Shown here: in pieces, positions 1 through 64,000 of the stretch | Layout: each line of letters begins with the position of its first letter | Numbering within the stretch: the stretch's first letter is position 1 | Assembly: GCA_965219955.1 (NCBI GenBank) | Contig: OZ244799.1 | Coordinates: forward strand, 3,584,001-3,648,000 | Length of the DNA stretch: 64,000 nt | From: a bacterium | GTDB lineage: Bacteria; UBA8248 | Direction of reading: 5' to 3' | The notes under the pieces: model-generated | Database searches by the model: none | What the model was told of the DNA's origin: nothing | What the model saw: the letters and a program-made list of their open reading frames with translations, nothing else | Translations under genes and position numbers: made by a program

Positions 1-867
1 GACACGACTGCCAAGACCCCATGCTGCAAGCGCCAGTGCGCCAAACGGAGCAAGCATCCATACCAATACCAAGTTAGCGCCTCTCTCAAAAAACATTTGC
101 CCCCAAGCGGGCCAACCCAGTCCCAGTATGCGCTTCATCTCAGTGGACCGCGGAATCAGATGACGCCACTTCAGATGGATTCTGGCATTCCCCTTGAAAA
201 GAATGATCAGCATCACGACGGAACCTGCCAGCCTGCCAATGCCTAAACCGTAATACGCGCCGGCCAGATGAAACGGGGGGATCAGTCCGAAACCAAAGAT
301 CAAGGTGGGCATGGCGATGAATGTAACGCCTGAATTGATAATCATCCCCAAAAGCGAATATTTTGGTTCACCAGCGCCACGGAATATATTTGCAAGAGTG
401 AATATACCGTCAACGAACAAAAGCATCAGAAACCCGGCCCGAAGATATATCGTCGACAAGTATAAAAGTCTCGGATCAGACGTCATCCACCCCATTAAAT
501 AAGGCGAGAAAACATATCCCGCGCTGCATAAGGGAATGAAGAAGAGCGTTTGAAGCAAAATACATTGGCCCGCGATAACAGCAGCGCCTTCCTCATTATT
601 CGCGCCAACTCTTTGCGCAACCAGTGCTTGGCCTGCCACCCGAATTCCCATGCCCGCAGCTCTCACCATCATGGGAATCATGTATCCCAAAGACATCGCT
701 CCGAGCGCGTCCGAGCCCAATCGGCCCACCCAGTAAATTTCAACAATCGTATCGATGTTCCAGGAAATCAGTTCCGCGAAAATCGGCAGGGATAGAACCA
801 CCAAGCCTCGCCCGATGGGGCCTTTGGTGTAATCATACCTTTTCGTGTTCGGCCGCAAGCGAATCAT
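1..867 (-). CDS. MATE family efflux transporter (5' part; runs off the window start)
   Basis: Not in the ORF track. Manual translation from ATG 867 gives MIRLRPNTKRYDYTKGPIGRGLVVLSLPIFAELISWNIDTIVEIYWVGRLGSDALGAMSLG, a typical MATE N-terminus. Confidence 0.8.
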   Translation of the reverse strand, partial: MIRLRPNTKRYDYTKGPIGRGLVVLSLPIFAELISWNIDTIVEIYWVGRLGSDALGAMSLGYMIPMMVRAAGMGIRVAGQALVAQRVGANNEEGAAVIAGQCILLQTLFFIPLCSAGYVFSPYLMGWMTSDPRLLYLSTIYLRAGFLMLLFVDGIFTLANIFRGAGEPKYSLLGMIINSGVTFIAMPTLIFGFGLIPPFHLAGAYYGLGIGRLAGSVVMLIILFKGNARIHLKWRHLIPRSTEMKRILGLGWPAWGQMFFERGANLVLVWMLAPFGALALAAWGLGSRV

Positions 868-1013
868 GCGCAAATCCTGTTCTAATCAAAACGAGCGTGT
901 TGGCTTGTAGGCAGGCAGGTTCTTTCGAAGAACTGGAAAGTTTTTTCTCCACAAGATAGTTTGTCCCAAAGCGATGGCTCCACCCTTAATCCAACGGAGT
1001 GTTTGGTGCTTTC

Positions 1014-1793
1014 ATGATTAAATCCATAGAAAAAATCCTCAAAGATGCGGGCAAACTGGCTTTGTCGTTCACAAACAATGCCAAAGGCATCCAAAAACCA
1101 GACAGGAGCCTGGTGAGCGAGGCCGACTTTGAGGTAGAAAAATTCATTCTTTCCTGCCTGAAGGTGTCATTCCCGAACGACGACGTTATCGGAGAAGAAT
1201 TCGGAAGCGGAGAATCACAACCCCAGATGCAGACGCGTCTTTGGGCGGTTGACCCTATTGACGGCACCAATCCATTTCTTAACGGTCTGCCCACTTGGGG
1301 CGTATCCATCGGCGTCATGGAAAACGGGAAACCCATCGCCGGAGGATTCTACATGCCCGTCGTAGATGAAATGTTTCTTGCCCTCGCAGGAGAAGGCGCC
1401 ACCAGGAACGGTAAGATCCTTCCAGATCTCAAGGATATGGAAATCACCAATCAAACCGTCATGCTCGGTCCTTCGTCCCGAAAACGTTTTTACAAGCTGG
1501 ATTATCCAGGAAAATCCGTCGCTTATGGAAGCGCTTCCGCGCATGTGGCTTATGCGGCTACCGGAGGAGCCATCGCCGCCTTGGTCGATAGGCCCCAAAT
1601 CTGGGATATCCTGGGTCCTCTCGCTGTATTGCAAGAGGTGGGGGGAGGCGCATATCATCCAGATGGCCATTCTCTCGATCTCCAGAACCTCGCGAATGGC
1701 GAAAAAGCCGAAGGACCTGTATTCTTTGGCTTAAAAGAAAATGCTGAAAAAATATTTCCTCTTATCGAAGTGTACCCTAGGCCCAAGTCCTAG
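1014..1793 (+). CDS. Inositol monophosphatase family protein
   Basis: Motifs VSEAD, GEE, WAVDPIDGTNPF and WDI. Confidence 0.9.
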   Translation: MIKSIEKILKDAGKLALSFTNNAKGIQKPDRSLVSEADFEVEKFILSCLKVSFPNDDVIGEEFGSGESQPQMQTRLWAVDPIDGTNPFLNGLPTWGVSIGVMENGKPIAGGFYMPVVDEMFLALAGEGATRNGKILPDLKDMEITNQTVMLGPSSRKRFYKLDYPGKSVAYGSASAHVAYAATGGAIAALVDRPQIWDILGPLAVLQEVGGGAYHPDGHSLDLQNLANGEKAEGPVFFGLKENAEKIFPLIEVYPRPKS

Positions 1794-1929
1794 TTTTCAG
1801 CCCTGAAATCCTGTTCCGAAAACACTTTGCATCAAATCCCCGTCTCGCCAACTGACAGGCGATGGAACATCCCGTCACGCCATCACCTATGACGACGGGA
1901 TCCGCCGTTACATGCGCCACAACCACTCC

Positions 1930-3795
1930 TCAGGAATCCACCCAGATGGGACTCGACCAGGCCATTTCTCCATCATCTTGCACTAAACGGACATAATAAT
2001 AATCTGATTCCCGTTCCCTGCCGCTCGAATCGATCCACTCGAAAGAGACCGACTCCCGCCCTGGTTCATCCTTATGAATTTCTCTCGCGTTTTTGATGAT
2101 GACGACCTTTTGAACAGACGAGCAGGCTTCTGCCTGAACCTTGAGCTTTCTTCCGGCCGATTCATTTAACCTGATCTCTGAACCCATCGGGGCGTCGTTC
2201 AAGGAAAAATCAAGAATAATGCGCGCTCCTGTCGTGCCATAGCAGCGCCGTTCCCAAAGGGCCTTGAATATCCCTTCCCGATCAAAGGTCTTCGCCCATA
2301 CACAGGCCAATCCACCTCTCCAGGAATTCTTGAGCCGCAACCGATTCGAAAATCCAGGTTGAGACGTATGCGTATCCGAACCGGCGATGATGCCCAAACG
2401 ATATCCTTTCTCAAGCGCATCCTGCACGCTTTGTCCCTCATAGCGCGCCGGGTTGACCAACGGCCTTTCGCAGCCTTTGGCTTCGGAGTTGCCCCAACAG
2501 GAATATATTTCGACGAGGCGCTGAAACCTCGGGTCGTGCCAGCGCCAGCGCGTGCCAATCACGGCACTTACCGAGTGATGGGGAATCGTCATCACGCGGC
2601 CCTCGAATTCTTCGAGTTGTTTCCAGAGTTTTTCCGGGTGATCGGAGCCGGGGCTGCGGGAATCCAGCTTCGGGATATCCTGATCATCCAGGAAATAGAC
2701 ATTCTTATTCCCGTCTTGCTCGAGCATGCCAAACCATTCATACGCAGGAAGGGCCACATATCTTCCCGCCTCAGAAAAACGATTCGCGGCATCAGCAACT
2801 TCTTTCCATTGCGCTTCATCCATTCGCATGGCCAAAGAGGTGCAAGCGGCGAAATCCACCCCTGCGCAATCCCGCGCATAGTTGTGGACGTACTCCACGA
2901 TTTCACGCGCAGTCGATGGCCTCGGATACTCCCCCACGCACAGCCCGCTCATGCAGTGCGGGTCCCCAAAAAGAAGTGTGCGGTCCGGGACTTCTTCCAA
3001 TACCTGAATCGGTGGCGTATGAGCTGTCGGTAATCCATCCGCCAAGACCTTTAACCGATGAACTTCAGGCGCTCCCAACACGATATTTTCGCAAACAAAA
3101 ATTCCGGGTGACTCCTGACGAAAAGAGACCGTACTTTCATCAGGTAATTCAAGTTTTGGAATGGATGACGCCGTTGTCGCTACATTGTGAAAGCAATCTC
3201 GCGTCACGGCCCGGACAGAAAATACCTGTCCCGCAATTACCTGCGCCGGTGCCGTCACCCAAAGGAAAGACGGCTCCTCGGGCATCACGTCGAACGTTGG
3301 CGAATCTGGAAGAAGCTCCCAGTTGCCTTCACCGCCAGAATCTATGGACAAAGTAAATTCTACGGGCATGGCCAAAAACTGCGCCTGCACTCCGGGGATG
3401 CCGGATGGCGTCCAGCCATAGTTGAGTTCTATGAAATCACCTTCCAGCAAGGAAGAACCCTGAACCATCAAGTCCAGGCTGGCCGGCAGGAAGGTATAGC
3501 CGAGTACGGGTTCTATCAATGAGGGAGCCAAAGAAACATTCTCGTTCGAACATCGGAACTCGCAATATCCCGGAGCCGTCACATCTTCAAATTGGGGCGT
3601 CGTGAACCCGTTCGGGGGCGTGAATCGAAGACCCCCGCCTTGACTGATTCCGCGGGGGCCGACTTCGCAGGTAACACGCCATTTCCCCATCCTGCCCGCT
3701 ACGACCGGACCTTCAGGCTCAATCTCCGCCTCACCAATGTCTTCCCCGTAAAAATACTCTCGCAGCGCACCAATCCCCCGCTGAGGGGCTTTCAT
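1930..3795 (-). CDS. DUF3604 / CehA-McbA-like PHP-fold metallohydrolase
   Basis: Motifs FGDPH, AYEW, IPHH, VEIYSCWG, GSDTHTSQPG, RRCYGTTG and YYYVRLVQDDGEMAWSSPIWV; RBS GGAGG before ATG 3795. Confidence 0.75.
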   Translation of the reverse strand: MKAPQRGIGALREYFYGEDIGEAEIEPEGPVVAGRMGKWRVTCEVGPRGISQGGGLRFTPPNGFTTPQFEDVTAPGYCEFRCSNENVSLAPSLIEPVLGYTFLPASLDLMVQGSSLLEGDFIELNYGWTPSGIPGVQAQFLAMPVEFTLSIDSGGEGNWELLPDSPTFDVMPEEPSFLWVTAPAQVIAGQVFSVRAVTRDCFHNVATTASSIPKLELPDESTVSFRQESPGIFVCENIVLGAPEVHRLKVLADGLPTAHTPPIQVLEEVPDRTLLFGDPHCMSGLCVGEYPRPSTAREIVEYVHNYARDCAGVDFAACTSLAMRMDEAQWKEVADAANRFSEAGRYVALPAYEWFGMLEQDGNKNVYFLDDQDIPKLDSRSPGSDHPEKLWKQLEEFEGRVMTIPHHSVSAVIGTRWRWHDPRFQRLVEIYSCWGNSEAKGCERPLVNPARYEGQSVQDALEKGYRLGIIAGSDTHTSQPGFSNRLRLKNSWRGGLACVWAKTFDREGIFKALWERRCYGTTGARIILDFSLNDAPMGSEIRLNESAGRKLKVQAEACSSVQKVVIIKNAREIHKDEPGRESVSFEWIDSSGRERESDYYYVRLVQDDGEMAWSSPIWVDS

Positions 3796-3875
3796 GAACA
3801 ACCTCCTTTTCGGAGAAGGGAAGTTTCAAAATTCATGGCCACGAAAAAGAAGGCCTTCTCAGGGAATGAGCGCAT

Positions 3876-4547
3876 TCATTCCCACGTGAGCATCGCGGCA
3901 TACCCGTCTCTCGGGACAGTCGAATGAATCGGCAAGCCTTTGATTCGCTTAAACTCCTGAATGGTGATCAGGTGCACATTCGATTCCCACAATATGTGTC
4001 GGAACGTGCACTCGAGCGTCTGGTAATAAAGAAAAGGATCGTTTTCGTCTTTGCGAAAACCCCTCTCATGAGCAGGCAAAACGAGATTTTGAAAATAATC
4101 CATCACACGCTCACCGTTCGCCCAAGTTCTGTCCGGAGAGTACTTCCTGGGCAATTCTTTATTCCTTAACGTGGCTAGCGTTTCCTTTGATAAAACCTCC
4201 CGACACAAAGCGCAGGCGTCATCAAGTGCTCCCAAAACATCGGACACATCAGGAAACCGCGCCGGATCCAACATTCTGTCTGCCCCGCCTTGATCCGCCA
4301 GAGACTTATCTCGCGGCAAAGAATCCGGATACAAAACGGGCGGCCAGAATTCCAGGAAAAAAAGATACGGTATCCATGCCGTATGGCTGATTTGTTCTTT
4401 GATGGACCAAGTTCCCCAACTCTTTTCTGGCAGCTTCCATTCCCACAATTCCTGCGGTAGCCCGTTCGTTTCTTTACGAAACAAATCCGCTAAATTTCTA
4501 TATTCCGGAAATACGTCCAGTCCTGGAGTGGATAGGTCTTCTGGCAT
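3876..4547 (-). CDS. DinB/YfiT superfamily protein
   Basis: WSIKEQISH near the N-terminus and RHILWESNVHLITI near the C-terminus (metal-binding His pattern). Confidence 0.65.
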   Translation of the reverse strand: MPEDLSTPGLDVFPEYRNLADLFRKETNGLPQELWEWKLPEKSWGTWSIKEQISHTAWIPYLFFLEFWPPVLYPDSLPRDKSLADQGGADRMLDPARFPDVSDVLGALDDACALCREVLSKETLATLRNKELPRKYSPDRTWANGERVMDYFQNLVLPAHERGFRKDENDPFLYYQTLECTFRHILWESNVHLITIQEFKRIKGLPIHSTVPRDGYAAMLTWE

Positions 4548-4564
4548 ATCGCTCCCTCGAGACA

Positions 4565-5464
4565 TCAAGTGTCGTCCATTTTCATCGGCAAGTGATCTGC
4601 ATACACCGCCGCCGCTTGCTGTGGAGATAAGCTCTTGTCAATCGTCTCTACGGTTTGCTCCGCCAAAGGCGTCGTCGCGAGATGGGAATAAACGGCCGCC
4701 GCTCCTTCGTGAAATTTCGGCGTGACGCCGGCGGCTTCAAAGGTCTGTGCTATTTGTTTCATCTCGTCGATATACCGCCACGCCACGACGGGAAGACGAG
4801 GGGCGCTCGAGGTCATCTGTTTATAAGAAGCGTCCTGACTTGTTTGAAACTCACGACTCACTTCCTCGGAGAGACCAAGCGCCTCTGCCAGAGTAATGAC
4901 CGCGGTTTGAAGAGCATGGGTTCCTTTCGTGAGGGCGGCGTAACACATCTTGACTCCAGAAGCGTGGCCAATCTCAGGCCCAAGCTGACGAACGATAATT
5001 CCTTTTCCGTCCAACTCCGAGAGCAATCCCGCCTGCGGACCGCTGAAGTAAAACCTGGTGTTGTTCCGTGTCTCATTCGGCGGAGGACCCAATATCCCCC
5101 CATCGATAAAATCCGCTCCGGCATCTGAAATTCGCTTTGCGATAGCTTTCGCCGTTTCCGGCGACACGGCGTTGCAGTCGGCGTATGGGGGGCAAAAACC
5201 GGATGTTGACATGGATTCCGCCACTTCGTCCGCCGCCTGGGCGGCTAAACCCGGAGGCACGATGGACAAAACAATATCCGCGCGCTCCAGCATTTCAGCC
5301 ATTCTCGGGTAATCCCGAATACCCCCTTCACCGGCCAAGCGCTTCGTTCGCTCGCTTCTGTTTGCGAGACAGGTTATTACCTCATACCCATGCAAACCCA
5401 GCATTCGCCCCACCGCATGCCCCATATCCCCCGGGCTGATGATGGCAACAGTATGAAGGGTCAT
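4565..5464 (-). CDS. NAD(P)-dependent oxidoreductase, 6PGD/3-hydroxyisobutyrate dehydrogenase-like with DUF1932
   Basis: SPGDMG Rossmann motif, DCNAVSP, DGGILGPPP, ASGVKMCYAALTKG. Confidence 0.85.
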   Translation of the reverse strand: MTLHTVAIISPGDMGHAVGRMLGLHGYEVITCLANRSERTKRLAGEGGIRDYPRMAEMLERADIVLSIVPPGLAAQAADEVAESMSTSGFCPPYADCNAVSPETAKAIAKRISDAGADFIDGGILGPPPNETRNNTRFYFSGPQAGLLSELDGKGIIVRQLGPEIGHASGVKMCYAALTKGTHALQTAVITLAEALGLSEEVSREFQTSQDASYKQMTSSAPRLPVVAWRYIDEMKQIAQTFEAAGVTPKFHEGAAAVYSHLATTPLAEQTVETIDKSLSPQQAAAVYADHLPMKMDDT

Positions 5465-5591
5465 AAACACCTCCCTTGGTTCAACTCTAGAAATAAACCA
5501 TGCCTGTCCAGTCTAGCAGAATTGAAGCTTTACGAAGAAAGGGTACTTACTTCTGTGCTTTCCACAGATAATGACCAATGTTCCCGCAAAA

Positions 5592-6098
5592 CTATTCTTT
5601 CCAGACGCATTTTTCATCTTTTGGAGAATACACCATTGCACCCACAGGCGCGCTGGATTTTGAGCCTTTTGCCATACGCAGGATATTTACCAGGAAAATG
5701 GTGTCGTCTGCTCCCGCGTTCTCAAGCATGTCTCTTCCCAGGCGACAGACTAACTCTGCTCTTTGCCTTCTTTTTTTTGCGCTCACCTCCGCCCATGGCA
5801 ACAGGATATCGATAGACAACTTCTCAGGGCTCGTCTCGGAAACGCGAATTTCCGCGCGACTTGTGTGCTTTGAAGCATCCAGATATTTCTTGAGCGTGCG
5901 TCCTGTGTTTTTTGTGATGACGCCCGGAGGCATGCCTCTCCATTTTTTTGCTTCTGATACCAAAGATACTTTTATGCCTGATTTGGAAAGAAATAGTGGT
6001 TTCGAAAAGAACAAAAGCGCGCCCGCTACAGATGCAAATGAGATGAACAACAACCAAAAAAGGAAATTCACCCGAGGTGAACCAGCAGTTTTCATCAA
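5592..6098 (-). CDS. Hypothetical membrane-anchored protein
   Basis: One N-terminal hydrophobic helix; overlaps the upstream stop codon, suggesting operon coupling. Confidence 0.55.
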   Translation of the reverse strand: MMKTAGSPRVNFLFWLLFISFASVAGALLFFSKPLFLSKSGIKVSLVSEAKKWRGMPPGVITKNTGRTLKKYLDASKHTSRAEIRVSETSPEKLSIDILLPWAEVSAKKRRQRAELVCRLGRDMLENAGADDTIFLVNILRMAKGSKSSAPVGAMVYSPKDEKCVWKE

Positions 6099-6778
6099 GA
6101 AACCGGATAGGCTGAAGCGTAGCCGCCCACAGGGGCCTTTGGATATACGGCAGGCAAACCCAAGGCTTCACGATGGAGCCTGATGGAGCGCAAGTGAATC
6201 AAATCGTCCCAAAGCACATGACGCAATGTCGCCAAAGGCGTCATACGAAATCCGTGTGCGTAGCCAGCATCGAGCGTAAATCCATCCGGATGGCATTTCA
6301 TGCAACGATTCCACAAATCAACGGAACGCTCCTCGCTGACACCCACGACAGATGATTCCGTAAATACAAACAAAAGCTCGTTCTTGGTTGAGTTCTCATG
6401 CTCGAGCTTTACGACTTGGGTCGCCGCAACATCGCATGCTTCGGAAAAGCGCAGATGAAGCCATTCGATATCCGAATATCGATCCAAGGAGAATCGACGG
6501 TCATCATCTCGCGTATTGATGAACGTACTGAATTGGCTCATATCCACAGAAGGCCAGGGCAGGCTGGTGGCGCCGTATAGAACCATGAACCATCTCGTGG
6601 TGATGTAAGCCATATGGCTGAGCTGCCTTCTTGGGGACCAGCGCGCCCAATCTTCCGTCCCCGTTCTATCCAACTGCGCTTCTGACAAATCAGCGAGCTC
6701 TCCCATGGTCCACGCGGGGATTTGCCGGTAGGCTTGGGCGATTTCACCTGGCGTAACCGGATACAAAGATTCACTCAT
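6095..6778 (-). CDS. DinB/YfiT superfamily protein (paralog of 3876-4547)
   Basis: WSPRRQLSHMA and LRHVLWDDLIHLRSI; ATGA overlap with the HAD gene. Confidence 0.65.
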   Translation of the reverse strand: MSESLYPVTPGEIAQAYRQIPAWTMGELADLSEAQLDRTGTEDWARWSPRRQLSHMAYITTRWFMVLYGATSLPWPSVDMSQFSTFINTRDDDRRFSLDRYSDIEWLHLRFSEACDVAATQVVKLEHENSTKNELLFVFTESSVVGVSEERSVDLWNRCMKCHPDGFTLDAGYAHGFRMTPLATLRHVLWDDLIHLRSIRLHREALGLPAVYPKAPVGGYASAYPVS

Positions 6779-7485
6779 GCCCTAACGCCCCCATCCAGGA
6801 TTTTACAAACCGCCTCGTTGTCCTCCAGGGTGGCGAAAAGAAAATCCGGCGAAGCGCTCGCCAACTCGTAAAGTGAATCCCCTCCCGTAGCCACGGCTAT
6901 CGTCTTCGCTCCACATGCGCGACCCGCTGCTACGTCACGCCATGTATCACCTATCACCCAACGAACGATGGATTTGCGCGTGTATTCCTTTTGAATGATT
7001 TGCTCGCCCCGCTGAAATCCTGCTTCCAGCAACTCCGTCCTGTCTCCAGAATCAGACCCGAAACCTCCGAACGAAAAAAACCGGTTCAGCCCGCCATGTG
7101 AGAGCTTGATTCGCGCACCCTCTTCGATGTTGCCCGTTCCCAATCCCATGACCACGTCTTTTCGGCTCCTGAGATACGAAAGCAAACCGGGGATTCCCGG
7201 CATCAGATGGAAATTCTTGGAATCCCTTACCGTGATGGGCAGGATTTCCAAATATCTCTCCAATAGAGCATTTACCTCAGGCTCGCTCCCGCAACGCCCA
7301 AGATGAGAACGAAACATCTCTTGAACGATGAGTTCATCCGTCTTGCCGTGCGGATGAACATGACGCATAGCGTTTAGAATCCCGTATATACGCTCAAAAG
7401 CGATATTCAACGCTCTCGCCCCTGCTCCTCCGCTTAAAAGCAGCGTTCCATCCACGTCGAACAGGATCAGATGAGTTGAATTCAA
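6775..7485 (-). CDS. HAD family hydrolase (phosphoglycolate phosphatase-like)
   Basis: Motifs FDVDGTL, GTGN, IGDTWRD and AVATG. Confidence 0.9.
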   Translation of the reverse strand: MNSTHLILFDVDGTLLLSGGAGARALNIAFERIYGILNAMRHVHPHGKTDELIVQEMFRSHLGRCGSEPEVNALLERYLEILPITVRDSKNFHLMPGIPGLLSYLRSRKDVVMGLGTGNIEEGARIKLSHGGLNRFFSFGGFGSDSGDRTELLEAGFQRGEQIIQKEYTRKSIVRWVIGDTWRDVAAGRACGAKTIAVATGGDSLYELASASPDFLFATLEDNEAVCKILDGGVRA

Positions 7486-7654
7486 TCGTTTCTTCCAATG
7501 TGTATGCCTGGAAACACACTGAGCGAGAGATGATTCCCCTCTATGATATAACAGGGAGCCGAATGGATTCCAGAATCATTCCTGATCGTGTTGGTGAAAC
7601 ACATGAATTCAGTGAAAATTATCCAGCGAAGCACATAGAAAAAGGAGATGAAAG

Positions 7655-8359
7655 TTGCCGGAAGAGAAAATCGCCGTCGTAACGGGCGGGAACAAAGGCA
7701 TTGGTTTCGGGATCTGCCGATCGCTTGCAAGTCAAGGAATTCGAACCATCCTCACGGCGCGAGACGTTTCCAAAGGGGAAATCGCCAAAAAGCAGCTAAA
7801 ACAAGAGGGGCTGGAAATCATATTCCATCCCCTGGATGTCACCGACGAGAACAGCATCGATTCTCTGGCCGACTTTTTGGCCAAAGAATTTGGAAAACTG
7901 GACATTTTAATCAACAACGCGGCCATCAGAAAAGATGCCGGCATGATGGGGCTTGACGTTCCCGTCGAGGTCGTGCGCGAAATGATGGAAACCAACCTCT
8001 ATGGCCCCCTGATGTTGTGTCAGGCCTTGGCTCCTCTCTTGAAAAAAAGCGCAGCGGGTAGAATCGTGAACGTCTCCAGCGGCATGGGCTCTCTCGCCGG
8101 CATGGGAGGAGGCTCTCCCGCATACAGAATCACAAAAACCGCATTGAATGCGATGACGAAAGTTCTCGCGAGCGAATTCCGGGGAACCGGAGTGCTGGTC
8201 AATTGTTGCCATCCCGGATGGGTGAGAACCGACATGGGCGGGCGGGGCGCTTCAAAATCAATAGACGAAGGAGCAGACACGCCCGTATGGCTCGCCTTGT
8301 TGCCGAAGGACGGGCCTACCGGTGGATACTTCCAGGACAGAAAACCCATGCCCTGGTAG
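7655..8359 (+). CDS. SDR family oxidoreductase (carbonyl reductase-like)
   Basis: TGGNKGIG, LINNA, catalytic YRITK, HPGWVRTDMGG. Confidence 0.92.
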   Translation: MPEEKIAVVTGGNKGIGFGICRSLASQGIRTILTARDVSKGEIAKKQLKQEGLEIIFHPLDVTDENSIDSLADFLAKEFGKLDILINNAAIRKDAGMMGLDVPVEVVREMMETNLYGPLMLCQALAPLLKKSAAGRIVNVSSGMGSLAGMGGGSPAYRITKTALNAMTKVLASEFRGTGVLVNCCHPGWVRTDMGGRGASKSIDEGADTPVWLALLPKDGPTGGYFQDRKPMPW

Positions 8360-8473
8360 AAGGCGTGTTTATTTCATCACGTAGCTGGCGTTTGGCAGGC
8401 AGGTGTCTAGTGATTGCTTCGATGGAAAAAGTATCGAGCGGCGTTAATTATCGATTTCTTCGGCTTCTATAAA

Positions 8474-9049
8474 TCAAGCCGATGTTTTCGCATAATCCCA
8501 TCCCGTAACAAACAAGTTCACCTCGCCGGTTGCTTCCTCATATTTATAGCGAGTTAACTTGGCGAGATCGTCACCATAGACATGAATGCCCACCACGGGT
8601 TCAGTCGAAGCACAACTCACGCGGTGCACGTCGTTGTCCTTCGTACAGCAGACGAAGACATCTCCAGGCCCGGCCAGACGTTTGCCTAAGGGCATGAGTT
8701 TTACGCGGGCGCCGCTCTCGCGGGGACCTTCACGCAAAAAACTCTCTTCGTTTTCCATTCCTCGGTAAATGCCTATCACGCCCCAGGTGCCGTGATCGTG
8801 AATCGGGGTGGTCTGTCCCACATCCCATATACCGGCGCCTATCGAGAAGCTCTCATCCGGCTCAATGTGAACCTTGTTGAGCGTAAATCCTTCTTTTTTC
8901 ACTAGCAATTGATCGGCACTCAACAGCTCCGGCTCATCCAAAATCGGCTCCAGGCTCTCCGCTACGCGAGCGGTCACTTCCTCTTCGGTACCGCCAGTCT
9001 TTACAATTTCGCGTACTTGGTCGATAAAATCCTTCATCTTTTTTGACAT
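8474..9049 (-). CDS. Cysteine/3-mercaptopropionate dioxygenase family (thiol dioxygenase)
   Basis: TPIHDHGTWG, DVHRV and GIHVYG form the 3-His cupin motif. Confidence 0.8.
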   Translation of the reverse strand: MSKKMKDFIDQVREIVKTGGTEEEVTARVAESLEPILDEPELLSADQLLVKKEGFTLNKVHIEPDESFSIGAGIWDVGQTTPIHDHGTWGVIGIYRGMENEESFLREGPRESGARVKLMPLGKRLAGPGDVFVCCTKDNDVHRVSCASTEPVVGIHVYGDDLAKLTRYKYEEATGEVNLFVTGWDYAKTSA

Positions 9050-9097
9050 CTTCCATCCCCCAAGTTTTAGGATGCGTCCAAGCGGAATTCGTATGTC

Positions 9098-9649
9098 CTA
9101 AATTTTATGATTCATCTCATGGACCAAGAGCGCCAACTTCAAAGATACGCTGCTTGCGAATCCACCGAGCTCGCCCGAGCCCGCGATGACCCGATGTCAT
9201 GGTATTACAAGAGGAACGGGATTTCTATGAAGCGCCTGGCCGACGGCGCGTGATGCTTTCGGGTTTCCGATTTCCTTCGCGACCCAGCCATAATTGCGCG
9301 TCTCTCCGTATGGAATTTCTTCCGTCTTCCTCAGCACTTTTTCCATAAAAGGCGTGAGAGCAGAGAGGTCCGTTTTCAATCTGAAACTTTTTCGCGCGCC
9401 GCTTAGATATTCTTCTATCTCTTTTGAAGCTCGACGATTCAACGGTGTTGATTGCTCCCTCGCATGATTCGCCAAGAGAGGTTTTTCTACGCCATGCAAC
9501 ATTCTTATTTCCGCAATACCTTCATCCGATACGAACACGGAGAATTCCGCATGTACTTTCTGGAGCCAATCGGCAACATGATTTTCCAGCGATTCCCCGT
9601 CTTGTTGGAACAATTCAACCTGCCGCCACTTATCTGCCAGGCGCGCCAT
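9098..9649 (-). CDS. ogt: Methylated-DNA--protein-cysteine methyltransferase with probable selenocysteine at the active site
   Basis: Reads IPYGETRNY...ASRAVGQALHRNPVPLVIP-TGA-HRVIAGSGELGGFASSVSLKLALLVHE. The TGA at 9197-9199 replaces the Cys of PCHR and the frame continues to TAG 9098. Confidence 0.85.
9163..9188 (-). promoter_or_regulatory. Putative bacterial SECIS element (ogt)
   Basis: Hairpin GGGCTC-[GGGC]-GAGCTC with lower stem CATC/GGTG; the G-initiated loop sits at +21 from the TGA. Confidence 0.65.
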
Positions 9650-9672
9650 CTGAAATTCTCCTTTTCATGCCG

Positions 9673-10869
9673 CTAAAACGCCGTGGCCACTCCTTTCACA
9701 TAGGCTTGCCCGGTTCTCAGCCGCAGGATTTGATTCGTGCCGTCCGAGTGCAAGAACGTACTGGCATCGCGAAGGTATTTTTCCATGGGGGCATCGTGCA
9801 TGATGCCTGCGCCGCCGAAAACCTCCATGCCCAGTCTCGCGCAATCAAAAGCGATTTCCGACGCGAAAACTTTGCATTTCCATCCTTGCGTGAAATCATA
9901 GGGCTTTTGATGGTCCACCGCCCAGGCGGTGCGCCAGATGTACGTGCGCGCAATGTCCAGATTCATCGCCATATCGGCAAGTATGGTTTCTATCGCCTGG
10001 TGCTGGCCGATGGGCTTGCCGCCCTGGACACGTTCCCGACTGTAGACGAGCGCCTTCTCGAACGCAGCGCGTCCAACGCCTAAGGCCGTTGCGGCTGCTT
10101 CGGGTTTTCCCATCGCCAGAAGGTTACCCCTGATCTCGAACATGTTTCCCTCGCCCAGGATGATGTGGTTCTCTGGAATCTCGACGTCTTCATAGAAAAT
10201 TTCAGAATTCATCGAAAGACGCTGGCCAATTTTTTCATGCACTTCGCCTATCGATATGCCGGGAGTCTCTCTAGGCACCAGAAAGCCCGTTAAACCTTCC
10301 CTCAAGTTTTTGCTGAGATCGGTTCTTGCCGCCAAAACGTACAACGACGCAACAGGGCCATTGCTGACATAGCGTTTTTTCCCGTTGAGGATCCATTTGC
10401 CGCCTTCTCTCTCCGCGCGCGTATAAAGCGCGATGGAAGGGTCGTCGTAATATCCCTGATGGTCGGTTCCCGCTCCTTCTTCCGTCATGGAAATCGCAGC
10501 CAGGAATCTTGGCTCTTCACATAAACGTTTAATCCACGGATCTCTGACTTCAGGCTCTACTTTTTCGAATATATGGGACAGCTTCCATGTCTGATCCAGG
10601 TTCACCGCAAAACCCAGATCTCCCGCTGCAAGCTCCTCTCCCGCCAGACAGCACGAAAGCACATCGGCGCTCATGCCGCCATGTTCTTTGGGGTAAGGGA
10701 GTTGTCTGAGACCCAAGGCGCTTGCCTTTTCGGTCAGATCCCAAGGCATCCGTTCTTCCCAGTTCTGAATCCGGTCACGCTCGGTGGACACCGGGGCCAA
10801 TTCTTCATAGGAAAATTTTCTGGCTATTTCCTGAATCTGTAATTGTTCCTCATTCAACGTGAATTCCAT
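9673..10869 (-). CDS. Acyl-CoA dehydrogenase family protein
   Basis: SMTEEGAGTD, WILNGKKRYVSNG, RVQGGKPI, VFGGAG, EKYLRD. Confidence 0.92.
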   Translation of the reverse strand: MEFTLNEEQLQIQEIARKFSYEELAPVSTERDRIQNWEERMPWDLTEKASALGLRQLPYPKEHGGMSADVLSCCLAGEELAAGDLGFAVNLDQTWKLSHIFEKVEPEVRDPWIKRLCEEPRFLAAISMTEEGAGTDHQGYYDDPSIALYTRAEREGGKWILNGKKRYVSNGPVASLYVLAARTDLSKNLREGLTGFLVPRETPGISIGEVHEKIGQRLSMNSEIFYEDVEIPENHIILGEGNMFEIRGNLLAMGKPEAAATALGVGRAAFEKALVYSRERVQGGKPIGQHQAIETILADMAMNLDIARTYIWRTAWAVDHQKPYDFTQGWKCKVFASEIAFDCARLGMEVFGGAGIMHDAPMEKYLRDASTFLHSDGTNQILRLRTGQAYVKGVATAF

Positions 10870-10942
10870 GGACGTTCCTCCCGTCAATTGCCCCTTGAAA
10901 GCGAGGCAAATAATCAATCACTTTAAGGAAAACAAAAGCGTA

Positions 10943-11326
10943 TCATGAAGAACAAGACAATACGCGATTGGCCGCTTCCATTTCCATGACACCAGGCGGC
11001 CTCCCAACACCCTCGACAAAGGCGGCATCCGCTCCCGCCATTTCAAGCTGGAAAACAGCCTCGTTCAAATCCGTGTTCGGGGACAACGATATCCCTCGTC
11101 TCGAAGGCATATCCGTTTTGGCAACCTCGCTCACTTTTTGAAATACCTCGGGCACACGAACAAATGCATCAAGGTCCTCTTTGTTCACAATGCCGATCAA
11201 GCGCTTGCTTTCAAAAACAGCCGCCCAAGGCGCGTTTATCCTGTTCATGGCCGCCCAGGTTTCTCTGGTGTCTTCTTCCGCCCCAACAATCGCTACCGCC
11301 TGCAAAAAACACTCCCTGACTTTCAT
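10943..11326 (-). CDS. CBS domain-containing protein
   Basis: Degenerate CBS pair (LIGIVNKEDL; LSPNTDLNEA); ATGA overlap with the upstream gene. Confidence 0.6.
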   Translation of the reverse strand: MKVRECFLQAVAIVGAEEDTRETWAAMNRINAPWAAVFESKRLIGIVNKEDLDAFVRVPEVFQKVSEVAKTDMPSRRGISLSPNTDLNEAVFQLEMAGADAAFVEGVGRPPGVMEMEAANRVLSCSS

Positions 11327-12024
11327 TGCTCGATTTTCTCGGCCGCCGGCAAATGCCCGAAGCGCGTCATCGCTTCAACTTTCAAAAACGTTGATTTCAT
11401 CGCCTTTAGTCTTTCCAGCGGATGTAGGGCTATTTTACCGGCCAGATCGCGAACGTCGGTCAATAGGTCTTTTTTCGATGTGACGCGATTCACCAATCCT
11501 AAGCGATATCCTTCTCGCGCATCAAATCTTCTGCCGGTGAGCACCAAATCTTTCGCAGCAGAAACAAAAATCTGCCGCGTCAGGCGAACAGTAGCGTCCC
11601 CTCCGGGAAATACCCCCAACGCAGTCTCCGGATACCCCAAAACTGCGCCGTCCACCGCAACACGAATATCACATGAGAGCATCAACACCATCCCCCATCC
11701 GAAAGCGGGTCCGTTTACGGCTGCTATGGTCGGGATGGGCAGTTCACGAAGGGCCGTGCTCCACCTCTCGCCCAACATCATGAAGAGCTTCGCTTGTTCT
11801 TCAGTATGGGTGGCGCTTTCCTTGAGGTCGCGCCCTGACGAAAAAGAGCTTCCCGCTCCCGTCACAACTAGAACCTTAATACCCGGCGTCTTTTCAATTT
11901 CATCCATCTCTTTACACATGGCTTTCATCAATGGCGTGTTGAACGCATTTCGTGCTTCCGGCCGATTAACGGTGATGCTCGCGACATGGGATTCGATTTG
12001 TGTGATGAGGAAGTCTGTATTCAT
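11323..12024 (-). CDS. Enoyl-CoA hydratase/isomerase family protein
   Basis: NRPEARNA, FSSGRDL, PTIAAVNGPAFGWG, YPETALG. Confidence 0.9.
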   Translation of the reverse strand: MNTDFLITQIESHVASITVNRPEARNAFNTPLMKAMCKEMDEIEKTPGIKVLVVTGAGSSFSSGRDLKESATHTEEQAKLFMMLGERWSTALRELPIPTIAAVNGPAFGWGMVLMLSCDIRVAVDGAVLGYPETALGVFPGGDATVRLTRQIFVSAAKDLVLTGRRFDAREGYRLGLVNRVTSKKDLLTDVRDLAGKIALHPLERLKAMKSTFLKVEAMTRFGHLPAAEKIEQ

Positions 12025-12098
12025 GTCTTGTCACAATGAACAAAAAGCCCGTCCCCTAAGGGACAGGCTCGATACTGCAAGTAAGATTAGGCGTCTTT

Positions 12099-12881
12099 TT
12101 ATTCTCCGGTAAAAACAGGTTTCCTCTTCTCTTTGAACGCCTGCAGCGCCTCGGCGAAATCCCTGGTGTGATTCAACGGCAACCTGTGGGCGTTCGAAAA
12201 TTCGATAGCCTGAGCGAGCGGCATATCGAGCGTCTGATCGATCACTTTTTTCGCGCCACGAACACCCAAGGGGCCATTGTCTCTGATCCGCTCCGCGATG
12301 GAAGTGGCTTCATCCATCAACACATCCAGCGGATGCGCTTTGTTCACCAAACCGATGCGCTCGGCTTCTTTTCCATCGATTCGTTTGCTCGTGTAAACCA
12401 ACTCTTTCGCCTGACCGGCCGGCATTACCCTTTGAAGCCAGACCACGCCGCCGGCCCCGGGGAAAATACCCAAACTGCATTCCGGGAAACAAAGAGTGGC
12501 TTCTTCAGCAGCCAGCCTGATATCGCACACCAAGGTAATTTCCACGCCCCAGCCGAATGTATGGCCGTTGATGGCGGCGATGGTGGGCATGGGCAAGCGC
12601 TCCCATAACGATGTCGCCGCCATCACATAGCGCTGATATTGATCGGCCATCTCTTTCGTATGGGTAGTGCTTTCTTTCAGGTCGCGGCCCGTGCTGAAAC
12701 CACGTCCCTCTCCTGTGAGAATGACCACCCGCACATCTTGCGCGTCGGCCAAAGTTCGCGTCAATTCCACGAATTCTTCCGCCATCTTGAAACTGATTGC
12801 GTTCAGACTCTCCGGACGGTTGAACTTCACTACCGCCAATCCATCTTCTTCCGTATAGGATAATGTTTCAAATTCGCGCAC
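12099..12881 (-). CDS. Enoyl-CoA hydratase/isomerase family protein
   Basis: NRPESLNA, FSTGRDL, GWGVEI, FPECSLG, AFKEKRKPVFTG; RBS AGGAGG before GTG 12881. Confidence 0.92.
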   Translation of the reverse strand: MREFETLSYTEEDGLAVVKFNRPESLNAISFKMAEEFVELTRTLADAQDVRVVILTGEGRGFSTGRDLKESTTHTKEMADQYQRYVMAATSLWERLPMPTIAAINGHTFGWGVEITLVCDIRLAAEEATLCFPECSLGIFPGAGGVVWLQRVMPAGQAKELVYTSKRIDGKEAERIGLVNKAHPLDVLMDEATSIAERIRDNGPLGVRGAKKVIDQTLDMPLAQAIEFSNAHRLPLNHTRDFAEALQAFKEKRKPVFTGE

Positions 12882-12920
12882 GTGCCCCTCCTGGGAAATA
12901 CTTTTTCTCAATAATTCGGA

Positions 12921-13451
12921 TCAGCTTTTCAGGTGGCTGGCCACTTCTTCGACAAACTTCAGCGTCGTGTCTCTCATTTCATCGGGCTGCAAATTACTGA
13001 CCGGGTGAGGCAACTGAATATAAGGATGCCCTTCCATGCCCTTGCCACGGAATTGAAAGTCCGCCGCGTTCTTGAACGCCTCGGTGATGATGGTCGTTGA
13101 AGGAATGCCCCGTTTTTCAAATTCAACCGTGTCGTGCACACTGCACAACGTGCAGGAGCCTCAGCCTCCCAATGCGGCTATCGCCACATCCACCTCCTGG
13201 GCCATTTCTTCGATCATTTCATCAGTGGCCGGCTTCGAGTAATGTTCTTTTCGCCTCGAAATGACTCTGGCGACATCGTATTGCTCACGGAGGGCATTCC
13301 CCAGGGTCTCCAAAATGATATCCGCTTGTTCTTTGGTGTTATCGAGGAGCCCTACCACCTTTCCCGAAAGATCGCCGGGCCGTTGCGCAAGCACGATTCG
13401 CGCGGCCGACCCTCCCGCCGTCGGATCGATGAATCCCATTCCGTTCGCCAT
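12921..13451 (-). CDS. UGSC family selenoprotein (single CDS read through TGA 13161-13163)
   Basis: Track ORFs 13161-13490 and 12921-13148 are in the same frame and join as AIAALGG-TGA-GSCTLCSVHDTVEFEKRGIPS. RBS GGAG before ATG 13451. Confidence 0.88.
13131..13149 (-). promoter_or_regulatory. Putative bacterial SECIS element (UGSC protein)
   Basis: 8-bp stem GTTGTGCA/TGCACGAC with a GTG loop at +20 from the TGA (GU-initiated loop). Confidence 0.7.
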
Positions 13452-13645
13452 GGTTTTCTCCAAATGATAGGTGAATGCAACCGAAACCAAATCATATCCC
13501 GCAATTCATTCCTTGTCTACGATATCAACTCTTTCGATTTTCCCATGAAAATGCGAATGATGTTTTATCCGCTTCTCAGATTCGCGGAATTTTGGCAAAA
13601 TCAAGTCTAATTCACGGCAATCCTCTTACCTTAAGGAGCAAACAA

Positions 13646-15907
13646 ATGGCCGATTACGATATCATCGGCAAGTCGAATGTCCGATACGATGCTATCCCGA
13701 AAGCAGATGGCTCCATGCCCTACGGAGAAGACGCGATCCCTGCAGGCGCTTTGCAGTGCGGCGTGCTGTTTACGCCCGTCCCCGTAGGCCGCCTCAAAAA
13801 GCTCGACACTTCCAAAGCCGAAAAAATCCCGGGCGTAGTCGCCATTCTGACCGCAAAGGACATTCCGGGCACAAACGCGCGATTCGGCTCCGGCACGCCG
13901 GGCCTGCCACATCAGCCCGTGCTGGTTGAGGATAAAATTGAATTTACCGGAGACGCTCTCGCCATCGTAGGCGCCGAAAACAGAGAAGCGCTTGATGCCG
14001 CGATAGCTGCGATCGAATTGGAAATCGAGGCGGAGGAGGGCGTGTGGACAACGCGTCACGATGAAACTAGCGCCGAGAAACGACAAGCGTGTGACTTTGA
14101 AGCTACACGTGGAGACGTAAAAAGAGCGTTTGACGAAGCCGACGTGGTGATTGAGAAAACATACACCACACAACTTGCTGAACACGCCTTCCTGGAACCT
14201 GCTTCCGGTACTTCCTGGATGGAGGAAGACGGCGTCATCACCATCCGCGTCGGCACACAGCTCATTGAATACTATCGCGCCATTGCGGCGATTTTAGGAA
14301 TCTCGCACAGCCGCGTCCGCCACCTCGGCACTTATGTCGGCGGCGGATTCGGCGCCAAGGGCATGCTGACGGTGGAACCTTACCTGGCGCTGCTCACCTG
14401 GCATACGCAAAGACCCGCCGTAATGGTGTTGGGTCGCGAGCACGGCATCCGAAACACCTCGAAAAAACATCCTTTCTATATGAAGTACAAAACGGGAGCG
14501 ACCAAGGACGGGAAAATCTTGGCCGTACAGGCGGACATCGTGGGAGACGCAGGCGCATATCCGTATAAATCGAATCTATTCCTCCTGGGCGCCATGTGCA
14601 TCGCCGCAGGCCCGTACGATGTGCCCAACGCAAAAATACGCGCACACGGCTATCTCACCAACAATCCCATCACCAACGCGATGCGCGGTGTCGGATCGAA
14701 CCAAGTATGTTTCGCGTATGAGACCCAAATGAACCTGGTTGCAGACGCCATCGGGATGGATAAATATGAATTCAGGCGAAAAAATTTCATCCAGAAAAAC
14801 CAGGAACTGCCGACCGGACAGAAAATACCTTATGAACCGAACCTGGAAGGGTGTCTCGACGGCGCGCTTCAGGCTTTGGGCGAACCCACAGAACCAGGCC
14901 CGGGCAAACGCATTGGCAGGGCGGCGGCGGCGAACATCACCGGCTACGGAAGGCCGAATGACGACGCGAATGCGGCGGTTCACCTCGAGCCGGACGGCAG
15001 CGCCGTGGTCCGCGTGAGTGCGCCGGATATAGGCGCCGGCCAGGGCGCTACGCTTCAAAGCATCACGGCTGAAACCCTGGGACTCAGGCTCGACCAGGTT
15101 TCCACCCGCCTGTCCGATTCCGCCACAACACCGCTCTCGGGCATCACCGCAGGCTCCCGACAAACGCTTATGGCCGGGCACGCCGTTCGACTCGCCGCAG
15201 ATGAGGTTCGGAAAGCCGTTACCAAAGGCGCCGCTTCGTTGCTTGAAGCTGCGGAAGAGGATATTCGCGTAGGAGGCGGCGAGGCGTGGGTGGCCTCTGC
15301 TCCCGAGAGAAGAGTCGGCATCGGTCCTGCGGCCGGCGAAGCCAAAAAAATGGGTGAAGCGCTGCATTGCACGCATGGCTACAACATGCCGGGACATGAA
15401 TATGAGAATCCGGAGCGATACATGAATGGCATGGGCGGATGGTCGGACTACACATTCGGTGTTCATGCAAGCGAAGTGGAAGTCGACATCGAAACCGGCG
15501 AAGTGAATCTCTTGAAGCACGTCGCTTCCCATGACGTCGGGCGAGCTCTGAATCCTCAAAGCGTGGAGGGGCAATTCGAAGGCGGCGCGGTAATGGGAAT
15601 CGGCTATGCGCTGCACGAGGAAATCACCATGGTGGAAGGAGACTGTCGATCACAGAGCTTTCACGAGTATCTGATCCCCACCTCCTCGGATATCGGCGAG
15701 TTTGAGTCCGTTGTTCTTGAATGCGGGGAAGGGGCGGGTCCATATGGCGCACGCGGCGTCGGAGAACCTCCGTGCAATAACGCGCCGGCCGCTGTCGCCC
15801 TCGCCATCAACGATGCGATAGGCACGGAGGTCTACGACCTGCCCATCACGCCCGAGCGTGTCTGCTGGGCGGTAACAAAGAAAAACGGTAAAAGCAACGG
15901 CCATTAA
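13646..15907 (+). CDS. Xanthine dehydrogenase family molybdopterin-binding subunit
   Basis: EHAFLEP, VGGGFGAKG, AMRGVG, DIGAGQG, GQFEGG, GARGVGEPP; RBS AAGGAG before ATG 13646. Confidence 0.93.
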   Translation: MADYDIIGKSNVRYDAIPKADGSMPYGEDAIPAGALQCGVLFTPVPVGRLKKLDTSKAEKIPGVVAILTAKDIPGTNARFGSGTPGLPHQPVLVEDKIEFTGDALAIVGAENREALDAAIAAIELEIEAEEGVWTTRHDETSAEKRQACDFEATRGDVKRAFDEADVVIEKTYTTQLAEHAFLEPASGTSWMEEDGVITIRVGTQLIEYYRAIAAILGISHSRVRHLGTYVGGGFGAKGMLTVEPYLALLTWHTQRPAVMVLGREHGIRNTSKKHPFYMKYKTGATKDGKILAVQADIVGDAGAYPYKSNLFLLGAMCIAAGPYDVPNAKIRAHGYLTNNPITNAMRGVGSNQVCFAYETQMNLVADAIGMDKYEFRRKNFIQKNQELPTGQKIPYEPNLEGCLDGALQALGEPTEPGPGKRIGRAAAANITGYGRPNDDANAAVHLEPDGSAVVRVSAPDIGAGQGATLQSITAETLGLRLDQVSTRLSDSATTPLSGITAGSRQTLMAGHAVRLAADEVRKAVTKGAASLLEAAEEDIRVGGGEAWVASAPERRVGIGPAAGEAKKMGEALHCTHGYNMPGHEYENPERYMNGMGGWSDYTFGVHASEVEVDIETGEVNLLKHVASHDVGRALNPQSVEGQFEGGAVMGIGYALHEEITMVEGDCRSQSFHEYLIPTSSDIGEFESVVLECGEGAGPYGARGVGEPPCNNAPAAVALAINDAIGTEVYDLPITPERVCWAVTKKNGKSNGH

Positions 15908-17642
15908 CCCGGATATTTCACCGACAAATGGCATGGGGCCTCTGAATGTCGGATAATGTGAGTTGTCTCAATAACTTACACCCGTCCGACAGAGAGGCCC
16001 CATGGATACGCATTGTACACCGGAACAACTTCACTTTCACCCCCACGGAAGACGCGAGGTCATCGCCCGATTCGACGGCGGACGGATCACGTCGGACGCC
16101 GGCGGGGTGCTGCTTCGCGAGACGGATCTCCGCCTGGGTCTGATGGCTCGTCTGGCGCGGTGTTTTCGTGATTGCCGCAAGCCCGGCAGCGTGGAGCACC
16201 CGGTGCGCTCGCTGGCGGCGCAGCGGGTGTACGCGCTGGCGCTGGGCTACGAGGACCTGAACGACCACGAGGATTTGCGCCGCGACAGGTTGCTGGCGCT
16301 GCTGGTGGGCAAGCGGGACCTGACGGGAGCCGGGCGGGTTCGCCTTCGGGACCGCGGCTCTCCGCTGGCCGCATCGAGTACGCTGAACCGCCTGGAGTTG
16401 GGCGGCGCCGAGGCGGCGACGGATCGCTACAAGCGCATCGCTGCGGACTTCGAGGCGATGGACCGCCTGCTGGTGGACGTGTTCATGGAGTCTTACGCCG
16501 AACCGCCCGAAGAGATATGGCTGGACCTCGACGCCACGGACGACCCCCTGCACGGTCGCCAGGAGGGGCGCTTCTTCCACGGCTATTACGGCCGCTACTG
16601 TTATCTGCCGCTCTACGTCTTCTGCGGCGCGCATCTGCTGTGCGCGCGGCTGCGCCGCTCGAACGTCGACGCCTCGGCCGGCAGCGAGGAGGAGTTGGCG
16701 CGGATCGTGGCGCAGGTCCGCAGGCGCTGGCCGCGTACGCGGGTCGTGGTTCGCGGCGACTCGGGTTTTTGCCGCGAGCCGTTGATGCGCTGGTGCGAGG
16801 AGAACGGCGTCGGCTACGTGTTCGGCATGGCGCGCAACGCGCGGCTGGTGCGGGCGATTGGCCGGGACCTCTACCGGGCCGAGGTCGTCTGTCGCCGCAC
16901 GGGTGAGCCGGCGCGCCGGTATCGCGACTTCCGCTATCGAACGCGCAAGAGCTGGTCCAGAACCCGCCGGGTGGTGGGCAAGGCGCAATACCTGCCCAGG
17001 GGGGCGAACCCGCGGTTCGTGGTCACCAATCTCCGCCCCCGGCGGGCCGGCGCCAGACGCCTCTACGAAGAACTCTACTGCGCCCGGGGAGAGATGGAGA
17101 ACCGCATCAAGGAACAGCAACTCGGCCTGTTCGCCGACCGCACCAGCAGCGCCACCATGAGGGCCAATCAGTTGCGGCTCTACTTCGCCTCCTTCGCCTA
17201 CGTCCTGATGCACGGACTCCGGCGCCTGGGGCTGGCGGGCACGACATGCGCCAGGGCCCAGTGCGCAACGATCCGGCTGAAACTGCTCAAGATCGGCGCC
17301 CGCGTGAGGGTCAGCGTGCGCAAGGTCCGGCTGTCTATCTCCGAGGCCTGGCCCCATGCGGCGCTCTTCGAAAAGGTAGTGAACAACCTGCGTACGCACC
17401 CGCCCTGGCCGACGGCGGGGGAGAGTGACTGAGCGTAGAATCGGAGCGACATAGGTTGCCGCAGCGGGAAACCTGCGCCTGCGCGTCGGCCGGCACTCCC
17501 CGAAAGCCTTCGAAATCGACGAAAAAGCGCCGCTCGGGCGCCGTGCGTCATCGTATCGCGCCGACGAAGAAGGCCGCCTCCCGAATCAAGCCGTCCACGA
17601 CTTCAAATCAGGCCGTTCCAAAGCCTCGGTGAAATATCCGGG
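15908..17642 (+). mobile_element. IS1380 family insertion sequence, complete (1735 bp)
   Basis: Perfect 17-bp terminal IRs CCCGGATATTTCACCGA (15908-15924 and 17626-17642), flanked by TTAA direct repeats (15904-15907 and 17643-17646). Confidence 0.93.
16002..17432 (+). CDS. IS1380 family transposase
   Basis: FDGGRITSDAG, LDLDATDDPLHGRQEG, RGDSGF, YCARGEMENRIKEQQ. Confidence 0.95.
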   Translation: MDTHCTPEQLHFHPHGRREVIARFDGGRITSDAGGVLLRETDLRLGLMARLARCFRDCRKPGSVEHPVRSLAAQRVYALALGYEDLNDHEDLRRDRLLALLVGKRDLTGAGRVRLRDRGSPLAASSTLNRLELGGAEAATDRYKRIAADFEAMDRLLVDVFMESYAEPPEEIWLDLDATDDPLHGRQEGRFFHGYYGRYCYLPLYVFCGAHLLCARLRRSNVDASAGSEEELARIVAQVRRRWPRTRVVVRGDSGFCREPLMRWCEENGVGYVFGMARNARLVRAIGRDLYRAEVVCRRTGEPARRYRDFRYRTRKSWSRTRRVVGKAQYLPRGANPRFVVTNLRPRRAGARRLYEELYCARGEMENRIKEQQLGLFADRTSSATMRANQLRLYFASFAYVLMHGLRRLGLAGTTCARAQCATIRLKLLKIGARVRVSVRKVRLSISEAWPHAALFEKVVNNLRTHPPWPTAGESD

Positions 17643-17660
17643 TTAACAGGCTTCAATCAC

Positions 17661-17694
17661 AAAAGAGCCCCGGCATTATTGTCGGGGCTCTTTT
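17661..17694. terminator. Bidirectional rho-independent terminator
   Basis: AAAAGAGCCCCGGCA-TTAT-TGTCGGGGCTCTTTT between convergent units. Confidence 0.8.
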
Positions 17695-17816
17695 CTAAAG
17701 AAACACACAGTATTTCTTGTATTGCAAAGAGCAGACCGAACAGAGTCCTTTCGGGATTCTGAGATGTGTTGCTGAAAACCCGGTCTTCTGACCATTATTT
17801 TCTGAAAAGAAAACTT

Positions 17817-18836
17817 TCACACATCAAATTTTTTTGTCACGGCCCGACACGCCACGGTGATCCCGTGCATGACCATGCTGGAGGGTGAACCCCTGCTTCC
17901 CGCGACGATTAAATGAAGGTCTTCGGGATCGCCAACCGCAGGCACAAAAAAATCATCATCGTTCACATCCACGGGAAACGGCCAGCGATCCGCGCCTTTC
18001 TCTCCCCTCCAGATACCGCCGCGCTTGATATCCCCGATAGTGCGCCCACCCATTTCCAGTAATTTTTGATGGACATCACTGCGAGTCATTCCGGCGTCAG
18101 CGCAAAGATGCGCATGTTGCGCGCCCAGGACAACCGCCATATCTGCTTGCCGATACATATTGGGCCCACCCAAGGCGGACATCATATCGGCAACCGTCGT
18201 CAGAAGCCGGTCGGGCGTCAGGCTCGCATCGTCCCATACCTGCACGGGTCCTTCGAGTGGAATCATGGTCACCACGCTATCGTTCTTTGAAAACCCTTTG
18301 GATTCCGCATACGACTCCCAGGGAGATTCCTCCTCGTTCTCCATGATGCAAAAAGTGTTTCGCCAGGGGCCGCCAAAACCGCCGAGACAGGTGATACCGG
18401 GAATGCCTCCCCCCACGTTCATCATGATGAGCCGCACGGCGCGGCCGATGGTCAGATTCGCGCGAAAACCGGGACCCATGCAGCCCACTCCGCCGTGCAG
18501 TCCGATCTCCTTTGCGTAGGGACCATTAACCAATAGAAAAGGAGCGCCCGCGCTTGTTGTGGCCTGAATCAGATTTACGTTGAAACGCTCATCAAGAAGC
18601 GCCTCCAGCCCGGCTATCAAAACCGGCATGTATTCGGGCTTGCAACCCGCCATCACGGCATGGGCCGCCACGCTTTGAATGCTGAGTTCCCCGCCCGCCG
18701 GAGCCACTTGGCCAAGCACTTCGCCCGGCTCCCTTGTCGTTCCTGTGAGCATCAAGCCAATTCTCTCTTCCGTGGGCGTCACGACAGGCAGGCCGTCCGA
18801 CCATTCCTTGTCAAAGAAAAACTCAAACTCATCCAT
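17817..18836 (-). CDS. UGSC-partner 'DGLP' family protein, paralog 4
   Basis: WSDGLPVVTPTEER, AHAVMAGCKPEY, GPGFRANLTIGRA, ENEEESPW. Confidence 0.8.
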   Translation of the reverse strand: MDEFEFFFDKEWSDGLPVVTPTEERIGLMLTGTTREPGEVLGQVAPAGGELSIQSVAAHAVMAGCKPEYMPVLIAGLEALLDERFNVNLIQATTSAGAPFLLVNGPYAKEIGLHGGVGCMGPGFRANLTIGRAVRLIMMNVGGGIPGITCLGGFGGPWRNTFCIMENEEESPWESYAESKGFSKNDSVVTMIPLEGPVQVWDDASLTPDRLLTTVADMMSALGGPNMYRQADMAVVLGAQHAHLCADAGMTRSDVHQKLLEMGGRTIGDIKRGGIWRGEKGADRWPFPVDVNDDDFFVPAVGDPEDLHLIVAGSRGSPSSMVMHGITVACRAVTKKFDV

Positions 18837-18871
18837 GCGTTCATCCTCAAAAGCAAGCCTGAGAGAAAGGC

Positions 18872-19888
18872 TTATGGTTCATATTCGATTGAGACCGCCT
18901 CACTGCCATCCACCCAGCCGGGCATGACGGCCGTCACCGGGCCGGGCGTACCCCCTGCGACGAGAAGAATCAGATCTTCTTCATCCTTAATCGCCGGTAC
19001 CAGATACGAATCATCCTGCAGGTTCACGTCAAATGGCCACTTGGCTGCCATCTCATCACGCCAATAGCCTGATTTTTTCAGCTCTCCAAGGGGCTTTCGC
19101 GCAAGCTCCATGATTCGGCGATGGACATCTTCCTTACTTAAACCAGCCTCTGCGCACATGCGCGCATGATCCGGACCCAAAGCAACGACCACCTGGGTTT
19201 TCAGCCATATATTGAGCGAACCCAAGGTCGATATTTTATCCGCAAGGCCCACGAAAAAAGATTCCGGCTCTTTTGAATAATCGTCGATATAGCCTTGAGG
19301 CGCTTCCGTCATCACGGCGGTCACGACATCTTCATCCTGCTGAAAGCCCTTCGTGACGGACAATGGCTCCCAGGGGCTTTCCGCTTCGTTCTCGGCGATG
19401 CAAAACGTATATCTGGCGGGCGAGCCGAACGTGCTCATCGAGGCGGAAACCGGCACACCGCCGCCCAGGTTCATGAGTATTAACCGGATGGCGCGTCCAA
19501 TCGTCGCATTCGCCCGAAAACCCGGCCCGAAGCAACCTGTGCCGCCATGCAGGCCGATTTTTTTCGCATACGGCCCGTTCACGATGATCAGAGGGGCCGC
19601 GCTGTGCATGGTGCCCTGTACGCCGTTCAAATTGAGTTTTGGCGCAAGGAGCGCTCCAAGCCCTGCAATAACAAGGGGCAAATACGAAGGCTCACACCCC
19701 GCCATCACGGCGTGCGCGGCAATCGCCTCCACGCTCGCCTCCCCCATGAGGGGCGGCACCAAACCGATAATTTCCGAGGTTTCAAGCCTCGTACCCGAAA
19801 ACATGGCGGCCATTCGTTCTTCTGTAGGGGGAATTACCGGCAGGCCGTCCGACCAGGGTTTTTGAAAGAAAAACTCGAATTCATCCAT
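18872..19888 (-). CDS. UGSC-partner 'DGLP' family protein, paralog 3
   Basis: WSDGLPVIPPTEER, AHAVMAGC, GCFGPGFRANATIGRA, CIAENEAESPW. Confidence 0.8.
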   Translation of the reverse strand: MDEFEFFFQKPWSDGLPVIPPTEERMAAMFSGTRLETSEIIGLVPPLMGEASVEAIAAHAVMAGCEPSYLPLVIAGLGALLAPKLNLNGVQGTMHSAAPLIIVNGPYAKKIGLHGGTGCFGPGFRANATIGRAIRLILMNLGGGVPVSASMSTFGSPARYTFCIAENEAESPWEPLSVTKGFQQDEDVVTAVMTEAPQGYIDDYSKEPESFFVGLADKISTLGSLNIWLKTQVVVALGPDHARMCAEAGLSKEDVHRRIMELARKPLGELKKSGYWRDEMAAKWPFDVNLQDDSYLVPAIKDEEDLILLVAGGTPGPVTAVMPGWVDGSEAVSIEYEP

Positions 19889-19929
19889 GGGAAAATGACT
19901 TTACCAGACGGAATGCGGGAAATCCGGCA

Positions 19930-20964
19930 TTACACTTCAAACACGCCATGAACGGCGCGGCTGCCGCCGCTCCACCCGTGACAGACCGCACTGCCCGATC
20001 CCCAGCCGCCCGCGACGATCAAATGGAGGTCACGGGGATCCTTGATGACGGGAACGAAAAACTCATCATCATCGGGCTCCGTGTGGATATACATCGCCAG
20101 CGCGCGCTCACGCCGCCAGTTTCCGCCTCGCTTCAGGTCCTTCACCTTGTGGCCGGCCAGCTCACACAGCCGCTGATGCACGTCCGCGCGCGTAAGGCCG
20201 CCCTCGGAGCAAATCTTCGCATGCTGGGGATTCATGGCGACGACCATATCGGTTCTGGGCGCGTGCATGTTCCAGGAGCCCAGACCCGTCATCGCATCGG
20301 CGATTCCCCGGAGCAGCCTCTCGGGCTCCTCGCTGACGTCATCGAAGGTCAGGCGCGGGCTTTCCACCATGGCCATGGTGATCACGTTCTCATCCGCCCC
20401 GTATCCCCTCGATTCGGCGAGCGTCTCCCAGGGGTGAAACTGGAGGTTCTCCGTGACGCACGCGGTATAGCGAAGCGGCGTGCCGAAAATCGTCATGGAA
20501 GAAACGCCCGGGATGCCCCCGCCCAGGTTCATCAGAATCAGGCGAATCGCGCGGCCGATGGAGGCGTTGGCCCTGAATCCGGGGCCGAAACAGCCATTGC
20601 CCCCGTGAATGCCGATTTCCCCGGAATACGGGCCGTTCACGATCATCAGGGGCGCCACGCCGTGCATCGTGCCCTGCACACCGTTCATGTTGAATTCATC
20701 GCGAAGCATGAGGGAGGCGGCGCCGAGTACGACCGGCAGGTATTCCGGCTTACACCCGGCCATGACCGCATGCACCGCCACGCTGTGAACCGTGGCCTCC
20801 CCCATGGCGGGAGGAACCTGACCGATGACCTCGGCAGGACTTCTCTTCGTGCCCGAGAGCATGCGCTCGATGCGCTCTTCGGTCGGGGTGACGACGGGCA
20901 GGCCGTCCGACCAGGGTTTTTCCAGGAAAAACTCGAATTCATCTTGAGGATCGTTCAAAACCAT
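19930..20964 (-). CDS. UGSC-partner 'DGLP' family protein, paralog 2
   Basis: WSDGLPVVTPTEER, VHAVMAGCKPEY, GCFGPGFRANASIGRA. Confidence 0.8.
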   Translation of the reverse strand: MVLNDPQDEFEFFLEKPWSDGLPVVTPTEERIERMLSGTKRSPAEVIGQVPPAMGEATVHSVAVHAVMAGCKPEYLPVVLGAASLMLRDEFNMNGVQGTMHGVAPLMIVNGPYSGEIGIHGGNGCFGPGFRANASIGRAIRLILMNLGGGIPGVSSMTIFGTPLRYTACVTENLQFHPWETLAESRGYGADENVITMAMVESPRLTFDDVSEEPERLLRGIADAMTGLGSWNMHAPRTDMVVAMNPQHAKICSEGGLTRADVHQRLCELAGHKVKDLKRGGNWRRERALAMYIHTEPDDDEFFVPVIKDPRDLHLIVAGGWGSGSAVCHGWSGGSRAVHGVFEV

Positions 20965-20986
20965 TCACCCCTTGATATATTTGGTC

Positions 20987-22021
20987 TTATGACGATTCAA
21001 ATGCGCGGGAAACCGAGCGGCTGCTCCCGTTCCAGCCGTGCATCACGGCCGTAATCGGCCCCGGAACCCCGCCCGCCACGATCAGGAGCAGCCTCCCGGT
21101 CTCTTTGATCGTCGGAACGAACGCATCGTCATCATCCAGATCGACGGGGAACGGGAAGTCTCTGATGCGGTTCTCCCGGTAATGCCCCCCCGTTTTGAGT
21201 TCGCCCACCGTGCGGCCCGCGATTTCGCAAAGACGCCCATGGACATCCGCTTTCGAATACCCCTTTTTGGCGCAGATCGTGGCCTGCTGCGGACTCATCG
21301 CCACCACCAGATCCGTGTTGGCCCAGCAGTTCCACGAACCCAGATGCGACATGGTGTCCGCGATGGAGGGGAGCATGCGCTCGGGGTCGTCGCTCACGTC
21401 ATCCCAGGACATGACGGGGCCTTCCACGTGCACGGCGGTGACGACATCCTCCCCCGCATCAAAACCCTGCGTCTGCGCGAAAGACTCCCAGGGGCTTTCC
21501 GCTTCATTCTCGGCGATGCAGTACGTGAACCGCCCCGGTTGAGAGAACGTGCTCATCGAGGTGATGCCCGGGATTCCGCCGCCGATGTTCAGGAGCAAAA
21601 GCCTGATGGCGCGCCCGATCGTCGCGTTGGCGCGGTTCCCGGGGCCGAAGCAGCCGAGCCCGCCGTGTACGCCGATTTCCCCCGCGTAGGGGCCGTTCAC
21701 GATCAAAAGGGGAGCCGCGCAGGAGAGCGTCGCCTGCACGCCGCCCACGTTGAATTTTTCCTCCAGAATCGCTTCCACGGCCCCGATGAGAACCGGCATA
21801 TACGCCGGCCTGCACCCGGCCATGACGGCGTGGGCGGCGATGCTTCGAACGTCCGCCTGCGCCAAGAGCGGAGGCACGTCGCCCAGGACTTCGTCCGGGT
21901 CGCGGTTCGTTCCCGCCAGCATGAGGCCCAGGCGCTCCTCCGTCGGGGGGATGACCGGCAGGCCGTCCGACCAGGGTTTCTCGAAGAAATACTCGAACTC
22001 ATCCACGGGAGAAGTGCTCAC
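20987..22021 (-). CDS. UGSC-partner 'DGLP' family protein, paralog 1
   Basis: WSDGLPVIPPTEER, AHAVMAGCRPAY, GCFGPGNRANATIGRA. Confidence 0.8.
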   Translation of the reverse strand: MSTSPVDEFEYFFEKPWSDGLPVIPPTEERLGLMLAGTNRDPDEVLGDVPPLLAQADVRSIAAHAVMAGCRPAYMPVLIGAVEAILEEKFNVGGVQATLSCAAPLLIVNGPYAGEIGVHGGLGCFGPGNRANATIGRAIRLLLLNIGGGIPGITSMSTFSQPGRFTYCIAENEAESPWESFAQTQGFDAGEDVVTAVHVEGPVMSWDDVSDDPERMLPSIADTMSHLGSWNCWANTDLVVAMSPQQATICAKKGYSKADVHGRLCEIAGRTVGELKTGGHYRENRIRDFPFPVDLDDDDAFVPTIKETGRLLLIVAGGVPGPITAVMHGWNGSSRSVSRAFESS

Positions 22022-22173
22022 GAAATGCCTCCGGAGAAACTTGACGACGCGCAGGATACGTTAATAAAGCCGCACAAATATACATGGGCGCTGGACAGAT
22101 TGCGAGTCGGTGTCGTTAGAATGCGTCTGACGCTCCATCTTCCGTAAACGCCTCAACTACAGGAGTTTATTCC

Positions 22174-22560
22174 ATGCCGATCTACAGAAACCTCGCCGCG
22201 CAGAACCAGGGGAAAGCCGCCGACTACGTCACCGCAGACGCCGCCTGGGTCGATGGCGCCCATACCACCATCGGTTATTTCCGCATGGAGGCGGGGGGCC
22301 ACTCCAACCCGCATTATCACCACGACGAGCAGTTCCTCTATCTCCTGAAGGGCGGGCTGCGGGTGGCCGTGGAAGGGGAGATACTCGAAGCCGCGCCAGG
22401 CGATCTGGTGCAGTTCCGTCCCGGCGAGGTGCACGAGATCATGGCGCTGGATGAGCCCGTGGAACTCCTGCTCACGAGGGCTCCGGCCCGGCCGAGTCTC
22501 GAGGTGCTCGCGGTGACGCCCGAAGGAGAGAAGGCCCGCAGCGTCCTGCGCTCCGAATAG
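22174..22560 (+). CDS. Cupin domain protein
   Basis: PHYHHDEQFLYLLKG and PGEVHE; RBS AGGAG; divergent from the DGLP array. Confidence 0.85.
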   Translation: MPIYRNLAAQNQGKAADYVTADAAWVDGAHTTIGYFRMEAGGHSNPHYHHDEQFLYLLKGGLRVAVEGEILEAAPGDLVQFRPGEVHEIMALDEPVELLLTRAPARPSLEVLAVTPEGEKARSVLRSE

Positions 22561-22700
22561 CACATCGCTACCTGAACGCCCATATTATCAATGCCTTGCG
22601 CGGCGCCATCCCGCGCCCGGAACGGCCGCCACAGGGCCGTCACGTCCGGGGGTTTCCTCCCGCGATTCCCGCCGTTGCGCGCATGCTCCCCCTGCAGTTC

Positions 22701-22928
22701 CCCGCATTTGCCGTTATCGCAAACCTCGCGATCATGGCAGAATTCCCCTGCGCCCGGATTCCGGCGGCGTCTCATCCTCCCGAATCATTTGCCGTTTATT
22801 TATCGAAAAACCCCGTGAATTTATCTGATTTTATCGAATTTTCCGGAAATTCCATTCCGGCTCGACGGGCCGGTCCGCGGCGTGATTCTACCGCGCTCCC
22901 GGGCCTTCGCCACGACGGCAAATGCGGG
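22701..22928. repeat. Intergenic inverted-repeat pair (possible MITE remnant)
   Basis: CCCGCATTTGCCGT (22701-22714) and its reverse complement ACGGCAAATGCGGG (22915-22928), with partial inward extension. Confidence 0.5.
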
Positions 22929-23000
22929 AAAATGCGGAGCGCGCACCGGTGCCCGAAGGTGAAATTCGACTGGTGGAGGAGAGCCTGCCCCGAGCGAAAA

Positions 23001-23070
23001 GGGGTTGTTGAATCCGTTTTTGATCGTCATTCCGGCAATCCTGGCTTTGCAGGGTTTTTCAACAGCACCG
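23001..23070. repeat. Short MITE-like element with GGGGTTGTTGAA-type ends
   Basis: GGGGTTGTTGAA...CGTCATTCCGGC...TTTTTCAACAGCACC; same ends as the elements at 27.5, 37.8 and 47.7 kb. Confidence 0.55.
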
Positions 23071-23319
23071 AAGAGAGCGGGTTCGCCGACCGGGAAAGGA
23101 GGAACGGCGTTTGACGCGGCTGGTGAGGGAGTGGTTGACGCGTCCGCGCCCGGGTTTGGAAAAGAGGTTTTCGAGCGAGGAGGCGTTCACCTCTGCGGCG
23201 CAGATTCGTCAGGTGGTGCGTGAAAGGCGCTCGTTCCCCCCGCCCGAAGTGAAAATATGTTTCGATAAGCTGAAAAACGGGTGCTACAATGCGTTGTTTC
23301 TCTGGAAAAGGAGCGCGCC

Positions 23320-24771
23320 TTGGAAAGAAGCCTGTTCGATCAGACGGAAGACGGTGACAGCGGCGACGGTGAATCACAAACGCCCCGGGTCGACCCGGGG
23401 GCGCCCCTGGCCGAGCGCATGCGGCCCCGGACGCTCGATGAGGTTTTGGGACAGGATCACCTGATCGGCCCGGGCCGCGTGCTGAGGCGCGCCGTGGAGG
23501 AAGATTCCTTGCGCCCGCTCATCTTCTGGGGGCCGCCCGGCACGGGCAAGACGACGCTCGCGCGCATCATCGCGGGGAAAACGAACGCGCACTTCATCAC
23601 GCTGAGCGCGGTGCTCCACGGGGTGAAGGAGTTGCGCGCCGCCGTGGACGAAGCGAAGCGCATGCGGCAAAGAAAGGTGCGCACGATCCTGTTCATCGAC
23701 GAGATTCACCGCTTCAACAAGGCCCAGCAGGACGGCCTCCTGCCCCACGTGGAAAACGGCGCGCTCACCCTCATCGGAGCGACGACGGAAAACCCCTCCT
23801 TCGAGGTCATACCGCCCCTCCTCTCCCGCGCGCGCGTGTTCGTACTCGAGGGATTGAAGGAAGAGCACGTCGTGGCGCTTCTCCGCCGCGCCCTGGCGGA
23901 CACCGAACGCGGCCTCGGGGCCTTGAAGCTGGAGGCGGAGGATGACGCCCTGCGCCGCGTCACGGTCCTGAGCAGCGGGGATGCGCGCTCCGCCCTCAAT
24001 ATCCTGGAAGCCGCAGCCGCCCTCGCCGGCGAGAACCGCCGGGTCGATTCAAAGCTGGTGAGCGAGGCCGCCCAGCGCAAGACGCTTCTCTACGACAAGG
24101 CGGGCGAGGAGCACTACAACCTCATCTCCGCCCTTCACAAGACCCTGCGGGCTTCCGACCCCGACGCCGCCCTCTACTGGCTCGCGCGCATGCTGGAGGG
24201 GGGCGAGGACCCCATGTACATCCTGCGGCGTCTCGTGCGCTTCGCCTCGGAAGACGTCGGCATGGCCGACCCGAACGCGCTCGCCGTGGCGACCGCCGCC
24301 CAGGGGGCGTTTCACTTCATCGGCCTCCCCGAGGGGAAGCTCGCCATCGCGCAGGCGGTGGTCTATCTCGCCCAGGCGCCCAAGAGCGACGCGGTCTACC
24401 GGGGCTTCGGGGCGGCGGAACGCGCCGTGCGCGAGCAGGACGCCGCGCCCGTCCCGCATCACCTGAGGAACGCGCCCACCGGCCTCATGCGCGACCTCGG
24501 CTACGGCGAGGGCTACAAGCACGCGCACGAGTTCGACGACGCTGTCGTGGAGATGGAGGGCATGCCCGAGGGTCTGCAGGGGACGCGGTTTTATCATCCC
24601 ACTTCCCGGGGGTTCGAGGCGGAGGTCCGGAAGAGGCTCGCCACCCGCGAGGAGATACTGAACGAACGCCTCGGCGAGCGCCTGAACGTGCCAGATGAGA
24701 AGTCCATGGACGACCGCCGCCCCTCCGACCCCGCCATGCCGGGCAGAAGGGCGCGAAGGAAGGATAAGTAA
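23320..24771 (+). CDS. rarA: Replication-associated recombination protein A (MgsA/RarA)
   Basis: [59 protein letters not shown]; RBS AAGGAG before TTG 23320. Confidence 0.96.
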
Positions 24772-24814
24772 GGGGTGAGTTTACGGCGTATTTTCGTAAA
24801 ATGAAGCTCTCACT

Positions 24815-24843
24815 TTGACATTTCTACCAAGTCGAGAGATATT
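24815..24843 (+). promoter_or_regulatory. Putative sigma70 promoter
   Basis: TTGACA-17 nt-GATATT upstream of ATG 24883. Confidence 0.5.
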
Positions 24844-24882
24844 TTCGTTGCCGCTAATTTGAAATGCGAGAGAGAAAGTGAA

Positions 24883-25446
24883 ATGACGGAATTCGAAATC
24901 GCAACGCTCGAATTGCAAAGATGGAGCATTTACGTCGCCGCCGGTGTCGGCCTCGCCCAATGCGCCTTGATAGGGCTCGGGCTGCTCATGATGTATGTGG
25001 CGTCAAGGCACAGAGACAGGGCCTTGGACAATCAGTCGAAAGTGCTGGACAACCAGACGAAGGCTTTGGACGCCTTGCTTGATCGCACCGGAGCATACAC
25101 GAAATCGCTGGAAGCTACGCTCGATCGCACCGAGGGTACTTGGAAGGCATTGATCGAACGTGTTGAGAGCGGCACGAAAGCAACGGATACGTTGATCGAA
25201 CGCAGCGATGCTGGCTGGAAGGCGTTAATCGAACGTATCGAGAGCAGTTCGAAAGCGACGGATACGTTGATCGAACGCACCGCAACGAATACGAAATCGC
25301 TTGAGGCTACTATAGAGCGTACCGAGGCCGGTACAAAAGCGCTGATCGAACGTGTCGAAAATGGCGCGAAGGCAACGGATGCCTTGATCGAACGCACGGA
25401 AGATAGCGCCAGGGCGCTGCGCAGATTGCTGGAGAGAACCGAATAA
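24883..25446 (+). CDS. Membrane-anchored coiled-coil repeat protein (paralog A)
   Basis: TM segment containing AQCALIGLGL, then RDRALD and about ten 11/14-aa (K)ALIER[TV] repeats. Confidence 0.75.
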   Translation: MTEFEIATLELQRWSIYVAAGVGLAQCALIGLGLLMMYVASRHRDRALDNQSKVLDNQTKALDALLDRTGAYTKSLEATLDRTEGTWKALIERVESGTKATDTLIERSDAGWKALIERIESSSKATDTLIERTATNTKSLEATIERTEAGTKALIERVENGAKATDALIERTEDSARALRRLLERTE

Positions 25447-25494
25447 AAGCGCTTGCCGAGAGATATTCCTGAAAAGATTTATCGTCGCGAAAAA

Positions 25495-26274
25495 CTATCC
25501 CGCCGCCGCGACGGAATTCCTGGATTCGAGCGCTCCATCCATCTCTTCGATGATCGCCTTGGCCGCCCCGAACGGATCCTCGCTTTTCGTGATGGGCCTG
25601 CCTACGACGAGATAGTCCGAACCCATGCGGATGGCATCCGCCGGCGTGGTGATTCGTTTGTGATCATCAGACGCGGCCCACGCAGGCCGGACTCCGGGGC
25701 TTACGATATCGGCGTTCGGGAATTTCTCGCGGCAGGCCTTGATGGCGTCGCCCGAAACGATCAACCCGTCACATCCCTCGGCGAGCAGCTTCTCTCCCCG
25801 GTCGAGAATGTATTGCGTCGAATCCGCTCCTTTGATTCCTTCGCTTCGCAAATCGTCATCGCTCAGGCTCGAAAGAAGCGGCACCATCAGGAGCTTGGGA
25901 TGCGCCGCAACGCCTCGGGTTTTGAGCGCAGTTTCCATCGTCCTGGTCGTCATCACGTAGGGCATGGACTCGGTGAGCGTGACGAACCTGACGTTAAGCG
26001 CCATGCAGCTCTCGATGAACCTGGCTATCGTGTTGCCGATGTCTCCCGAGAGCTTGAGATCGACGAACACCCCGCCTTCGCCTGAGCGGCGGTCCTGAAG
26101 CTCGTTGATGAACCCGAGCAGGTCCCCCGCGAGAAAGAGTTCGAGCCCGACCTTGAAAAACGAGACGTTCTCGAGTTTTTCAACCAGTCCGAGCGCTTCC
26201 TCGTGCGTCGGCACGTCCAGGGCAACGATGAGGCGGTCCTTGCCGCTCAGGCTCGCCGCGGGTTTCTCCCCCAT
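25495..26274 (-). CDS. pyrF: Orotidine-5'-phosphate decarboxylase (divergent)
   Basis: [44 protein letters not shown]; RBS AGGAGG before ATG 26274. Confidence 0.82.
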
Positions 26275-26508
26275 CGACGCTCCTCCTGTTTCGTCGGGCA
26301 GGTGGTCATTGTGATTCGTGGGCGAAAATGCAAAGCCCTTATCGTACATTTCACATGGGAAATCAAACACGCATCCCCGTGCTGCGGAAGGCAGGGAGGC
26401 CATCGCCGGGGGTTGCTCCGACAGCGGGATTACCTGAAAATCGGCAAATCAACCCCCGAAAAGTTTTTGGGTGATTTGGCGTGCAAATCCTTTGTTCAGG
26501 AGGGTCCC

Positions 26509-26901
26509 TTGGAGATCGACCGCTTCGACCACATGGTGTTCACCGTGCGCGATGTCGAGCGCACTTGTGAATTCTACGCACGAGTTCTCGGCATGGAGGT
26601 CATCACCTTCGAGGGGGGCCGCCGCGCGCTCCGGTTCGGTGAGCAGAAGATAAACTTGCACCTTGCGGGAGCGGAGTTCGAACCCAAGGCCGACCCGCCC
26701 GTTCCGGGTTCCGAGGACGTGTGCCTCATCGCGAAAACGGATTTGGAGGAAGCGATGGCCCATGTGCGCGCTTGCGGCGTGGAGATCATCGAAGGCCCGT
26801 CCGATAAGAGCGGCGCGGCGGGGCCGATCCGCTCATTTTATTTCCGCGATCCGGACGGCAACCTGATCGAGGTGTCCAACTATCCGGGGGAGACGGAATA
26901 G
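26509..26901 (+). CDS. VOC/glyoxalase family protein (GLOD5-like)
   Basis: [34 protein letters not shown]; RBS AGGAGG before TTG. Confidence 0.9.
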
Positions 26902-26980
26902 CCCGCCTCTCGCGTAAGGAAAGTTTCGGGGGAGCAGCCCCTGTCAGCACCGGAAGATGCGGAAGCGGGAGCCGGACTTT

Positions 26981-27328
26981 CTAGCGCATGCGTTCGATGA
27001 AAGCCCTGAACGCCATCCTGCTTTCTTCTTGTCCTTTGATGAGTTCTTCCAACACCTTCGACTGATTCTCCAGCGACTTCGAGTTGCCCGCCGTGCGTTC
27101 GAGCGTCGCCTCCAGCGATTTCGAGCTTGCCGCTGTGCGTTCGAGCATCGCCTCCAGTGATTTCGAGCTTGCCGCCGTGCGTTCAATCAACGCATCCAGC
27201 GCCGCTCTTTGATCGTCCAGCGCCTTGTCCCGATTTTTCGAGGCGTCGCGCATTTGATTGAGGCCATACCAGATGAGAGCGCATTGGGACGCGCCGATGA
27301 CGAGGTTCAGAGCTTCGTACGTGGTCAT
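26981..27328 (-). CDS. Membrane-anchored coiled-coil repeat protein (paralog B)
   Basis: SQCALIWYGLNQMRDASKNRDKALD followed by three 42-nt ERTAASSKSLEA repeats; RBS GGAGG. Confidence 0.75.
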   Translation of the reverse strand: MTTYEALNLVIGASQCALIWYGLNQMRDASKNRDKALDDQRAALDALIERTAASSKSLEAMLERTAASSKSLEATLERTAGNSKSLENQSKVLEELIKGQEESRMAFRAFIERMR

Positions 27329-27374
27329 GGGTTTCCTCCAGAGCCGAATGAACAAGTCGTTGGGCCCTCAAGGA

Positions 27375-27405
27375 ATTATATTCCGATTCGTTCGTCGTCT
27401 GTCAA
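27375..27405 (-). promoter_or_regulatory. Sigma70-type promoter with consensus hexamers and 19-nt spacer
   Basis: TTGACA (27405-27400), 19 nt, TATAAT (27380-27375), upstream of paralog B. Confidence 0.6.
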
Positions 27406-27503
27406 TGTCCGCCCGGCCCGAAGGGGAGAGCGGCGTTTTTGCGGGTACGCGGCCGTTCCGGGGCGATGATGAAAACCGGCTCCCCCGTAATTTCCCCCTT
27501 AGC

Positions 27504-27742
27504 GGGGTTGTTGAAAAAGCTCCCAAAATGGGTTGTTGCCCCCGAATCGAGAGTATTCACCGTCATTCCGGCGAAAGCCGGAATCCATTTTTAAGCCTTT
27601 TGCTTTTCGTCCGGGTTTCCGCGCATCGGCGGGGAATGAAACGCCGCCGTGTATTCATCCGCATCCGCAAATGGATTCCGGCTTTCGCCGGAATGACGGC
27701 AGTGATCACTTCCGAGCGAGGAAGGACTTTTCCAACAACCCC
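27504..27742. mobile_element. MITE-like element carrying an inverted REP pair
   Basis: Ends GGGGTTGTTGAAAAAG and ACTTTTCCAACAACCCC; internal CGTCATTCCGGCGAAAGCCGGAATCCAT (27561) and its exact reverse complement (27671). Confidence 0.7.
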
Positions 27743-28615
27743 CTAACGGAAGAGTTCGATATCGGCTTCCGCTTCACCGTGATAGACGGCTTTCGCCTTG
27801 AGCAGGTCGTCGAGCACAAGTCGCTTGTCGCGCGGGTTTCTGAGCAGATAGGCCGGGTGATAGGTCGAGAGGCAGGGAATGCCCTGGTAGCGCCCGAACT
27901 TGCCCCTGAGCCTGCCGATGGGCGTCTTCGTCTGGAGAAGCCACTGCGCGGCGAATTTGCCCAAAGCCAGGATAAGCCTGGGCTGGATGACGGCGAGTTG
28001 CTTGTGGAGATACGGCTCGCAGCAGTCGATCTCGTCCGGCTCCGGGTTGCGGTTGCCCGGCGGTCGGCACTTCAGGATGTTGCAGATGTAGACCTCCTGG
28101 CGCGGGACCTCGATGACGTTTTCGATCATCTTGGTCAGCATCTGGCCCGCCCGTCCCACGAAGGGAATCCCCTCCGCGTCTTCGTTCGCTCCGGGCGCCT
28201 CGCCGACGATGACGAGGTTCGCCGCCGGGTTCCCCACGCCGAACACGAGGTTCGTCCGGCCCGGCCCCAGCTTGCACCGCAAACAGCCGTCCACGGCGGC
28301 TTCGAGTTCTGCGAGCGACATCTCCGCTTCCGGGTCGAAGGGAAGCGGCGACGGCTCGGGGCCGGGGTCTCTGCGCTTCGCCATGGGGGCCAGGGTGGGT
28401 GCGGGCGCAGGCGCTGCCTGGGGAATCAGGGCCTGCTGCTCGGGATTGGACGCGGCTGCGGGTTCAGGCGTCCGTGTGGGTGGATTTTGCGTGGGCAGCA
28501 CCGCCTCGGGAACCGTCTCCCGGGGAGTCCCCAGGCTCACGTAATCGACCCCTGCGGCGCGTTGGTTCCTCAGGTGCCCCAGTATTTCTCTGGCCAGCTC
28601 TGCGCGATGGTTCAT
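27743..28615 (-). CDS. udg: Uracil-DNA glycosylase family 4
   Basis: CxxC, GEAPGANED, PFVGRAG, NILKCRPPGNRNP, TYHPAYLLRN. Confidence 0.95.
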   Translation of the reverse strand: MNHRAELAREILGHLRNQRAAGVDYVSLGTPRETVPEAVLPTQNPPTRTPEPAAASNPEQQALIPQAAPAPAPTLAPMAKRRDPGPEPSPLPFDPEAEMSLAELEAAVDGCLRCKLGPGRTNLVFGVGNPAANLVIVGEAPGANEDAEGIPFVGRAGQMLTKMIENVIEVPRQEVYICNILKCRPPGNRNPEPDEIDCCEPYLHKQLAVIQPRLILALGKFAAQWLLQTKTPIGRLRGKFGRYQGIPCLSTYHPAYLLRNPRDKRLVLDDLLKAKAVYHGEAEADIELFR

Positions 28616-28648
28616 CGTCTCGACCGGCGGGCGCGTCGGTAAAAGAAT

Positions 28649-29887
28649 TCAGGTGCTGATGTTTTGCCACATTTTGGCGAGTCGGTCGAGGATGCGGCCC
28701 GCCAGAATCCCTTTTTCGAGGACGGGGAGCGTTTCTGTCGCGTTTGAGTCGATGATCCAGGCGCGCGAGGCGTCAGCGCCCATCGCGTCCTCATCGCCCG
28801 AGACCCTGTTCGCCACGATGAAGTCCAGCCCCTTTCGTTCGCGTTTTTCCTTCGCGCGCTCTGTCACCTTGTCCGTTTCGGCGGCGAAGCCGATCAGGAT
28901 TCTGTCTCCCTTTTCGATGGAAAGCTCGGCGAGTATGTCCGTCGTCCGCTCGAGTTCGACCGCGAGGGGAGCGTCGCCTTTTTTGTGTTTTCGGGCCGAT
29001 GGGTCGACCGGGCGGTAGTCCGCCACGGCGGCGGCCATGACGAGGGCGTGCGCGTCCGCCCATTCGCTCTTCACCGCCTCATACATCTGGGCGGCCGATT
29101 CCACGCGCACGACGCGCACCCCCGGCGGGTCTGCGAGAGCGGCGGGGCCGCTCACGAGTACGGCGTCCGCCCCGCGTTTTGCGGCTTCTCCCGCCAGGGC
29201 GAAGCCCATCTTGCCGCTCGATCGGTTCGAGAGATAACGCACGGCGTCCCACTTCTCCCGCGTGGGTCCCGCGGTGACCACGATCTTCATGCCCGAAAGG
29301 TCCGGCTCGGGCAGCAGAATCCTGCGCGCGGCCAGCAGGATATCCCCCGGCTCGGGCATGCGCCCCCGGCCGAGGCCCTCCTCCGCGCGGGCCATGCGTC
29401 CCACGCCCGGCTCCATGACGACGTGGCCCCTCTCGCGCAGGGAGGATACGTTTTCCTGAAGGGCCGGGGAGGCCCACATGCGCGGGTTCATGGCGGGGGC
29501 GACGAGGGCGGGCGGCTTTGCGGAGAGCAGGAGCGTGGAGAGAAAATCATCCCCCACCCCTTGCGCGAATTTCCCGATGATGTTCGCCGTAGCCGGGGCG
29601 ATGATGATGAGGTCTGCGTCCTCCGTCAGGGAGATGTGCGGCATGTCGCCCGTGGATTTGCCCCCCTCGAGCGGGAACATTCTCCGGATGGGCGTTTGGC
29701 CCGTGAGCACCTCGAATGGCAGCGGCTGCACGAACGAGGCGGCGCTCTCGGTCAGCACCGTCTGAACCTCGGCGCCGTCGAGGGTGAGCAGGCGCGCCAG
29801 GTCGATCGATTTATACGAGGCGATACCGCCTGATACGCCGAGGACGGTTTTTTTGCCGCTGAGGGGGGCCGGGGCGTTTTCGCTCAC
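28649..29887 (-). CDS. coaBC: Bifunctional phosphopantothenoylcysteine decarboxylase/ligase
   Basis: GVSGGIASYK, APATAN, APAMN, TAGPTRE, NRSSGKMG, AAVADY, GFAAET. Confidence 0.96.
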   Translation of the reverse strand: MSENAPAPLSGKKTVLGVSGGIASYKSIDLARLLTLDGAEVQTVLTESAASFVQPLPFEVLTGQTPIRRMFPLEGGKSTGDMPHISLTEDADLIIIAPATANIIGKFAQGVGDDFLSTLLLSAKPPALVAPAMNPRMWASPALQENVSSLRERGHVVMEPGVGRMARAEEGLGRGRMPEPGDILLAARRILLPEPDLSGMKIVVTAGPTREKWDAVRYLSNRSSGKMGFALAGEAAKRGADAVLVSGPAALADPPGVRVVRVESAAQMYEAVKSEWADAHALVMAAAVADYRPVDPSARKHKKGDAPLAVELERTTDILAELSIEKGDRILIGFAAETDKVTERAKEKRERKGLDFIVANRVSGDEDAMGADASRAWIIDSNATETLPVLEKGILAGRILDRLAKMWQNIST

Positions 29888-30465
29888 GGGGAATCGACCT
29901 CCCCGCGATGCAAAAGGATAATTTTTTTGAGTTCGCAGAATGCGGCGTCCAGGTCGTCGTTGATGATGACGTGGTCGTAGCGATGGTTCTGCGCCATCTC
30001 TTCTTCGGCTCTCGAGAGCCGGTATTTGACGTCCTCGCCGGTCTCCGACGCCCGGTGCGCGAGGCGCTTGGCCAGCTCATCCAGTGAGGGCGGCATGACG
30101 AATACGAGGCTCGCTTCCGCTCGCTTCCGCTTGACCTGCAGGGCGCCCTGGACGTCCAGGTCCATGATGACGTCGTCTCCACCGGCCAGATGCGCGTCGA
30201 CCGCTTCGGCGGGCGTTCCGTAGCATTCCTCGAAAACCCGCGCCCATTCGAGAAATTCGTTTCTGGTGATCATCTCCTCGAAATCGGGTTTTTCCAGGAA
30301 AAAATAATGAATCCCGTCTTCTTCATAATCGCGCCTTGGGCGCGTCGTCGCGCTGATCGAGTGCCAGATATCGGGAAGTTCCCGGCATGTGCGGTCGATG
30401 AGCGTGGATTTTCCCGCCCCCGAGGGCGCCGAGAGAACGAAGAGATGGCCGCGGCTTCCCATCAT
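29884..30465 (-). CDS. gmk: Guanylate kinase
   Basis: SAPSGAGKST, SATTRPRR, YGTP, DVQGA; start overlaps the yicC stop. Confidence 0.95.
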   Translation of the reverse strand: MMGSRGHLFVLSAPSGAGKSTLIDRTCRELPDIWHSISATTRPRRDYEEDGIHYFFLEKPDFEEMITRNEFLEWARVFEECYGTPAEAVDAHLAGGDDVIMDLDVQGALQVKRKRAEASLVFVMPPSLDELAKRLAHRASETGEDVKYRLSRAEEEMAQNHRYDHVIINDDLDAAFCELKKIILLHRGEVDSP

Positions 30466-31334
30466 TCCACGTTCTGTACTTGTTCGCGGATTTTCTCGAT
30501 GGCGCTTTTCACATCGACCGCGCTCTGGGTGAGGACGAGATCGATGGATTTCGACGAGATCGTGTTGGCCTCGCGGTTCATCTCCTGGGTGAGGAAATCG
30601 AGCTTGCGGCCGATGGGGCCTTCGCTCTCGAGCATCTCGCGAAACTGGACGACGTGGCTGTCGAGACGGCTGAGTTCCTCGCTGATGTCCCCGCGCTCGG
30701 CGGCGTAGATCATCTCCTGCTCGAGCCTCCCCTCGTCCACCTCGACGCCCTCTGCGAGTTCGAGAATCCGCTCGCGCATCCGCTCGGTGAGGAGCCTGCG
30801 CGCCTCGGGCAGGCGTTCGCGTATCTCTTCGCACCCCTCCTTCACTGCGGCGAGGTGATCGCGGATGTCTTTCGCGAGCGCATCCCCTTCTTTTTTGCGC
30901 ATCTCCCCCAAGGCGCCCAGCGCATCGCCGAGGGATTCCATCAGGACGGCCCGAATCTCGTCCTTGTCGGGTTCGGGCTCCGCGCTCTTGAGCAGGTCGC
31001 GGAAGCCGGTGAGTATCGAAAGGTCGACCTCGCCCGCGATTCCAAGCTCATCTTTCAGGGATTTCAGGCTGGCGAGAAGGGATTTCGCGGCTTCGGCGTC
31101 GATGGGGGATGCGTGGTTCCCCTCCTCGCCCGAGCGGATATAGATGTCGAAACGCCCGCGGGAGAAGCGCTTTTTCAGCGCCTCGCGCACCTCATTCTCG
31201 AGAGCGAGCGACCAGCGCGGGCCCCGGCAGGAGACCTCCAGATAGCGGTGGTTCACCGAGCGCGCCTCCACGCTTATGGAAGCCTCGCCCAGCGGCCTTT
31301 CTCCCGCGCCGTAACCCGTCATGCTGTCTATCAT
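30462..31334 (-). CDS. yicC: YicC/YloC family endoribonuclease
   Basis: SMTGYG, RSVNHRYLE, DISEELSRL, GRKLDFLTQEMNREANTI, EKIREQVQNVE. Confidence 0.95.
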   Translation of the reverse strand: MIDSMTGYGAGERPLGEASISVEARSVNHRYLEVSCRGPRWSLALENEVREALKKRFSRGRFDIYIRSGEEGNHASPIDAEAAKSLLASLKSLKDELGIAGEVDLSILTGFRDLLKSAEPEPDKDEIRAVLMESLGDALGALGEMRKKEGDALAKDIRDHLAAVKEGCEEIRERLPEARRLLTERMRERILELAEGVEVDEGRLEQEMIYAAERGDISEELSRLDSHVVQFREMLESEGPIGRKLDFLTQEMNREANTISSKSIDLVLTQSAVDVKSAIEKIREQVQNVE

Positions 31335-31379
31335 GTTCCGCCCCTTGATGCGTTGTTAACAGTCCACCGGAAAGAGTCT

Positions 31380-31408
31380 ACAATAATTTTCCGATCAGGG
31401 CCTGTCAA
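31380..31408 (-). promoter_or_regulatory. Putative sigma70 promoter of the yicC-gmk-coaBC-udg operon
   Basis: TTGACA-17 nt-TATTGT. Confidence 0.55.
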
Positions 31409-31448
31409 TTTATGTAATCTCAGGGAAAACAGCGGATTCGGGTGGCAT

Positions 31449-33221
31449 ATGGATACTTTCGTACTTCAGGCGATAGCCGAGGAATTGAGCGGGGATCTTC
31501 TGGGCGCGCGCCTGGAGAGAATCACCCAGACCGACGCGCACACGGTCGTCCTTTTTTTTCCGGGCGCGAAAAAACGAAAGCGCGCCCTGCTCATGAGCAC
31601 GGACCCCGCGCACCCCCGCGTTCACCTGACGGCGGACCCGCCCCCGAGCCTGCCCGAAGCGCCCACCTTTTGCCGCGCGCTCAGGAAGCACTTGAGCGGC
31701 CTTCGCCTCACCCGCGCGGCGGCCGGAGAGTGGGAGCGCGTGCTCCAGTTCTCCTTCGAGCGGGGGGGCGGCTCCGGACGCGGCGATTCCTTCGCGCTCA
31801 TGGCGGAGGTGATGGGCCGCTGGAGCAACCTCGTGCTCCTGAGCGGCGCGACGGGCGAGATACTCGAAGCCAGGAGATTCGTCCCGCCCGGTCCCCACAC
31901 CCCGAGGCCTCTGGAGAGAGGGGGCGGGTACCGGCTGCCGCCCGAACAGAAAAAGGTGAATCCGGGAGCGCTCACGAGAGAAGTCCTCAAAGAGATGATG
32001 CGAGAGGCGGACCTTTCCTCCGCCGGCCAGGAGGAATTCGCCAGGTGGCTGGTTCGTTCCGTCGCGGGCGTGAGCCCGGCCCTGGCGCGTGCGCTTGCGC
32101 GCGCTTCGGGCGCAGATGAGGGCTGGACCGGGGCGGCGGATACGCTGATGAGCGTCGTCGAGAGCTATCAGAAGAAAGAATTCTCCCCCGCATGGTTGCT
32201 GGGAGCGGACGGCGAACCCGAAAGCCTGAGCGCGGCCCGAATTCCCGGGGTGGATGCAGCCTCATACCGCGCGTTTGATTCCATGAACGAGGCGGCGGAT
32301 GCGTTTTACGGACGGCTCGTGAAATGCTCCCGGCTTGATGAGCGGAAAAAAGGAGTCTCAAAGGCCCTCCGCCGCGCGGGGGAGCGGGTGCGCTCTTCCA
32401 TCGAGGCGGTGCGGAGGGACCTGGCTTCCGCCGGGGAGGCGGAAGACGTGCTCAGGAAAGGGGAACTCCTGCTCGCGCATCTGGACGAGGTGGAGGAGAA
32501 GGCGAGCGCCGTATCGGTTTCTTCGGAGAGCGGCCCTGTAGAGATCGCGCTCGACCCCAGGTTCACGCCCTCGGAGAACGCGCAGAAGTATTTCCGCCGC
32601 TACAAGAAGCTCAAGCGCCGCGCCTCGACCGGGCTGGCGCGCTTACAGGAGATGGAGGAAGAGGAGAGATTCATCGGCGCGCTGGCGTTCGACCTGGAAT
32701 CGGCGGAGGAGACGGAAGACCTCCTGGGCGTGGAAGAAGCGCTCGCCCAGGCGGGCTACGCCGGGCGCGGGCGGGAGAAAAAGGCAAAAGACGCGCGCAC
32801 GAAGGGCAGGCAGGCGGCGCGCGCCAGGCCCTACAGGCGGTTCGTCTCCCCCGCGGGCTGGGAAGTGGTCGTCGGCAGGAACGCGATGGGCAACGACGAG
32901 ATGCTGAAAAACGTGGGCCGGGCGAGCGACACCTGGCTTCACGCGCGCGGGGTTCCGGGCAGCCACGTTCTCCTGCGCCGCGCGGACGGGGAGCCTGCGG
33001 CGCCGGATGAGGAAACGCTCGCACAGGCGGCGGCGTTCGCGGCCTATTTCAGCCGGGGACGGACGGACTCCAAGCTCCAAGTCGCCTACCTTCCCTTTTC
33101 GCGCTTGAGAAAACCCAAGGGGCGGCGGCCCGGCCAGGTGCTGATCGGCGCGCACGAGACGGTCCTCGTCGACCCGGACACAGGGAAACGGCTCTGCGAG
33201 GAATGGGAGGAGGTCGGCTGA
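31449..33221 (+). CDS. rqcH: Ribosome quality control NFACT protein (RqcH/Rqc2/FbpA)
   Basis: True start at MDTFVLQA; motifs FCRALRKHL, EVMGRWSNL, ENAQKYFRRYKK, VGRNAMGND, WLHARGVPGSHV. Confidence 0.92.
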   Translation: MDTFVLQAIAEELSGDLLGARLERITQTDAHTVVLFFPGAKKRKRALLMSTDPAHPRVHLTADPPPSLPEAPTFCRALRKHLSGLRLTRAAAGEWERVLQFSFERGGGSGRGDSFALMAEVMGRWSNLVLLSGATGEILEARRFVPPGPHTPRPLERGGGYRLPPEQKKVNPGALTREVLKEMMREADLSSAGQEEFARWLVRSVAGVSPALARALARASGADEGWTGAADTLMSVVESYQKKEFSPAWLLGADGEPESLSAARIPGVDAASYRAFDSMNEAADAFYGRLVKCSRLDERKKGVSKALRRAGERVRSSIEAVRRDLASAGEAEDVLRKGELLLAHLDEVEEKASAVSVSSESGPVEIALDPRFTPSENAQKYFRRYKKLKRRASTGLARLQEMEEEERFIGALAFDLESAEETEDLLGVEEALAQAGYAGRGREKKAKDARTKGRQAARARPYRRFVSPAGWEVVVGRNAMGNDEMLKNVGRASDTWLHARGVPGSHVLLRRADGEPAAPDEETLAQAAAFAAYFSRGRTDSKLQVAYLPFSRLRKPKGRRPGQVLIGAHETVLVDPDTGKRLCEEWEEVG

Positions 33222-33249
33222 GGAAGGTTATCGAATGTCCTTCCGGCCT

Positions 33250-33277
33250 GTAGGGGCGGTTCGCGAACCGCCCCTAC
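33250..33277. repeat. GTAG-type REP palindrome
   Basis: Perfect 28-bp palindrome GTAGGGGCGGTTCGCGAACCGCCCCTAC. Confidence 0.8.
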
Positions 33278-33451
33278 GACTATTTGAACCATCCGTTTTG
33301 GCGTATAGGTTCCGTTCACCTATTGGTGCAGATACAACCCGGCTACAAAGAGGAGCAGAGTTGCGCATCTGACTCCTGGTCGATAGATTTACTTTTCGCT
33401 ACAGGTTCTGTTATTATACGTACGGTAAAGTTGCCTGTGGGGAGGAGCCAG

Positions 33452-33643
33452 ATGGACAATGAAACCAGGCAGGCGTTCAAAAAGATTCATGATCGGTTCG
33501 ATAGCTTGGAATCGAAAATGGATGAAGGGTTTGAAGAAGTGAAGAACATGATGGATCACGGGTTTAGCCAGTTACTCCCGGAAGAACAATGGCCACCGAG
33601 CGAACACGATCTCCAAAGGGCAGAAATTAGAAGGAAGCTATAA
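33452..33643 (+). CDS. Small hypothetical coiled-coil protein (63 aa)
   Basis: RBS GGAGGAG then ATG; MDNETRQAFKKIHDRFDSLESKMDEGFEEV; locally lower GC. Confidence 0.6.
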   Translation: MDNETRQAFKKIHDRFDSLESKMDEGFEEVKNMMDHGFSQLLPEEQWPPSEHDLQRAEIRRKL

Positions 33644-33700
33644 CGCCAAGAATTCTCAGTTTCTACGAGGCTTCTCCCAAGGAACTGTAATCTCAATGGC

Positions 33701-34120
33701 CTAATCCCCCTCCAGAATCCTCTTCAGGTTCGCCAGTTCCCGGATGTTCCGGAGCGTGCCGTCGCGGTGTTTGGCCTGGTTTTCGTATTCGTCGCACTCG
33801 ACGGTGTGGAGAACGTGGGTGCAGGGGCCTTCTTCCTCGAAGTAGTAGCTGATGATCATGACGGGCGTTTTCGAGTCGCCCTCGAAGTTGTGCCAGACGA
33901 TCTGTTTATACGGCTCCCATACCATCATCTCCGAGACGTGCTCGGCTCCGCTCGTGTAGACCTGGTGGAATCGGGTACCCACCCCGCTCTTCTTCTCGGA
34001 TATGATTTTCACGCTCTGGCTGAAATCCGCGATTTGCGGGTGGGTCTCCACGTGGCCGATGAAGTCGAAGACTTTCTCGGCGGGAGCGCGTATTTTCTCG
34101 ATGACAGCCACGGGAGGCAT
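33701..34120 (-). CDS. SRPBCC/START family protein
   Basis: IRAPAEKVFDFI, GVGTRF, WEPYKQIVW; RBS AAGGAG. Confidence 0.8.
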   Translation of the reverse strand: MPPVAVIEKIRAPAEKVFDFIGHVETHPQIADFSQSVKIISEKKSGVGTRFHQVYTSGAEHVSEMMVWEPYKQIVWHNFEGDSKTPVMIISYYFEEEGPCTHVLHTVECDEYENQAKHRDGTLRNIRELANLKRILEGD

Positions 34121-34132
34121 AAGCGTTCTCCT

Positions 34133-35296
34133 TTATATGAATTTCGCCAGGACCTGATTGGCCAGAAGGGTTCCCTTGTCGGACAGGCGAAGCCGGCCGT
34201 TTTCTCTCGCCACCAGGCCGGAATTCTCGAGTTCACGGAACAGTTCCCCGAACGCCTCTTCGGGGTCCGCGCCGCACTCTTGCGCGAGGCGCCCCAGCGA
34301 GACGCCCTCTTTCACCCGAAGGCCGAGCATCAGGGCCTCGCCGAGCGCTTTTTGGGGGTCGTCCACGCGCTCTTCGCCGACTGCGGGGTCGCCCGCGTTT
34401 TGCGCGTAGACGTCGGGCCTGGCGTGGTTCCACAGCCGCTCCCCGGCCATGAGGGAATGCGCGCCTGCGCCCAGGCCCAGGTAGTCTCCCCGCCGCCAGT
34501 AGTTCAGGTTGTGCCTGCACGCGAAGCCGGGCCTTGCGAAATTGCTGATCTCGTAACGCTCGTAGCCGGCTTGAGAGAGGGCCGAATCCCTGAGTTCCCA
34601 CATGCGGAGCGCCGTCTCCTCGTCGGGTAGGCCGTTCAACTCCCCCCGCGCCCGGCGCGCATGAAACGCCGTGCCCGGCTCGATGGTCAGCTCATAGGCG
34701 GAGAGATGCTCCGGCCCCAAATCGAGGGCGCGCTCGATGTCGCGCTCGGCCATGTCTATCGTCTGATACGGGATGCCGAACATGAGATCGAGCGAGACGT
34801 TGGTGAAGCCCGCCTCGCGCGCGGAGCGGAAGGCGCGTTCAGCGTCATCGCCCGTATGGACCCTGTCGAGCCTCTTGAGCGCTTTGTCGTCGAACGTCTG
34901 GACGCCGATGCTGATCCGGTTGACGCCCGCCTCGCGCAGCGCGCCGAAGCGCTCGGCCTCCGCCGCCCCGGGGTTCGCCTCCAGGGTGATCTCGCAATCC
35001 GGGCCTAGATCGAACGTCGCGGCGACGAGGTCCAGAATCCGCCTCGTTTCTTCCGCCGGGAACAGCGAGGGCGTTCCCCCGCCGAAGAATATCGTGCCGA
35101 CCTCCCGGCCTTCCAGGGAAAACGCCTCGGTGCGGCTTTTGATTTCCTCGGTCAGCGCGTCCGCATAGCGGCGCGCCCAGTCCTCTTCGGCATGGCCTTT
35201 TTCCAGCAGGGTGTCCAGGGCGTAGGAGTTGAAATCGCAATACCCGCACTTGGCGATGCAGAAGGGGATGTGGATGTAAAGCGATAGCGGTTTCAT
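34133..35296 (-). CDS. hemW: Radical SAM heme chaperone HemW
   Basis: LYIHIPFCIAKCGYCDFNS, GGGTPS, EITLEANP, YEISNFA, HNLNYW. Confidence 0.93.
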   Translation of the reverse strand: MKPLSLYIHIPFCIAKCGYCDFNSYALDTLLEKGHAEEDWARRYADALTEEIKSRTEAFSLEGREVGTIFFGGGTPSLFPAEETRRILDLVAATFDLGPDCEITLEANPGAAEAERFGALREAGVNRISIGVQTFDDKALKRLDRVHTGDDAERAFRSAREAGFTNVSLDLMFGIPYQTIDMAERDIERALDLGPEHLSAYELTIEPGTAFHARRARGELNGLPDEETALRMWELRDSALSQAGYERYEISNFARPGFACRHNLNYWRRGDYLGLGAGAHSLMAGERLWNHARPDVYAQNAGDPAVGEERVDDPQKALGEALMLGLRVKEGVSLGRLAQECGADPEEAFGELFRELENSGLVARENGRLRLSDKGTLLANQVLAKFI

Positions 35297-35392
35297 GGCG
35301 TTTTCTTTTTGTCCGTGAAATAAAAGCCCCAAACCCTTTTTTCTATGATACCCTTCTTTTCCATCATTTTGGAAAGCCGAAGGGGAGCAGAG

Positions 35393-36955
<1,563 letters not shown>

Positions 36956-36989
36956 ATCATTACGAAGGACCTGAGGCGCAAGGAGAGAT

Positions 36990-37724
36990 TTGATGGACAG
37001 GGCGATTTGGGCGACGTGGTACGACCTGCCCGACGATGGGGCGAACGAATTTATTTCCTGGCTGCACGAGGTGCATCTGCCCGAGATGCTGGAACGCTCC
37101 GGCTACCTGTGGGCGGCGCACGTGGACAACGACAAGAGCGAAGAGCGAAAAGAGAACGTGAACCGGCGCCTCACGCACACCGACGACCCTTCCGTTCCGG
37201 CCGGCAACGGGTATCTGATGCTGTTCGGCGCGGAGAGCGTCCACACGTTTCTGGATCCCTCTCCCGTGCAGTTGGCCGAAGGCTGGGGGCCGGACGAGCG
37301 CGAGATGCTGGGGCTGCGCGGGGGTGTGCGCGAGTGCGTTTTCGTGGAGACGGGGCGTATCGACGGCCCCGAGATAGGGCAGCGCGCCCCGGGCATCACG
37401 CCGGGGCCCAGAATCCAGATGGGGAGCTTCAACAGCAACGCGCTTGAGAACGAGGAGGGCATGGGCGCATGGTACGTCCAGCTTCGCTTTCCGCGCATGC
37501 AGACCCTGGAGGGCTGCGTGGGCATGCGGAAGCTGGTTTCGGTTTGCGGCTGGGCCAAGCACGCCGTGCTCTATGAGTTCGATCTCAACACTTCCGTCGA
37601 GCATTATTTCCAGAAGGAACTGGAGAGCGAGGACTGGTCGCGGGAGATGGTGGGCAGCCTCGTGCATGCGCCCGGCTCGCCGAGCACCGGAAAGCGCATC
37701 TGGCCGCCGGTCGATTCGCCCTGA
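36990..37724 (+). CDS. Hypothetical protein (tandem EthD/DUF4286-like domains)
   Basis: Two W-[LY]-x-x-x-[HR]-x-P halves (WLHEVHLP; WYVQLRFP); RBS AAGGAG. Confidence 0.6.
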   Translation: MMDRAIWATWYDLPDDGANEFISWLHEVHLPEMLERSGYLWAAHVDNDKSEERKENVNRRLTHTDDPSVPAGNGYLMLFGAESVHTFLDPSPVQLAEGWGPDEREMLGLRGGVRECVFVETGRIDGPEIGQRAPGITPGPRIQMGSFNSNALENEEGMGAWYVQLRFPRMQTLEGCVGMRKLVSVCGWAKHAVLYEFDLNTSVEHYFQKELESEDWSREMVGSLVHAPGSPSTGKRIWPPVDSP

Positions 37725-37779
37725 GGGCGCAGCCCGGAATTCCCCGGCTTGACCCCCCCCTCCTCAAGGGATAAAGGAA

Positions 37780-38313
37780 CCCCCCTTATCGGGGCTGTTG
37801 AAAAAGTCCCTCGATGTGGGAAAACCACCGTCATTCCGGCGAAAGCCGGAATCCATTTTGTGATTTTTGCTTTCGTTTTCGCATTTGGCTCCGCCTCGCG
37901 GGAGGGAGTTGCGCGCCCGAATCCGGAACGGATGAGGCGGATATGTATGGCGGTGCCCGTATCTTCCCAGGGCGGGAGAGAGTACGGCCGGGCGAAAGGC
38001 CAAAGACAAAGGCGAAAATGGATTCCGGGCAATCCCTCCCTCCTCGGTCGGCATTGATTGCCGGAATGACGAACCAAAACCCTACCACCTCACCCTGAGT
38101 AGCGGCGAAGCCGCGTATCGAAGGGCGAGGCCCCGCACCCATCGGGGGACGTTCGTCCTTCCTCCTTCGATACGGCGCTGGCGTGCCTACTCAGGATGAG
38201 GAGGTTGGGGTGCTTGCGCGCCCGTCCCGAAATCGGCTTTTTCAACAACCCCGATAAGGGGGGATAGGGGGGTGATTTTATCCCCCGCCGAGGGGGACTT
38301 TTTCAATGGCCCC
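37780..38313. mobile_element. Composite MITE-like element with two classes of REP pairs
   Basis: 27-bp IR CCCCCCTTATCGGGG(C/T)TGTTGAAAAAG (37780-37806 and 38237-38263), an extra right end at 38292-38313, and internal GTCATTCCGGC and CTCA(C/T)CCTGAGTAG/TATCGAAGG pairs. Confidence 0.7.
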
Positions 38314-38340
38314 GTGGCGGATTCCTGAAGCCTTAAAATG

Positions 38341-38377
38341 AAACCGCCGGGGCCTCGCGTGAGACCCCGGCGGTTTT
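38341..38377 (-). terminator. Rho-independent terminator after tctC
   Basis: AAACCGCCGGGG...CCCCGGCGGTTT hairpin. Confidence 0.7.
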
Positions 38378-38388
38378 GCCGATGAGGC

Positions 38389-39378
38389 CTATTTCTTCTT
38401 CACGCCGATGCTGGCGAAAATCTTCCCGAAACGATTGTATTCGTCCGCGAGGTCTTTTTTGAGCGCATCGCCGTAGAGCGGCGTGGGCACTTCGCCCATT
38501 TTGCTGATGAGCCTGCGGTAGGACTTGTTCTTCAGCAGCTTCTTGAAACCCTCCACGAGGAAGTCGACGCGGTCCTGCGGGATGCCCTTGGGCCCGATGT
38601 AGAAGCGTTTCGAAGCCAGTATGAAGTCCACCCCGTTCTCCTTCATGGTCGGAACTTTCGGGAACAATTTCACCCGCTTCTCCGAGCAGACGCCCAGGAT
38701 GTTCAACTGCCCGCGCTTGTAGCGTCCCAGTGTACCGCCCGTGGCGGGCAGCGCGCCCGCGCTGTCCACGTGGCCGCCGAGCATGGCGCGGAAGGCGGGG
38801 CCGCCGCCCTTGAAGGGAATGTGGTTCAGCTTGATGCCCGTGTCGGCCATGATCTTGAGGATCATGAGATGCCCTGTGCCGTAGATGCCCGAGGAGCCGT
38901 AGCTCACCTTGCCGGGGTTTTTCCTGGCCGCCGCGGCGAACTCCTTGAAATTCTTCCAGGGCTTCGACGCCGGGGAGACCATCATGTAGTCCGCCTTGTT
39001 GATCATGAAAATCGGCACGAAATCCTTGAGCGGGTCGTAACCCATGTTGCGCACGTGCGGGCCGATGGTGAGATGGGAGGCGGAGGCCAGCATGATGGTG
39101 TGGCCGTCGGGCTTCGCGCGCTTGAGCGCCGTCATCCCGATTTTTCCGCCGCCGCCCGGCATGAGCTGCACGATCATCGGCTGGCCGAAATAATCGTTGG
39201 CCACGCTCGCCACGGCGCGGGAGTTCATGTCGTGCGAACCGCCCGCGCCCAGGGCCACGATGACGCGGATGGGTTTCCAGGGAAACTTTCTGGCGGCCTC
39301 CGCAGGCGTCGCGCTCGCCACGAATACGAGTGCGAGCGCAAGCGCGAGTCCTGCCGGGAGCAATTTGGTGATTTTCAT
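38389..39378 (-). CDS. tctC: Tripartite tricarboxylate transporter substrate-binding protein
   Basis: Signal peptide, PIRVIV..GAGGSHD, KPDGHT, HIPFKGGG, VPTMKENG; start ATG 39378. Confidence 0.9.
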   Translation of the reverse strand: MKITKLLPAGLALALALVFVASATPAEAARKFPWKPIRVIVALGAGGSHDMNSRAVASVANDYFGQPMIVQLMPGGGGKIGMTALKRAKPDGHTIMLASASHLTIGPHVRNMGYDPLKDFVPIFMINKADYMMVSPASKPWKNFKEFAAAARKNPGKVSYGSSGIYGTGHLMILKIMADTGIKLNHIPFKGGGPAFRAMLGGHVDSAGALPATGGTLGRYKRGQLNILGVCSEKRVKLFPKVPTMKENGVDFILASKRFYIGPKGIPQDRVDFLVEGFKKLLKNKSYRRLISKMGEVPTPLYGDALKKDLADEYNRFGKIFASIGVKKK

Positions 39379-39404
39379 GTCCGGTCTCCTTTGTGGGTGC
39401 GCAT

Positions 39405-40901
39405 CTATTCGCCCCCGGGCGTCGCCCAGGGCCGCTTCCAGATGCTCATGAAAAGAATCAGTGCGGCCAGAAGGATGAAGAACAGCGATATCGGGCGCGT
39501 GAAGAACACCGAGTAATCGCCTTGCGAGAGCAAGAGGGCCTGCTTGAAGGAGCGCTCCGCCATCGGCGTGATGATGTAGGCGATGACAAGGGGCGCGAGC
39601 GGGTAGTTCATCTTCCGGAGAAGGTAGCCGAACACGCCCGCGATGAGGGAGAGCTCCACGTCGCCCAGGTTGTTCTGGAAGATGTAGCCCCCCACCACGC
39701 AGAACATGATGATGCACGGTAGCAGCAGCGACTGCCGGATGGTGACCACCCAGGCGAATATGCCGGTGAGCAGCCAGCCCTGGACGAGCATGATGGGGTT
39801 TCCGATGAGGAGCAGGGTGAAGATGGCGTACATCGTCGTGGCGTTTTCTTCGAACAGCGACGGCCCGGGCCTTAAGCCCTGCGCGATGAACGCTCCCATC
39901 AGGATGGCCGCCGTCCCCCCGCCGGGGATTCCGAGCGTGAGGGTGGGGATCAAGTCCGCCCCCGCAACGGCGCTGTTGGCGGCTTCGGCCGCCGCCACGC
40001 CCTCATAGCTGCCTTTGCCGAATTCCTCCGGTTTTTTCGAAGCCCGCTTCGCCGCGCCGTAGCCGATGAAGGTGGCGATGGATGAACCCGTCCCCGGGAT
40101 CGCGCCGACGATGGTGCCGATGATCGAGGAGCGGAAGATCGTCCTGCCCGAGGCGGTGAATTCCTCCAGCTTGAGCGAGCGTCCGCCCCTTAGGTGTGAG
40201 GTCGGCGGTTTTTCGGCGAGTTGGGATATCTTCTTTTCCGCCTGGATGAGCACCTCGCTCACCGCGAACAGGCCGATGAGCAGGGGAACGAGGCCGATGC
40301 CGCCCTCGAGCGTGGGCAGACCGAAGGTAAACCGCTCCGCGCCCGAGATGGCGTCGAGCCCCACGAGGCCGAACATCAGTCCGATGAGGGCGGAGAGGAT
40401 GCCCTTCGATACCGATGCGCCCGTGACGCTCGATATGACGGTGAGGCCCATGACGAGCAGGCCGAAGAAATCCGCCGGCCCGAACTTGAGCGCCATCGCC
40501 GCGAGCGGGATGGCCGCGACAATGAGCGCGATGTCGCTGAACGTGTCGCCCAGGGTGGAGGAGTAGAGCGACATCTGGATCGCGCTTTTCGCCTCGCCCT
40601 TCTGGGCGAGAGGGTATCCGTCGAGACAGGTGGCCGCGGCCGGCGGCGTGCCGGGCGTGTTGACGAGGATCGCCGGAATCGAGCCGCCGAAAAGCGCGCC
40701 CTTGTGCACCCCCAAGAGGAAGGGAATCCCCAGCGTGGGCGCCATGAAGAAGGAAAACGGTACGAGAATCGCCGTCGCCATCACCCCCGTGAGGCCGGGA
40801 ATCGCGCCGACGGTGATGCCCGCGAAGACGCCGATAGCCACCATGCCCAGCGCCTCGAAGGTGAGCGCGATCGAGATGCCCTCCAGGATCTGTTCGATCA
40901 C
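39405..40901 (-). CDS. tctA: Tripartite tricarboxylate transporter large permease
   Basis: GAIPGL, GGSIPAILVNTPGTP, DGYPLA, EAANSA, TLGIPG; GTG start overlaps the tctB stop. Confidence 0.93.
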   Translation of the reverse strand: MIEQILEGISIALTFEALGMVAIGVFAGITVGAIPGLTGVMATAILVPFSFFMAPTLGIPFLLGVHKGALFGGSIPAILVNTPGTPPAAATCLDGYPLAQKGEAKSAIQMSLYSSTLGDTFSDIALIVAAIPLAAMALKFGPADFFGLLVMGLTVISSVTGASVSKGILSALIGLMFGLVGLDAISGAERFTFGLPTLEGGIGLVPLLIGLFAVSEVLIQAEKKISQLAEKPPTSHLRGGRSLKLEEFTASGRTIFRSSIIGTIVGAIPGTGSSIATFIGYGAAKRASKKPEEFGKGSYEGVAAAEAANSAVAGADLIPTLTLGIPGGGTAAILMGAFIAQGLRPGPSLFEENATTMYAIFTLLLIGNPIMLVQGWLLTGIFAWVVTIRQSLLLPCIIMFCVVGGYIFQNNLGDVELSLIAGVFGYLLRKMNYPLAPLVIAYIITPMAERSFKQALLLSQGDYSVFFTRPISLFFILLAALILFMSIWKRPWATPGGE

Positions 40902-41374
40902 GGGAACAGGCTCCCCTCGGGCAGGACGACCTGGAAACTGAACCAGAAGAAATAGGTGAGGAACAGCGGGAACAGGATGGCGGCCGAGACGAGCAGGCGC
41001 CAGTCCCTGATGCCGAGCAGGTAGATAATGGCGGCCATGAAAAAGGGTGAGGTATAAGAGAACCCGAAGAGCTTGAGCGCCTGCACGTAGAGGAATGTGA
41101 GGGCGAGGACGGCGCAGACCCGGGTGAGCGAGCCCCTGGCGTCGTCCCATAACCGTTCGCCGGAAAAGTTCTTGAGCGCGGCGCCCATCATCAGCACACA
41201 GGTCACGGCGAAGAGCGCCATGGTGAATTGCGGGAAGAACTCGGGCCGCAGCACGGCGGGCGTGGACTCGTCGATGGGGATGGAGGAGACGATCTGGTAG
41301 GGGATGATATACGCGAATGCCGCAATGGTGAACACGAGAAAAGCGACGCCCGTTATCAGATCGGCCTTGCGCAT
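40898..41374 (-). CDS. tctB: Tripartite tricarboxylate transporter small permease
   Basis: Four TM helices, PEFFP, C-terminal FQVVLPEG. Confidence 0.88.
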   Translation of the reverse strand: MRKADLITGVAFLVFTIAAFAYIIPYQIVSSIPIDESTPAVLRPEFFPQFTMALFAVTCVLMMGAALKNFSGERLWDDARGSLTRVCAVLALTFLYVQALKLFGFSYTSPFFMAAIIYLLGIRDWRLLVSAAILFPLFLTYFFWFSFQVVLPEGSLFP

Positions 41375-41579
41375 ACCTGGTCCCGTTCTTCTTCACGCCG
41401 TAGGCGTTGGAGCCGCCCGGCGCTGCGGGCAGCCGCTCATGGATCGTTCACGTTCGAGCGGCGACCGCCTTCCGGTTGATTTTCTCTTTATGGGAAATAA
41501 TGTATCTTCATTGCTCGTTTCGCGCAATCAGGATGAGGGGGTCGGCTCCTTTTCGGCTTGCGCCTTTGAGGAGAGGGAT

Positions 41580-42020
41580 ATGTTCGAGACCACGCGCGGC
41601 GCCGTGGACGTGGGACTTTCCACGAGGAACATCGCCGCAATGAAGAAGTTCTACACCGAGGTTCTGGGCCTGGAAGAAGCGGCGGTTATCGACGTGCCGG
41701 GCGATTTCGTGCGCGCGGCGGGCTTCGCCAAAGGCGGCGTGAAGCTCCACGCCCTGAAGTCGGGCGAGGTTTTGATAAAGCTGCTCGAATTCCCCGAAAG
41801 CCCCGCCGCCGGGAGCGACCCGCTGGCCGATTCGGCCGCCGGGTTCCGCTACCTCACCTTCTGGGTGAAGGACATGGAGGCCGCCGTGGCGCACCTGCGC
41901 GATGCGGGCGTGGAGTTGTTGTCCGATATATTGTCCCGCGTGCCCGAGAGAAAGACGATATTCTTCAAGGACCCCGACGGCAACCTGCTCGAACTCAACT
42001 GGGTGGACCCGGCGGTTTGA
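41580..42020 (+). CDS. VOC/glyoxalase family protein
   Basis: FYTEVLGL, GFRYLTFWVKD, FFKDPDGNLLEL. Confidence 0.88.
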   Translation: MFETTRGAVDVGLSTRNIAAMKKFYTEVLGLEEAAVIDVPGDFVRAAGFAKGGVKLHALKSGEVLIKLLEFPESPAAGSDPLADSAAGFRYLTFWVKDMEAAVAHLRDAGVELLSDILSRVPERKTIFFKDPDGNLLELNWVDPAV

Positions 42021-42075
42021 GGTAAAGCGAATGCACAGGCTTTTTCAATCCATACCTGACAGGAGATAAGAAAAG

Positions 42076-42459
42076 ATGAAACTGACGTACGATCACATTC
42101 ATTGCGTTCACACCGACGTGGACGAGGCGGTAGGCTTTTACGTGAACGTATTCGGAGCGACCGAGACCAACCGCATCGACAGGGGCGGCGCGCCGCAGGT
42201 CTATCTCGACGTGCACGGGACGAGCGTCATCATCCGCGGCAAGCGCGACGGCGAGGAACTGGCGGCGGGGCCGGGCGGCTGGCCGCGCTACAGCATCGAT
42301 CACTACGCGTTCTGCGTGGAGGGCAAACTCGCCGATGCGGTCGCCGAGGTCCGCGCGAACGGCGGAAACGTCGTCGCCGAAGGCGAGGCGGACGAGCTCT
42401 GGTTCGCCTACGTGGAAGGCCCCGATGGCGTCGTCGTCGAACTGATGGAGATGAAGTAG
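42076..42459 (+). CDS. VOC/glyoxalase family protein
   Basis: YDHIH, IDHYAF, YVEGPDGVVVELME. Confidence 0.88.
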   Translation: MKLTYDHIHCVHTDVDEAVGFYVNVFGATETNRIDRGGAPQVYLDVHGTSVIIRGKRDGEELAAGPGGWPRYSIDHYAFCVEGKLADAVAEVRANGGNVVAEGEADELWFAYVEGPDGVVVELMEMK

Positions 42460-42490
42460 AAACGGCGGTGGGCCGGGGGGGCGGTCAAGC

Positions 42491-43150
42491 ATGTTCCAGA
42501 GAATCTTTTTCGCGGCCGTCGTCTCGGGCGTGATAGCGGGGCTTTTCGCCACCGCGGTCCAGTCGACCCGGGTCATCCCCCTGATATACGAAGCCGAAAA
42601 ATACGAGCAGCGAGAACCCGTCCCCCTCCCGCAAACCCATGAGGACCACCCGGAAGAGGGCGGGGATTCCTCGCGCCTGGCGCTCACCCTCGTCTCGAAC
42701 GTCGTCTCGGGCGTCGGATTCGCGCTCTTGCTCGTCGGTTGTTTCGCCCTGCGCGGGGATGTGGACTGGCGGCGGGGGATCCTCTGGGGCGTGGGCGGAT
42801 TCGTCGTCTTCTCTCTCGCGCCCGCCATCGGATTGCCGCCGGAACTCCCCGGCGTCGACGCGGCGCCTTTGCCCCACAGACAGCTCTGGTGGGTTCTCAC
42901 GGTCGTGTCTACGGCGGCGGGCCTGGCCCTTCTGGCCTTCAAGCCGGGAGTGCCCTTCAAGGCGCTGGGGGTCGTCCTCATCGTCTTGCCGCACGCAGTC
43001 GGCGCCCCCCATCCCGAAGCCGGCGGCGAACTGGTTCCCCGGGCGCTTCTCGAGAGGTTCATCCTCACGGCGCTCATGGCCTCGGCTGCCTTCTGGGTCG
43101 TCCTGGGCCTTTGCGCGGGGTATTTCTTCAGCCGCCTGAAGGGGGAATAA
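42491..43150 (+). CDS. cbtA: Probable cobalt transporter subunit CbtA
   Basis: PLIYEAEKYE, LAPAIGLPPELPG, RQLWW, PHAVGAPHP. Confidence 0.85.
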   Translation: MFQRIFFAAVVSGVIAGLFATAVQSTRVIPLIYEAEKYEQREPVPLPQTHEDHPEEGGDSSRLALTLVSNVVSGVGFALLLVGCFALRGDVDWRRGILWGVGGFVVFSLAPAIGLPPELPGVDAAPLPHRQLWWVLTVVSTAAGLALLAFKPGVPFKALGVVLIVLPHAVGAPHPEAGGELVPRALLERFILTALMASAAFWVVLGLCAGYFFSRLKGE

Positions 43151-43266
43151 TTCGATTTGAATGCCGGAGCGGCCGATAAATTCGGCCCCCTCCGCGGATT
43201 CCTCCCCGAGCGCCGAAACGCCCGGCGAGGAATCTTCGGAGAAGTCGCGACCGAAGCCGGGGCGTT

Positions 43267-43770
43267 TTAGGGAGGGGGTGCCTGGTTTTGTTTTTCGATG
43301 AGATGCCTGATGCCGGCGGACGCCTCGCGAATGCCGGCGGATGCCTCGCGAATGCCGGCGCCGATGTCCGCGAGCATTTCGCCTTGTTGTCTGAACGCCT
43401 CCCCTTGTTGCCGGAGCGCTTCTCTGGACTCCTCGCCCTGTTGCCGGAGCGCCTCGCCCTGTTGCCGGAGTGCTTCTCCCTGCTGTCTGAACGCCTCCCC
43501 TTGTTGCCGGAGTGCTTCTCTGGACTCCTCGCCCTGTTGCCGTAGCGCTTCTTCCTGGCGTTTGGAATCCTCTCTGAACGCCTCCCCCTGTTGCCTGATC
43601 ATTTCCTCCAGATTATCGAGGTGGCGGTTTCTTTCCACCGACGCCTCTCGCATCTGTATCAATCCGGCCCGGATGAAATAGCACTGCGCAAAGGCGGCGC
43701 ACATGATGGCCAGAGGCGTCAGGAATACGCCCAGCACTTCGAGGATGGTGACGTCGTTGGGGACGCCCAT
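43267..43770 (-). CDS. Membrane-anchored coiled-coil repeat protein (paralog C)
   Basis: AQCYFIRAGLIQMREASVERNRHLD followed by RQQGE(A) heptad/hendecad repeats and AGIREAS repeats. Confidence 0.72.
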   Translation of the reverse strand: MGVPNDVTILEVLGVFLTPLAIMCAAFAQCYFIRAGLIQMREASVERNRHLDNLEEMIRQQGEAFREDSKRQEEALRQQGEESREALRQQGEAFRQQGEALRQQGEALRQQGEESREALRQQGEAFRQQGEMLADIGAGIREASAGIREASAGIRHLIEKQNQAPPP

Positions 43771-44033
43771 GGTTTCCCTGTCCTTTCCCCTCGTGTAAAT
43801 GACGGCGCCTGAATTGTAGAAGAAGCGCGAAGCGGCGGCAACCCCCTGGTCGCTTCGGTCCGGTCGTCTTCGCCGTTCGCCGCGACCTCCGGCGAAAAGC
43901 ATCTTTATGGATGACGGTAAATGGTAAATTTATGATATATCGTTATTTTGTGGGCTTTCTCCGGATACTTCTCATCGCACATATCGCGTTCTAAAGCCTT
44001 GTAAGTTTGATGGTTCGTTGGATTCCCATATTT

Positions 44034-44049
44034 TGGCACGATTATTGCT
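44034..44049 (+). promoter_or_regulatory. Sigma54 (-24/-12) promoter
   Basis: TGGCACG-ATTA-TTGCT matches TGGCACGNNNNTTGCW exactly, within an AT-rich intergenic region. Confidence 0.8.
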
Positions 44050-44107
44050 TATAGTATAGGTAAAGCAGTTTCCTGAGTACCGCAGTATGAGGGAAAGGAG
44101 GCGCGAG

Positions 44108-44308
44108 ATGGAATTCATCAAGATGTACGTGGTGGCGGGTCTTCCGGTTTTATTCGTATTCGCCGCGATTTGGCGGTTCATGACCTCCAGCATCATCCAT
44201 CAGCCTCGGGCGAAAACAGCGGGGACGAATGACGCCAGGATAGCCCTGGTCGAAACGAAATTGCTGGACGCCATCGACCCACAATCGGAATTGCGGAAAG
44301 CCGCCTAG
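44108..44308 (+). CDS. Small single-TM protein (66 aa)
   Basis: RBS AAGGAGG; hydrophobic N-terminal helix; first gene after the sigma54 promoter. Confidence 0.7.
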   Translation: MEFIKMYVVAGLPVLFVFAAIWRFMTSSIIHQPRAKTAGTNDARIALVETKLLDAIDPQSELRKAA

Positions 44309-44345
44309 AAGCACGGCTCAGGAATTCGGGAAACGGAGAGAAACC

Positions 44346-44816
44346 ATGTATGAGCGAATACTGATTCCCCTGGACGGTTCTCAAGAGGCGGAAGCCGCCG
44401 CCCATGAGGTGGTTCACCTCTTGATGAATCCGGAGGTTGTTCATCTTCAATTGGTGGAAAACGGCGTCATGCAGTCGAGGCAACTGGAAGGCTACACGGT
44501 GTACGCCGATCAGATTCAGGATGCGCGCACGCGGTGCGGAGAGGAGTATCTGCAACCCTTGCGGCGAATGTTGGGAGACAAGGGTCTGCACGTGGAGACT
44601 TCCGTGACGAACGGCGACCCGCTCCATGAGGTGGCCGAGGCGGCGGAGAAACTGGACGCCGACCTCATTCTCCTGGGCGCCGGAGAGGGCGGATGGCTGA
44701 GACGGAGCCTCGGACTGGCGCGCATCGCCCCGCGTCTCGCGAAGAAAGTGAAAGCCCACGTCCTGCTGGTTCAGGGACTGATGAAACCGGAAGTGGCTCT
44801 TCAGAGAGCCGCATAG
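44346..44816 (+). CDS. Universal stress protein (UspA family)
   Basis: MYERILIPLDGS, GDPLHEV, ADLILLG, HVLLV. Confidence 0.88.
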   Translation: MYERILIPLDGSQEAEAAAHEVVHLLMNPEVVHLQLVENGVMQSRQLEGYTVYADQIQDARTRCGEEYLQPLRRMLGDKGLHVETSVTNGDPLHEVAEAAEKLDADLILLGAGEGGWLRRSLGLARIAPRLAKKVKAHVLLVQGLMKPEVALQRAA

Positions 44817-44998
44817 AAAATCCTGCCGTGGCCCAACCACTGGGCCGCGCCCCACATACCTCCCCCTCGGCGGCCCGCGCCATCCGGCAAGGGGCCGCCG
44901 GGAGGGGAATCCTCACTTTACACCATTCGAGTCGTTCCGAAGCCAGGGCCCGGATGCTAGAATCTCGCCTCGTCCACGAATTGCGTAAGGAGTGAGGG

Positions 44999-45895
44999 GT
45001 GAGAATCGGAATCCTGTGTCGCGATGCCACCTTGCACGGCGTGCGGAGAATCTCCGAGTGCGCCAGGCGCAGAAAGCACCGGGTGCGCGTACTCGATCCG
45101 TATCGCTTCCTGCTGAAGCTCAGCGAGGGGGAGATATCGCTCGAATTCAGGGGGAAGCCCTTCCCGGGGGCGGACGTATATCTCCCGCGCCTGGGGGCGA
45201 ACATTTCCGAGCATTCCCTCGCGCTCATCCGCCACCTGGAAGCCTCAGGCGCGTTGGTCGTCAACAACTCGCGCGCGATCGAGACCGCGCGGGACAAGCT
45301 GCGCACGCTTCAGCTTCTGGCGCAGGAAGGACTTCCGGTGCCGAAGACGGCGTTCGCGCCCGATCCGGCGTATCTGCGCGCGGCGCTCGAGAGCGTGGGC
45401 GGCGCGCCGGTCGTCATGAAGCTGCCTCGCGGCACGCAGGGCAAGGGCGTCATGCGCGCCCACGATGTCGAAGAAGCGCAAGCCATCTCCGAGGTGATGT
45501 GGAACTTACAGCGAGACGCCATCGTCCAGGAATACGTCCAGGAAGCCAGGGAAGGGGATTTGCGCGTCATCGTCGTGGGCGGTGAAGTGGCGGCCGCCGT
45601 GAGAAGACGCGCCTCACGGGATGAGTTCCGCACGAACCTGCATCGCGGCGGTTCGGTCCGCAAAATCACACCGACCAGGCGCGCCTCTGAACTCGCGAAA
45701 AGCGCCGCAAAACTGTGCGGCCTGGAAATCGCGGGCGTGGATCTGCTGGAGACGAAAAGAGGGCCTTTGGTTCTGGAGGTGAACGCCGCGCCCGGTTTCG
45801 AGGGCGTGGAGCGCGCGGGCGGTCCCGAGGTTGCGCCCGTCATCCTCGACTACGTCGAGCGGCGTTACGAGGAGTGGAAGAAGAGAAAAACCTGA
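44999..45895 (+). CDS. RimK family ATP-grasp ligase
   Basis: RDKLRTLQLL, GTQGKGV, VQEYV, DLRVIVVG, FRTNLHRGG, AGVDLL, LEVNAAPG. Confidence 0.9.
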   Translation: MRIGILCRDATLHGVRRISECARRRKHRVRVLDPYRFLLKLSEGEISLEFRGKPFPGADVYLPRLGANISEHSLALIRHLEASGALVVNNSRAIETARDKLRTLQLLAQEGLPVPKTAFAPDPAYLRAALESVGGAPVVMKLPRGTQGKGVMRAHDVEEAQAISEVMWNLQRDAIVQEYVQEAREGDLRVIVVGGEVAAAVRRRASRDEFRTNLHRGGSVRKITPTRRASELAKSAAKLCGLEIAGVDLLETKRGPLVLEVNAAPGFEGVERAGGPEVAPVILDYVERRYEEWKKRKT

Positions 45896-45968
45896 ATCGT
45901 TTGCCGGTCGTTTCGCCCCGGCCTATAATCCACAGCCGGTTTTCAAGAACTGATGAGGGAGACTCGAA

Positions 45969-47282
45969 TTGAGCGACATCGACGCCATATGCCTTGCGGC
46001 GAGGAACGCCGCGCTTGCACTCGCGCCCCTGGGCGATGGGGTGCGGAATCGCGTCCTGGCCGCCATGGCGGATGCGGTTGACGAAAACTCAGGAGCTATC
46101 CTCGAAGCGAACGCACGAGACGCCGCCGCGGCGGAGCCCCTCGTTGCGAGCGGGGAGATGTCCGAGCCTTTGCTGAGACGCCTGGAACTCAGCGAGCGCA
46201 AAGTCGCGCAGATGGCCGAAGGCGTGCGCGCGGTGGCCGCCCTGCCCGATCCGCTGGGCGTGGCGCGCATGGCGACGCTGCTCGATGAGGAGTTGACGCT
46301 CAGGCGGGTCACCTGTCCCTTGGGCGTGGTCGCCGCCGTGTTCGAATCGAGGCCCGACGCGCTCGTGCAGATCGCCTCGCTCTGCCTCAAATCCGGCAAC
46401 GCCGCCATCCTGAAAGGGGGGCGCGAGGCCGCGCACACGAACCGCCTGATGACCGGGCTTTTACGAGACGCGGCGTCATCGACGGGCGAGGTTCCCGCCG
46501 ACGCGCTGCAGCTCGTCGAGGCGCGCGAGGACGTGCAGGCGCTTTTATCGCGCGACGATGCGGTCGACCTGCTCATACCGCGCGGGAGCAACGAGTTCGT
46601 CCGCTACATCAAGGAGCACTCGAACATCCCGGTGCTCGGCCACGCGGACGGCATCTGTCATCTCTACGTGGACGAGGCGGCGGAGACGGAGATGGCCGTG
46701 CGACTCGCGTTCGACGCCAAGACGCAATACCCCGCCGTCTGCAACGCCATCGAGACGCTCCTGGTGCACGAGAAAAAAGCGGGCGAGTTCCTCCCGCGGG
46801 CCGCCGAGGCGATGGCGGAGAAGGGAGTCGCCATCCGGGGCTGCGACGCCACGCGGGCGATTCTAAAGAATGCGGGCGCGGCGACGGAGGAAGACTGGGA
46901 GACGGAGTATCTGGACTTGATCCTCTCCGTCCGGGTGGTGGAATCACTCGAAGAGGCCGTCGATCACATCAACCGCTACGGCTCGCGCCACACCGACGCC
47001 ATCGTGACTTCCGACGAGACGGCGGCGCGGACGTTTCTCTCCAGAGTCGACGCCGCCAGCGTCATGTGGAACGCGTCCACGCGGCTGGCGGACGGCTTCC
47101 GCTACGGCTTCGGCGCCGAGGTGGGGATCGCCACGGACAAGATTCACGCGCGCGGCCCCGTGGGCCTGGAAGGCCTGGTGACCTACAAGTACCAGCTCGA
47201 GGGAAACGGCCACCTCGTCTCCGACTACGAGGGAGCGGACGCGCGGGCGTTTCTCCACAGGCCGATTCCCTTAAACGAATAG
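45969..47282 (+). CDS. proA: Gamma-glutamyl phosphate reductase
   Basis: PLGVV..FESRP, KSGNA.ILKGG, IPRG, AVCNAIETLL, NASTRLADG, HARGPVGL. Confidence 0.96.
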   Translation: MSDIDAICLAARNAALALAPLGDGVRNRVLAAMADAVDENSGAILEANARDAAAAEPLVASGEMSEPLLRRLELSERKVAQMAEGVRAVAALPDPLGVARMATLLDEELTLRRVTCPLGVVAAVFESRPDALVQIASLCLKSGNAAILKGGREAAHTNRLMTGLLRDAASSTGEVPADALQLVEAREDVQALLSRDDAVDLLIPRGSNEFVRYIKEHSNIPVLGHADGICHLYVDEAAETEMAVRLAFDAKTQYPAVCNAIETLLVHEKKAGEFLPRAAEAMAEKGVAIRGCDATRAILKNAGAATEEDWETEYLDLILSVRVVESLEEAVDHINRYGSRHTDAIVTSDETAARTFLSRVDAASVMWNASTRLADGFRYGFGAEVGIATDKIHARGPVGLEGLVTYKYQLEGNGHLVSDYEGADARAFLHRPIPLNE

Positions 47283-47304
47283 AGCGCCCGGGACGCCTTG
47301 GAAC

Positions 47305-47628
47305 TTGGGCAAGTGGATCGTCTTCTCGTTCCTCGTCCTTGGCGGCGCGCTCGTCGTCTTTCTACTCATCTACCAAAACCCCCAGCAAGAAGAAGCTGTC
47401 GTTACCACCGGCGACGGTGCGGCGGTTTACGCGCAGACCTGCGCCGCCTGCCACGGGGAGCGCGGCGAGGGCAGGCGTGAACTGGGAAACCCCCTGCGCG
47501 GCCGCGCGCTCCCTCCCGCCTATATCAAAGAGGTCGTGAAGCAGGGGAAAAATAAAATGCCCGCCCTGCCCCGCATCCGGGGCGAGGCGCTCGAGAACGT
47601 GGCGAGGTACGTGAATCGCCTGCCCTGA
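47305..47628 (+). CDS. Membrane-anchored monoheme cytochrome c
   Basis: N-terminal TM, CAACH heme motif, distal Met in KMP. Confidence 0.88.
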   Translation: MGKWIVFSFLVLGGALVVFLLIYQNPQQEEAVVTTGDGAAVYAQTCAACHGERGEGRRELGNPLRGRALPPAYIKEVVKQGKNKMPALPRIRGEALENVARYVNRLP

Positions 47629-47675
47629 GTCTGATGGCCGGTCGTGAACCACGGCGATGATGATGCGTCGCCTTC

Positions 47676-47987
47676 GGAGTTGTTGAAAAACCCTTCCTCA
47701 AGTGGAAACGGCCTTTACCGAATTCGCCGCCCTTACAAGTAATACCTTCCTCATCCCGAACAGGCCCTGCAAACTGCGCGCGACTCTATCCTCATCCCGA
47801 GTAGGCGCGCTTGCGCGCCGTATCGAGGGACGGACATGCGCCCTTCGATACGCCGCCTTCGGCGGCTACTCAGGGTGAGGGAAAGAGGATTTGGCGGCCC
47901 TCGGCGGTTACTCGAGGTGATGTCGATTCGAGGCCATGTAAAACGAGGAGAACGCGCCCGTTCTAATGCCGGGTTTTCAAAAACCCC
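47676..47987. mobile_element. MITE-like element with REP cargo
   Basis: Ends GGAGTTGTTGAAAAACCC and GGGTTTTCAAAAACCCC; internal CCTCATCCCGAGTAGG..GTATCGAGGG and CCCTTCGATACG..CTACTCAGGGTGAGG pair. Confidence 0.62.
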
Positions 47988-48017
47988 CTCTCCGTCCCCA
48001 GCCTCTTGCACCGGAGA

Positions 48018-48797
48018 TCATCCCTCGCTTCGCTCGGCGGTCCTCACCGCGAACGAGAAGCAGGCGCCGCTGAAGACGATCATGACGATGAGGGACATCC
48101 AGAGCCCCGGCAGGTTGGCCACGGCGTCCGGCGCGCTCAGGTAGAGCGTTCTCCTCAGGGCCGCCACGCCGTAGGTGAGCGGGTTCACCTGCATGACGAG
48201 GCCGATGAGCGGGTGCGCGCCCGCGACCGGGAACACCGCGCCCGAGAGCAGCCACAAGGGGATGAGCAGGAGGTTCATGATGGAGTGGAACCCCTGGGTG
48301 GATTCGATCCGCCAGGCGAGCAGAAGGCCGAGCGCGGTCAGCGCGAAGCCGATCAGGCCCATCACCAGCACCGAGGCGAGGGCGGCCTCCAGATTGAGCG
48401 GAACGCCCGCTAGGGGGGTGGCAGCGAGCAGGAGGACGCCTTGCAGCAGCGCGAGCGTCGTCCCGCCCAGCACCTGCCCCAGCACGATGGCCGAGCGCGG
48501 AACGGGCGCCGCGAGCACGCCCTGTAAGAAGCGCGCCTTTCTGTCGTCCACCACGGCGAAGGTGGAGAAGATCGCCGTGAAGAGCACCACCATGGCGATG
48601 ATGCCCGGGTAGAAGTATTCCAGATACCCCTCCCCCCCTCCGCCCGCGTAGCGGAAGTTTTTTCCGAAGCCGCTGCCCAGCAGCAGCCAGAACAGGACGG
48701 GCTGGCCGAACGCGCCGATGATGCGGCTGCGCTGGCGCACGAAGCGCACGATCTCGCGCTGCCAGATCGTTCCCGCGCAAAGCATATACGGCGTCAT
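48018..48797 (-). CDS. ABC-2 type transporter permease
   Basis: YLEYFYPGII, LAAPVPRSAIVLG, LSGAVFP, NPLTYGV. Confidence 0.9.
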   Translation of the reverse strand: MTPYMLCAGTIWQREIVRFVRQRSRIIGAFGQPVLFWLLLGSGFGKNFRYAGGGGEGYLEYFYPGIIAMVVLFTAIFSTFAVVDDRKARFLQGVLAAPVPRSAIVLGQVLGGTTLALLQGVLLLAATPLAGVPLNLEAALASVLVMGLIGFALTALGLLLAWRIESTQGFHSIMNLLLIPLWLLSGAVFPVAGAHPLIGLVMQVNPLTYGVAALRRTLYLSAPDAVANLPGLWMSLIVMIVFSGACFSFAVRTAERSEG

Positions 48798-49759
48798 GAT
48801 TTCCGCGCCTCGGGGAGGTCCGCATCCGCGTCGATGAAGCGTTTTCCCGTCTGGTTGATGAACACGTCCTCGAGCGTTGGCTTGCCGAGCGTGATGGAGC
48901 GCACCTCGCCGGGAAACGCCTCGGCGATCCTGGGGATGGCGGCGTGCGCGTCGCGCATCTCGGCGCGCAGGGAGCCGTCCACGCTCCTGACCTCACACGA
49001 GAACATCGCTTCCAGCTTCACGCGCAGGGATTCGGGGTCTCCCGCCTCGATGCTCAGCACCTCGCCGCCCACTTCCTTTTTGAGCGCGTCGGGCGCGCCG
49101 ATGGCGACGAGGTCCCCCTCGTGGATGACGCCCACCCGGTCCGCGTGGTCGGCCTCCCCGATGAAGTGCGTGGTGAGCACGACCGTGGTGTTCGTCTCGT
49201 TTCGCAGGCGACTGAGTTCGTTTCTGAAATCGATCCTGGCCCCGGGGTCGAGGCCCGTGCTGGGCTCGTCGAGGAACAATATCTCGGGCCGGGGCAGGAG
49301 CGCCTTGGCGAGTTCCACCCTGCGCTGAAGCCCCCCCGAGAGGGTCTCGACGTAATCCTTTTTCCTGTCGCTGATTCCGAATTGCGCGAGGAGCGCGTCG
49401 GCTGCGTTTCGCAGGGTGCTCCCGAGCATCCCGTGCAGCCTGCCGTGGTGGATCATGTTCTCGAACACGGTGAGCTTGGGGTCCAGGCCGGGTTGCTGGA
49501 AGACGACGCCGATTTTCTTTCGCACCGCATGGGGCGCGTCGCGCACCGAATGGCCGAAGACTTGCGCGTCGCCCGCGGTCGGGCGCATGAGGGTGGTGAT
49601 GATGCGGAAGAGAGTCGTCTTGCCGCCGCCGTTCGGACCCAGGAGCGCGAAGATCTCGCCCTCTGAAACCTCGAAGCGCACGTCCTTGAGTGCTGTGCGG
49701 CTCCCGTAGCGGTGGGTGACGCCTTGGACGTCCAGGGCGGGGCCGGGGTTCTGGTTCAA
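48794..49759 (-). CDS. ABC transporter ATP-binding protein
   Basis: GPNGGGKTT, LSGG, FLDEPSTGLDP. Confidence 0.93.
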   Translation of the reverse strand: MNQNPGPALDVQGVTHRYGSRTALKDVRFEVSEGEIFALLGPNGGGKTTLFRIITTLMRPTAGDAQVFGHSVRDAPHAVRKKIGVVFQQPGLDPKLTVFENMIHHGRLHGMLGSTLRNAADALLAQFGISDRKKDYVETLSGGLQRRVELAKALLPRPEILFLDEPSTGLDPGARIDFRNELSRLRNETNTTVVLTTHFIGEADHADRVGVIHEGDLVAIGAPDALKKEVGGEVLSIEAGDPESLRVKLEAMFSCEVRSVDGSLRAEMRDAHAAIPRIAEAFPGEVRSITLGKPTLEDVFINQTGKRFIDADADLPEARKS

Positions 49760-49764
49760 TTCAA

Positions 49765-50133
49765 TCAGTCCCCATCATCTTCGGGTGAGAGTTTCCGGTT
49801 GAAAAAGTAATCCGCGTTCAGCCAGATGGCGCGGGAGTAGCGAAACGAGAATAGCGGAATCAGGATGCAAAGCCCACCCCAGACGATGAGGTGCGTCGTA
49901 AGACCCGGTGCGAAGTAGATTTCGGTGAGCAGATAGCCGCCCAGGCAGATGATGACCGTGATGGCGTAGTTGATGTAGATGGCGCCGACGAAATAGCCCT
50001 GCTCACGCTCGATGAGATAGCCGCAGCCCGGGCATCGCTCGTGCATGCGGAATGGCCCCGTGAAAAGGGGCTCGGGGCATCTCGGGCACATCAGGGCGCA
50101 CCCGCGCCTGAGGGCGCGCAGGAATTCTCTCAT
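49765..50133 (-). CDS. DUF983 family membrane protein
   Basis: CPRC...CPGCG zinc-ribbon motif plus two TM helices; ATGA overlap. Confidence 0.75.
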   Translation of the reverse strand: MREFLRALRRGCALMCPRCPEPLFTGPFRMHERCPGCGYLIEREQGYFVGAIYINYAITVIICLGGYLLTEIYFAPGLTTHLIVWGGLCILIPLFSFRYSRAIWLNADYFFNRKLSPEDDGD

Positions 50134-50555
50134 GCCCTCGGGTAGAACACGTAGAGGAGCAGATAGACCGCGACTCCGGTGAACGAGACATAGAGCCAGA
50201 TGGGGTACGTCCAGCGGGCGATGCGGCGGTGCCGCTCGAAATCCCCCCGCCACGCCCTGTAGAGGGTGATGACCGCCATGGGCGGCACCAGGACGGCCAG
50301 GACCGAATGCGTGATGAGAATGGTGAAATAGACCGGGCGAATCCAGCCCTCACCGGTGAAACCGACCGAGCCCACGTTGTAGTGGTAGACGAGGTAGGAG
50401 ATCAGGAACAGGGTGGAGACGATGAACGCGCTCACCATGCATCGCTTGTGAGCCTCCACGTTTTTCACGTAGATGCGCCTGACCCCCGCCATGAGGAGAA
50501 AAGCGCTGGTGGCGTTCAACAAGGCGTTCAGGGTGGGCAGATCTCGAAGCGACAT
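50130..50555 (-). CDS. DUF420 (CtaM-like) membrane protein
   Basis: LNALLNATS, HKRCM, FLISYL.YH, ILITHS, HRRIARWT.PIWLYVS.TG. Confidence 0.88.
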   Translation of the reverse strand: MSLRDLPTLNALLNATSAFLLMAGVRRIYVKNVEAHKRCMVSAFIVSTLFLISYLVYHYNVGSVGFTGEGWIRPVYFTILITHSVLAVLVPPMAVITLYRAWRGDFERHRRIARWTYPIWLYVSFTGVAVYLLLYVFYPRA

Positions 50556-50600
50556 GAATTTTTGGTTTTTTTGAAGAGTCTGGCGGCGGTCGGGAGCGGC

Positions 50601-50897
50601 CTAGAAATCCGGCAGCACCATCAGCACCACGAACACGCACAGCACGAGCGGTATCATGGCGATGAAGCCCAGAGCCAGCTTCTCGAACTTCAGGTGCATG
50701 AAGTAAAGCGCCACGAGCGCCGCCTTGGCAACGGCCATGATGACGAGGAGCGCGCCCTTCAGGAGTTGCGGATAGGCGGGGCTCGCCTCGGGTATGCCTG
50801 CCAGAACCTCGAGAATCGTGAGCGCCAGGAGCCACCAGAAGATGGCCATGTAGCTCACGTGATGGTCGTCGTGTTGCGCGTGGCTTTCGCTTGCCAT
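50601..50897 (-). CDS. Cytochrome c oxidase subunit IV
   Basis: LLALTILEV, AVAKAALVALYFMHLKFE; start ATG 50897. Confidence 0.88.
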   Translation of the reverse strand: MASESHAQHDDHHVSYMAIFWWLLALTILEVLAGIPEASPAYPQLLKGALLVIMAVAKAALVALYFMHLKFEKLALGFIAMIPLVLCVFVVLMVLPDF

Positions 50898-50953
50898 GAT
50901 GTATGTGCTCTCCCTCGAACGAACCGGGCGCGCCGGGGACGCGCCCGAGATGG

Positions 50954-51577
50954 TTACAGCAGATAGATGAACGTGAACACGAGAATCCAGACGAGGTCCA
51001 CGAAGTGCCAGTAGAGGCCCGCGATTTCCACCTCGTTCCAGTTCGTCGCCGAATAAACGCCCTTTTTGCCGCGCATCGCGATGACGGCCAGATAGATGAC
51101 GCCGCCGGTCACGTGCATGCCGTGGAAGCCCGTGATGATGTAGAAGGTGGTGCCGAAGAGGCTGTCGCCCCACTTGTTGGTGGCGAGGCCCAACCCCAGG
51201 TTGATCAGGTGGGTCCACTCGTAGGCCTGCAATGCCAGGAAGATAAGGCCGCCGCCTACGGTGAGCCACATGTACTTGACCAGCCCCTCCTGATCGCCTT
51301 TCTTGATGGCGTCCAGGCCCTTCACCATCGTCACGCTGCTGCATATGAGCAGGAACGTCATGAACGCGGTGAGCGAGATGCCCAGCACCTCGGTGGGGTT
51401 CGGCCAGTTCGCGCTGTTGCCCCGCATGATGGCGTAACCCGCCAGCAAGGTTCCGAACGACATGGCGTCGCCCGCCAGAAATACCCACATCCCCAGCTTG
51501 CCCCAGCTTTCGGGGGTAAGCGGGGTTTCTGCTGGTTCCACTCCGTGGGCGTGATCCACGGCGGCGGCTTCACTCAC
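50954..51577 (-). CDS. ctaE: Cytochrome c oxidase subunit III (second copy)
   Basis: KLGMWVFLAGD, FYIITGFHGMHV, GLYWHFVDLVW. Confidence 0.92.
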   Translation of the reverse strand: MSEAAAVDHAHGVEPAETPLTPESWGKLGMWVFLAGDAMSFGTLLAGYAIMRGNSANWPNPTEVLGISLTAFMTFLLICSSVTMVKGLDAIKKGDQEGLVKYMWLTVGGGLIFLALQAYEWTHLINLGLGLATNKWGDSLFGTTFYIITGFHGMHVTGGVIYLAVIAMRGKKGVYSATNWNEVEIAGLYWHFVDLVWILVFTFIYLL

Positions 51578-51592
51578 TTCGCCTTCTCCTTC

Positions 51593-51829
51593 TTAATCGG
51601 TAAAAATGCCTTTGTTCGCCGGCTCTCTTTTCGAACGCCGGGAATTGTATACGAAATAACCGCCCGTCACCGTGGCGATCACGAACGGCATGCTGATCAG
51701 GAAACCCATGCTCCAGAGAAAACCGGGCTCGCTGTCCACCCCGCACACCGCGCAGGCGAAGGCGTAATCCTGTGCGGACAGGACGAGCCCCAAAGCTGCG
51801 GCGATGAGAATGGCAACGACTGGTTTCAC
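51593..51829 (-). CDS. Small CxxC membrane protein in the cox operon (78 aa)
   Basis: RBS AAGGAG then GTG; signal peptide, AFA-CAVC, one TM helix. Confidence 0.65.
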   Translation of the reverse strand: MKPVVAILIAAALGLVLSAQDYAFACAVCGVDSEPGFLWSMGFLISMPFVIATVTGGYFVYNSRRSKREPANKGIFTD

Positions 51830-51900
51830 CTGAATCTCCTTGAGGCGAGTATGCCACCCGCTCCGCGAAAGTGTCAACGTTTCAAGCCTTTCCTGCGCCG

Positions 51901-52605
51901 TCAGAGCAGGTAGACCAGGTAGAACAGAATCGGCCAAAGCCCCACTACGAGATGCCAGTACATCGCGCATGCGACCACCCCGTTGGGATTGCGGGCGGAG
52001 TATTTTCCCAGATGCGCGCGAACGAGAACGGCGACCAGCCAGACGACCGCGCTCAACACGTGAAACCCGTGCGTACCGATGATGGAGTAGAAGAGCGAGC
52101 CGTACACGTTCGCCGAGGCGGTGAGTCCGAAGCTGACCAGCCGCACCCATTCATATCCCTGGATGGCGAGGAATACGGCGCCCAGAACGCCCGTGATGGT
52201 GAGCAGGCGCGGCAGGGCCTTCGCGTCGCCTCTTTTGAGCGCAAGCTGCGCGCGAACCATCGTGTAGCTGCTCAGCAGCAGGAGGGCCGTGTTGACGGCG
52301 GTCACTTCCACGGGCAGGCGCGGCTGAAAGGGCGGCGGCCAGGGCTTCCCGCTGAAGCGGAAGACCAGGAAGGCCCCGATCAGGCCCGAGAAGAACATGA
52401 TTTCGGCCGCGATCAGGACCAGCATGGCGAGTTGGGTGTTTCCGAGCACGGGTTTTCCGGCGGGAGACGAACCCTGGGATTCGTCTCCTCCGCCATTTCC
52501 GTTGTCCCCGTTATCGTCGGGTGGTTCGGGCGGCGGCGGAGGGGGCGGCGCGTCTTCCCATCGCTCCGTGCTTTTTTTCGGCGGCGCTTCGAGTACCGGA
52601 TTCAA
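51901..52605 (-). CDS. ctaE: Cytochrome c oxidase subunit III (first copy, Pro/Gly-rich N-terminus)
   Basis: AAEIMFF, NTALLLLSS, GTHGFHV, MYWHLV. Confidence 0.9.
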   Translation of the reverse strand: MNPVLEAPPKKSTERWEDAPPPPPPPEPPDDNGDNGNGGGDESQGSSPAGKPVLGNTQLAMLVLIAAEIMFFSGLIGAFLVFRFSGKPWPPPFQPRLPVEVTAVNTALLLLSSYTMVRAQLALKRGDAKALPRLLTITGVLGAVFLAIQGYEWVRLVSFGLTASANVYGSLFYSIIGTHGFHVLSAVVWLVAVLVRAHLGKYSARNPNGVVACAMYWHLVVGLWPILFYLVYLL

Positions 52606-52620
52606 CGGATCTCCTCCCGC

Positions 52621-52743
52621 CTAGTTCTTGACGATGGCTACTGTCCACGCGAAGGCGGCCAGACATACGATGAAGAGAAACAGCAAAATCCCGGTAAGTC
52701 GGATCTTGTTCTTCTTTTGTGTCTTGTCCATCGCTTCGTTCAT
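52621..52743 (-). CDS. Tiny single-TM protein (40 aa) in the cox operon
   Basis: ATGA overlap with the ctaB stop; MNEAMDKTQKKNKIRLTGILLFLFIVCLAAFAWTVAIVKN. Confidence 0.55.
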   Translation of the reverse strand: MNEAMDKTQKKNKIRLTGILLFLFIVCLAAFAWTVAIVKN

Positions 52744-53630
52744 CCGAAAATCATGGCCAGCAGCAGCGCCGGCAGATAAGTCAGCGAGTAGTAGAACAGA
52801 CGCCTCGCGGATACGGGGCCTTTTTCTCTGGCCATGTGGACGCCATAACCGAGATAGGCGAACCCCAGGATGATGGAGATCGTGAAATAAAGGGGACCCG
52901 CCATGCCGATGAGCGCCGGGGCCATGCCGGCGGGAATGAGCGCCAGGCAATAGGAGATGACCTGCCTGCCCGTGCTCGCGCCGCCGGGGTCCTCGACGGG
53001 CAGGAGCTTGATGTCCGCTCTCGCGAAGTCCTCGCGGTACATCACGGCGATCGCCAGCGCGTGGGGGATCTGCCAGAGGAACATGATGCAGAACACCACG
53101 AACGCCTCGATCGAGAGCGCGCCCGTGGCCGCCGCCCAGCCGATGACCGGCGGCATGGCGCCCGGAACCGCGCCCACCACACTGTTCAGCGATGTCGTGC
53201 GCTTGAGCGGCGTATACAGGAACAGGTAAAGCCCGCCGGTGGCCGCGATGAGAAGCGCGGTGAAGGGGTTCACGAGAACGGCCAGGTAGGCCACGCCGAG
53301 CAGCATGACGGCGGAGCCGAACAGGAGCGCGTCGAACTTCAGGAGGCGGCCGTCGGGCAGCGGGCGTTTTTGCGTGCGGATCATCCGGGCGTCGAGGTCT
53401 TCCTCGGACGCCTGGTTGAGCGCCAGCGCGCCGCCCGTCGCAAGGGCCGAGCCGATGAGCGTGTGGATGAGCAGGATAATATCGAGGCCTGCGCCCGAGG
53501 CGAGGTAGAAGCCCGCGGCGGTGACGACGAGCACCATCGGCAGAATGCGCGGTTTGGTGAGTTCCAGGTAGTCCACCGCTCTTCTTTTGGCGGCGTCGAG
53601 ATTGATCGCCTCTGTGCGAAGATTCGTCAT
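52740..53630 (-). CDS. ctaB: Protoheme IX farnesyltransferase (heme o synthase)
   Basis: LTKPRI, DARMIRTQKRPLP, YTPLKR, GAVPGAMPP.IGW, WQIPH. Confidence 0.95.
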   Translation of the reverse strand: MTNLRTEAINLDAAKRRAVDYLELTKPRILPMVLVVTAAGFYLASGAGLDIILLIHTLIGSALATGGALALNQASEEDLDARMIRTQKRPLPDGRLLKFDALLFGSAVMLLGVAYLAVLVNPFTALLIAATGGLYLFLYTPLKRTTSLNSVVGAVPGAMPPVIGWAAATGALSIEAFVVFCIMFLWQIPHALAIAVMYREDFARADIKLLPVEDPGGASTGRQVISYCLALIPAGMAPALIGMAGPLYFTISIILGFAYLGYGVHMAREKGPVSARRLFYYSLTYLPALLLAMIFG

Positions 53631-54571
53631 GCGCGCGCGCCTCCCGCCGCAACGGGCGTTTCGGCGGCCTTGAAGGCGAAGGGGCCGTCTTTATTGAGAC
53701 GAAGGGCCACGACGAGTGAGGCCGCGAAGAGCATCGCGCCCACCACGACGTGGGCGGAAGTCATCACGATGATAAATCCGGGACTAAAGGCCTCGCCCAT
53801 GGCGGCGTATTTGCCGATCCACGAGGCGACGCCGAGCGCGAGCTGGACGAGCAGCAGGACCCACAGGAAGTTCGCCTCTCTGGCGAGGGCGCCCGCGTTC
53901 GGCAGCTTCAGTATCTTGTAAGAGAGCAGGATGACGTGGATGGTGCTCAGCGCCGCGAAGAGCAGATGGGCGTCGAGCCTGTTTCCGGTGTGGCGCAGCA
54001 CCGCGCCGAAGATGATCTGCGTGTAGAGCAGCAACACCGTGATGAGGCTCAGCCTGGCCAGCCGTCTGTCGTCAACGGTGTCTGTCTCCTCATGCCAGCC
54101 TCGGGAGGTGAACAGCGCCATGCTCACCATGAGGCCGAAGAAAACCTGCGCGACGCAGGCGTGGACGATGGCCAGGTTGAGCTTGATGAGCACCACCCGC
54201 ATGCCGCCGAGCACGCCCTGTAGAATCACCAGGCCGACAGCGAACGCACCCAGCCGGTGCATCCATTTGCGCTCATCGGTCTTCCAGACGGCGGCGGCCG
54301 TCAGGATGGTGAGAATCCCCACCAGCGAGCCGAGCAGGCGGTGTGAGTGTTCGATGAAAACGCCGCCCACCATCTTCGACCAGGGAAAGAGGAACATGTT
54401 GTAGCCGAACGTGGTGGGCCAGTCGGGAACGGCGAGACCCGAACCCGTGCTCGTCACCAGACCGCCGGCGAGGATGAGCACGACGGTGAAGACGCAGGTC
54501 AGCAGGGCGAAACGATGGGGCCAGCCCCCCCCTTTCACGGCGGGAAGGCCGGCACGGCGGTCAGATGCCAT
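53627..54571 (-). CDS. ctaA: Heme A synthase (COX15/CtaA)
   Basis: SGLAVPDWP, EHSHR, QGVLGG, conserved His residues. Confidence 0.9.
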   Translation of the reverse strand: MASDRRAGLPAVKGGGWPHRFALLTCVFTVVLILAGGLVTSTGSGLAVPDWPTTFGYNMFLFPWSKMVGGVFIEHSHRLLGSLVGILTILTAAAVWKTDERKWMHRLGAFAVGLVILQGVLGGMRVVLIKLNLAIVHACVAQVFFGLMVSMALFTSRGWHEETDTVDDRRLARLSLITVLLLYTQIIFGAVLRHTGNRLDAHLLFAALSTIHVILLSYKILKLPNAGALAREANFLWVLLLVQLALGVASWIGKYAAMGEAFSPGFIIVMTSAHVVVGAMLFAASLVVALRLNKDGPFAFKAAETPVAAGGARA

Positions 54572-54607
54572 GCGCGTTCTCTCCCGGGGTAGTTTGCGTC
54601 GGCGGCG

Positions 54608-56569
54608 CTAGTGTCCGGCTTCGGCGTACTTGGGGTCGATGGTTTCGGTCTGCGGCGCCCAGTCCGCTTCCTCGCCGGGGACGCTGTACTCATAGGGTCC
54701 GCGCCGGACCACCGGAAGCGTGGGGCCGAAGTTCCCGTGAGGCGCCGGCGTGGGCGCCACCCACTCGAGCGTGTTGGCGTCCCAGGGATTCTGGGGCGCG
54801 TCGGCGCCCAGCGGAGCCATGTTCTTCTCGAGATAGCGGTAGAGCCACACCGCAAGCGCGATGGCGACGACCGTGCCCGCGATGCGCGCGCCCGTCGAGG
54901 GCTCGGGCTCCATCATGCCCTCGAACATCACCGCCACGCTCTTGTAGCCGATGAAGCCGACCACGATGGCCGAGACCGCCTGGGTGAGCACGCGGAACCA
55001 CTTCGCGTTCCAGCGGAAGACGGTGGCGAAGAAGTTGAACACGAAGGGAATCTGCGAGAGCCCCAGCGCAAGCGCGGAGAGGGTGATCATCACGTTGATC
55101 GGCTGCATGCCCTGCAGGAATTCATACTGCATGGGGTTGTAGATGCGCCGCATGTGGCCGCCCACGCCCAGGATGTGCATCGGGAAGAACACCAGGTTGA
55201 AGAAGATGAACGTGAGCCAGAAGTGCACCTTGCCCAGCGCCTCGTCCATGGCCCTTCCGAACATTTTCGGGAACCAGTACTGTATGCCGCCGAAGAGCGC
55301 AAAGACGCTGCCGCCGAAGATGACGTAGTGGAAATGCGCCACGATGAAGTAGGTGTCGTGAATGTAGATGTCCACCACGTTCGACGCCATGAAGATGCCG
55401 CTCAGCCCGCCGATGACGAACAGGATGACGAACGCCAGGGCGTGGAGCATCGGCACGGTGAAGCGGATCGAGCCCCCCCACAGGGTGCCCAGCCAGTTGA
55501 AGGTCTTGATCGCCGATGGTATCGCGATGACGAGCGTCGTCATCATGAAGGCCGAGCCAAGGGCGGGGTTCATGCCGGACTGGAACATGTGGTGGCCCCA
55601 GACGATCCAGGACAGGAAGGCGATGGCGAGCATGGCGTACACCATGGCCCGGTAGCCGAAGATCGGTTTTCTGCAGAAGACAGGCAGCAACTCCGAGGCG
55701 ATGCCCATGCCCGGAAGGATGAGGATGTAGACCTCCGGGTGGCCGAAATACCAGAACAGATGCTGCCAGAGGAGGGGTTCGCCCCCCTTCGCGGGGTTGA
55801 AGAAGTTGGTCTCGAACACGCGGTCGAAGATCATCATCGCGCCCGCGGAGCCCAGAATAGGCAGGGCCAGCAGGCCCAGGATGGCGGTGACGAACAGGGA
55901 CCACACGACGAGCGGCACCCGGAACCAGGTCATGCCCTCGGTGCGCATGTTGATGAGCGTCGTGATGTAGTTGATCGAGCCCATGAGCGAGGAGAAACTC
56001 AGCACGAACAGGCTTAACGCCCATAACGTCTGCCCCATGAAGACGCCGGTGTATTCCGGTATGGTGGATAACGGCGCGTAGCCTGTCCAGCCGGCGGCGG
56101 CGTGTCCCCCCTCGACGAAGAATCCGGCGGTCATGATGACGGCGCCGAGTACGGCGACCCAGAACGAGAGCATGTTCAGCACCGGGAACGCCATGTCGCG
56201 CGCCCCGATCATCAGCGGGATGAGGAAGTTCCCGAAACAGCCCACCAGAATCGGCATCACGACGAGGAACACCATGATGGTCGCGTGCATCGTGACCGCC
56301 ATGTTGTAGAAGTTCGGCGTGACGTAGCCCTCGGGCATGCCCTCGCTCTCGTCCGATATCCACTCGAAGCCCCAGACCTGGGTCTCCGGCCAGGCGAGCT
56401 GCCAGCGGAAGATCAGGGCGAGAATTCCGCCGACGACCATCATGATGAGGCCGAGCCAGAGGAACTGCCTGGCGATCATCTTGTGGTCCAGCGAGAAGAC
56501 GTATGTGCTCCAGAACCCACCCTCGTGGTGGTCGTGAGCGCCGTGTGCGTCTGCCGTGGTTTCGCTCAT
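54608..56569 (-). CDS. ctaD: Cytochrome c oxidase subunit I (A1 type)
   Basis: DHK, MHAT, FGHPEVY, WGHHMF, VAHFHY, GHMRRI. Confidence 0.96.
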   Translation of the reverse strand: MSETTADAHGAHDHHEGGFWSTYVFSLDHKMIARQFLWLGLIMMVVGGILALIFRWQLAWPETQVWGFEWISDESEGMPEGYVTPNFYNMAVTMHATIMVFLVVMPILVGCFGNFLIPLMIGARDMAFPVLNMLSFWVAVLGAVIMTAGFFVEGGHAAAGWTGYAPLSTIPEYTGVFMGQTLWALSLFVLSFSSLMGSINYITTLINMRTEGMTWFRVPLVVWSLFVTAILGLLALPILGSAGAMMIFDRVFETNFFNPAKGGEPLLWQHLFWYFGHPEVYILILPGMGIASELLPVFCRKPIFGYRAMVYAMLAIAFLSWIVWGHHMFQSGMNPALGSAFMMTTLVIAIPSAIKTFNWLGTLWGGSIRFTVPMLHALAFVILFVIGGLSGIFMASNVVDIYIHDTYFIVAHFHYVIFGGSVFALFGGIQYWFPKMFGRAMDEALGKVHFWLTFIFFNLVFFPMHILGVGGHMRRIYNPMQYEFLQGMQPINVMITLSALALGLSQIPFVFNFFATVFRWNAKWFRVLTQAVSAIVVGFIGYKSVAVMFEGMMEPEPSTGARIAGTVVAIALAVWLYRYLEKNMAPLGADAPQNPWDANTLEWVAPTPAPHGNFGPTLPVVRRGPYEYSVPGEEADWAPQTETIDPKYAEAGH

Positions 56570-56669
56570 GGTTTCCTGCATCCCTCGTAAGTTTGGTTTA
56601 CCGGAGGAAAACTCCCGCCGACACGTTCAAAATATGAAAGAGGGCGCGCGCCCTCATGAATACGGCCGT

Positions 56670-57338
56670 TTATTTGTCTTTCTCCTCCCAGGCTTTCTTG
56701 CGCCACTTCGCGTAGTCCGCCTCGGAGTGGACAATCATCTCCCCGTTCATGCCCGAATGCCCGAAGCCGCAAAGCTCCGCGCAGGGGATTTCGTATTTGC
56801 CCACCTTGGTCGGCGTGAACCACAGCGGAATCGTGCGGCCGGGCACCACGTCCTGTTTCATGCGGGTCTGGGGAATGAAGAAGCTGTGGATGACGTCTGC
56901 TCCCTTGAGCGAGATGAGCACCTGCTTGTTCACGGGCACGTTCAACTGGTTGTCGAGGACCAGATCGTCCTTGGTGCCGAATTTCCCGTCGTCTCCGGGA
57001 TAGCGGACGATCCAGTTGAACTGCTTGCCGGTGACTTCGACGCGCACGTGGGGGTTCTGGGGTATCGCCAGTTTCAGCTTCGCCCAGGAGGTCTGCGTCA
57101 TCAGGACGAAGACGAGCAGGATGAAGGTGGGGATCACCGTCCAGAGTATTTCCAGCGTGTTGTTGCCGTGCGTGTATTTCGCCTTCACGCCCGGCTTGGC
57201 GCGGTACTTGATGATGAAATACGCCATGGCGACGGCGACGCCGATGAAGACGACCACCGTCAGGTAGTAGGACACATAGAAGAGAAAGTCGATTTCCTCT
57301 CCTTCGATGGAGATGTTCTCCGGGAGCCAACTCATCAT
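56670..57338 (-). CDS. ctaC: Cytochrome c oxidase subunit II
   Basis: LEILWT, DVIHSF, CuA motif CAELCGFGHSGM. Confidence 0.95.
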   Translation of the reverse strand: MMSWLPENISIEGEEIDFLFYVSYYLTVVVFIGVAVAMAYFIIKYRAKPGVKAKYTHGNNTLEILWTVIPTFILLVFVLMTQTSWAKLKLAIPQNPHVRVEVTGKQFNWIVRYPGDDGKFGTKDDLVLDNQLNVPVNKQVLISLKGADVIHSFFIPQTRMKQDVVPGRTIPLWFTPTKVGKYEIPCAELCGFGHSGMNGEMIVHSEADYAKWRKKAWEEKDK

Positions 57339-57634
57339 GATGAAGCGTATCCTCCGGGCCATGCCGCGACAGGGCGAAGCGCACAACCGCAACCCCCCGA
57401 AACCGCGAAAAAATGGATGGTTTCCTTTTAAACCGCAGAGGGAGTCTAAAGGATAAGCGAGAGAGTTTTCAAGCGCGCGCGGGAAAATAATTTGCATTAA
57501 GGGCAGGGCATTCTCGTCCCGGAAGAGATGATGTGCGCTGCGCACCCACCGCCCTGTTGACCTTGCTTCCCGGTGGGGGTAGTTTCCCCGTTTTGTTTGC
57601 AAGATGCGCGTCTTGCGGGCTATAAAGAAAGAGC

Positions 57635-57711
<77 letters not shown>

Positions 57712-57722
57712 TCCAATACGAG

Positions 57723-57753
57723 AAGGCCGGGGCCATGCGGCCCCGGCCTTTTT
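57723..57753 (+). terminator. Rho-independent terminator after the tRNA
   Basis: AAGGCCGGGGCC-ATGC-GGCCCCGGCCTT followed by a T tract. Confidence 0.85.
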
Positions 57754-58278
57754 AGTTGGGGGATATCTTCTACCTTTCCAAGCAGGTTTCAGCCCCCCTC
57801 AAAAATCCCGCCTTAATTCTTCCCGTGAAGCGCCGTTAAAATATCTCTATGTTCTCCATCGCTCCGGCGTGCGCCCCTTGCCGGCCTCGGGCCTCGCCCC
57901 CTCGTCCGCGCAAGGATTTTCACCAAATCCCCCCGGGAACCAGAAGCCGCTCCCCGGGAATTCCTCCACCGGCCAGCCCCTCGCGAGAGGGTTGTTTTTG
58001 CTGGAAATAACGCTATATGGAGGATTCCGGGGAAATGCTCCGTTTTTTTATGTTTTGCATTTTGTCGGGAAAAGGTTAGAATACGCCATATATTTGAAAC
58101 TGCATTGATATATGCGCCAATAAAAATTTCGCCCTGTGGAAGTTCCGCATTATCGTTACAAGGGAGGAATCTTTATCGGAGGATGCTCAATGTTTGCGGC
58201 GTGAGGCGAGGCTTGGGTCTCGCGTTCAGGATGTGCGGCATAATTGGGTTGTATCCTACACAATAAGGAGGCGCTTGT

Positions 58279-60252
58279 ATGAATGCGAAGATCTTCTGGC
58301 TGTTCGCCTTCGTCGTGCTCTATTGGGCCTACTGCATTTTCTGGGGCATCAAGTGCGCGAGGATGGCGAGAACGGCCGGCGACTACTTCATCGCGGGTCG
58401 CCAGCTATCCATGTGGGTGTTCGTTCTGGCGGCGACGGCGACGTCGTTTTCCGGGTGGACGTTCATGGGACACCCGGGACTCATCTATCGAGACGGGTTC
58501 CAGTACGCCTACGCATCTTTCTACACCATCACCATTCCCTTTACCGGGGTGATATTCCTGAAGCGCCAGTGGATGCTGGGCAAACGCTACGGATACGTCA
58601 CGCCCGGTGAAATGTTCGCCGACTATTTCCAGGGCGACGCCATCCGCATCCTCACGGTGATCGTGGCCATGTTGTTCTCGATTCCCTACCTCGGCGTTCA
58701 GCTCGGGGCTTCGGGCTTCTTGTTCAACGTGCTGACCGACGGCGCTTTCAGCGTCAACGTGGGCATGTGGCTGCTCTCGGCGGTCGTGCTCATCTACGTG
58801 GCAGCCGGGGGTCTGCGCGCCGTCGCCTACGTGGATACGCTCCAGTGCATTCTGCTCGCACTGGGCATCGTCATCACGGGCTTCATCGCGCTCAGCATCG
58901 CCGGTGGATGGGGCGCGCTGAACGAAGGCCTCGCCAAGCTGGCGGCCTCTCCGGTGGGCAAGTGGGGAACGACGAAGGGGTACGGCGGCGGCGACTACAA
59001 CGCCTACTTCGCCATCCCCGGCGTCATCCAGTTCACGGCCGGTCTGGGCAAGCAGACGCCCGTGGGCGGTCTGTGGACGGGCATCATGTGCCTGACCTAC
59101 ATGTTCGCGCTCATGGGGATTCAGTCCTCCCCGGCGTTCTCCATGTGGGCGTTCTCGAACAACAACCCGCGCCCCTTCGCGCCCCAGCAGGTCTGGGCGT
59201 CCTCGGCGGGCATCGGGTTCATCCTGTTCTTCTTCACCGCGTCCCAGGGAATGGGCGCGCACCTTCTCGGCGCGAACCCGGCGGTGACCAAGGCGGGGCT
59301 TGCGATATCGGACGTGCTGGCCGCGTCCATTGCGAAAAAGCCCGACTCGCTGGTGCCGTACTACTTCAACTACATTGCGGATGCGGCGCCGTGGCTGGTC
59401 GGACTACTGGCCGTCTGCGCCCTGGCCGCCATGCAGTCTACGGGTGCGGCGTACATGTCCACGGCGGGCGGCATGCTCACCCGCGATCTCTACAAGAGGT
59501 ATCTGAACCCCGGCGCCTCGCATGAAACCCAGAAGGTGGCGGGCCGGATAGGCGTTTTGATCATCGTGGTCTCTGCACTCCTTGTGGCGACGTTCTCGAG
59601 AGACGCGCTCGTGTTGCTTGGAGGACTCGCCGTCGCCTTCGGCTTCCAGATGTGGCCGGCGCTGGCGGCGGTGTGCTGGATGCCGAAAATCACGAGGCAA
59701 GGCGCCACGTGGGGCCTGGCGGCCGGTCTTTTGGCGGTCATCTTCACGGAGAACTTCGGCCTCACGATTCTCAAGGGAATCGGCATCGACGCCTGGGGCC
59801 GCTGGCCGTGGACGATTCACTCCGCCGGCTGGGGCATCATCTTCAACGTGGCGGTCTGCTGGATCGTCTCCGCGCAAACGCAGGACGCGGCGGCGGCGGC
59901 GCACCGGCAGAAGTACCACGATTTCCTGGCCGAGCACGCTTCGCTTTCGCCGGAGAAACAGGGCCTCGTCCCGATGGCGTGGGGCGTTACGCTGGCCTGG
60001 ATGTTCTTCGGCATCGGCCCGGGCGCCGTCATCGGCAACTGGATTTTCGGAGCCCCGAACGCCGGTTACGCAGGGTGGACTTTCGGCATACCCTCCATTT
60101 GGGCCTGGCAGATTCTCTTCTGGGCACTCGGCGTCGGCATGATGTGGCTGCTCGCCTACAAGATGGAGATGTCGACGGTGCCCGAGACGGAGATCGAGGC
60201 GCTCGTGGAGGACATCGGCGACGTGGCCGCGCAGCAGGCGGGATCGTCCTAG
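58279..60252 (+). CDS. Sodium:solute symporter family protein
   Basis: DYFIAGR, SFSGWTFMGHPG, YVAAGGLRAVAYVD, AAMQST, many TM helices; RBS TAAGGAGG. Confidence 0.92.
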   Translation: MNAKIFWLFAFVVLYWAYCIFWGIKCARMARTAGDYFIAGRQLSMWVFVLAATATSFSGWTFMGHPGLIYRDGFQYAYASFYTITIPFTGVIFLKRQWMLGKRYGYVTPGEMFADYFQGDAIRILTVIVAMLFSIPYLGVQLGASGFLFNVLTDGAFSVNVGMWLLSAVVLIYVAAGGLRAVAYVDTLQCILLALGIVITGFIALSIAGGWGALNEGLAKLAASPVGKWGTTKGYGGGDYNAYFAIPGVIQFTAGLGKQTPVGGLWTGIMCLTYMFALMGIQSSPAFSMWAFSNNNPRPFAPQQVWASSAGIGFILFFFTASQGMGAHLLGANPAVTKAGLAISDVLAASIAKKPDSLVPYYFNYIADAAPWLVGLLAVCALAAMQSTGAAYMSTAGGMLTRDLYKRYLNPGASHETQKVAGRIGVLIIVVSALLVATFSRDALVLLGGLAVAFGFQMWPALAAVCWMPKITRQGATWGLAAGLLAVIFTENFGLTILKGIGIDAWGRWPWTIHSAGWGIIFNVAVCWIVSAQTQDAAAAAHRQKYHDFLAEHASLSPEKQGLVPMAWGVTLAWMFFGIGPGAVIGNWIFGAPNAGYAGWTFGIPSIWAWQILFWALGVGMMWLLAYKMEMSTVPETEIEALVEDIGDVAAQQAGSS

Positions 60253-60282
60253 ACGAGACCGCAATGATGTAGGTATCACCAT

Positions 60283-60321
60283 GCGGGGGAGGGGTATGTG
60301 TCCCTCCCCCGCGTTGTTTTT
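60283..60321 (+). terminator. Putative terminator after the SSS gene
   Basis: GCGGGGGAGGG...CCCTCCCCCGC followed by GTTGTTTTT. Confidence 0.65.
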
Positions 60322-60348
60322 CCGCCGCCCTGATGGCTGAGTGACGCC

Positions 60349-60582
60349 GTGGCTGAATTGTTCACCGCAAAGTATATGCTGCTATGGGTTCTCGCGCTGG
60401 GCGCAGCACTGTTCCTGCCCGTGCGCCAGCTCATCTGGGTGCTCTACGTCAGGCGGGCGGAGAGAGACGGCTCCGAAACCTCGGACGAGGAACGTCTCGC
60501 ACTCAAGAACCGCGCCGGAATAACGGCGATGCTGCTCTGCTTCGTTTTCTCCTATTTCTATATGAACCATCTTTTCAGGTAG
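60349..60582 (+). CDS. Small two-TM hypothetical protein
   Basis: Two hydrophobic helices, tightly spaced between the SSS and TPR genes. Confidence 0.7.
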   Translation: MAELFTAKYMLLWVLALGAALFLPVRQLIWVLYVRRAERDGSETSDEERLALKNRAGITAMLLCFVFSYFYMNHLFR

Positions 60583-60587
60583 TCCTG

Positions 60588-61199
60588 ATGAATCCGCGCG
60601 TGCTCAAGCGCTTCATCAAGAACATGGCGATCCTCATTTTCGTCATGTTCTCCGCGTGGGCGCTGTGGGAGATGTATGCGAAAGAAGCGCCCGGGGATTA
60701 CGCCACCCGCGAGGGCGACATCCGGCTCACCGAGGGGAACTTCGATGAAGCGCTCGCGAGCTTCAACCAGGCGCTGCGTGAGCGGCCCAACCACCGGGGC
60801 GCGCTGATGGGCCGCGCGCTGGTGTTCATCAAGACGAAGAAATACGAGGAGGCTACTGCCGAACTCACCTACCTCATCGACTATCTCAGGAAAAACCTGG
60901 AGCCCGACGACCCGACGGGCGCAGGCGTCATGGCGGCGGCATACGCCAACCGGGGCATCGTCCACGACACGAAAGGCCGCTACAAGGAAGCGCTCGCCGA
61001 TTACATCGAAGCGCTCAGGACCGACGAGGGAGCGCTGGACGGGCCCGGGATCATCGACAAGGTGATCTACGGCACGCCGAACCCGTCCACGGTGCGCAAG
61101 CGTGCGATTTATCTAAAGGAGCAACTCGCCCTCCCGCCGGAAAAACGCCTGTTGCGCGTGCCGGAAATCGACGCGGCGCAGCGGATGCACAAACCCTGA
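60588..61199 (+). CDS. Tetratricopeptide repeat protein with N-terminal TM
   Basis: ALMGRAL, AYANRGIV..GRYKEALADY; start ATG 60588. Confidence 0.82.
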   Translation: MNPRVLKRFIKNMAILIFVMFSAWALWEMYAKEAPGDYATREGDIRLTEGNFDEALASFNQALRERPNHRGALMGRALVFIKTKKYEEATAELTYLIDYLRKNLEPDDPTGAGVMAAAYANRGIVHDTKGRYKEALADYIEALRTDEGALDGPGIIDKVIYGTPNPSTVRKRAIYLKEQLALPPEKRLLRVPEIDAAQRMHKP

Positions 61200-61242
61200 A
61201 GTCTATACGGAAACGATGTGGCGATTCAGCGGGCGTGACGCC

Positions 61243-61443
61243 TTAAAACCTCACGATGCCGAGCACGTCCTGGAACAGGACCAGAAAGAAGAACACCGCG
61301 GCGATGCAGCCGAAGAGCAGGTGGACGAAATCCGCCCCGCCGTCGGGGTTTTTCGTTCGGATGGCCTTGATGGCGATGAAGCCCGTGACGAACAGGAAGA
61401 TGAAGTTCACGGCTTGCTGGTTCTCGCCTGCGAAATCGAACAT
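61243..61443 (-). CDS. Small two-TM hypothetical protein
   Basis: Two hydrophobic helices; RBS GAGG. Confidence 0.55.
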   Translation of the reverse strand: MFDFAGENQQAVNFIFLFVTGFIAIKAIRTKNPDGGADFVHLLFGCIAAVFFFLVLFQDVLGIVRF

Positions 61444-61474
61444 GACCAACCTCGGCTTGGAAGTTTAATCCACG

Positions 61475-61990
61475 CTATCTGTTGTAGCGGCCCGGCGCCA
61501 GGGACGTATCCTGGATTTTACGCTCCTTCGATATGGCCTTCATTTCTTTTTTCTCGAAGTAGGGCGGCAGGAAAGAGGTGCTCTCCCCGGCGGCGAGGTG
61601 ACTCAGCCAGACGATGCCGGTCATGATCGACACCATGAGGGTGGCGGTCACGATGAAGCGCTTGATGTCGGCGGGGAGTTTTTTGCCGTAATCCTTGTCG
61701 TAGCGGTGGTAGGCGGGGTCGTTCTCATCCAGTTCACCCTGTTTATCGAGGGCCAGTATCCGGTGCGCATGGCGGCGCGCCCAGAAGGGCACCTGATCGT
61801 GGAGCATATAGGCCATGAAGAGTTGATTGATGAGTTCTTCGGACATCTCCTCGCCGTGCCATTCGCTGTAGGCGAGTTGGAGGAACTGGAATTCCCCCAC
61901 CTGGAGCAGATTCGCCGCCTTGGCGACTTCGGCGCGCTGGGCGCTCTCCTCCCGATCGGGACGGATGAGCGTCTGGAAGAAAGTCACCAT
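61475..61990 (-). CDS. Hypothetical protein with C-terminal TM
   Basis: Coherent ORF (GEFQFLQLAY..W...VPFWARR) with host-like codon usage. Confidence 0.7.
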   Translation of the reverse strand: MVTFFQTLIRPDREESAQRAEVAKAANLLQVGEFQFLQLAYSEWHGEEMSEELINQLFMAYMLHDQVPFWARRHAHRILALDKQGELDENDPAYHRYDKDYGKKLPADIKRFIVTATLMVSIMTGIVWLSHLAAGESTSFLPPYFEKKEMKAISKERKIQDTSLAPGRYNR

Positions 61991-62347
61991 GTCGATTCCC
62001 CGACAGCTTGAGTTCCCGGCGGCATTTGCGTTGAAGACCGAAGATGCGCCGCCAGCCTAAGCCCTTTGCCGACCTGCGTCAATTTTGAGTCTGGAGGGGC
62101 ATTTTCGCACGGAAGAAACGAGACGGACAACCTCGCCCCCGCCGCCCTTTGTTCGAGGTATTCGTCCGGGCTCGCCGCGCCGGGGCGGGCGAATGGATTG
62201 GAGAATTTTCATTTTAAGCGGTGAAGGCTCTTGTGTTAGGATCATCTCATCGCACCATGCGCATTCGATCCATAGAGATTCTTTTTCATCCCGAGCGCCT
62301 CGCTTGCGAGCGGGGTCTTTCCGGCATTTTCCCAGGGAGGTAATTTG

Positions 62348-63316
62348 ATGAGACGCACATTTTTAAGCATCGTCCTCGCAGTTGGAGTCGTATTCACCTT
62401 CGCCGCCGCCGCTTCGGCGCAGTCGGTCACCATTCTCGGCGGCGGCCTCAAGGGCCAGCCCTATCAGTTCGCCGTTGGGTTGAGCAAAATCCTCAAATCG
62501 AAGGCGGGCGTCAGCGCCACGCCGCAATCGGCCAAGGGCATGGTGGCGCAGGCGCGCATCATCGCCAAGGGCCAGGCGCAGTTCGCCTGGGGCCTGGGCG
62601 GTCCTGTGGGCGCGTGGGCCTATAAGGGAGAGCGGCGCTTCAAGAAAGAAGGCCCCAAGAAGAACCTGCGCGCCGTTCTGGCGTATCCCTTCGGTCAGTT
62701 CCAGTGGCTGGCTCTGGCGGACTCAGGGGTGATGAACCTCAAAGACGTCAAGGGCAAGAAGGTATCGGTGGGCTCGGCCGCCAGCACGACGCAGACCTAT
62801 GCGCGCTACTTCCTGCCCGCGCATGGCCTCAAGAAAGGCCAGTACAAAGAGAGCACGCCCGGCTTCCGTGGCGGCTTCGGACAGTTGCGAAACGGCAACG
62901 TCGCCGCCCACCTCACGATGGGCATGGCGCCGATGGGCCTCGTGCAGGAGTTGGCGGCGCTCAAGAAAATCCGTCTGGTGGACATGGACGAAGCGGCCGT
63001 GAAGCACGTGGTCGCCACCTACGGCCCCGGCCTCACGCCGACCACCATCGCGCCGGGAACCTACGGCAAGAACCAGGTGAACAAAAAGCCGATCCGCACC
63101 ATCTTCATCAATTTCGGCTTTTCCACCAGCACCCACGTGAGCGCCGACACCGTCTACAAGGTGACGAAAACCCTGTTCGGCAACCTCAAGGAATTCTACG
63201 GCACGGCCAAGGCGGCGAAGAACGTCACGCTCGCCGGCGCCTGCCAGGGGCTTTCCTTCCCGCTGCATGACGGCGCCAAGCGCTACTACAAGGAAGTGGG
63301 CGCCAAGGGCTGCTAG
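62348..63316 (+). CDS. TAXI family TRAP transporter solute-binding subunit
   Basis: Signal peptide, DVKGKKVSVG, VYKVTKTLF, PLHDGAKRYYKE. Confidence 0.9.
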   Translation: MRRTFLSIVLAVGVVFTFAAAASAQSVTILGGGLKGQPYQFAVGLSKILKSKAGVSATPQSAKGMVAQARIIAKGQAQFAWGLGGPVGAWAYKGERRFKKEGPKKNLRAVLAYPFGQFQWLALADSGVMNLKDVKGKKVSVGSAASTTQTYARYFLPAHGLKKGQYKESTPGFRGGFGQLRNGNVAAHLTMGMAPMGLVQELAALKKIRLVDMDEAAVKHVVATYGPGLTPTTIAPGTYGKNQVNKKPIRTIFINFGFSTSTHVSADTVYKVTKTLFGNLKEFYGTAKAAKNVTLAGACQGLSFPLHDGAKRYYKEVGAKGC

Positions 63317-63417
63317 GGCGTTCTGCGCGTTCTGAAAATCAGGACCCCCCTCACGGAATCGAATCAATCCGCGAGGGGGGCGGATTCTTGGCCTCATTTC
63401 CGAGGATGTGAACCGCA

Positions 63418-64000
63418 TTGGACGCCTACCGCAGGCTAAACGCCAAAATCGTAACGGCGCTCGCGCTGGGTTTTTCCCTGTTCGAACTCTACACCGTGGG
63501 ATTCGGGATTCTCTCCCCGTTCGCCCAGCGCGCGACCATGCTCGCCTTCGCGAGCGTGCTGGTGTTCCTCACGAAGCCCATGCTGGACTGGCGAGAGCGA
63601 GAGGATATGACGCCCCCCGCCCGCGCGCTCGCGGTCGGGTGGGACGCGCTTTTCATCGGCCTGGCTTTGTATGCCTGCATCTACCTCGTGGTCGAGGAAG
63701 AAGCGCTGGCGGACAGAAGCGGGGCCGAGACGGGGCTCGACCTCATCGTCGCCGGGCTCGGCCCCGTCATGCTGCTCGAGATGGTGCGCCGCGCTGCGGG
63801 CATCCCGCTGTTCCTGGTGACGCTGTGCATCGTGGTCTACGCCTACCTGGGCGACGTGACGCTCATCTTCTTCTCGTGCGTTCTCATATTCGCGGGACTC
63901 AGGAGATACGCGGGTCTCAAGATCGCGGTGGGCTTCGCCGCTCTCGCCGCCTTGTTCCTGCTATGGCCCGGACGCGGCTTTCTGGACCCGGCCATCTATA
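63418..64000 (+). CDS. TRAP transporter 4TM/12TM fused permease (5' part; runs off the window end)
   Basis: Manual translation from TTG 63418: FSLFELYT..., FLTKP, LLEMVRRAAG; directly follows the TAXI gene. Confidence 0.8.
   Translation, partial: MDAYRRLNAKIVTALALGFSLFELYTVGFGILSPFAQRATMLAFASVLVFLTKPMLDWREREDMTPPARALAVGWDALFIGLALYACIYLVVEEEALADRSGAETGLDLIVAGLGPVMLLEMVRRAAGIPLFLVTLCIVVYAYLGDVTLIFFSCVLIFAGLRRYAGLKIAVGFAALAALFLLWPGRGFLDPAIY

Follow-up and report, generated by a model that had tools for sequence, protein, structure and literature searches.

The selenoprotein family UGSC has a near-obligatory partner in a protein called DGLP here. In the stretch of DNA analysed (the window; 64,000 nucleotides of contig OZ244799.1 from a sponge-associated UBA8248 bacterium), a UGSC-headed operon and an array of four DGLP genes make up a single conserved cluster, even though an IS1380 element lies between them. 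The proposal is that UGSC and DGLP together constitute a widespread selenium-dependent redox enzyme, so far uncharacterised; taken together with the relay, the shared UGSC and the substrate class set out below, this reading is given about an even chance. The function of this abundant marine selenoprotein becomes testable through its partner and its four-copy cluster. The first-pass annotation had put the system forward as a candidate undescribed one, which, by the published text available, holds for the systematic UGSC–DGLP pairing but not for UGSC, the Sec-containing Ogt or a fusion protein of UGSC with an unnamed domain, all of which are in print. Indeed, the available part of the GOS paper of Zhang and Gladyshev (2008) has UGSC fused to a conserved domain, "Unknown_1", that is likely to be DGLP. 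The text available from PMC1976440, PMC2398784, PMC9312934 and PMC13188914 gives UGSC neither a function nor a systematic partner and suggests a Trx-like fold.

At seven of the eight UGSC loci of the genome, a DGLP gene is found in the same orientation at a distance of 72–286 bp or, in one of the seven, is fused in frame; the window UGSC is the only copy without an adjoining DGLP. Among 80 diverse DGLP loci from many phyla, UGSC is encoded on the same strand at 72 and within 400 bp at 70, and it is absent at eight (including all four Poribacteria loci), so that some DGLPs may have another reductant. Additionally, both families are present in an identical set of 27 of 41 related genomes. Both fusion orders occur in metagenome proteins: a long N-terminal extension on DGLP representatives holds a complete UGSC domain in 19 of 22 cases, an extension of 83–116 aa holds the post-TGA half of UGSC in 20 of 24, and two representatives carry UGSC at the C-terminus. 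The predicted structure of a natural fusion reached a pLDDT of 91.6 and a pTM of 0.92, and a mirror-tree test gave no signal (rho 0.18, p 0.14). That UGSC and DGLP belong together, as the first-pass annotation had it, is demonstrated by adjacency, fusion and identical phyletic pattern in the loci and genomes compared.

The window UGSC (12924..13451, minus strand; 176 aa) is a full member of the published family (PF24696/NF041046; Zhang and Gladyshev, 2007, 2008), with 174 bits against PF24696 (cut-off 25; E 3.6e-51), 150 bits against NF041046 (cut-off 125) and TGA-bearing orthologues in relatives. Its Sec codon is the in-frame TGA at 13161–13163 within the motif U-G-S-C, and every one of the eight UGSC copies in the genome has a TGA. 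It departs from the published picture by its near-obligatory partner and by a domain model with a flavodoxin-like α/β fold (structure comparison, Z 10–11.8) instead of a Trx-like one. A SECIS-like hairpin of 8 bp with a GUG loop (13131..13149, minus strand) is located 15–33 nt from the U of the UGA. Over 71 UGSC genes this region is 89.8% paired, compared with 83.0% in shuffles (none of 500 reaches 89.8%) and 12–58% in slid controls, and pair 21–27 covaries (C-G in 47 genes, G-C in 22). The second TGA (9197–9199) belongs to a methylated-DNA-protein-cysteine methyltransferase (Ogt; 9101..9649, minus strand; TIGR00589, 100.5 against 46.4 bits) and takes precisely the place of the active-site Cys (IP-U-HRV, the PCHRV cysteine); a 7-bp SECIS-like hairpin with a GGGC loop (9166..9183, minus strand) is located 17–34 nt from the U of this UGA. 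TGA and hairpin (GGGC/AGGC loop) are conserved in all seven relatives compared, of which L038 and L036 show compensatory substitutions. Support for both hairpins is comparative and does not come from single-sequence folding energy, which is no better than in shuffles (z -0.14 for UGSC and -0.17 for Sec-Ogt). Sec-Ogt is already a predicted selenoprotein family in the available text of PMC1976440 and PMC13188914; the window gene belongs to it, with Sec at the PCHRV cysteine, and differs in lying within a conserved metabolic operon headed by another selenoprotein. The genes selA, selB and selD and tRNA-Sec were all found in the genome, each above its cut-off, and Sec decoding in the window, read initially from two in-frame TGAs with hairpins, is demonstrated. 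The selD gene of this genome itself has one TGA.

The minus-strand operon runs UGSC, ECH, ECH, a CBS-like gene, ACAD, Sec-Ogt and a cupin resembling 3-mercaptopropionate dioxygenase, and the DGLP genes follow at 17817..18836 (DGLP1, 339 aa), 18872..19888 (DGLP2, 338 aa), 19930..20964 (DGLP3, 344 aa) and 20987..22021 (DGLP4, 344 aa), all on the minus strand. A Cupin_2 gene (22174..22560, plus strand) is divergent from the DGLP operon and syntenic in relatives. This inventory agrees with that of the first-pass annotation, the CBS-like protein being recognised only below threshold. The two units are separate, convergently arranged transcription units and not one operon, with a convergent Mo-hydroxylase gene between them. 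It encodes a large subunit of the xanthine dehydrogenase family (start 13475 or 13646, end 15907, plus strand; divergent from UGSC) without an adjoining gene for an Fe-S or FAD subunit, and is syntenic in all seven relatives and L040. Every one of the 22 genomes of the genus has the UGSC orthologue 2.6–6.2 kb from an array of four DGLP genes, and in G023 three to four DGLP genes are close to it; the gene order of the window is likewise syntenic in 7/7 relatives and in L040. Mobile or defence genes have entered between the two units in several genomes. In the window, the IS1380 element (15905..17646, plus strand; transposase 16002–17432) lies there, present in 11 copies at 99.9–100%, missing from G002 and bridged by a DNA contig of run X9 that links 15908 directly to 17829. 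Since the window layout recurs in all 22 genomes of the genus, IS1380 is a recent insertion outside the system, and the operon and the array form one conserved cluster, as had been suggested. Sponge metatranscriptome contigs span UGSC and ECH1, TGA included, and lend weak support to expression because they may be DNA carry-over; the DGLP region is barely covered by such contigs, which cannot rank expression.

The genome holds 15 DGLP genes. The family had no match in Pfam or NCBIfam, including similarity to the pyruvoyl partners GrdE and PrdA. The model of DGLP1 (pLDDT 95.8) found no fold match among solved structures (best VIA-align Z 5.0 over 93 residues), and Foldseek returned class I fumarate hydratase at E 6.7e-4 with a TM of 0.23–0.32. 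One cysteine (Cys65, in A-G-C) is invariant across the 15 paralogs; Asp14, Asn127, Arg132 and Glu166 are also conserved. The four DGLPs of the window share only 50–57% identity with one another, whereas each has a 1:1 orthologue across the genus at 80–98%. They therefore appear specialised, which points to four separate specificities and goes against the earlier idea that they are interchangeable.

DGLP (about 340 aa), with its invariant Cys65, would be the substrate-specific catalytic part, and UGSC (about 175 aa) would hold a selenol/thiol pair (U-x-x-C) whose cycling from the reduced to the selenenylsulfide state and back passes on two electrons from a thioredoxin-type system. Such a relay is suggested by the UxxC motif, the invariant cysteine and DGLP fusions to a thioredoxin-disulfide reductase (P0160; TIGR01292, 331 bits against a cut-off of 343) and to a ResA/AhpC-like Trx domain (P0246). 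Thioredoxin-coupled single-Cys reductases, such as Trx-fused methionine sulfoxide reductases, offer a parallel: a catalytic protein that depends on a single Cys is served by a CxxC/UxxC redoxin, and in some cases the two are joined in one chain or either is joined to thioredoxin reductase. Neither sequence nor fold relates these enzymes to DGLP. In this lineage, the usual 1:1 gene pair has become one UGSC with four diverged DGLP paralogs, so that a single Sec subunit is probably shared by four reductases, each with its own specificity. The presence in the operon of two ECH genes, an ACAD gene and the dioxygenase-like cupin suggests small carboxylic acids as substrates or products, handled as CoA esters and possibly thiol-bearing. 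ECH1 (12099..12911, minus strand; ECH_1 5.1e-60) begins 12 nt after UGSC, and ECH2 (11323..12024, minus strand; ECH_1 3.7e-45) has a shorter C-terminus (profile 2–206 of 251). They are followed by the CBS-like protein of 127 aa (10943..11326, minus strand; E 0.0017, 19.1 against 24 bits; syntenic in 6/7 relatives). ECH, ACAD or CoA-transferase III genes occur within 8 kb of 30 of the 80 diverse DGLP loci and near three of the seven other UGSC loci of the genome. Against a shared substrate class, the neighbours across 40 diverse loci are heterogeneous (luciferase-like monooxygenases at 11, Amidohydro_2 at four, DNA-repair genes at four), and no common class emerges.

It is possible, though unlikely, that the system works like glycine reductase protein B or D-proline reductase (GrdB–GrdE, PrdB–PrdA), which corresponds to the view taken in the first-pass annotation. 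The Sec of UGSC would attack a carbon of a DGLP-held substrate and reductively cleave a C-N, C-S or C-X bond, after which the Cys of UxxC would resolve the selenoether or selenenylsulfide; here organosulfur acids would yield thiols for the dioxygenase and CoA enzymes. In both systems a small Sec subunit is paired with a larger partner that is specific for the substrate, and paralogs differ in substrate under a common logic; a published table gives GrdB and PrdB the same UxxC motif. The ACAD and ECH genes of the operon would fit this reading as well. Reductive cleavage is suggested by this motif and by weak in-register matches: the Sec-bearing half of the window UGSC aligns with residues 325–415 of GrdB (TIGR01917, E 4.3e-4), as do four of 14 scanned UGSC–DGLP fusions (E 0.04–0.12), all far under cut-off (19 bits against 602), and Pfam GRDB gave no match. 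Against it, DGLP is dissimilar to GrdE and PrdA and has no sign of a pyruvoyl proprotein, and no GrdA, GrdC or GrdD gene is found among the window ORFs. Glycine and proline reductase hosts are amino-acid-fermenting anaerobes, whereas record titles suggest that UGSC–DGLP hosts live aerobically or microaerobically in sponges and the ocean. The one gene in the cluster that hints at an organosulfur route is that of the cupin (8474..9049, minus strand), rightly annotated as a thiol-dioxygenase homologue of the 3-mercaptopropionate dioxygenase/CDO type: it matches 6xb9 (E 4.9e-20) and 3uss (8.8e-19) over its full length with the HDH motif aligned, and 28 of its 30 Atlas matches belong to the CDO_I set, while Pfam CDO_I stayed under cut-off (16.8 against 23 bits). 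No such gene was found near UGSC–DGLP among the 80 diverse loci. The 3-mercaptopropionate dioxygenase/3-sulfinopropionyl-CoA pathway belongs to dithiodipropionate catabolism, which the operon resembles in this cupin and in an ACAD-family protein (9673..10917, minus strand) matching the desulfinase model NF042439, but the UGSC-headed operon has no CoA-ligase or CoA-transferase gene. The ACAD is not close to 3-sulfinopropionyl-CoA desulfinase: its matches place it nearer MCAD/SCAD, with 5af7 ranking about 52nd and NF042439 at 160 bits (cut-off 600), and it is MCAD-like with Asp where MCAD has the catalytic Glu.

Rather improbable is a housekeeping role in which UGSC–DGLP would be a reductase for repair or detoxification (oxidised proteins, peroxides, electrophile or alkylation damage), with the CoA-ester genes as mere neighbours. 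The redoxin and thioredoxin reductase fusions fit this, as do Sec-Ogt in the operon of all seven relatives, the grouping of UGSC with redox proteins in the available parts of earlier papers, an HhH-GPD glycosylase beside one UGSC-less DGLP of the genome (L031), and HhH-GPD at three and Ogt/Ada at one of the first 40 diverse loci. The 15 diverged paralogs, with transporters, CoA-transferases, peptidases and monooxygenases as neighbours, look instead like substrate-diversified catabolism.

It is quite improbable that the window UGSC and DGLP1–4 are no partners at all, their proximity being inherited gene order, with UGSC serving its own operon or distant DGLPs and the UGSC-less DGLPs using thioredoxin or a Trx-like reductant: the separate transcription units, the GC contents (0.50–0.55 in the UGSC operon, 0.56–0.64 in the DGLP genes), the eight UGSC-less loci, the fusions to other redox modules and three further UGSC-less DGLPs of the same subfamily elsewhere in the genome would fit, but the order has been kept in the 22 genus genomes, G023 and L040 despite three different insertions, and the sole unpaired UGSC of the genome adjoins its largest group of unpaired DGLPs.

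ORF and family scans of the window resolved three gene blocks between 8474 and 22560 and confirmed the gene list and layout of the first-pass annotation. The UGSC operon lies on the minus strand, with intergenic gaps of -4 to 74 nt. It comprises UGSC itself, the small selenocysteine (Sec) protein with the motif U-G-S-C (12924-13451; PF24696, 174.1 bits against a cut-off of 25; NF041046, 150 bits against 125), two enoyl-CoA hydratases (ECH) recognized in the family scan (12099-12911 and 11323-12024), a CBS-like protein of 127 aa (10943-11326; a CBS match at E 0.0017 only), an acyl-CoA dehydrogenase (ACAD) with its three Pfam ACAD domains (9673-10917), a Sec-containing methylated-DNA-protein-cysteine methyltransferase (Ogt, 9101-9649; PF01035, and TIGR00589 with 100.5 bits against a cut-off of 46.4) and a thiol dioxygenase-like cupin of 191 aa (8474-9049). 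Divergent from this operon, on the plus strand, is a Mo-hydroxylase large subunit that begins at 13475 or 13646 and ends at 15907 (MoCoBD_1, MoCoBD_2 and Ald_Xan_dh_C). It is followed by an IS1380 element (15905-17646), identified by its transposase model and its repeated copies, and by four tandem minus-strand genes of the partner family DGLP (DGLP1-4, 17817-22021), which encode proteins of 338-344 aa with the motif W-S-D-G-L-P-V-x-x-P-T. A Cupin_2 gene found in the family scan (22174-22560) is divergent from the DGLP genes.

Reading the in-frame TGA as Sec unites both halves of UGSC (…ALGG-U-GSC…), and in Ogt the TGA falls exactly on the active-site cysteine (…VIP-U-HRV…, where P-C-H-R-V is expected). 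The genome (4.28 Mb in one contig) contains the Sec machinery on which these readings depend, namely selA, selB, selD and tRNA-Sec, each above its cut-off, and its selD itself carries a TGA. Folded as single sequences, the regions 3' of both TGA codons are no stabler than shuffled ones (z -0.14 and -0.17), so that hairpins on their own prove nothing, and an Rfam scan of the window recovered tRNA-Arg only, all bacterial SECIS families staying below threshold. For the comparison, 63-nt stretches from the TGA onward were taken from the window's UGSC gene and from 70 further, non-identical ones of many phyla. An 8-bp hairpin (positions 15-22/26-33) is paired at 89.8% against 83.0% in shuffles, none of 500 of which reached the observed value, and sliding the partner strand reduced pairing to 12-58%. 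Pair 21-27 is C-G in 47 sequences and G-C in 22, a swap in which a Cys/Trp codon change is coupled to a synonymous change of a Val codon. All seven relatives retain the TGA of Sec-Ogt together with a 7-bp hairpin whose loop reads GGGC or AGGC, and two of them show compensatory changes. The two SECIS-like hairpins proposed at first reading are thus supported by covariation among UGSC genes and by conservation in Sec-Ogt, and these comparative sequence data do back both TGAs as likely Sec codons.

UGSC is accompanied almost always by one partner family, DGLP. A tblastn search of the window's own genome found eight UGSC and 15 DGLP genes; all eight UGSC genes have a TGA at the U position (six with UGSC, one with UGSS and one with UGGC), and at seven of the eight loci a DGLP gene lies 72-286 bp away on the same strand, on either side, one of these pairs being fused. 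In the fused case, at 4066 kb (4065206-4066817 of the genome; 9210-10817, minus strand, of fetched locus L029), UGGC and DGLP share a single 536-aa frame with the TGA inside, and a second DGLP gene follows directly. The window UGSC is the sole member lacking an adjacent DGLP, and the DGLPs lacking an adjacent UGSC are only the window's four and three others, which form a closer subfamily with 46-59% identity. UGSC and DGLP occur in the identical 27 of 41 related genomes, and UGSC was found in none of 14 well-known control genomes. The pairing extends to 80 DGLP loci sampled from species-representative genomes of many phyla (according to the record titles, among others Dehalococcoidia, Methylomirabilota, Binatia, Burkholderiales, Acidimicrobiia, Poribacteria, a haloarchaeon and a member of the Bacillaceae): a same-strand UGSC was present at 72 and within 400 bp at 70, with the TGA form at 68 loci and the Cys form at two. 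The eight loci with no UGSC match were all four from Poribacteria, one from Rokubacteria and three short contigs. Among cultured carriers, Natrialba asiatica DSM 12278 has the Cys form (L052) and Robertmurraya sp. 2P01SA the Sec form (L097); Hyphomonas neptunium is named as a carrier in PMC1976440. When UGSC scores were compared with those of the adjacent DGLP in a mirror-tree test across 70 loci, rho was 0.18 (p 0.14), a value inside the -0.18 to 0.46 span of the paralog controls.

The DGLP family is large, with 4686 representatives at 50% identity (E up to 0.001), 1070 of them at 1e-30, and among 90% clusters 7494 of 8000 scored candidates match DGLP. Fusions were surveyed in the 150 best DGLP representatives. 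The DGLP part begins at residue 178 or later in 22 of them, and these have a complete N-terminal UGSC (19), an AhpC/Redoxin-like domain (1) or an unrecognizable N-terminal part (2). A further 24 carry an extension of 83-116 aa, which in 20 is the UGSC part past the Sec position only, the pattern to be expected where gene callers restart after the TGA. The reverse order also occurs, with the first half of UGSC at the C-terminus of two DGLP representatives, and the family representative P0160 joins DGLP to a thioredoxin-disulfide reductase (TIGR01292, 331 bits against a cut-off of 343). A search from the UGSC side for longer relatives returned a single, frame-garbled protein; since gene callers stop at the TGA, the fusions can be found only via the DGLP side. 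Automatic annotation elsewhere names DGLP proteins 'Thioredoxin' or 'Thiol-disulfide oxidoreductase family', names that probably derive from the fusions. Four representatives of about 710-740 aa (P0126, P0127, P0130 and P0133) contain two or three DGLP stretches and are tandem DGLP-DGLP fusions, an arrangement which suggests that DGLP may work as a dimer.

Together, adjacency in the window's genome and at the diverse loci, fusion, and shared occurrence in related genomes bear out the link between UGSC and DGLP that had been postulated for this cluster. The cluster itself is also conserved: in 22 of 22 same-genus genomes a four-gene DGLP array and the orthologue of the window UGSC are 2.6-6.2 kb apart, and in a genome of another genus (G023) the orthologue stands beside three to four DGLP genes, the assembly of one further genome (G024) being too fragmented for this distance to be taken. 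The order cupin, three to four DGLP genes, Mo-hydroxylase, then UGSC-ECH-(ECH)-CBS-(ACAD)-Ogt-dioxygenase is kept in all seven fetched relatives and in a more distant genome (L040). The DGLP1-4 proteins are 50-57% identical among themselves, and each has its own orthologue at 80-98% identity within the genus, from which it follows that they are old and separately maintained. As far as sequence comparison can tell, this is more in keeping with distinct specificities than with copies that can replace one another, so that the earlier interpretation stands for the UGSC-DGLP partnership and the conserved cluster and fails for the interchangeability of the four partners.

The IS1380 transposase (403 bits against a cut-off of 180) has 11 copies in the genome at 99.9-100% identity. 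The genome is 0.609 GC, with 0.51-0.53 in the left 14 kb of the window, 0.50-0.55 in the UGSC operon and 0.63-0.64 in DGLP3 and DGLP4, a profile from which it might be supposed that the element had joined two unrelated regions; this was rejected, as relatives keep the junction and lack the IS. In G002, the closest relative, whose proteins are 94-98% identical for most of the cluster, the gene order is the same and 165 bp occupy the IS site, a metagenome DNA contig skips the window's IS1380, and the low-GC left block is syntenic across the genus. The convergent spacer between Mo-hydroxylase and DGLP1 is an insertion hot spot, containing an RM methylase in one relative (G001) and BREX-like fragments in another (G009). 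IS1380 copies are also located within about 5-6 kb of two other UGSC-less DGLP genes (L030 and L031).

AlphaFold models were of high confidence for a natural UGSC-DGLP fusion (pLDDT 91.6, pTM 0.92) and for DGLP1 alone (pLDDT 95.8). In the fusion model, the UGSC part (residues 29-185) is nearest to flavodoxin-, CheY- and B12-binding-like alpha/beta domains (Z 9-11.8), and none of the 50 matches listed has a thioredoxin fold. PMC2398784, in its treatment of UGSC, proposes a thioredoxin fold, which going by the model is not obviously that of this protein. A PDB sequence search with UGSC gave no match. DGLP1 had no convincing match among solved structures: by VIA-align it reached a best Z of 5.0 over 93 residues only, and Foldseek matches to class I fumarate hydratases (E 6.7e-4 to 4e-3), with TM 0.2-0.3 and rmsd 15-18 A, were not taken as homology. 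UGSC shares the UxxC Sec motif with GrdB and PrdB, and its Sec half aligns in one register with residues 325-415 of the GrdB model TIGR01917, a register found for the window UGSC (E 4.3e-4) and for four of 14 scanned UGSC-DGLP fusion proteins (E 0.04-0.12). All scores are far below family level (19.3 bits against a cut-off of 602 for TIGR01917 in the window UGSC, 11 against 65 for TIGR01918), and Pfam GRDB (PF07355) gave no match to UGSC at E up to 10. DGLP likewise had no match in Pfam and NCBIfam at E up to 10, and none to the pyruvoyl partners GrdE/PrdA. The residues invariant in the 15 paralogs of the genome are (DGLP1 numbering) D14, G15, P17, P21, T22, A63-G64-C65, G105-P106, G131-R132-A133 and W173. 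C65 is thus invariant and two other cysteines are not, which speaks against a three-Cys Fe-S site built from these candidates.

What is shown is a protein of two parts, with a Sec-bearing UxxC motif on one side, a single invariant cysteine in the partner, and alternative fusions of that partner to a Trx-like domain and to thioredoxin reductase. DGLP would bind the substrate and reduce it via Cys65, which would in turn be re-reduced by the selenol/thiol pair of the UGSC UxxC motif, with electrons supplied by a thioredoxin-type system. Alternatively, the UxxC pair of UGSC might attack the substrate directly, as in GrdB/PrdB. UGSC-DGLP could tentatively be regarded as a new class of Se-dependent reductase, an idea we consider possible though rather doubtful: its fold would have no solved relative, it would comprise thousands of clusters (SAR202, Binatia, Methylomirabilota, sponge symbionts and others), and a Sec 'redox head' would serve many DGLP bodies, each specific to its substrate (the genome has 15, and a single UGSC would serve four of these in trans), in reductive C-S, C-N or C-halogen cleavage of recalcitrant small acids. 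If true, such a reductase would account for the place of UGSC among the most abundant selenoproteins in ocean metagenomes. The relevant parts of PMC1976440 describe UGSC as a selenoprotein of no known function, and those of PMC2398784 rank it in the top five selenoprotein families by abundance in the Global Ocean Sampling data (255 Sec against 21 Cys forms) and report its fusion to an unnamed domain, 'Unknown_1'. A 2022 review and a 2026 review (PMC13188914) still give it no function, and these selenoprotein sources list Sec-Ogt as well. Full-text searches, covering few subscription journals, found no paper naming the DGLP partner, its ubiquity or its function. What is new here is the near-obligatory UGSC-DGLP pairing, the finding that the partner family is very large and has no known fold, the redox modules to which DGLP is alternatively fused, the covariation behind the UGSC SECIS, and the conserved cluster of one UGSC and four DGLP genes. 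A selenoprotein of unknown function becomes in this way a defined two-component enzyme open to expression, reconstitution and screening, and the window cluster a natural experiment in which a single Sec subunit stands beside four specialized partners.

Gene contexts point to small-acid catabolism. ECH, ACAD or CoA-transferase III genes lie within 8 kb at 30 of the 80 diverse DGLP loci and TctC carboxylate-binding proteins at 10; other pairs of the window's genome adjoin CoA-transferase III and ECH, two ACADs and a TetR gene, two S15 peptidases and an Opp transporter, or a luciferase-like monooxygenase. A Pfam tally of 150 of the 293 flanking ORFs picked, representing the first 40 of the 80 loci, placed luciferase-like monooxygenases at 11 (mostly related Dehalococcoidia), Amidohydro_2 at four and TauD at two. 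Such heterogeneous neighbors suggest many substrates. Two tandem Peptidase_S15 genes (X-Pro dipeptidyl peptidase type) flank the UGSC-DGLP pair of L024 (2845 kb) and also the UGSC-less DGLP of L031 (2330 kb), which may reflect duplication of a module and substrates that derive from peptides or proline. DNA base-repair genes adjoin UGSC-DGLP pairs in unrelated taxa (HhH-GPD at L045, L066 and L073; Ogt/Ada at L070), and an HhH-GPD gene (L031:6076-6717) lies near a UGSC-less DGLP of the window's genome; their recurrence, like that of Sec-Ogt in the window, may be chance.

For the window itself, the cupin at 8474-9049 upholds its earlier naming as a thiol dioxygenase: it matches solved 3-mercaptopropionate dioxygenases of the MDO/CDO type over its full length (6xb9, E 4.9e-20; 3uss, E 8.8e-19), with the metal-binding HDH motif and the later 'vHrv' histidine aligned, and the CDO_I set holds 28 of its 30 Atlas neighbors, although the CDO_I model itself, with an alignment spanning the full length, scores 16.8 bits, below its cut-off of 23. 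From this homologue one might guess that the substrate is a thiol-bearing acid; no dioxygenase homologue was found near the pair at the 80 diverse loci. The ACAD (9673-10917) is MCAD-like (E 4.5e-63 to MCAD versus 2.3e-29 to the desulfinase 5af7), and the 3-sulfinopropionyl-CoA desulfinase model NF042439 gave 159.8 bits, below its cut-off of 600. It has Asp (S-D-G-T) at the position of the catalytic Glu376 of MCAD 1udy (Y-E-G-T), a replacement that, judged from the alignment, may mean a changed reaction. The operon contains no gene for a CoA-activating enzyme. No 2Fe-2S or FAD subunit gene adjoins the window's Mo-hydroxylase, the four Fer2_2 matches of the genome all being elsewhere; these four 2Fe-2S genes compare with ten Mo-hydroxylase large subunits, most of which, the window's included, are partnerless.

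Sequencing runs holding this stretch are mostly labeled as sponge metagenomes. In one study, two metatranscriptome runs from sponge contain contigs of 90-99% likeness over parts of the UGSC operon, and a 1358-nt RNA-library contig covers one ECH gene (ECH1) and the entire UGSC gene including its TGA, a weak sign of transcription given that DNA carry-over is possible. Over the DGLP region, RNA contigs from these runs are sparse or missing, and contigs cannot show absence of expression. The low-GC block that keeps synteny with the UGSC operon in related genomes also encodes a DUF3604/CehA-McbA family metallohydrolase of 623 aa (1930-3801) and two DinB-like proteins. Elsewhere in the window, two small ORFs (24859-25446 and 26981-27355) encode coiled-coil-like repeats ('LIERTE.../LERTA...SKSLEA') with a hydrophobic N-terminal segment.

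Follow-up and report, generated by a model that had tools for sequence, protein, structure and literature searches.

A predicted UGSC-family selenoprotein with an in-frame UGA and a near-obligate partner family

Two open reading frames on the minus strand of the 64,000-nucleotide stretch of DNA analysed here (the window) are separated by a TGA in the same frame. Do they form a single selenoprotein gene, and what would its product do? A preliminary description had joined the two halves through the TGA into a hidden selenoprotein, with ALGG-U at the junction. Read-through translation confirmed this joining: the frame starts with the ATG at 13451, ends with a TGA at 12923-12921 and is open if the TGA at 13163-13161 is translated. 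Across the junction the protein sequence is ...ALGG-U-GSCTLCSVHDTVEFEKRGIPSTTIIT..., where GG-U-GSC corresponds to codons 95-100, and the read-through product across the Sec is GG-U-GSCTLCSVHDTVEFEK.

One gene across an in-frame UGA

The elements of the gene are as follows.

12921..13451, minus strand: UGSC-family selenoprotein gene, 176 codons plus stop, Sec at codon 97, predicted from read-through translation and profile matches
13161..13163, minus strand: in-frame UGA at codon 97, predicted to be read as selenocysteine (read-through, and TGA column kept in homologs)
13458..13461, minus strand: GGAG ribosome-binding site, 6 nt before the ATG, read from the sequence
13131..13149, minus strand: SECIS-like hairpin with an 8-bp stem and a GUG loop, 11 nt after the UGA (folding and covariation)

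The joined protein matches Pfam PF24696 end to end (174.1 bits against a threshold of 25, E 3.7e-51, profile positions 3-171 of 172) and exceeds the cut-off of NCBIfam NF041046 (149.9 bits; cut-off 125), and the two halves are therefore one domain. TGA occupies the Sec column in all eight UGSC paralogs of the genome, which are only 26-36% identical, in all 150 UGSC matches listed for the phylum in a family search over genomes, and in a Burkholderiales ortholog that is 65% identical to the protein. Among 69 loci that were seeded with the partner family described below and hold a UGSC gene, this column is TGA in 63 and Cys in 6. Each natural Cys form is encoded by one unbroken ORF, so the halves are not separately initiated proteins. 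With Sec or Cys at this column in the aligned homologs, the proposal of a hidden selenoprotein gains support. Its UxxCxxC motif held only in part, since the first Cys is present in 7/8 paralogs and the second in 3/8, and the full motif is no feature of the UGSC family. One subfamily, with H-U-G-S-S at this site (one paralog here, as well as L105, L107 and L132), lacks a Cys downstream of the Sec.

The 8-bp stem with a GU-initiated loop that had been placed at +20 is real. Its sequence is GUUGUGCA-GUG-UGCACGAC, and the G of its loop comes 20 bases after the UGA. The folding energy of the 71-nt stretch that contains it is not distinctive by itself (z-score 0.04); the hairpin is set apart by comparison, that is by its kept place and its covariation, and not by energy. 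It lies at the same place in 8/8 UGSC paralogs of the genome. Across 74 UGSC genes, 86.8% of cells pair and 6/8 pairs have changed on both sides (for pair 21:27, 47 genes have C-G and 23 have G-C), values that none of 500 shuffles reached. A search of Rfam, which may hold no bacterial SECIS model, returned no SECIS or other family around the UGSC gene, the sole matches having E values of 1.5 and 8.1. The genome encodes tRNA-Sec (75.9 bits, anticodon tca), SelA, SelB and SelD. Both attributes of a Sec form, a predicted SECIS element after the UGA and the Sec machinery in the same genome, are thus present.

We conclude that 12921..13451 is one gene for a predicted selenoprotein of the already described UGSC family (PF24696/NF041046), in which Sec lies in [G/D]-U-G-S-C and Cys forms occur in, for example, Mycobacterium and Candidimonas. 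Because publications on UGSC, which give it no function, date back to 2007-2008 (Zhang & Gladyshev), the gene is an additional member and not a new family or a new selenoprotein. The literature describes UGSC as of unknown function, proposes that its fold is Trx-like and notes a single ‘UGSC/Unknown_1’ fusion (PMC2398784, PMC1976440, PMC13188914, PMC9312934). With 255 Sec forms and 21 Cys forms in GOS (Table 2, PMC2398784), UGSC is one of the selenoprotein families that abound most in metagenomes from ocean and fresh water. A 2026 review still counts UGSC among selenoproteins with largely uncharacterised functions (PMC13188914).

Gene neighbourhood and the partner family

The surroundings of the gene hold the following features, among them four members of a family of about 340 residues that we call the partner family.

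12099..12911, minus strand: enoyl-CoA hydratase gene directly downstream of UGSC (Pfam ECH_1, 203 bits)
12045..12070, minus strand: terminator-like hairpin after the hydratase gene, an 11-bp stem followed by a T run
13491..13519, minus strand: promoter-like site TAGACA-17-TATGAT with 10/12 consensus matches, from a consensus scan only
13646..15907, plus strand: xanthine-dehydrogenase-family molybdenum subunit gene between UGSC and P1 (Pfam MoCoBD_1/2 and Ald_Xan_dh_C)
15909..17641, plus strand: IS1380-family insertion sequence between the xanthine-dehydrogenase-family gene and P1 (transposase 16002-17432, NF033539, 403 bits)
17817..18836, minus strand: partner-family gene P1, 339 aa, found by tblastn with the C-terminal domain of a UGSC-partner fusion
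18872..19888, minus strand: partner-family gene P2, 338 aa, 50% identical to P1
19930..20964, minus strand: partner-family gene P3, 344 aa, 54% identical to P1
20987..22021, minus strand: partner-family gene P4, 344 aa, 54% identical to P1

The order P4-P3-P2-P1 / XDH / UGSC-ECH-ECH-orf127-ACAD is kept in 12/12 species of the genus, including the place of the hydratase gene directly after UGSC and that of the xanthine-dehydrogenase-family gene, whose best NCBIfam match is pucD (412 bits, below the cut-off of 783). The hydratase gene is probably co-transcribed with UGSC. One RNA-library contig covers 12097-13432 and contigs from two studies bridge the UGSC TGA (X16, record 9; X20, record 22); contigs of this kind may derive from DNA and give no transcript ends, levels or proof of Sec insertion. 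The promoter-like site is weak, because two such sites were found against 1.3 expected. Bins 13482-13595 have no RNA-library contig cover in X10 and X16, a gap that carries no evidential weight. The insertion sequence has perfect 16-bp terminal inverted repeats inside arms at 15904-15924 and 17626-17646, with TTAA(C) flanks; the empty site is found in two relatives and the transposase is absent from the loci of 12/12 relatives.

Within the window no partner gene directly adjoins UGSC. P1-P4 share its strand at a distance of 4.4-8.6 kb, and the opposite-strand xanthine-dehydrogenase-family gene and the insertion sequence lie between, placing UGSC in a different transcription unit from P1-P4. 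Elsewhere in the genome, 7/8 UGSC paralogs have a partner-family gene no more than 1.7 kb away, and in one case the two are fused. Across 80 partner-seeded loci, which span many phyla and are not phylogenetically independent, a same-strand UGSC gene stands directly beside the partner in 69; the other 11 show no UGSC gene, in some cases because the contig ends. Four Burkholderiales loci (L068, L070, L076 and L077) carry an ortholog of P1 (48-66% identical) followed directly by GG-U-GSCTLCSVHD. No third conserved gene emerged from the 80 loci: the next commonest neighbour clusters are luciferase-like and NHL (12 loci each), TctC (11), CoA-transferase III (9), SDR and TauD (8 each), ECH (7), and FMN_dh and ACAD (6 each). 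A search for a thioredoxin-like WCGPC motif near the module gave matches in 2/80 loci, both apparently in spurious frames, and no recurring gene.

Fusions tell the same story of association. Of the 150 best-scoring partner-family representatives, 22 have an N-terminal extension of 180-230 aa; in 16 of these it forms a complete UGSC domain, in 3 others an AhpC/Redoxin/Thioredoxin_8 domain. A shorter extension of 70-135 aa is found in 36, of which 26 carry the post-TGA half of UGSC and one a ferredoxin:thioredoxin reductase (FTR) beta domain. Further, one representative has a C-terminal FTR domain and one a pyridine nucleotide-disulfide oxidoreductase domain. The redoxin-partner fusions carry C-x-T-C motifs. 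Database entries for related UGSC-partner fusions start after the TGA, at a length of ~414 aa, or 77% of the fusion. From gene order and domain composition, then, UGSC and its partner are near-obligate neighbours, adjacent or fused, and to call UGSC ‘stand-alone’, as had been done at the outset, is misleading for a family that is nearly always beside or fused with a partner enzyme.

The partner family is large (7,661 clusters at 50% identity), unnamed and Cys-bearing. Its Cys65, in a ‘MAGC’ motif, shows no variation among 33 sequences and is conserved in at least 90% of a set of 72; member P0228 has Ala at this position, so Cys65 is not strictly invariant. The genome holds 15 partner-family genes against 8 UGSC genes, and the partner paralogs turn up in diverse catabolic settings, alongside acyl-CoA dehydrogenases, CoA-transferase III, enoyl-CoA hydratases and luciferase-like monooxygenases. 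A Pfam scan of 33/33 members gave nothing better than E 0.04, an NCBIfam scan of P1 and the fusion C-terminal domain gave no match, and a sequence search of P1 against solved structures found none (best E 0.71). The AlphaFold model of P1 has a pLDDT of 90.8. The best Foldseek match of the partner was class I fumarate hydratase at E ~1e-4, but with a TM of ~0.3 and an rmsd above 11 Å, and in a VIA-align comparison with 48,161 chains no Z reached 5 (best 4.7). As far as the model can tell, the partner family has no clear fold relative among the structures searched; we do not claim a new fold.

Predicted fold and candidate roles of UGSC

The UGSC model (pLDDT 91.2) is a flavodoxin-like alpha/beta three-layer sandwich with five parallel strands and the redox motif after the third strand, Sec97 being placed between strand 89-95 and helix 98-113. 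The Foldseek matches listed for it are flavodoxin-like (best E 1.8e-4, TM ~0.5), with no thioredoxin among them, and a sequence search against solved structures found none (best E 1). The predicted fold thus appears to differ from the Trx-like one suggested in print, although a match list without thioredoxins leaves that fold some chance, and the fusion partner turns out to be a near-obligate neighbour.

The modules that take the place of UGSC in other partner proteins bear on its function. Thioredoxin-fold CxxC redoxins (AhpC-TSA/Redoxin/Thioredoxin_8, TlpA-like) occupy the same fused position before the partner domain, have a two-residue-spaced redox pair as UGSC does, and likely do the same job of reducing the partner enzyme. 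They differ from UGSC in that the latter has a flavodoxin-like predicted fold, uses Sec and not Cys, and includes one subfamily without the second redox residue. Because the partner is also fused to CxxC redoxin, FTR and pyridine nucleotide-disulfide oxidoreductase domains, UGSC is probably a selenol/thiol electron relay. The best explanation of the whole, and in our judgement a rather probable one, is that UGSC is a Sec protein that relays electrons to partner-family enzymes.

The steps of such a relay can be sketched. SelB and tRNA-Sec would decode UGA-97 as selenocysteine, guided by the hairpin 11 nt downstream. Sec97, at the N-terminal end of its helix, and the Cys three residues on would cycle between selenol/thiol and selenenylsulfide; this U-x-x-C cycle cannot be universal, because the H-U-G-S-S subfamily has no Cys after the Sec. 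UGSC would bind the ~340-residue partners P1-P4, and its Sec/Cys pair would hand reducing equivalents to them, with their nearly invariant Cys in ‘MAGC’; the partners would be the catalytic side of the pair. Oxidised UGSC may be re-reduced by a thioredoxin-reductase-like or ferredoxin:thioredoxin-reductase-like system. One UGSC would probably serve several partner paralogs with different small-molecule substrates. Acyl-CoA-linked and organosulfur compounds are conjectural candidates for these, suggested by the ACAD, ECH, CoA-transferase III, luciferase-like and TauD neighbours.

The initial reading had likened the Sec segment to the catalytic segment of GrdB/PrdB. In GrdB/PrdB (PF07355 and related profiles), as in UGSC, E-x-x-G-I-P-T comes after a strand-Sec-x-x-(Cys)-helix segment. 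TIGR01917 matches UGSC residues 76-169 at E 4e-4, and hhalign aligns 69 columns at E 7.2e-5, matching Sec to Sec and GIPT to GIPT, with a probability of only 62.6%. By sequence comparison this likeness appears real but remote. The identification of UGSC as GrdB/PrdB was rejected: because its scores fall far below the cut-offs of TIGR01917, TIGR01918 and TIGR04483 (19.4/602.2, 13.1/65.45 and 11.9/300), it is not a GrdB/PrdB-type subunit, and a Pfam scan found no GRDB domain (PF07355) in it. No GrdE/PrdA (PF09338) or GrdA (PF04723) gene lies beside UGSC either, the only matches in the genome being at 1273988-1275619. PF07355 matches elsewhere in the genome (388.8 bits at 1275837-1276874), in a grdA-grdE-grdB cluster with its own B selenoprotein ~2.3 Mb from the UGSC gene. 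A sequence search for a solved GrdB/PrdB structure with the GrdB-like protein of the genome gave only spurious antibody rows. What stands of the initial reading is the resemblance and a redox subunit in a reductase-like complex, which fits the partner-family and fusion evidence; the assignment to GrdB/PrdB does not stand.

The remote likeness leaves room for a directly catalytic Sec. By analogy with PrdB in D-proline reductase, the selenolate of UGSC might attack a partner-held substrate and cleave a C-X bond, the neighbouring Cys resolving the intermediate, with the partner as a substrate-binding subunit analogous to PrdA/GrdE. Glycine, sarcosine and betaine reductases have substrate-specific B proteins, which the 15 partner paralogs in their varied catabolic contexts may recall. 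Profile comparison found no similarity between the partner family and GrdB/PrdB-like proteins, however, none of 33 partner members has a Pfam match, and the hhalign probability is modest. That a CxxC redoxin, an FTR beta domain or a pyridine nucleotide-disulfide oxidoreductase can stand in the fused position elsewhere points to a generic electron-relay role and against catalysis by UGSC, which we regard as unlikely.

A comparison with GrdA holds by analogy only. GrdA is the small selenoprotein A of glycine reductase and serves several substrate-specific larger proteins. UGSC may likewise be a small Sec protein for several larger ones, at a UGSC:partner ratio of 1:4 at the locus and 8:15 in the genome. 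The search showed no sequence relation between the two, PF04723 matching only the grdA of the genome at 1273988-1274425, and no carboxymethyl-type chemistry is implied.

Could UGSC instead act on its own here, as a general antioxidant thiol/selenol oxidoreductase without a partner, perhaps with the co-transcribed acyl-CoA enzymes? Its place apart from P1-P4 and before two enoyl-CoA hydratase genes and one acyl-CoA dehydrogenase gene in 12/12 relatives would suit this, as would the Trx-like redox role suggested in the GOS paper (PMC2398784). It fits poorly with the adjacency in 69/80 partner loci and the many natural fusions, with the 65%-identical UGSC orthologs that directly follow a P1 ortholog in Burkholderiales, and with the flavodoxin-like model and listed Foldseek matches. 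Nor are the hydratase and dehydrogenase neighbours kept: none matched beside the Burkholderiales orthologs L068-L079. We consider an independent antioxidant role distinctly improbable. That the TGA is a true stop, leaving a pseudogene or two small separate genes, is hardly credible, for although gene callers split such genes and related fusion entries begin after the TGA, both halves match a single domain profile, the hairpin covaries, the Sec machinery is complete, TGA is kept in 8/8 divergent paralogs and all 150 phylum matches listed, and the Cys forms are uninterrupted.

Meaning for the UGSC family

The gene itself is ordinary and of a kind routinely split by gene callers, and its annotation should join both halves. 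The locus adds a conserved arrangement of one UGSC to four partners, as well as RNA-library contigs across the recoded UGA. The main gain is the link of UGSC to a near-obligate family of partner enzymes. Because the alternative fusion modules of the partner are all disulfide-relay modules, ‘unknown function’ becomes a testable hypothesis of a two-component reductase, and the Cys-form versions in culturable bacteria, with natural Cys pairs for example in Candidimonas nitroreducens (L115), Parapusillimonas granuli (L121) and the Sphingomonas locus L122, are a route to testing it. It is quite possible, though we stop short of calling it probable, that UGSC and the ~340-residue family form a widespread, undescribed class of selenium-dependent (in the Cys forms, thiol-dependent) reductases, in which a small shared shuttle would serve large subunits that each act on a different substrate; this genome would then encode 8 shuttles and 15 catalytic subunits, and the locus described here a 1-to-4 set.

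The UGSC gene and its recoding signal

The studied gene runs on the minus strand from an ATG at 13451, which lies 6 nt after a GGAG, to a terminal TGA at 12923-12921, with an internal in-frame TGA at 13163-13161 (codon 97, Sec97). Its read-through product has 176 residues and contains ...AIAALGG-U-GSCTLCSVHDTVEFEKRGIPSTTIIT..., identical to the junction given in the preliminary description. Because the joined protein matches both Pfam PF24696 (UGSC; 174.1 bits, E 3.7e-51, profile positions 3-171 of 172) and NCBIfam NF041046 ("UGSC family (seleno)protein"; 149.9 bits, cut-off 125), a single domain crosses the TGA. The hidden selenoprotein read there from sequence was correctly detected, as a member of an already known family. 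The literature has carried the "UGSC-containing protein" as a selenoprotein family under that name since 2007-2008 (PMC1976440, PMC2398784), so the gene joins a known family rather than founding a new one. It is described as a selenoprotein of unknown function (PMC1976440), still without function in reviews of 2022 and 2026 (PMC9312934, PMC13188914); the GOS tally is 255 Sec and 21 Cys forms (PMC2398784), and a 2016 survey counts 33 genes in 26 organisms. The UGSC passages of these papers describe no partner protein beyond one fusion.

The Cys form of Mycobacterium gordonae is one uninterrupted ORF with its Cys aligned to Sec97. Across the phylum of the window (51 species genomes), UGSC genes occur in 43 genomes with 2-9 matches each; every one of the 150 matches listed carries one TGA, and 89 further matches lie beyond those listed.

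An 8-bp hairpin, GUUGUGCA-GUG-UGCACGAC, starts 11 nt 3' of the UGA. Its folding energy is unremarkable (z-score 0.04, 71-nt stretch); support for it comes from comparison across genes. The genome holds eight UGSC genes, whose proteins are mutually just 26-36% identical; all eight have one in-frame TGA and the hairpin in the same register. We aligned the 48 nt from the TGA for these paralogs and 66 distinct Sec sites of other organisms, leaving out one of 67 other-organism rows (a terminal stop codon). Over 73 distinct rows, 86.8% of paired cells were complementary vs 79.5% after shuffling, six of the eight pairs showed changes on both sides, and none of 500 shuffles attained the observed values. 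Sliding the partner strand lowered pairing to 15-62%. At pair 21:27, 47 rows have C-G and 23 have G-C, and the codons reflect this switch: Trp (UGG) accompanies Ile, Val or Leu codons ending in C, and Cys (UGC) accompanies GUG. Conservation of the stem is good only in its six inner pairs; 15:33 and 16:32 form in ~55% of rows. In the loop, G23 and U24 show at least 90% conservation. SelB of Escherichia coli requires an upper stem-loop that is 11 nt away from the UGA and whose loop contains G and U. The Sec machinery encoded in the genome comprises tRNA-Sec (75.9 bits in Rfam; anticodon tca by ARAGORN), SelA (578 bits), SelB (390 bits) and SelD (333 bits), the selD gene itself containing a TGA.

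RNA-library contigs cover 12097-13432 in one piece (data set X16, record 9) and 12913-13302 (X20, record 22). As RNA libraries can contain DNA, these contigs are evidence, short of proof, that transcription crosses the TGA and that UGSC is co-transcribed with the downstream hydratase gene. Many contigs of other genes, from four RNA-library runs, match a 33-39-nt block at 13131-13163 (Sec codon and hairpin) and diverge on both flanks; since they match there only, the SECIS block is the most conserved part of the family at the DNA level.

A partner family beside UGSC

One paralog in the same genome (L038:6918-8528, minus strand) is a fusion of 536 residues, comprising UGSC and a C-terminal domain of ~350 residues with no Pfam or NCBIfam match. 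Using this domain, tblastn found 15 copies of an unnamed partner family in the genome, eight of them no more than 1.7 kb from seven of the eight UGSC genes. Partners (15) outnumber UGSC genes (8), because three are orphans (contig positions 874864-875970, 2330217-2331248 and 2356197-2357225 of G000:C1), with no UGSC gene within ~370 kb. Four tandem copies, P1-P4, lie in the window on the strand of the studied gene.

Features of the locus (window coordinates, strand)
22021-17817 (-): partner genes P4-P3-P2-P1, by tblastn
17661-17694: terminator-like inverted repeat, between P1 and the IS
15909-17641: IS1380-family element; transposase 16002-17432; perfect 16-bp terminal inverted repeats; TTAA(C) duplication
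13646-15907 (+): XDH/aldehyde-oxidase-family molybdenum subunit gene, between P1 and UGSC
194 nt, XDH-family gene to UGSC: divergent intergenic region with promoter-like site
13451-12921 (-): UGSC gene
~40 nt 3' of UGSC (-): enoyl-CoA hydratase gene
12045-12070: strong terminator-like hairpin, 3' of the enoyl-CoA hydratase gene
beyond it (-): second hydratase gene, 127-codon ORF, acyl-CoA dehydrogenase gene, methyltransferase gene

At this locus, UGSC and its presumed partners do not share an operon. Since 12 of 12 other species of the genus have the same locus order, with the XDH-family gene separating P1 from UGSC, the one-to-four set is conserved. The IS1380 element sits just 3' of the XDH-family stop, ahead of the shared terminator hairpin; its transposase is absent from the loci of 12/12 relatives, two of which show the empty insertion site. 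The top NCBIfam rows of the XDH-family gene, all under cut-offs, are pucD (412 bits) and 4-hydroxybenzoyl-CoA reductase alpha (386 bits), and no Fe-S or FAD subunit gene adjoins it among the ORFs scanned.

Four genes downstream of UGSC, an O6-methylguanine-DNA methyltransferase gene (9098-9649, minus strand), split by ORF calling, has an in-frame TGA at 9199-9197. This codon 151 falls exactly at the catalytic Cys of P-C-H-R (VIP-U-HRV), and the frame runs 32 codons more; the enzyme is listed as a known selenoprotein family in review tables (PMC13188914, PMC9312934).

The pairing extends well beyond this genome. With the partner alignment as seed we collected 80 loci, which come from Burkholderiales, Nitrospinota, Methylomirabilota, Dehalococcoidia, Binatia, Entotheonella, Acidimicrobiia, Mycobacterium, Candidimonas, Sphingomonas and Henriciella, among others. 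A same-strand UGSC gene adjoins the partner in 69 of them, and the Sec column, at which the preliminary description proposed looking for Cys or Sec in homologs, holds TGA in 63 and Cys in six (L109, L112, L115, L117, L121, L122). The other 11 loci lack UGSC, several ending at contig ends, and no third gene recurs in the 80. Orthologs of the studied gene share the motif GG-U-GSCTLCSVHD (65% identical); in Burkholderiales the UGSC ortholog lies directly 3' of that of P1 (P1 48-66% identical).

Among 8,000 candidates scored, at least 5,734 proteins match the partner family with E ≤1e-3, every one of them annotated "hypothetical", and clusters at 50% identity number 7,661 at E ≤1e-3 and 2,392 at ≤1e-30. 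Pfam matched none of 33 members, and an Atlas look-up returned only unnamed clusters or the automatic name "thiol-disulfide oxidoreductase". Its AlphaFold model (pLDDT 90.8, pTM 0.90) has no convincing fold relative in Foldseek (top match class I fumarate hydratase, E ~1e-4, TM ~0.3) or VIA-align (best Z 4.7). The N-terminal motif DGLPxxxPT is conserved. Cys65 (MAGC) is present in every sequence of a set of 33 and in at least 90% of a set of 72, Arg132 and Glu166 are invariant in the 72, and a second cysteine, Cys163, is kept in at least 90% of sequences.

Domain fusions

We surveyed the best 150 partner-family representatives, running Pfam on those with extensions. N-terminal extensions of ~180-230 residues occur in 22; sixteen of them hold a full UGSC domain, three an AhpC-TSA/Redoxin/Thioredoxin_8 domain and three nothing recognizable. 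Extensions of 70-135 residues occur in 36: 26 hold the post-TGA half of UGSC and are Sec fusions whose called start lies 3' of the TGA, one a ferredoxin:thioredoxin-reductase (FTR) beta domain (P0295), and nine nothing. Six representatives whose C-terminal parts are longer were scanned as well, and in three of these the pre-TGA half of UGSC comes last, a reversed domain order. Single representatives carry a C-terminal FTR-beta domain (P0380) or a pyridine-nucleotide-disulfide oxidoreductase domain (P0276), and seven a tandem duplication of the partner domain. A search with the UGSC fusion returned peroxiredoxin/redoxin domains in 15 of the 120 hits listed; the redoxin fusions carry C-x-T-C motifs, and a PGC is conserved in their linker. 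The alternative fusion partners (redoxin, FTR-beta and pyridine-nucleotide-disulfide oxidoreductase) are all disulfide-relay modules, and chiefly for this reason we infer that UGSC is the electron relay and the partner the enzyme.

GrdB/PrdB likeness and possible function

The genome is rich in selenoproteins: in addition to the eight UGSC genes and selD, it has a grdA (TGA)-grdE-grdB-like (TGA; motif AT-U-GTGT) cluster at G000:C1:1273988-1277141 and three short PrdB-like U-x-x-C genes (L149, L150, L151; U-P-L-C or U-G-L-C). The preliminary description likened the studied gene to GrdB/PrdB, which holds as a remote likeness of the Sec segment and not as family membership. TIGR01917 (GrdB) matches the protein at E 4e-4 (19.4 bits, cut-off 602), with residues 76-169 on its Sec-bearing region (positions 325-415); the scores of PrdB and related models are lower still. 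A profile of the eight paralogs aligned by hhalign with one of the grdB-like and three PrdB-like proteins (probability 62.6%, E 7.2e-5, 69 columns), placing Sec on Sec, GIPT on GIPT and a later HP on HP, and on this alignment the two are probably remote homologs of one Sec-bearing module. As a GrdB/PrdB member, the gene fails on score, domain content and neighborhood. As for the proposed UxxCxxC motif, its first Cys is present in seven of eight paralogs; the second, found in three, is not a general feature.

The predicted UGSC structure (pLDDT 91.2) has five parallel strands in a three-layer alpha/beta sandwich and places Sec97 between strand 89-95 and helix 98-113. The Trx-like fold of the literature is unsupported by the model, since the Foldseek matches listed are flavodoxin-like (best E 1.8e-4, TM ~0.5) and none is a thioredoxin. 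The predicted position of Sec at a helix N-terminus follows the same idea as in thioredoxin.

In a relay, UGSC would bind the enzymes of the partner family, its Sec, together with Cys100 in those proteins that have it, would reduce a conserved partner Cys, and a thioredoxin-reductase-like or FTR-like system would recharge it. Two observations count against a simple relay: a UGSC subfamily, H-U-G-S-S-x-P-W (L036:7977-8579, plus strand; L105, L107, L132), has no Cys after Sec to act as resolving residue, and in P0228, a redoxin fusion, Ala stands at the position of Cys65. Alternatively, the Sec of UGSC may itself be the catalytic nucleophile, a reading to which the likeness to PrdB lends weight while also counting against a simple relay. 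In L105, L107 and L132, the post-TGA sequence is unlike the usual hairpin core of the family.

Genes recurring near the UGSC-partner module encode acyl-CoA dehydrogenases, hydratases, CoA-transferase III, luciferase-like monooxygenases, TauD and TctC/TRAP transporters, from which our guess is that it serves to break down small organic acids, perhaps organosulfur compounds. The interest of the finding lies in the wider pairing of UGSC with its partner family, rather than in the detection itself.
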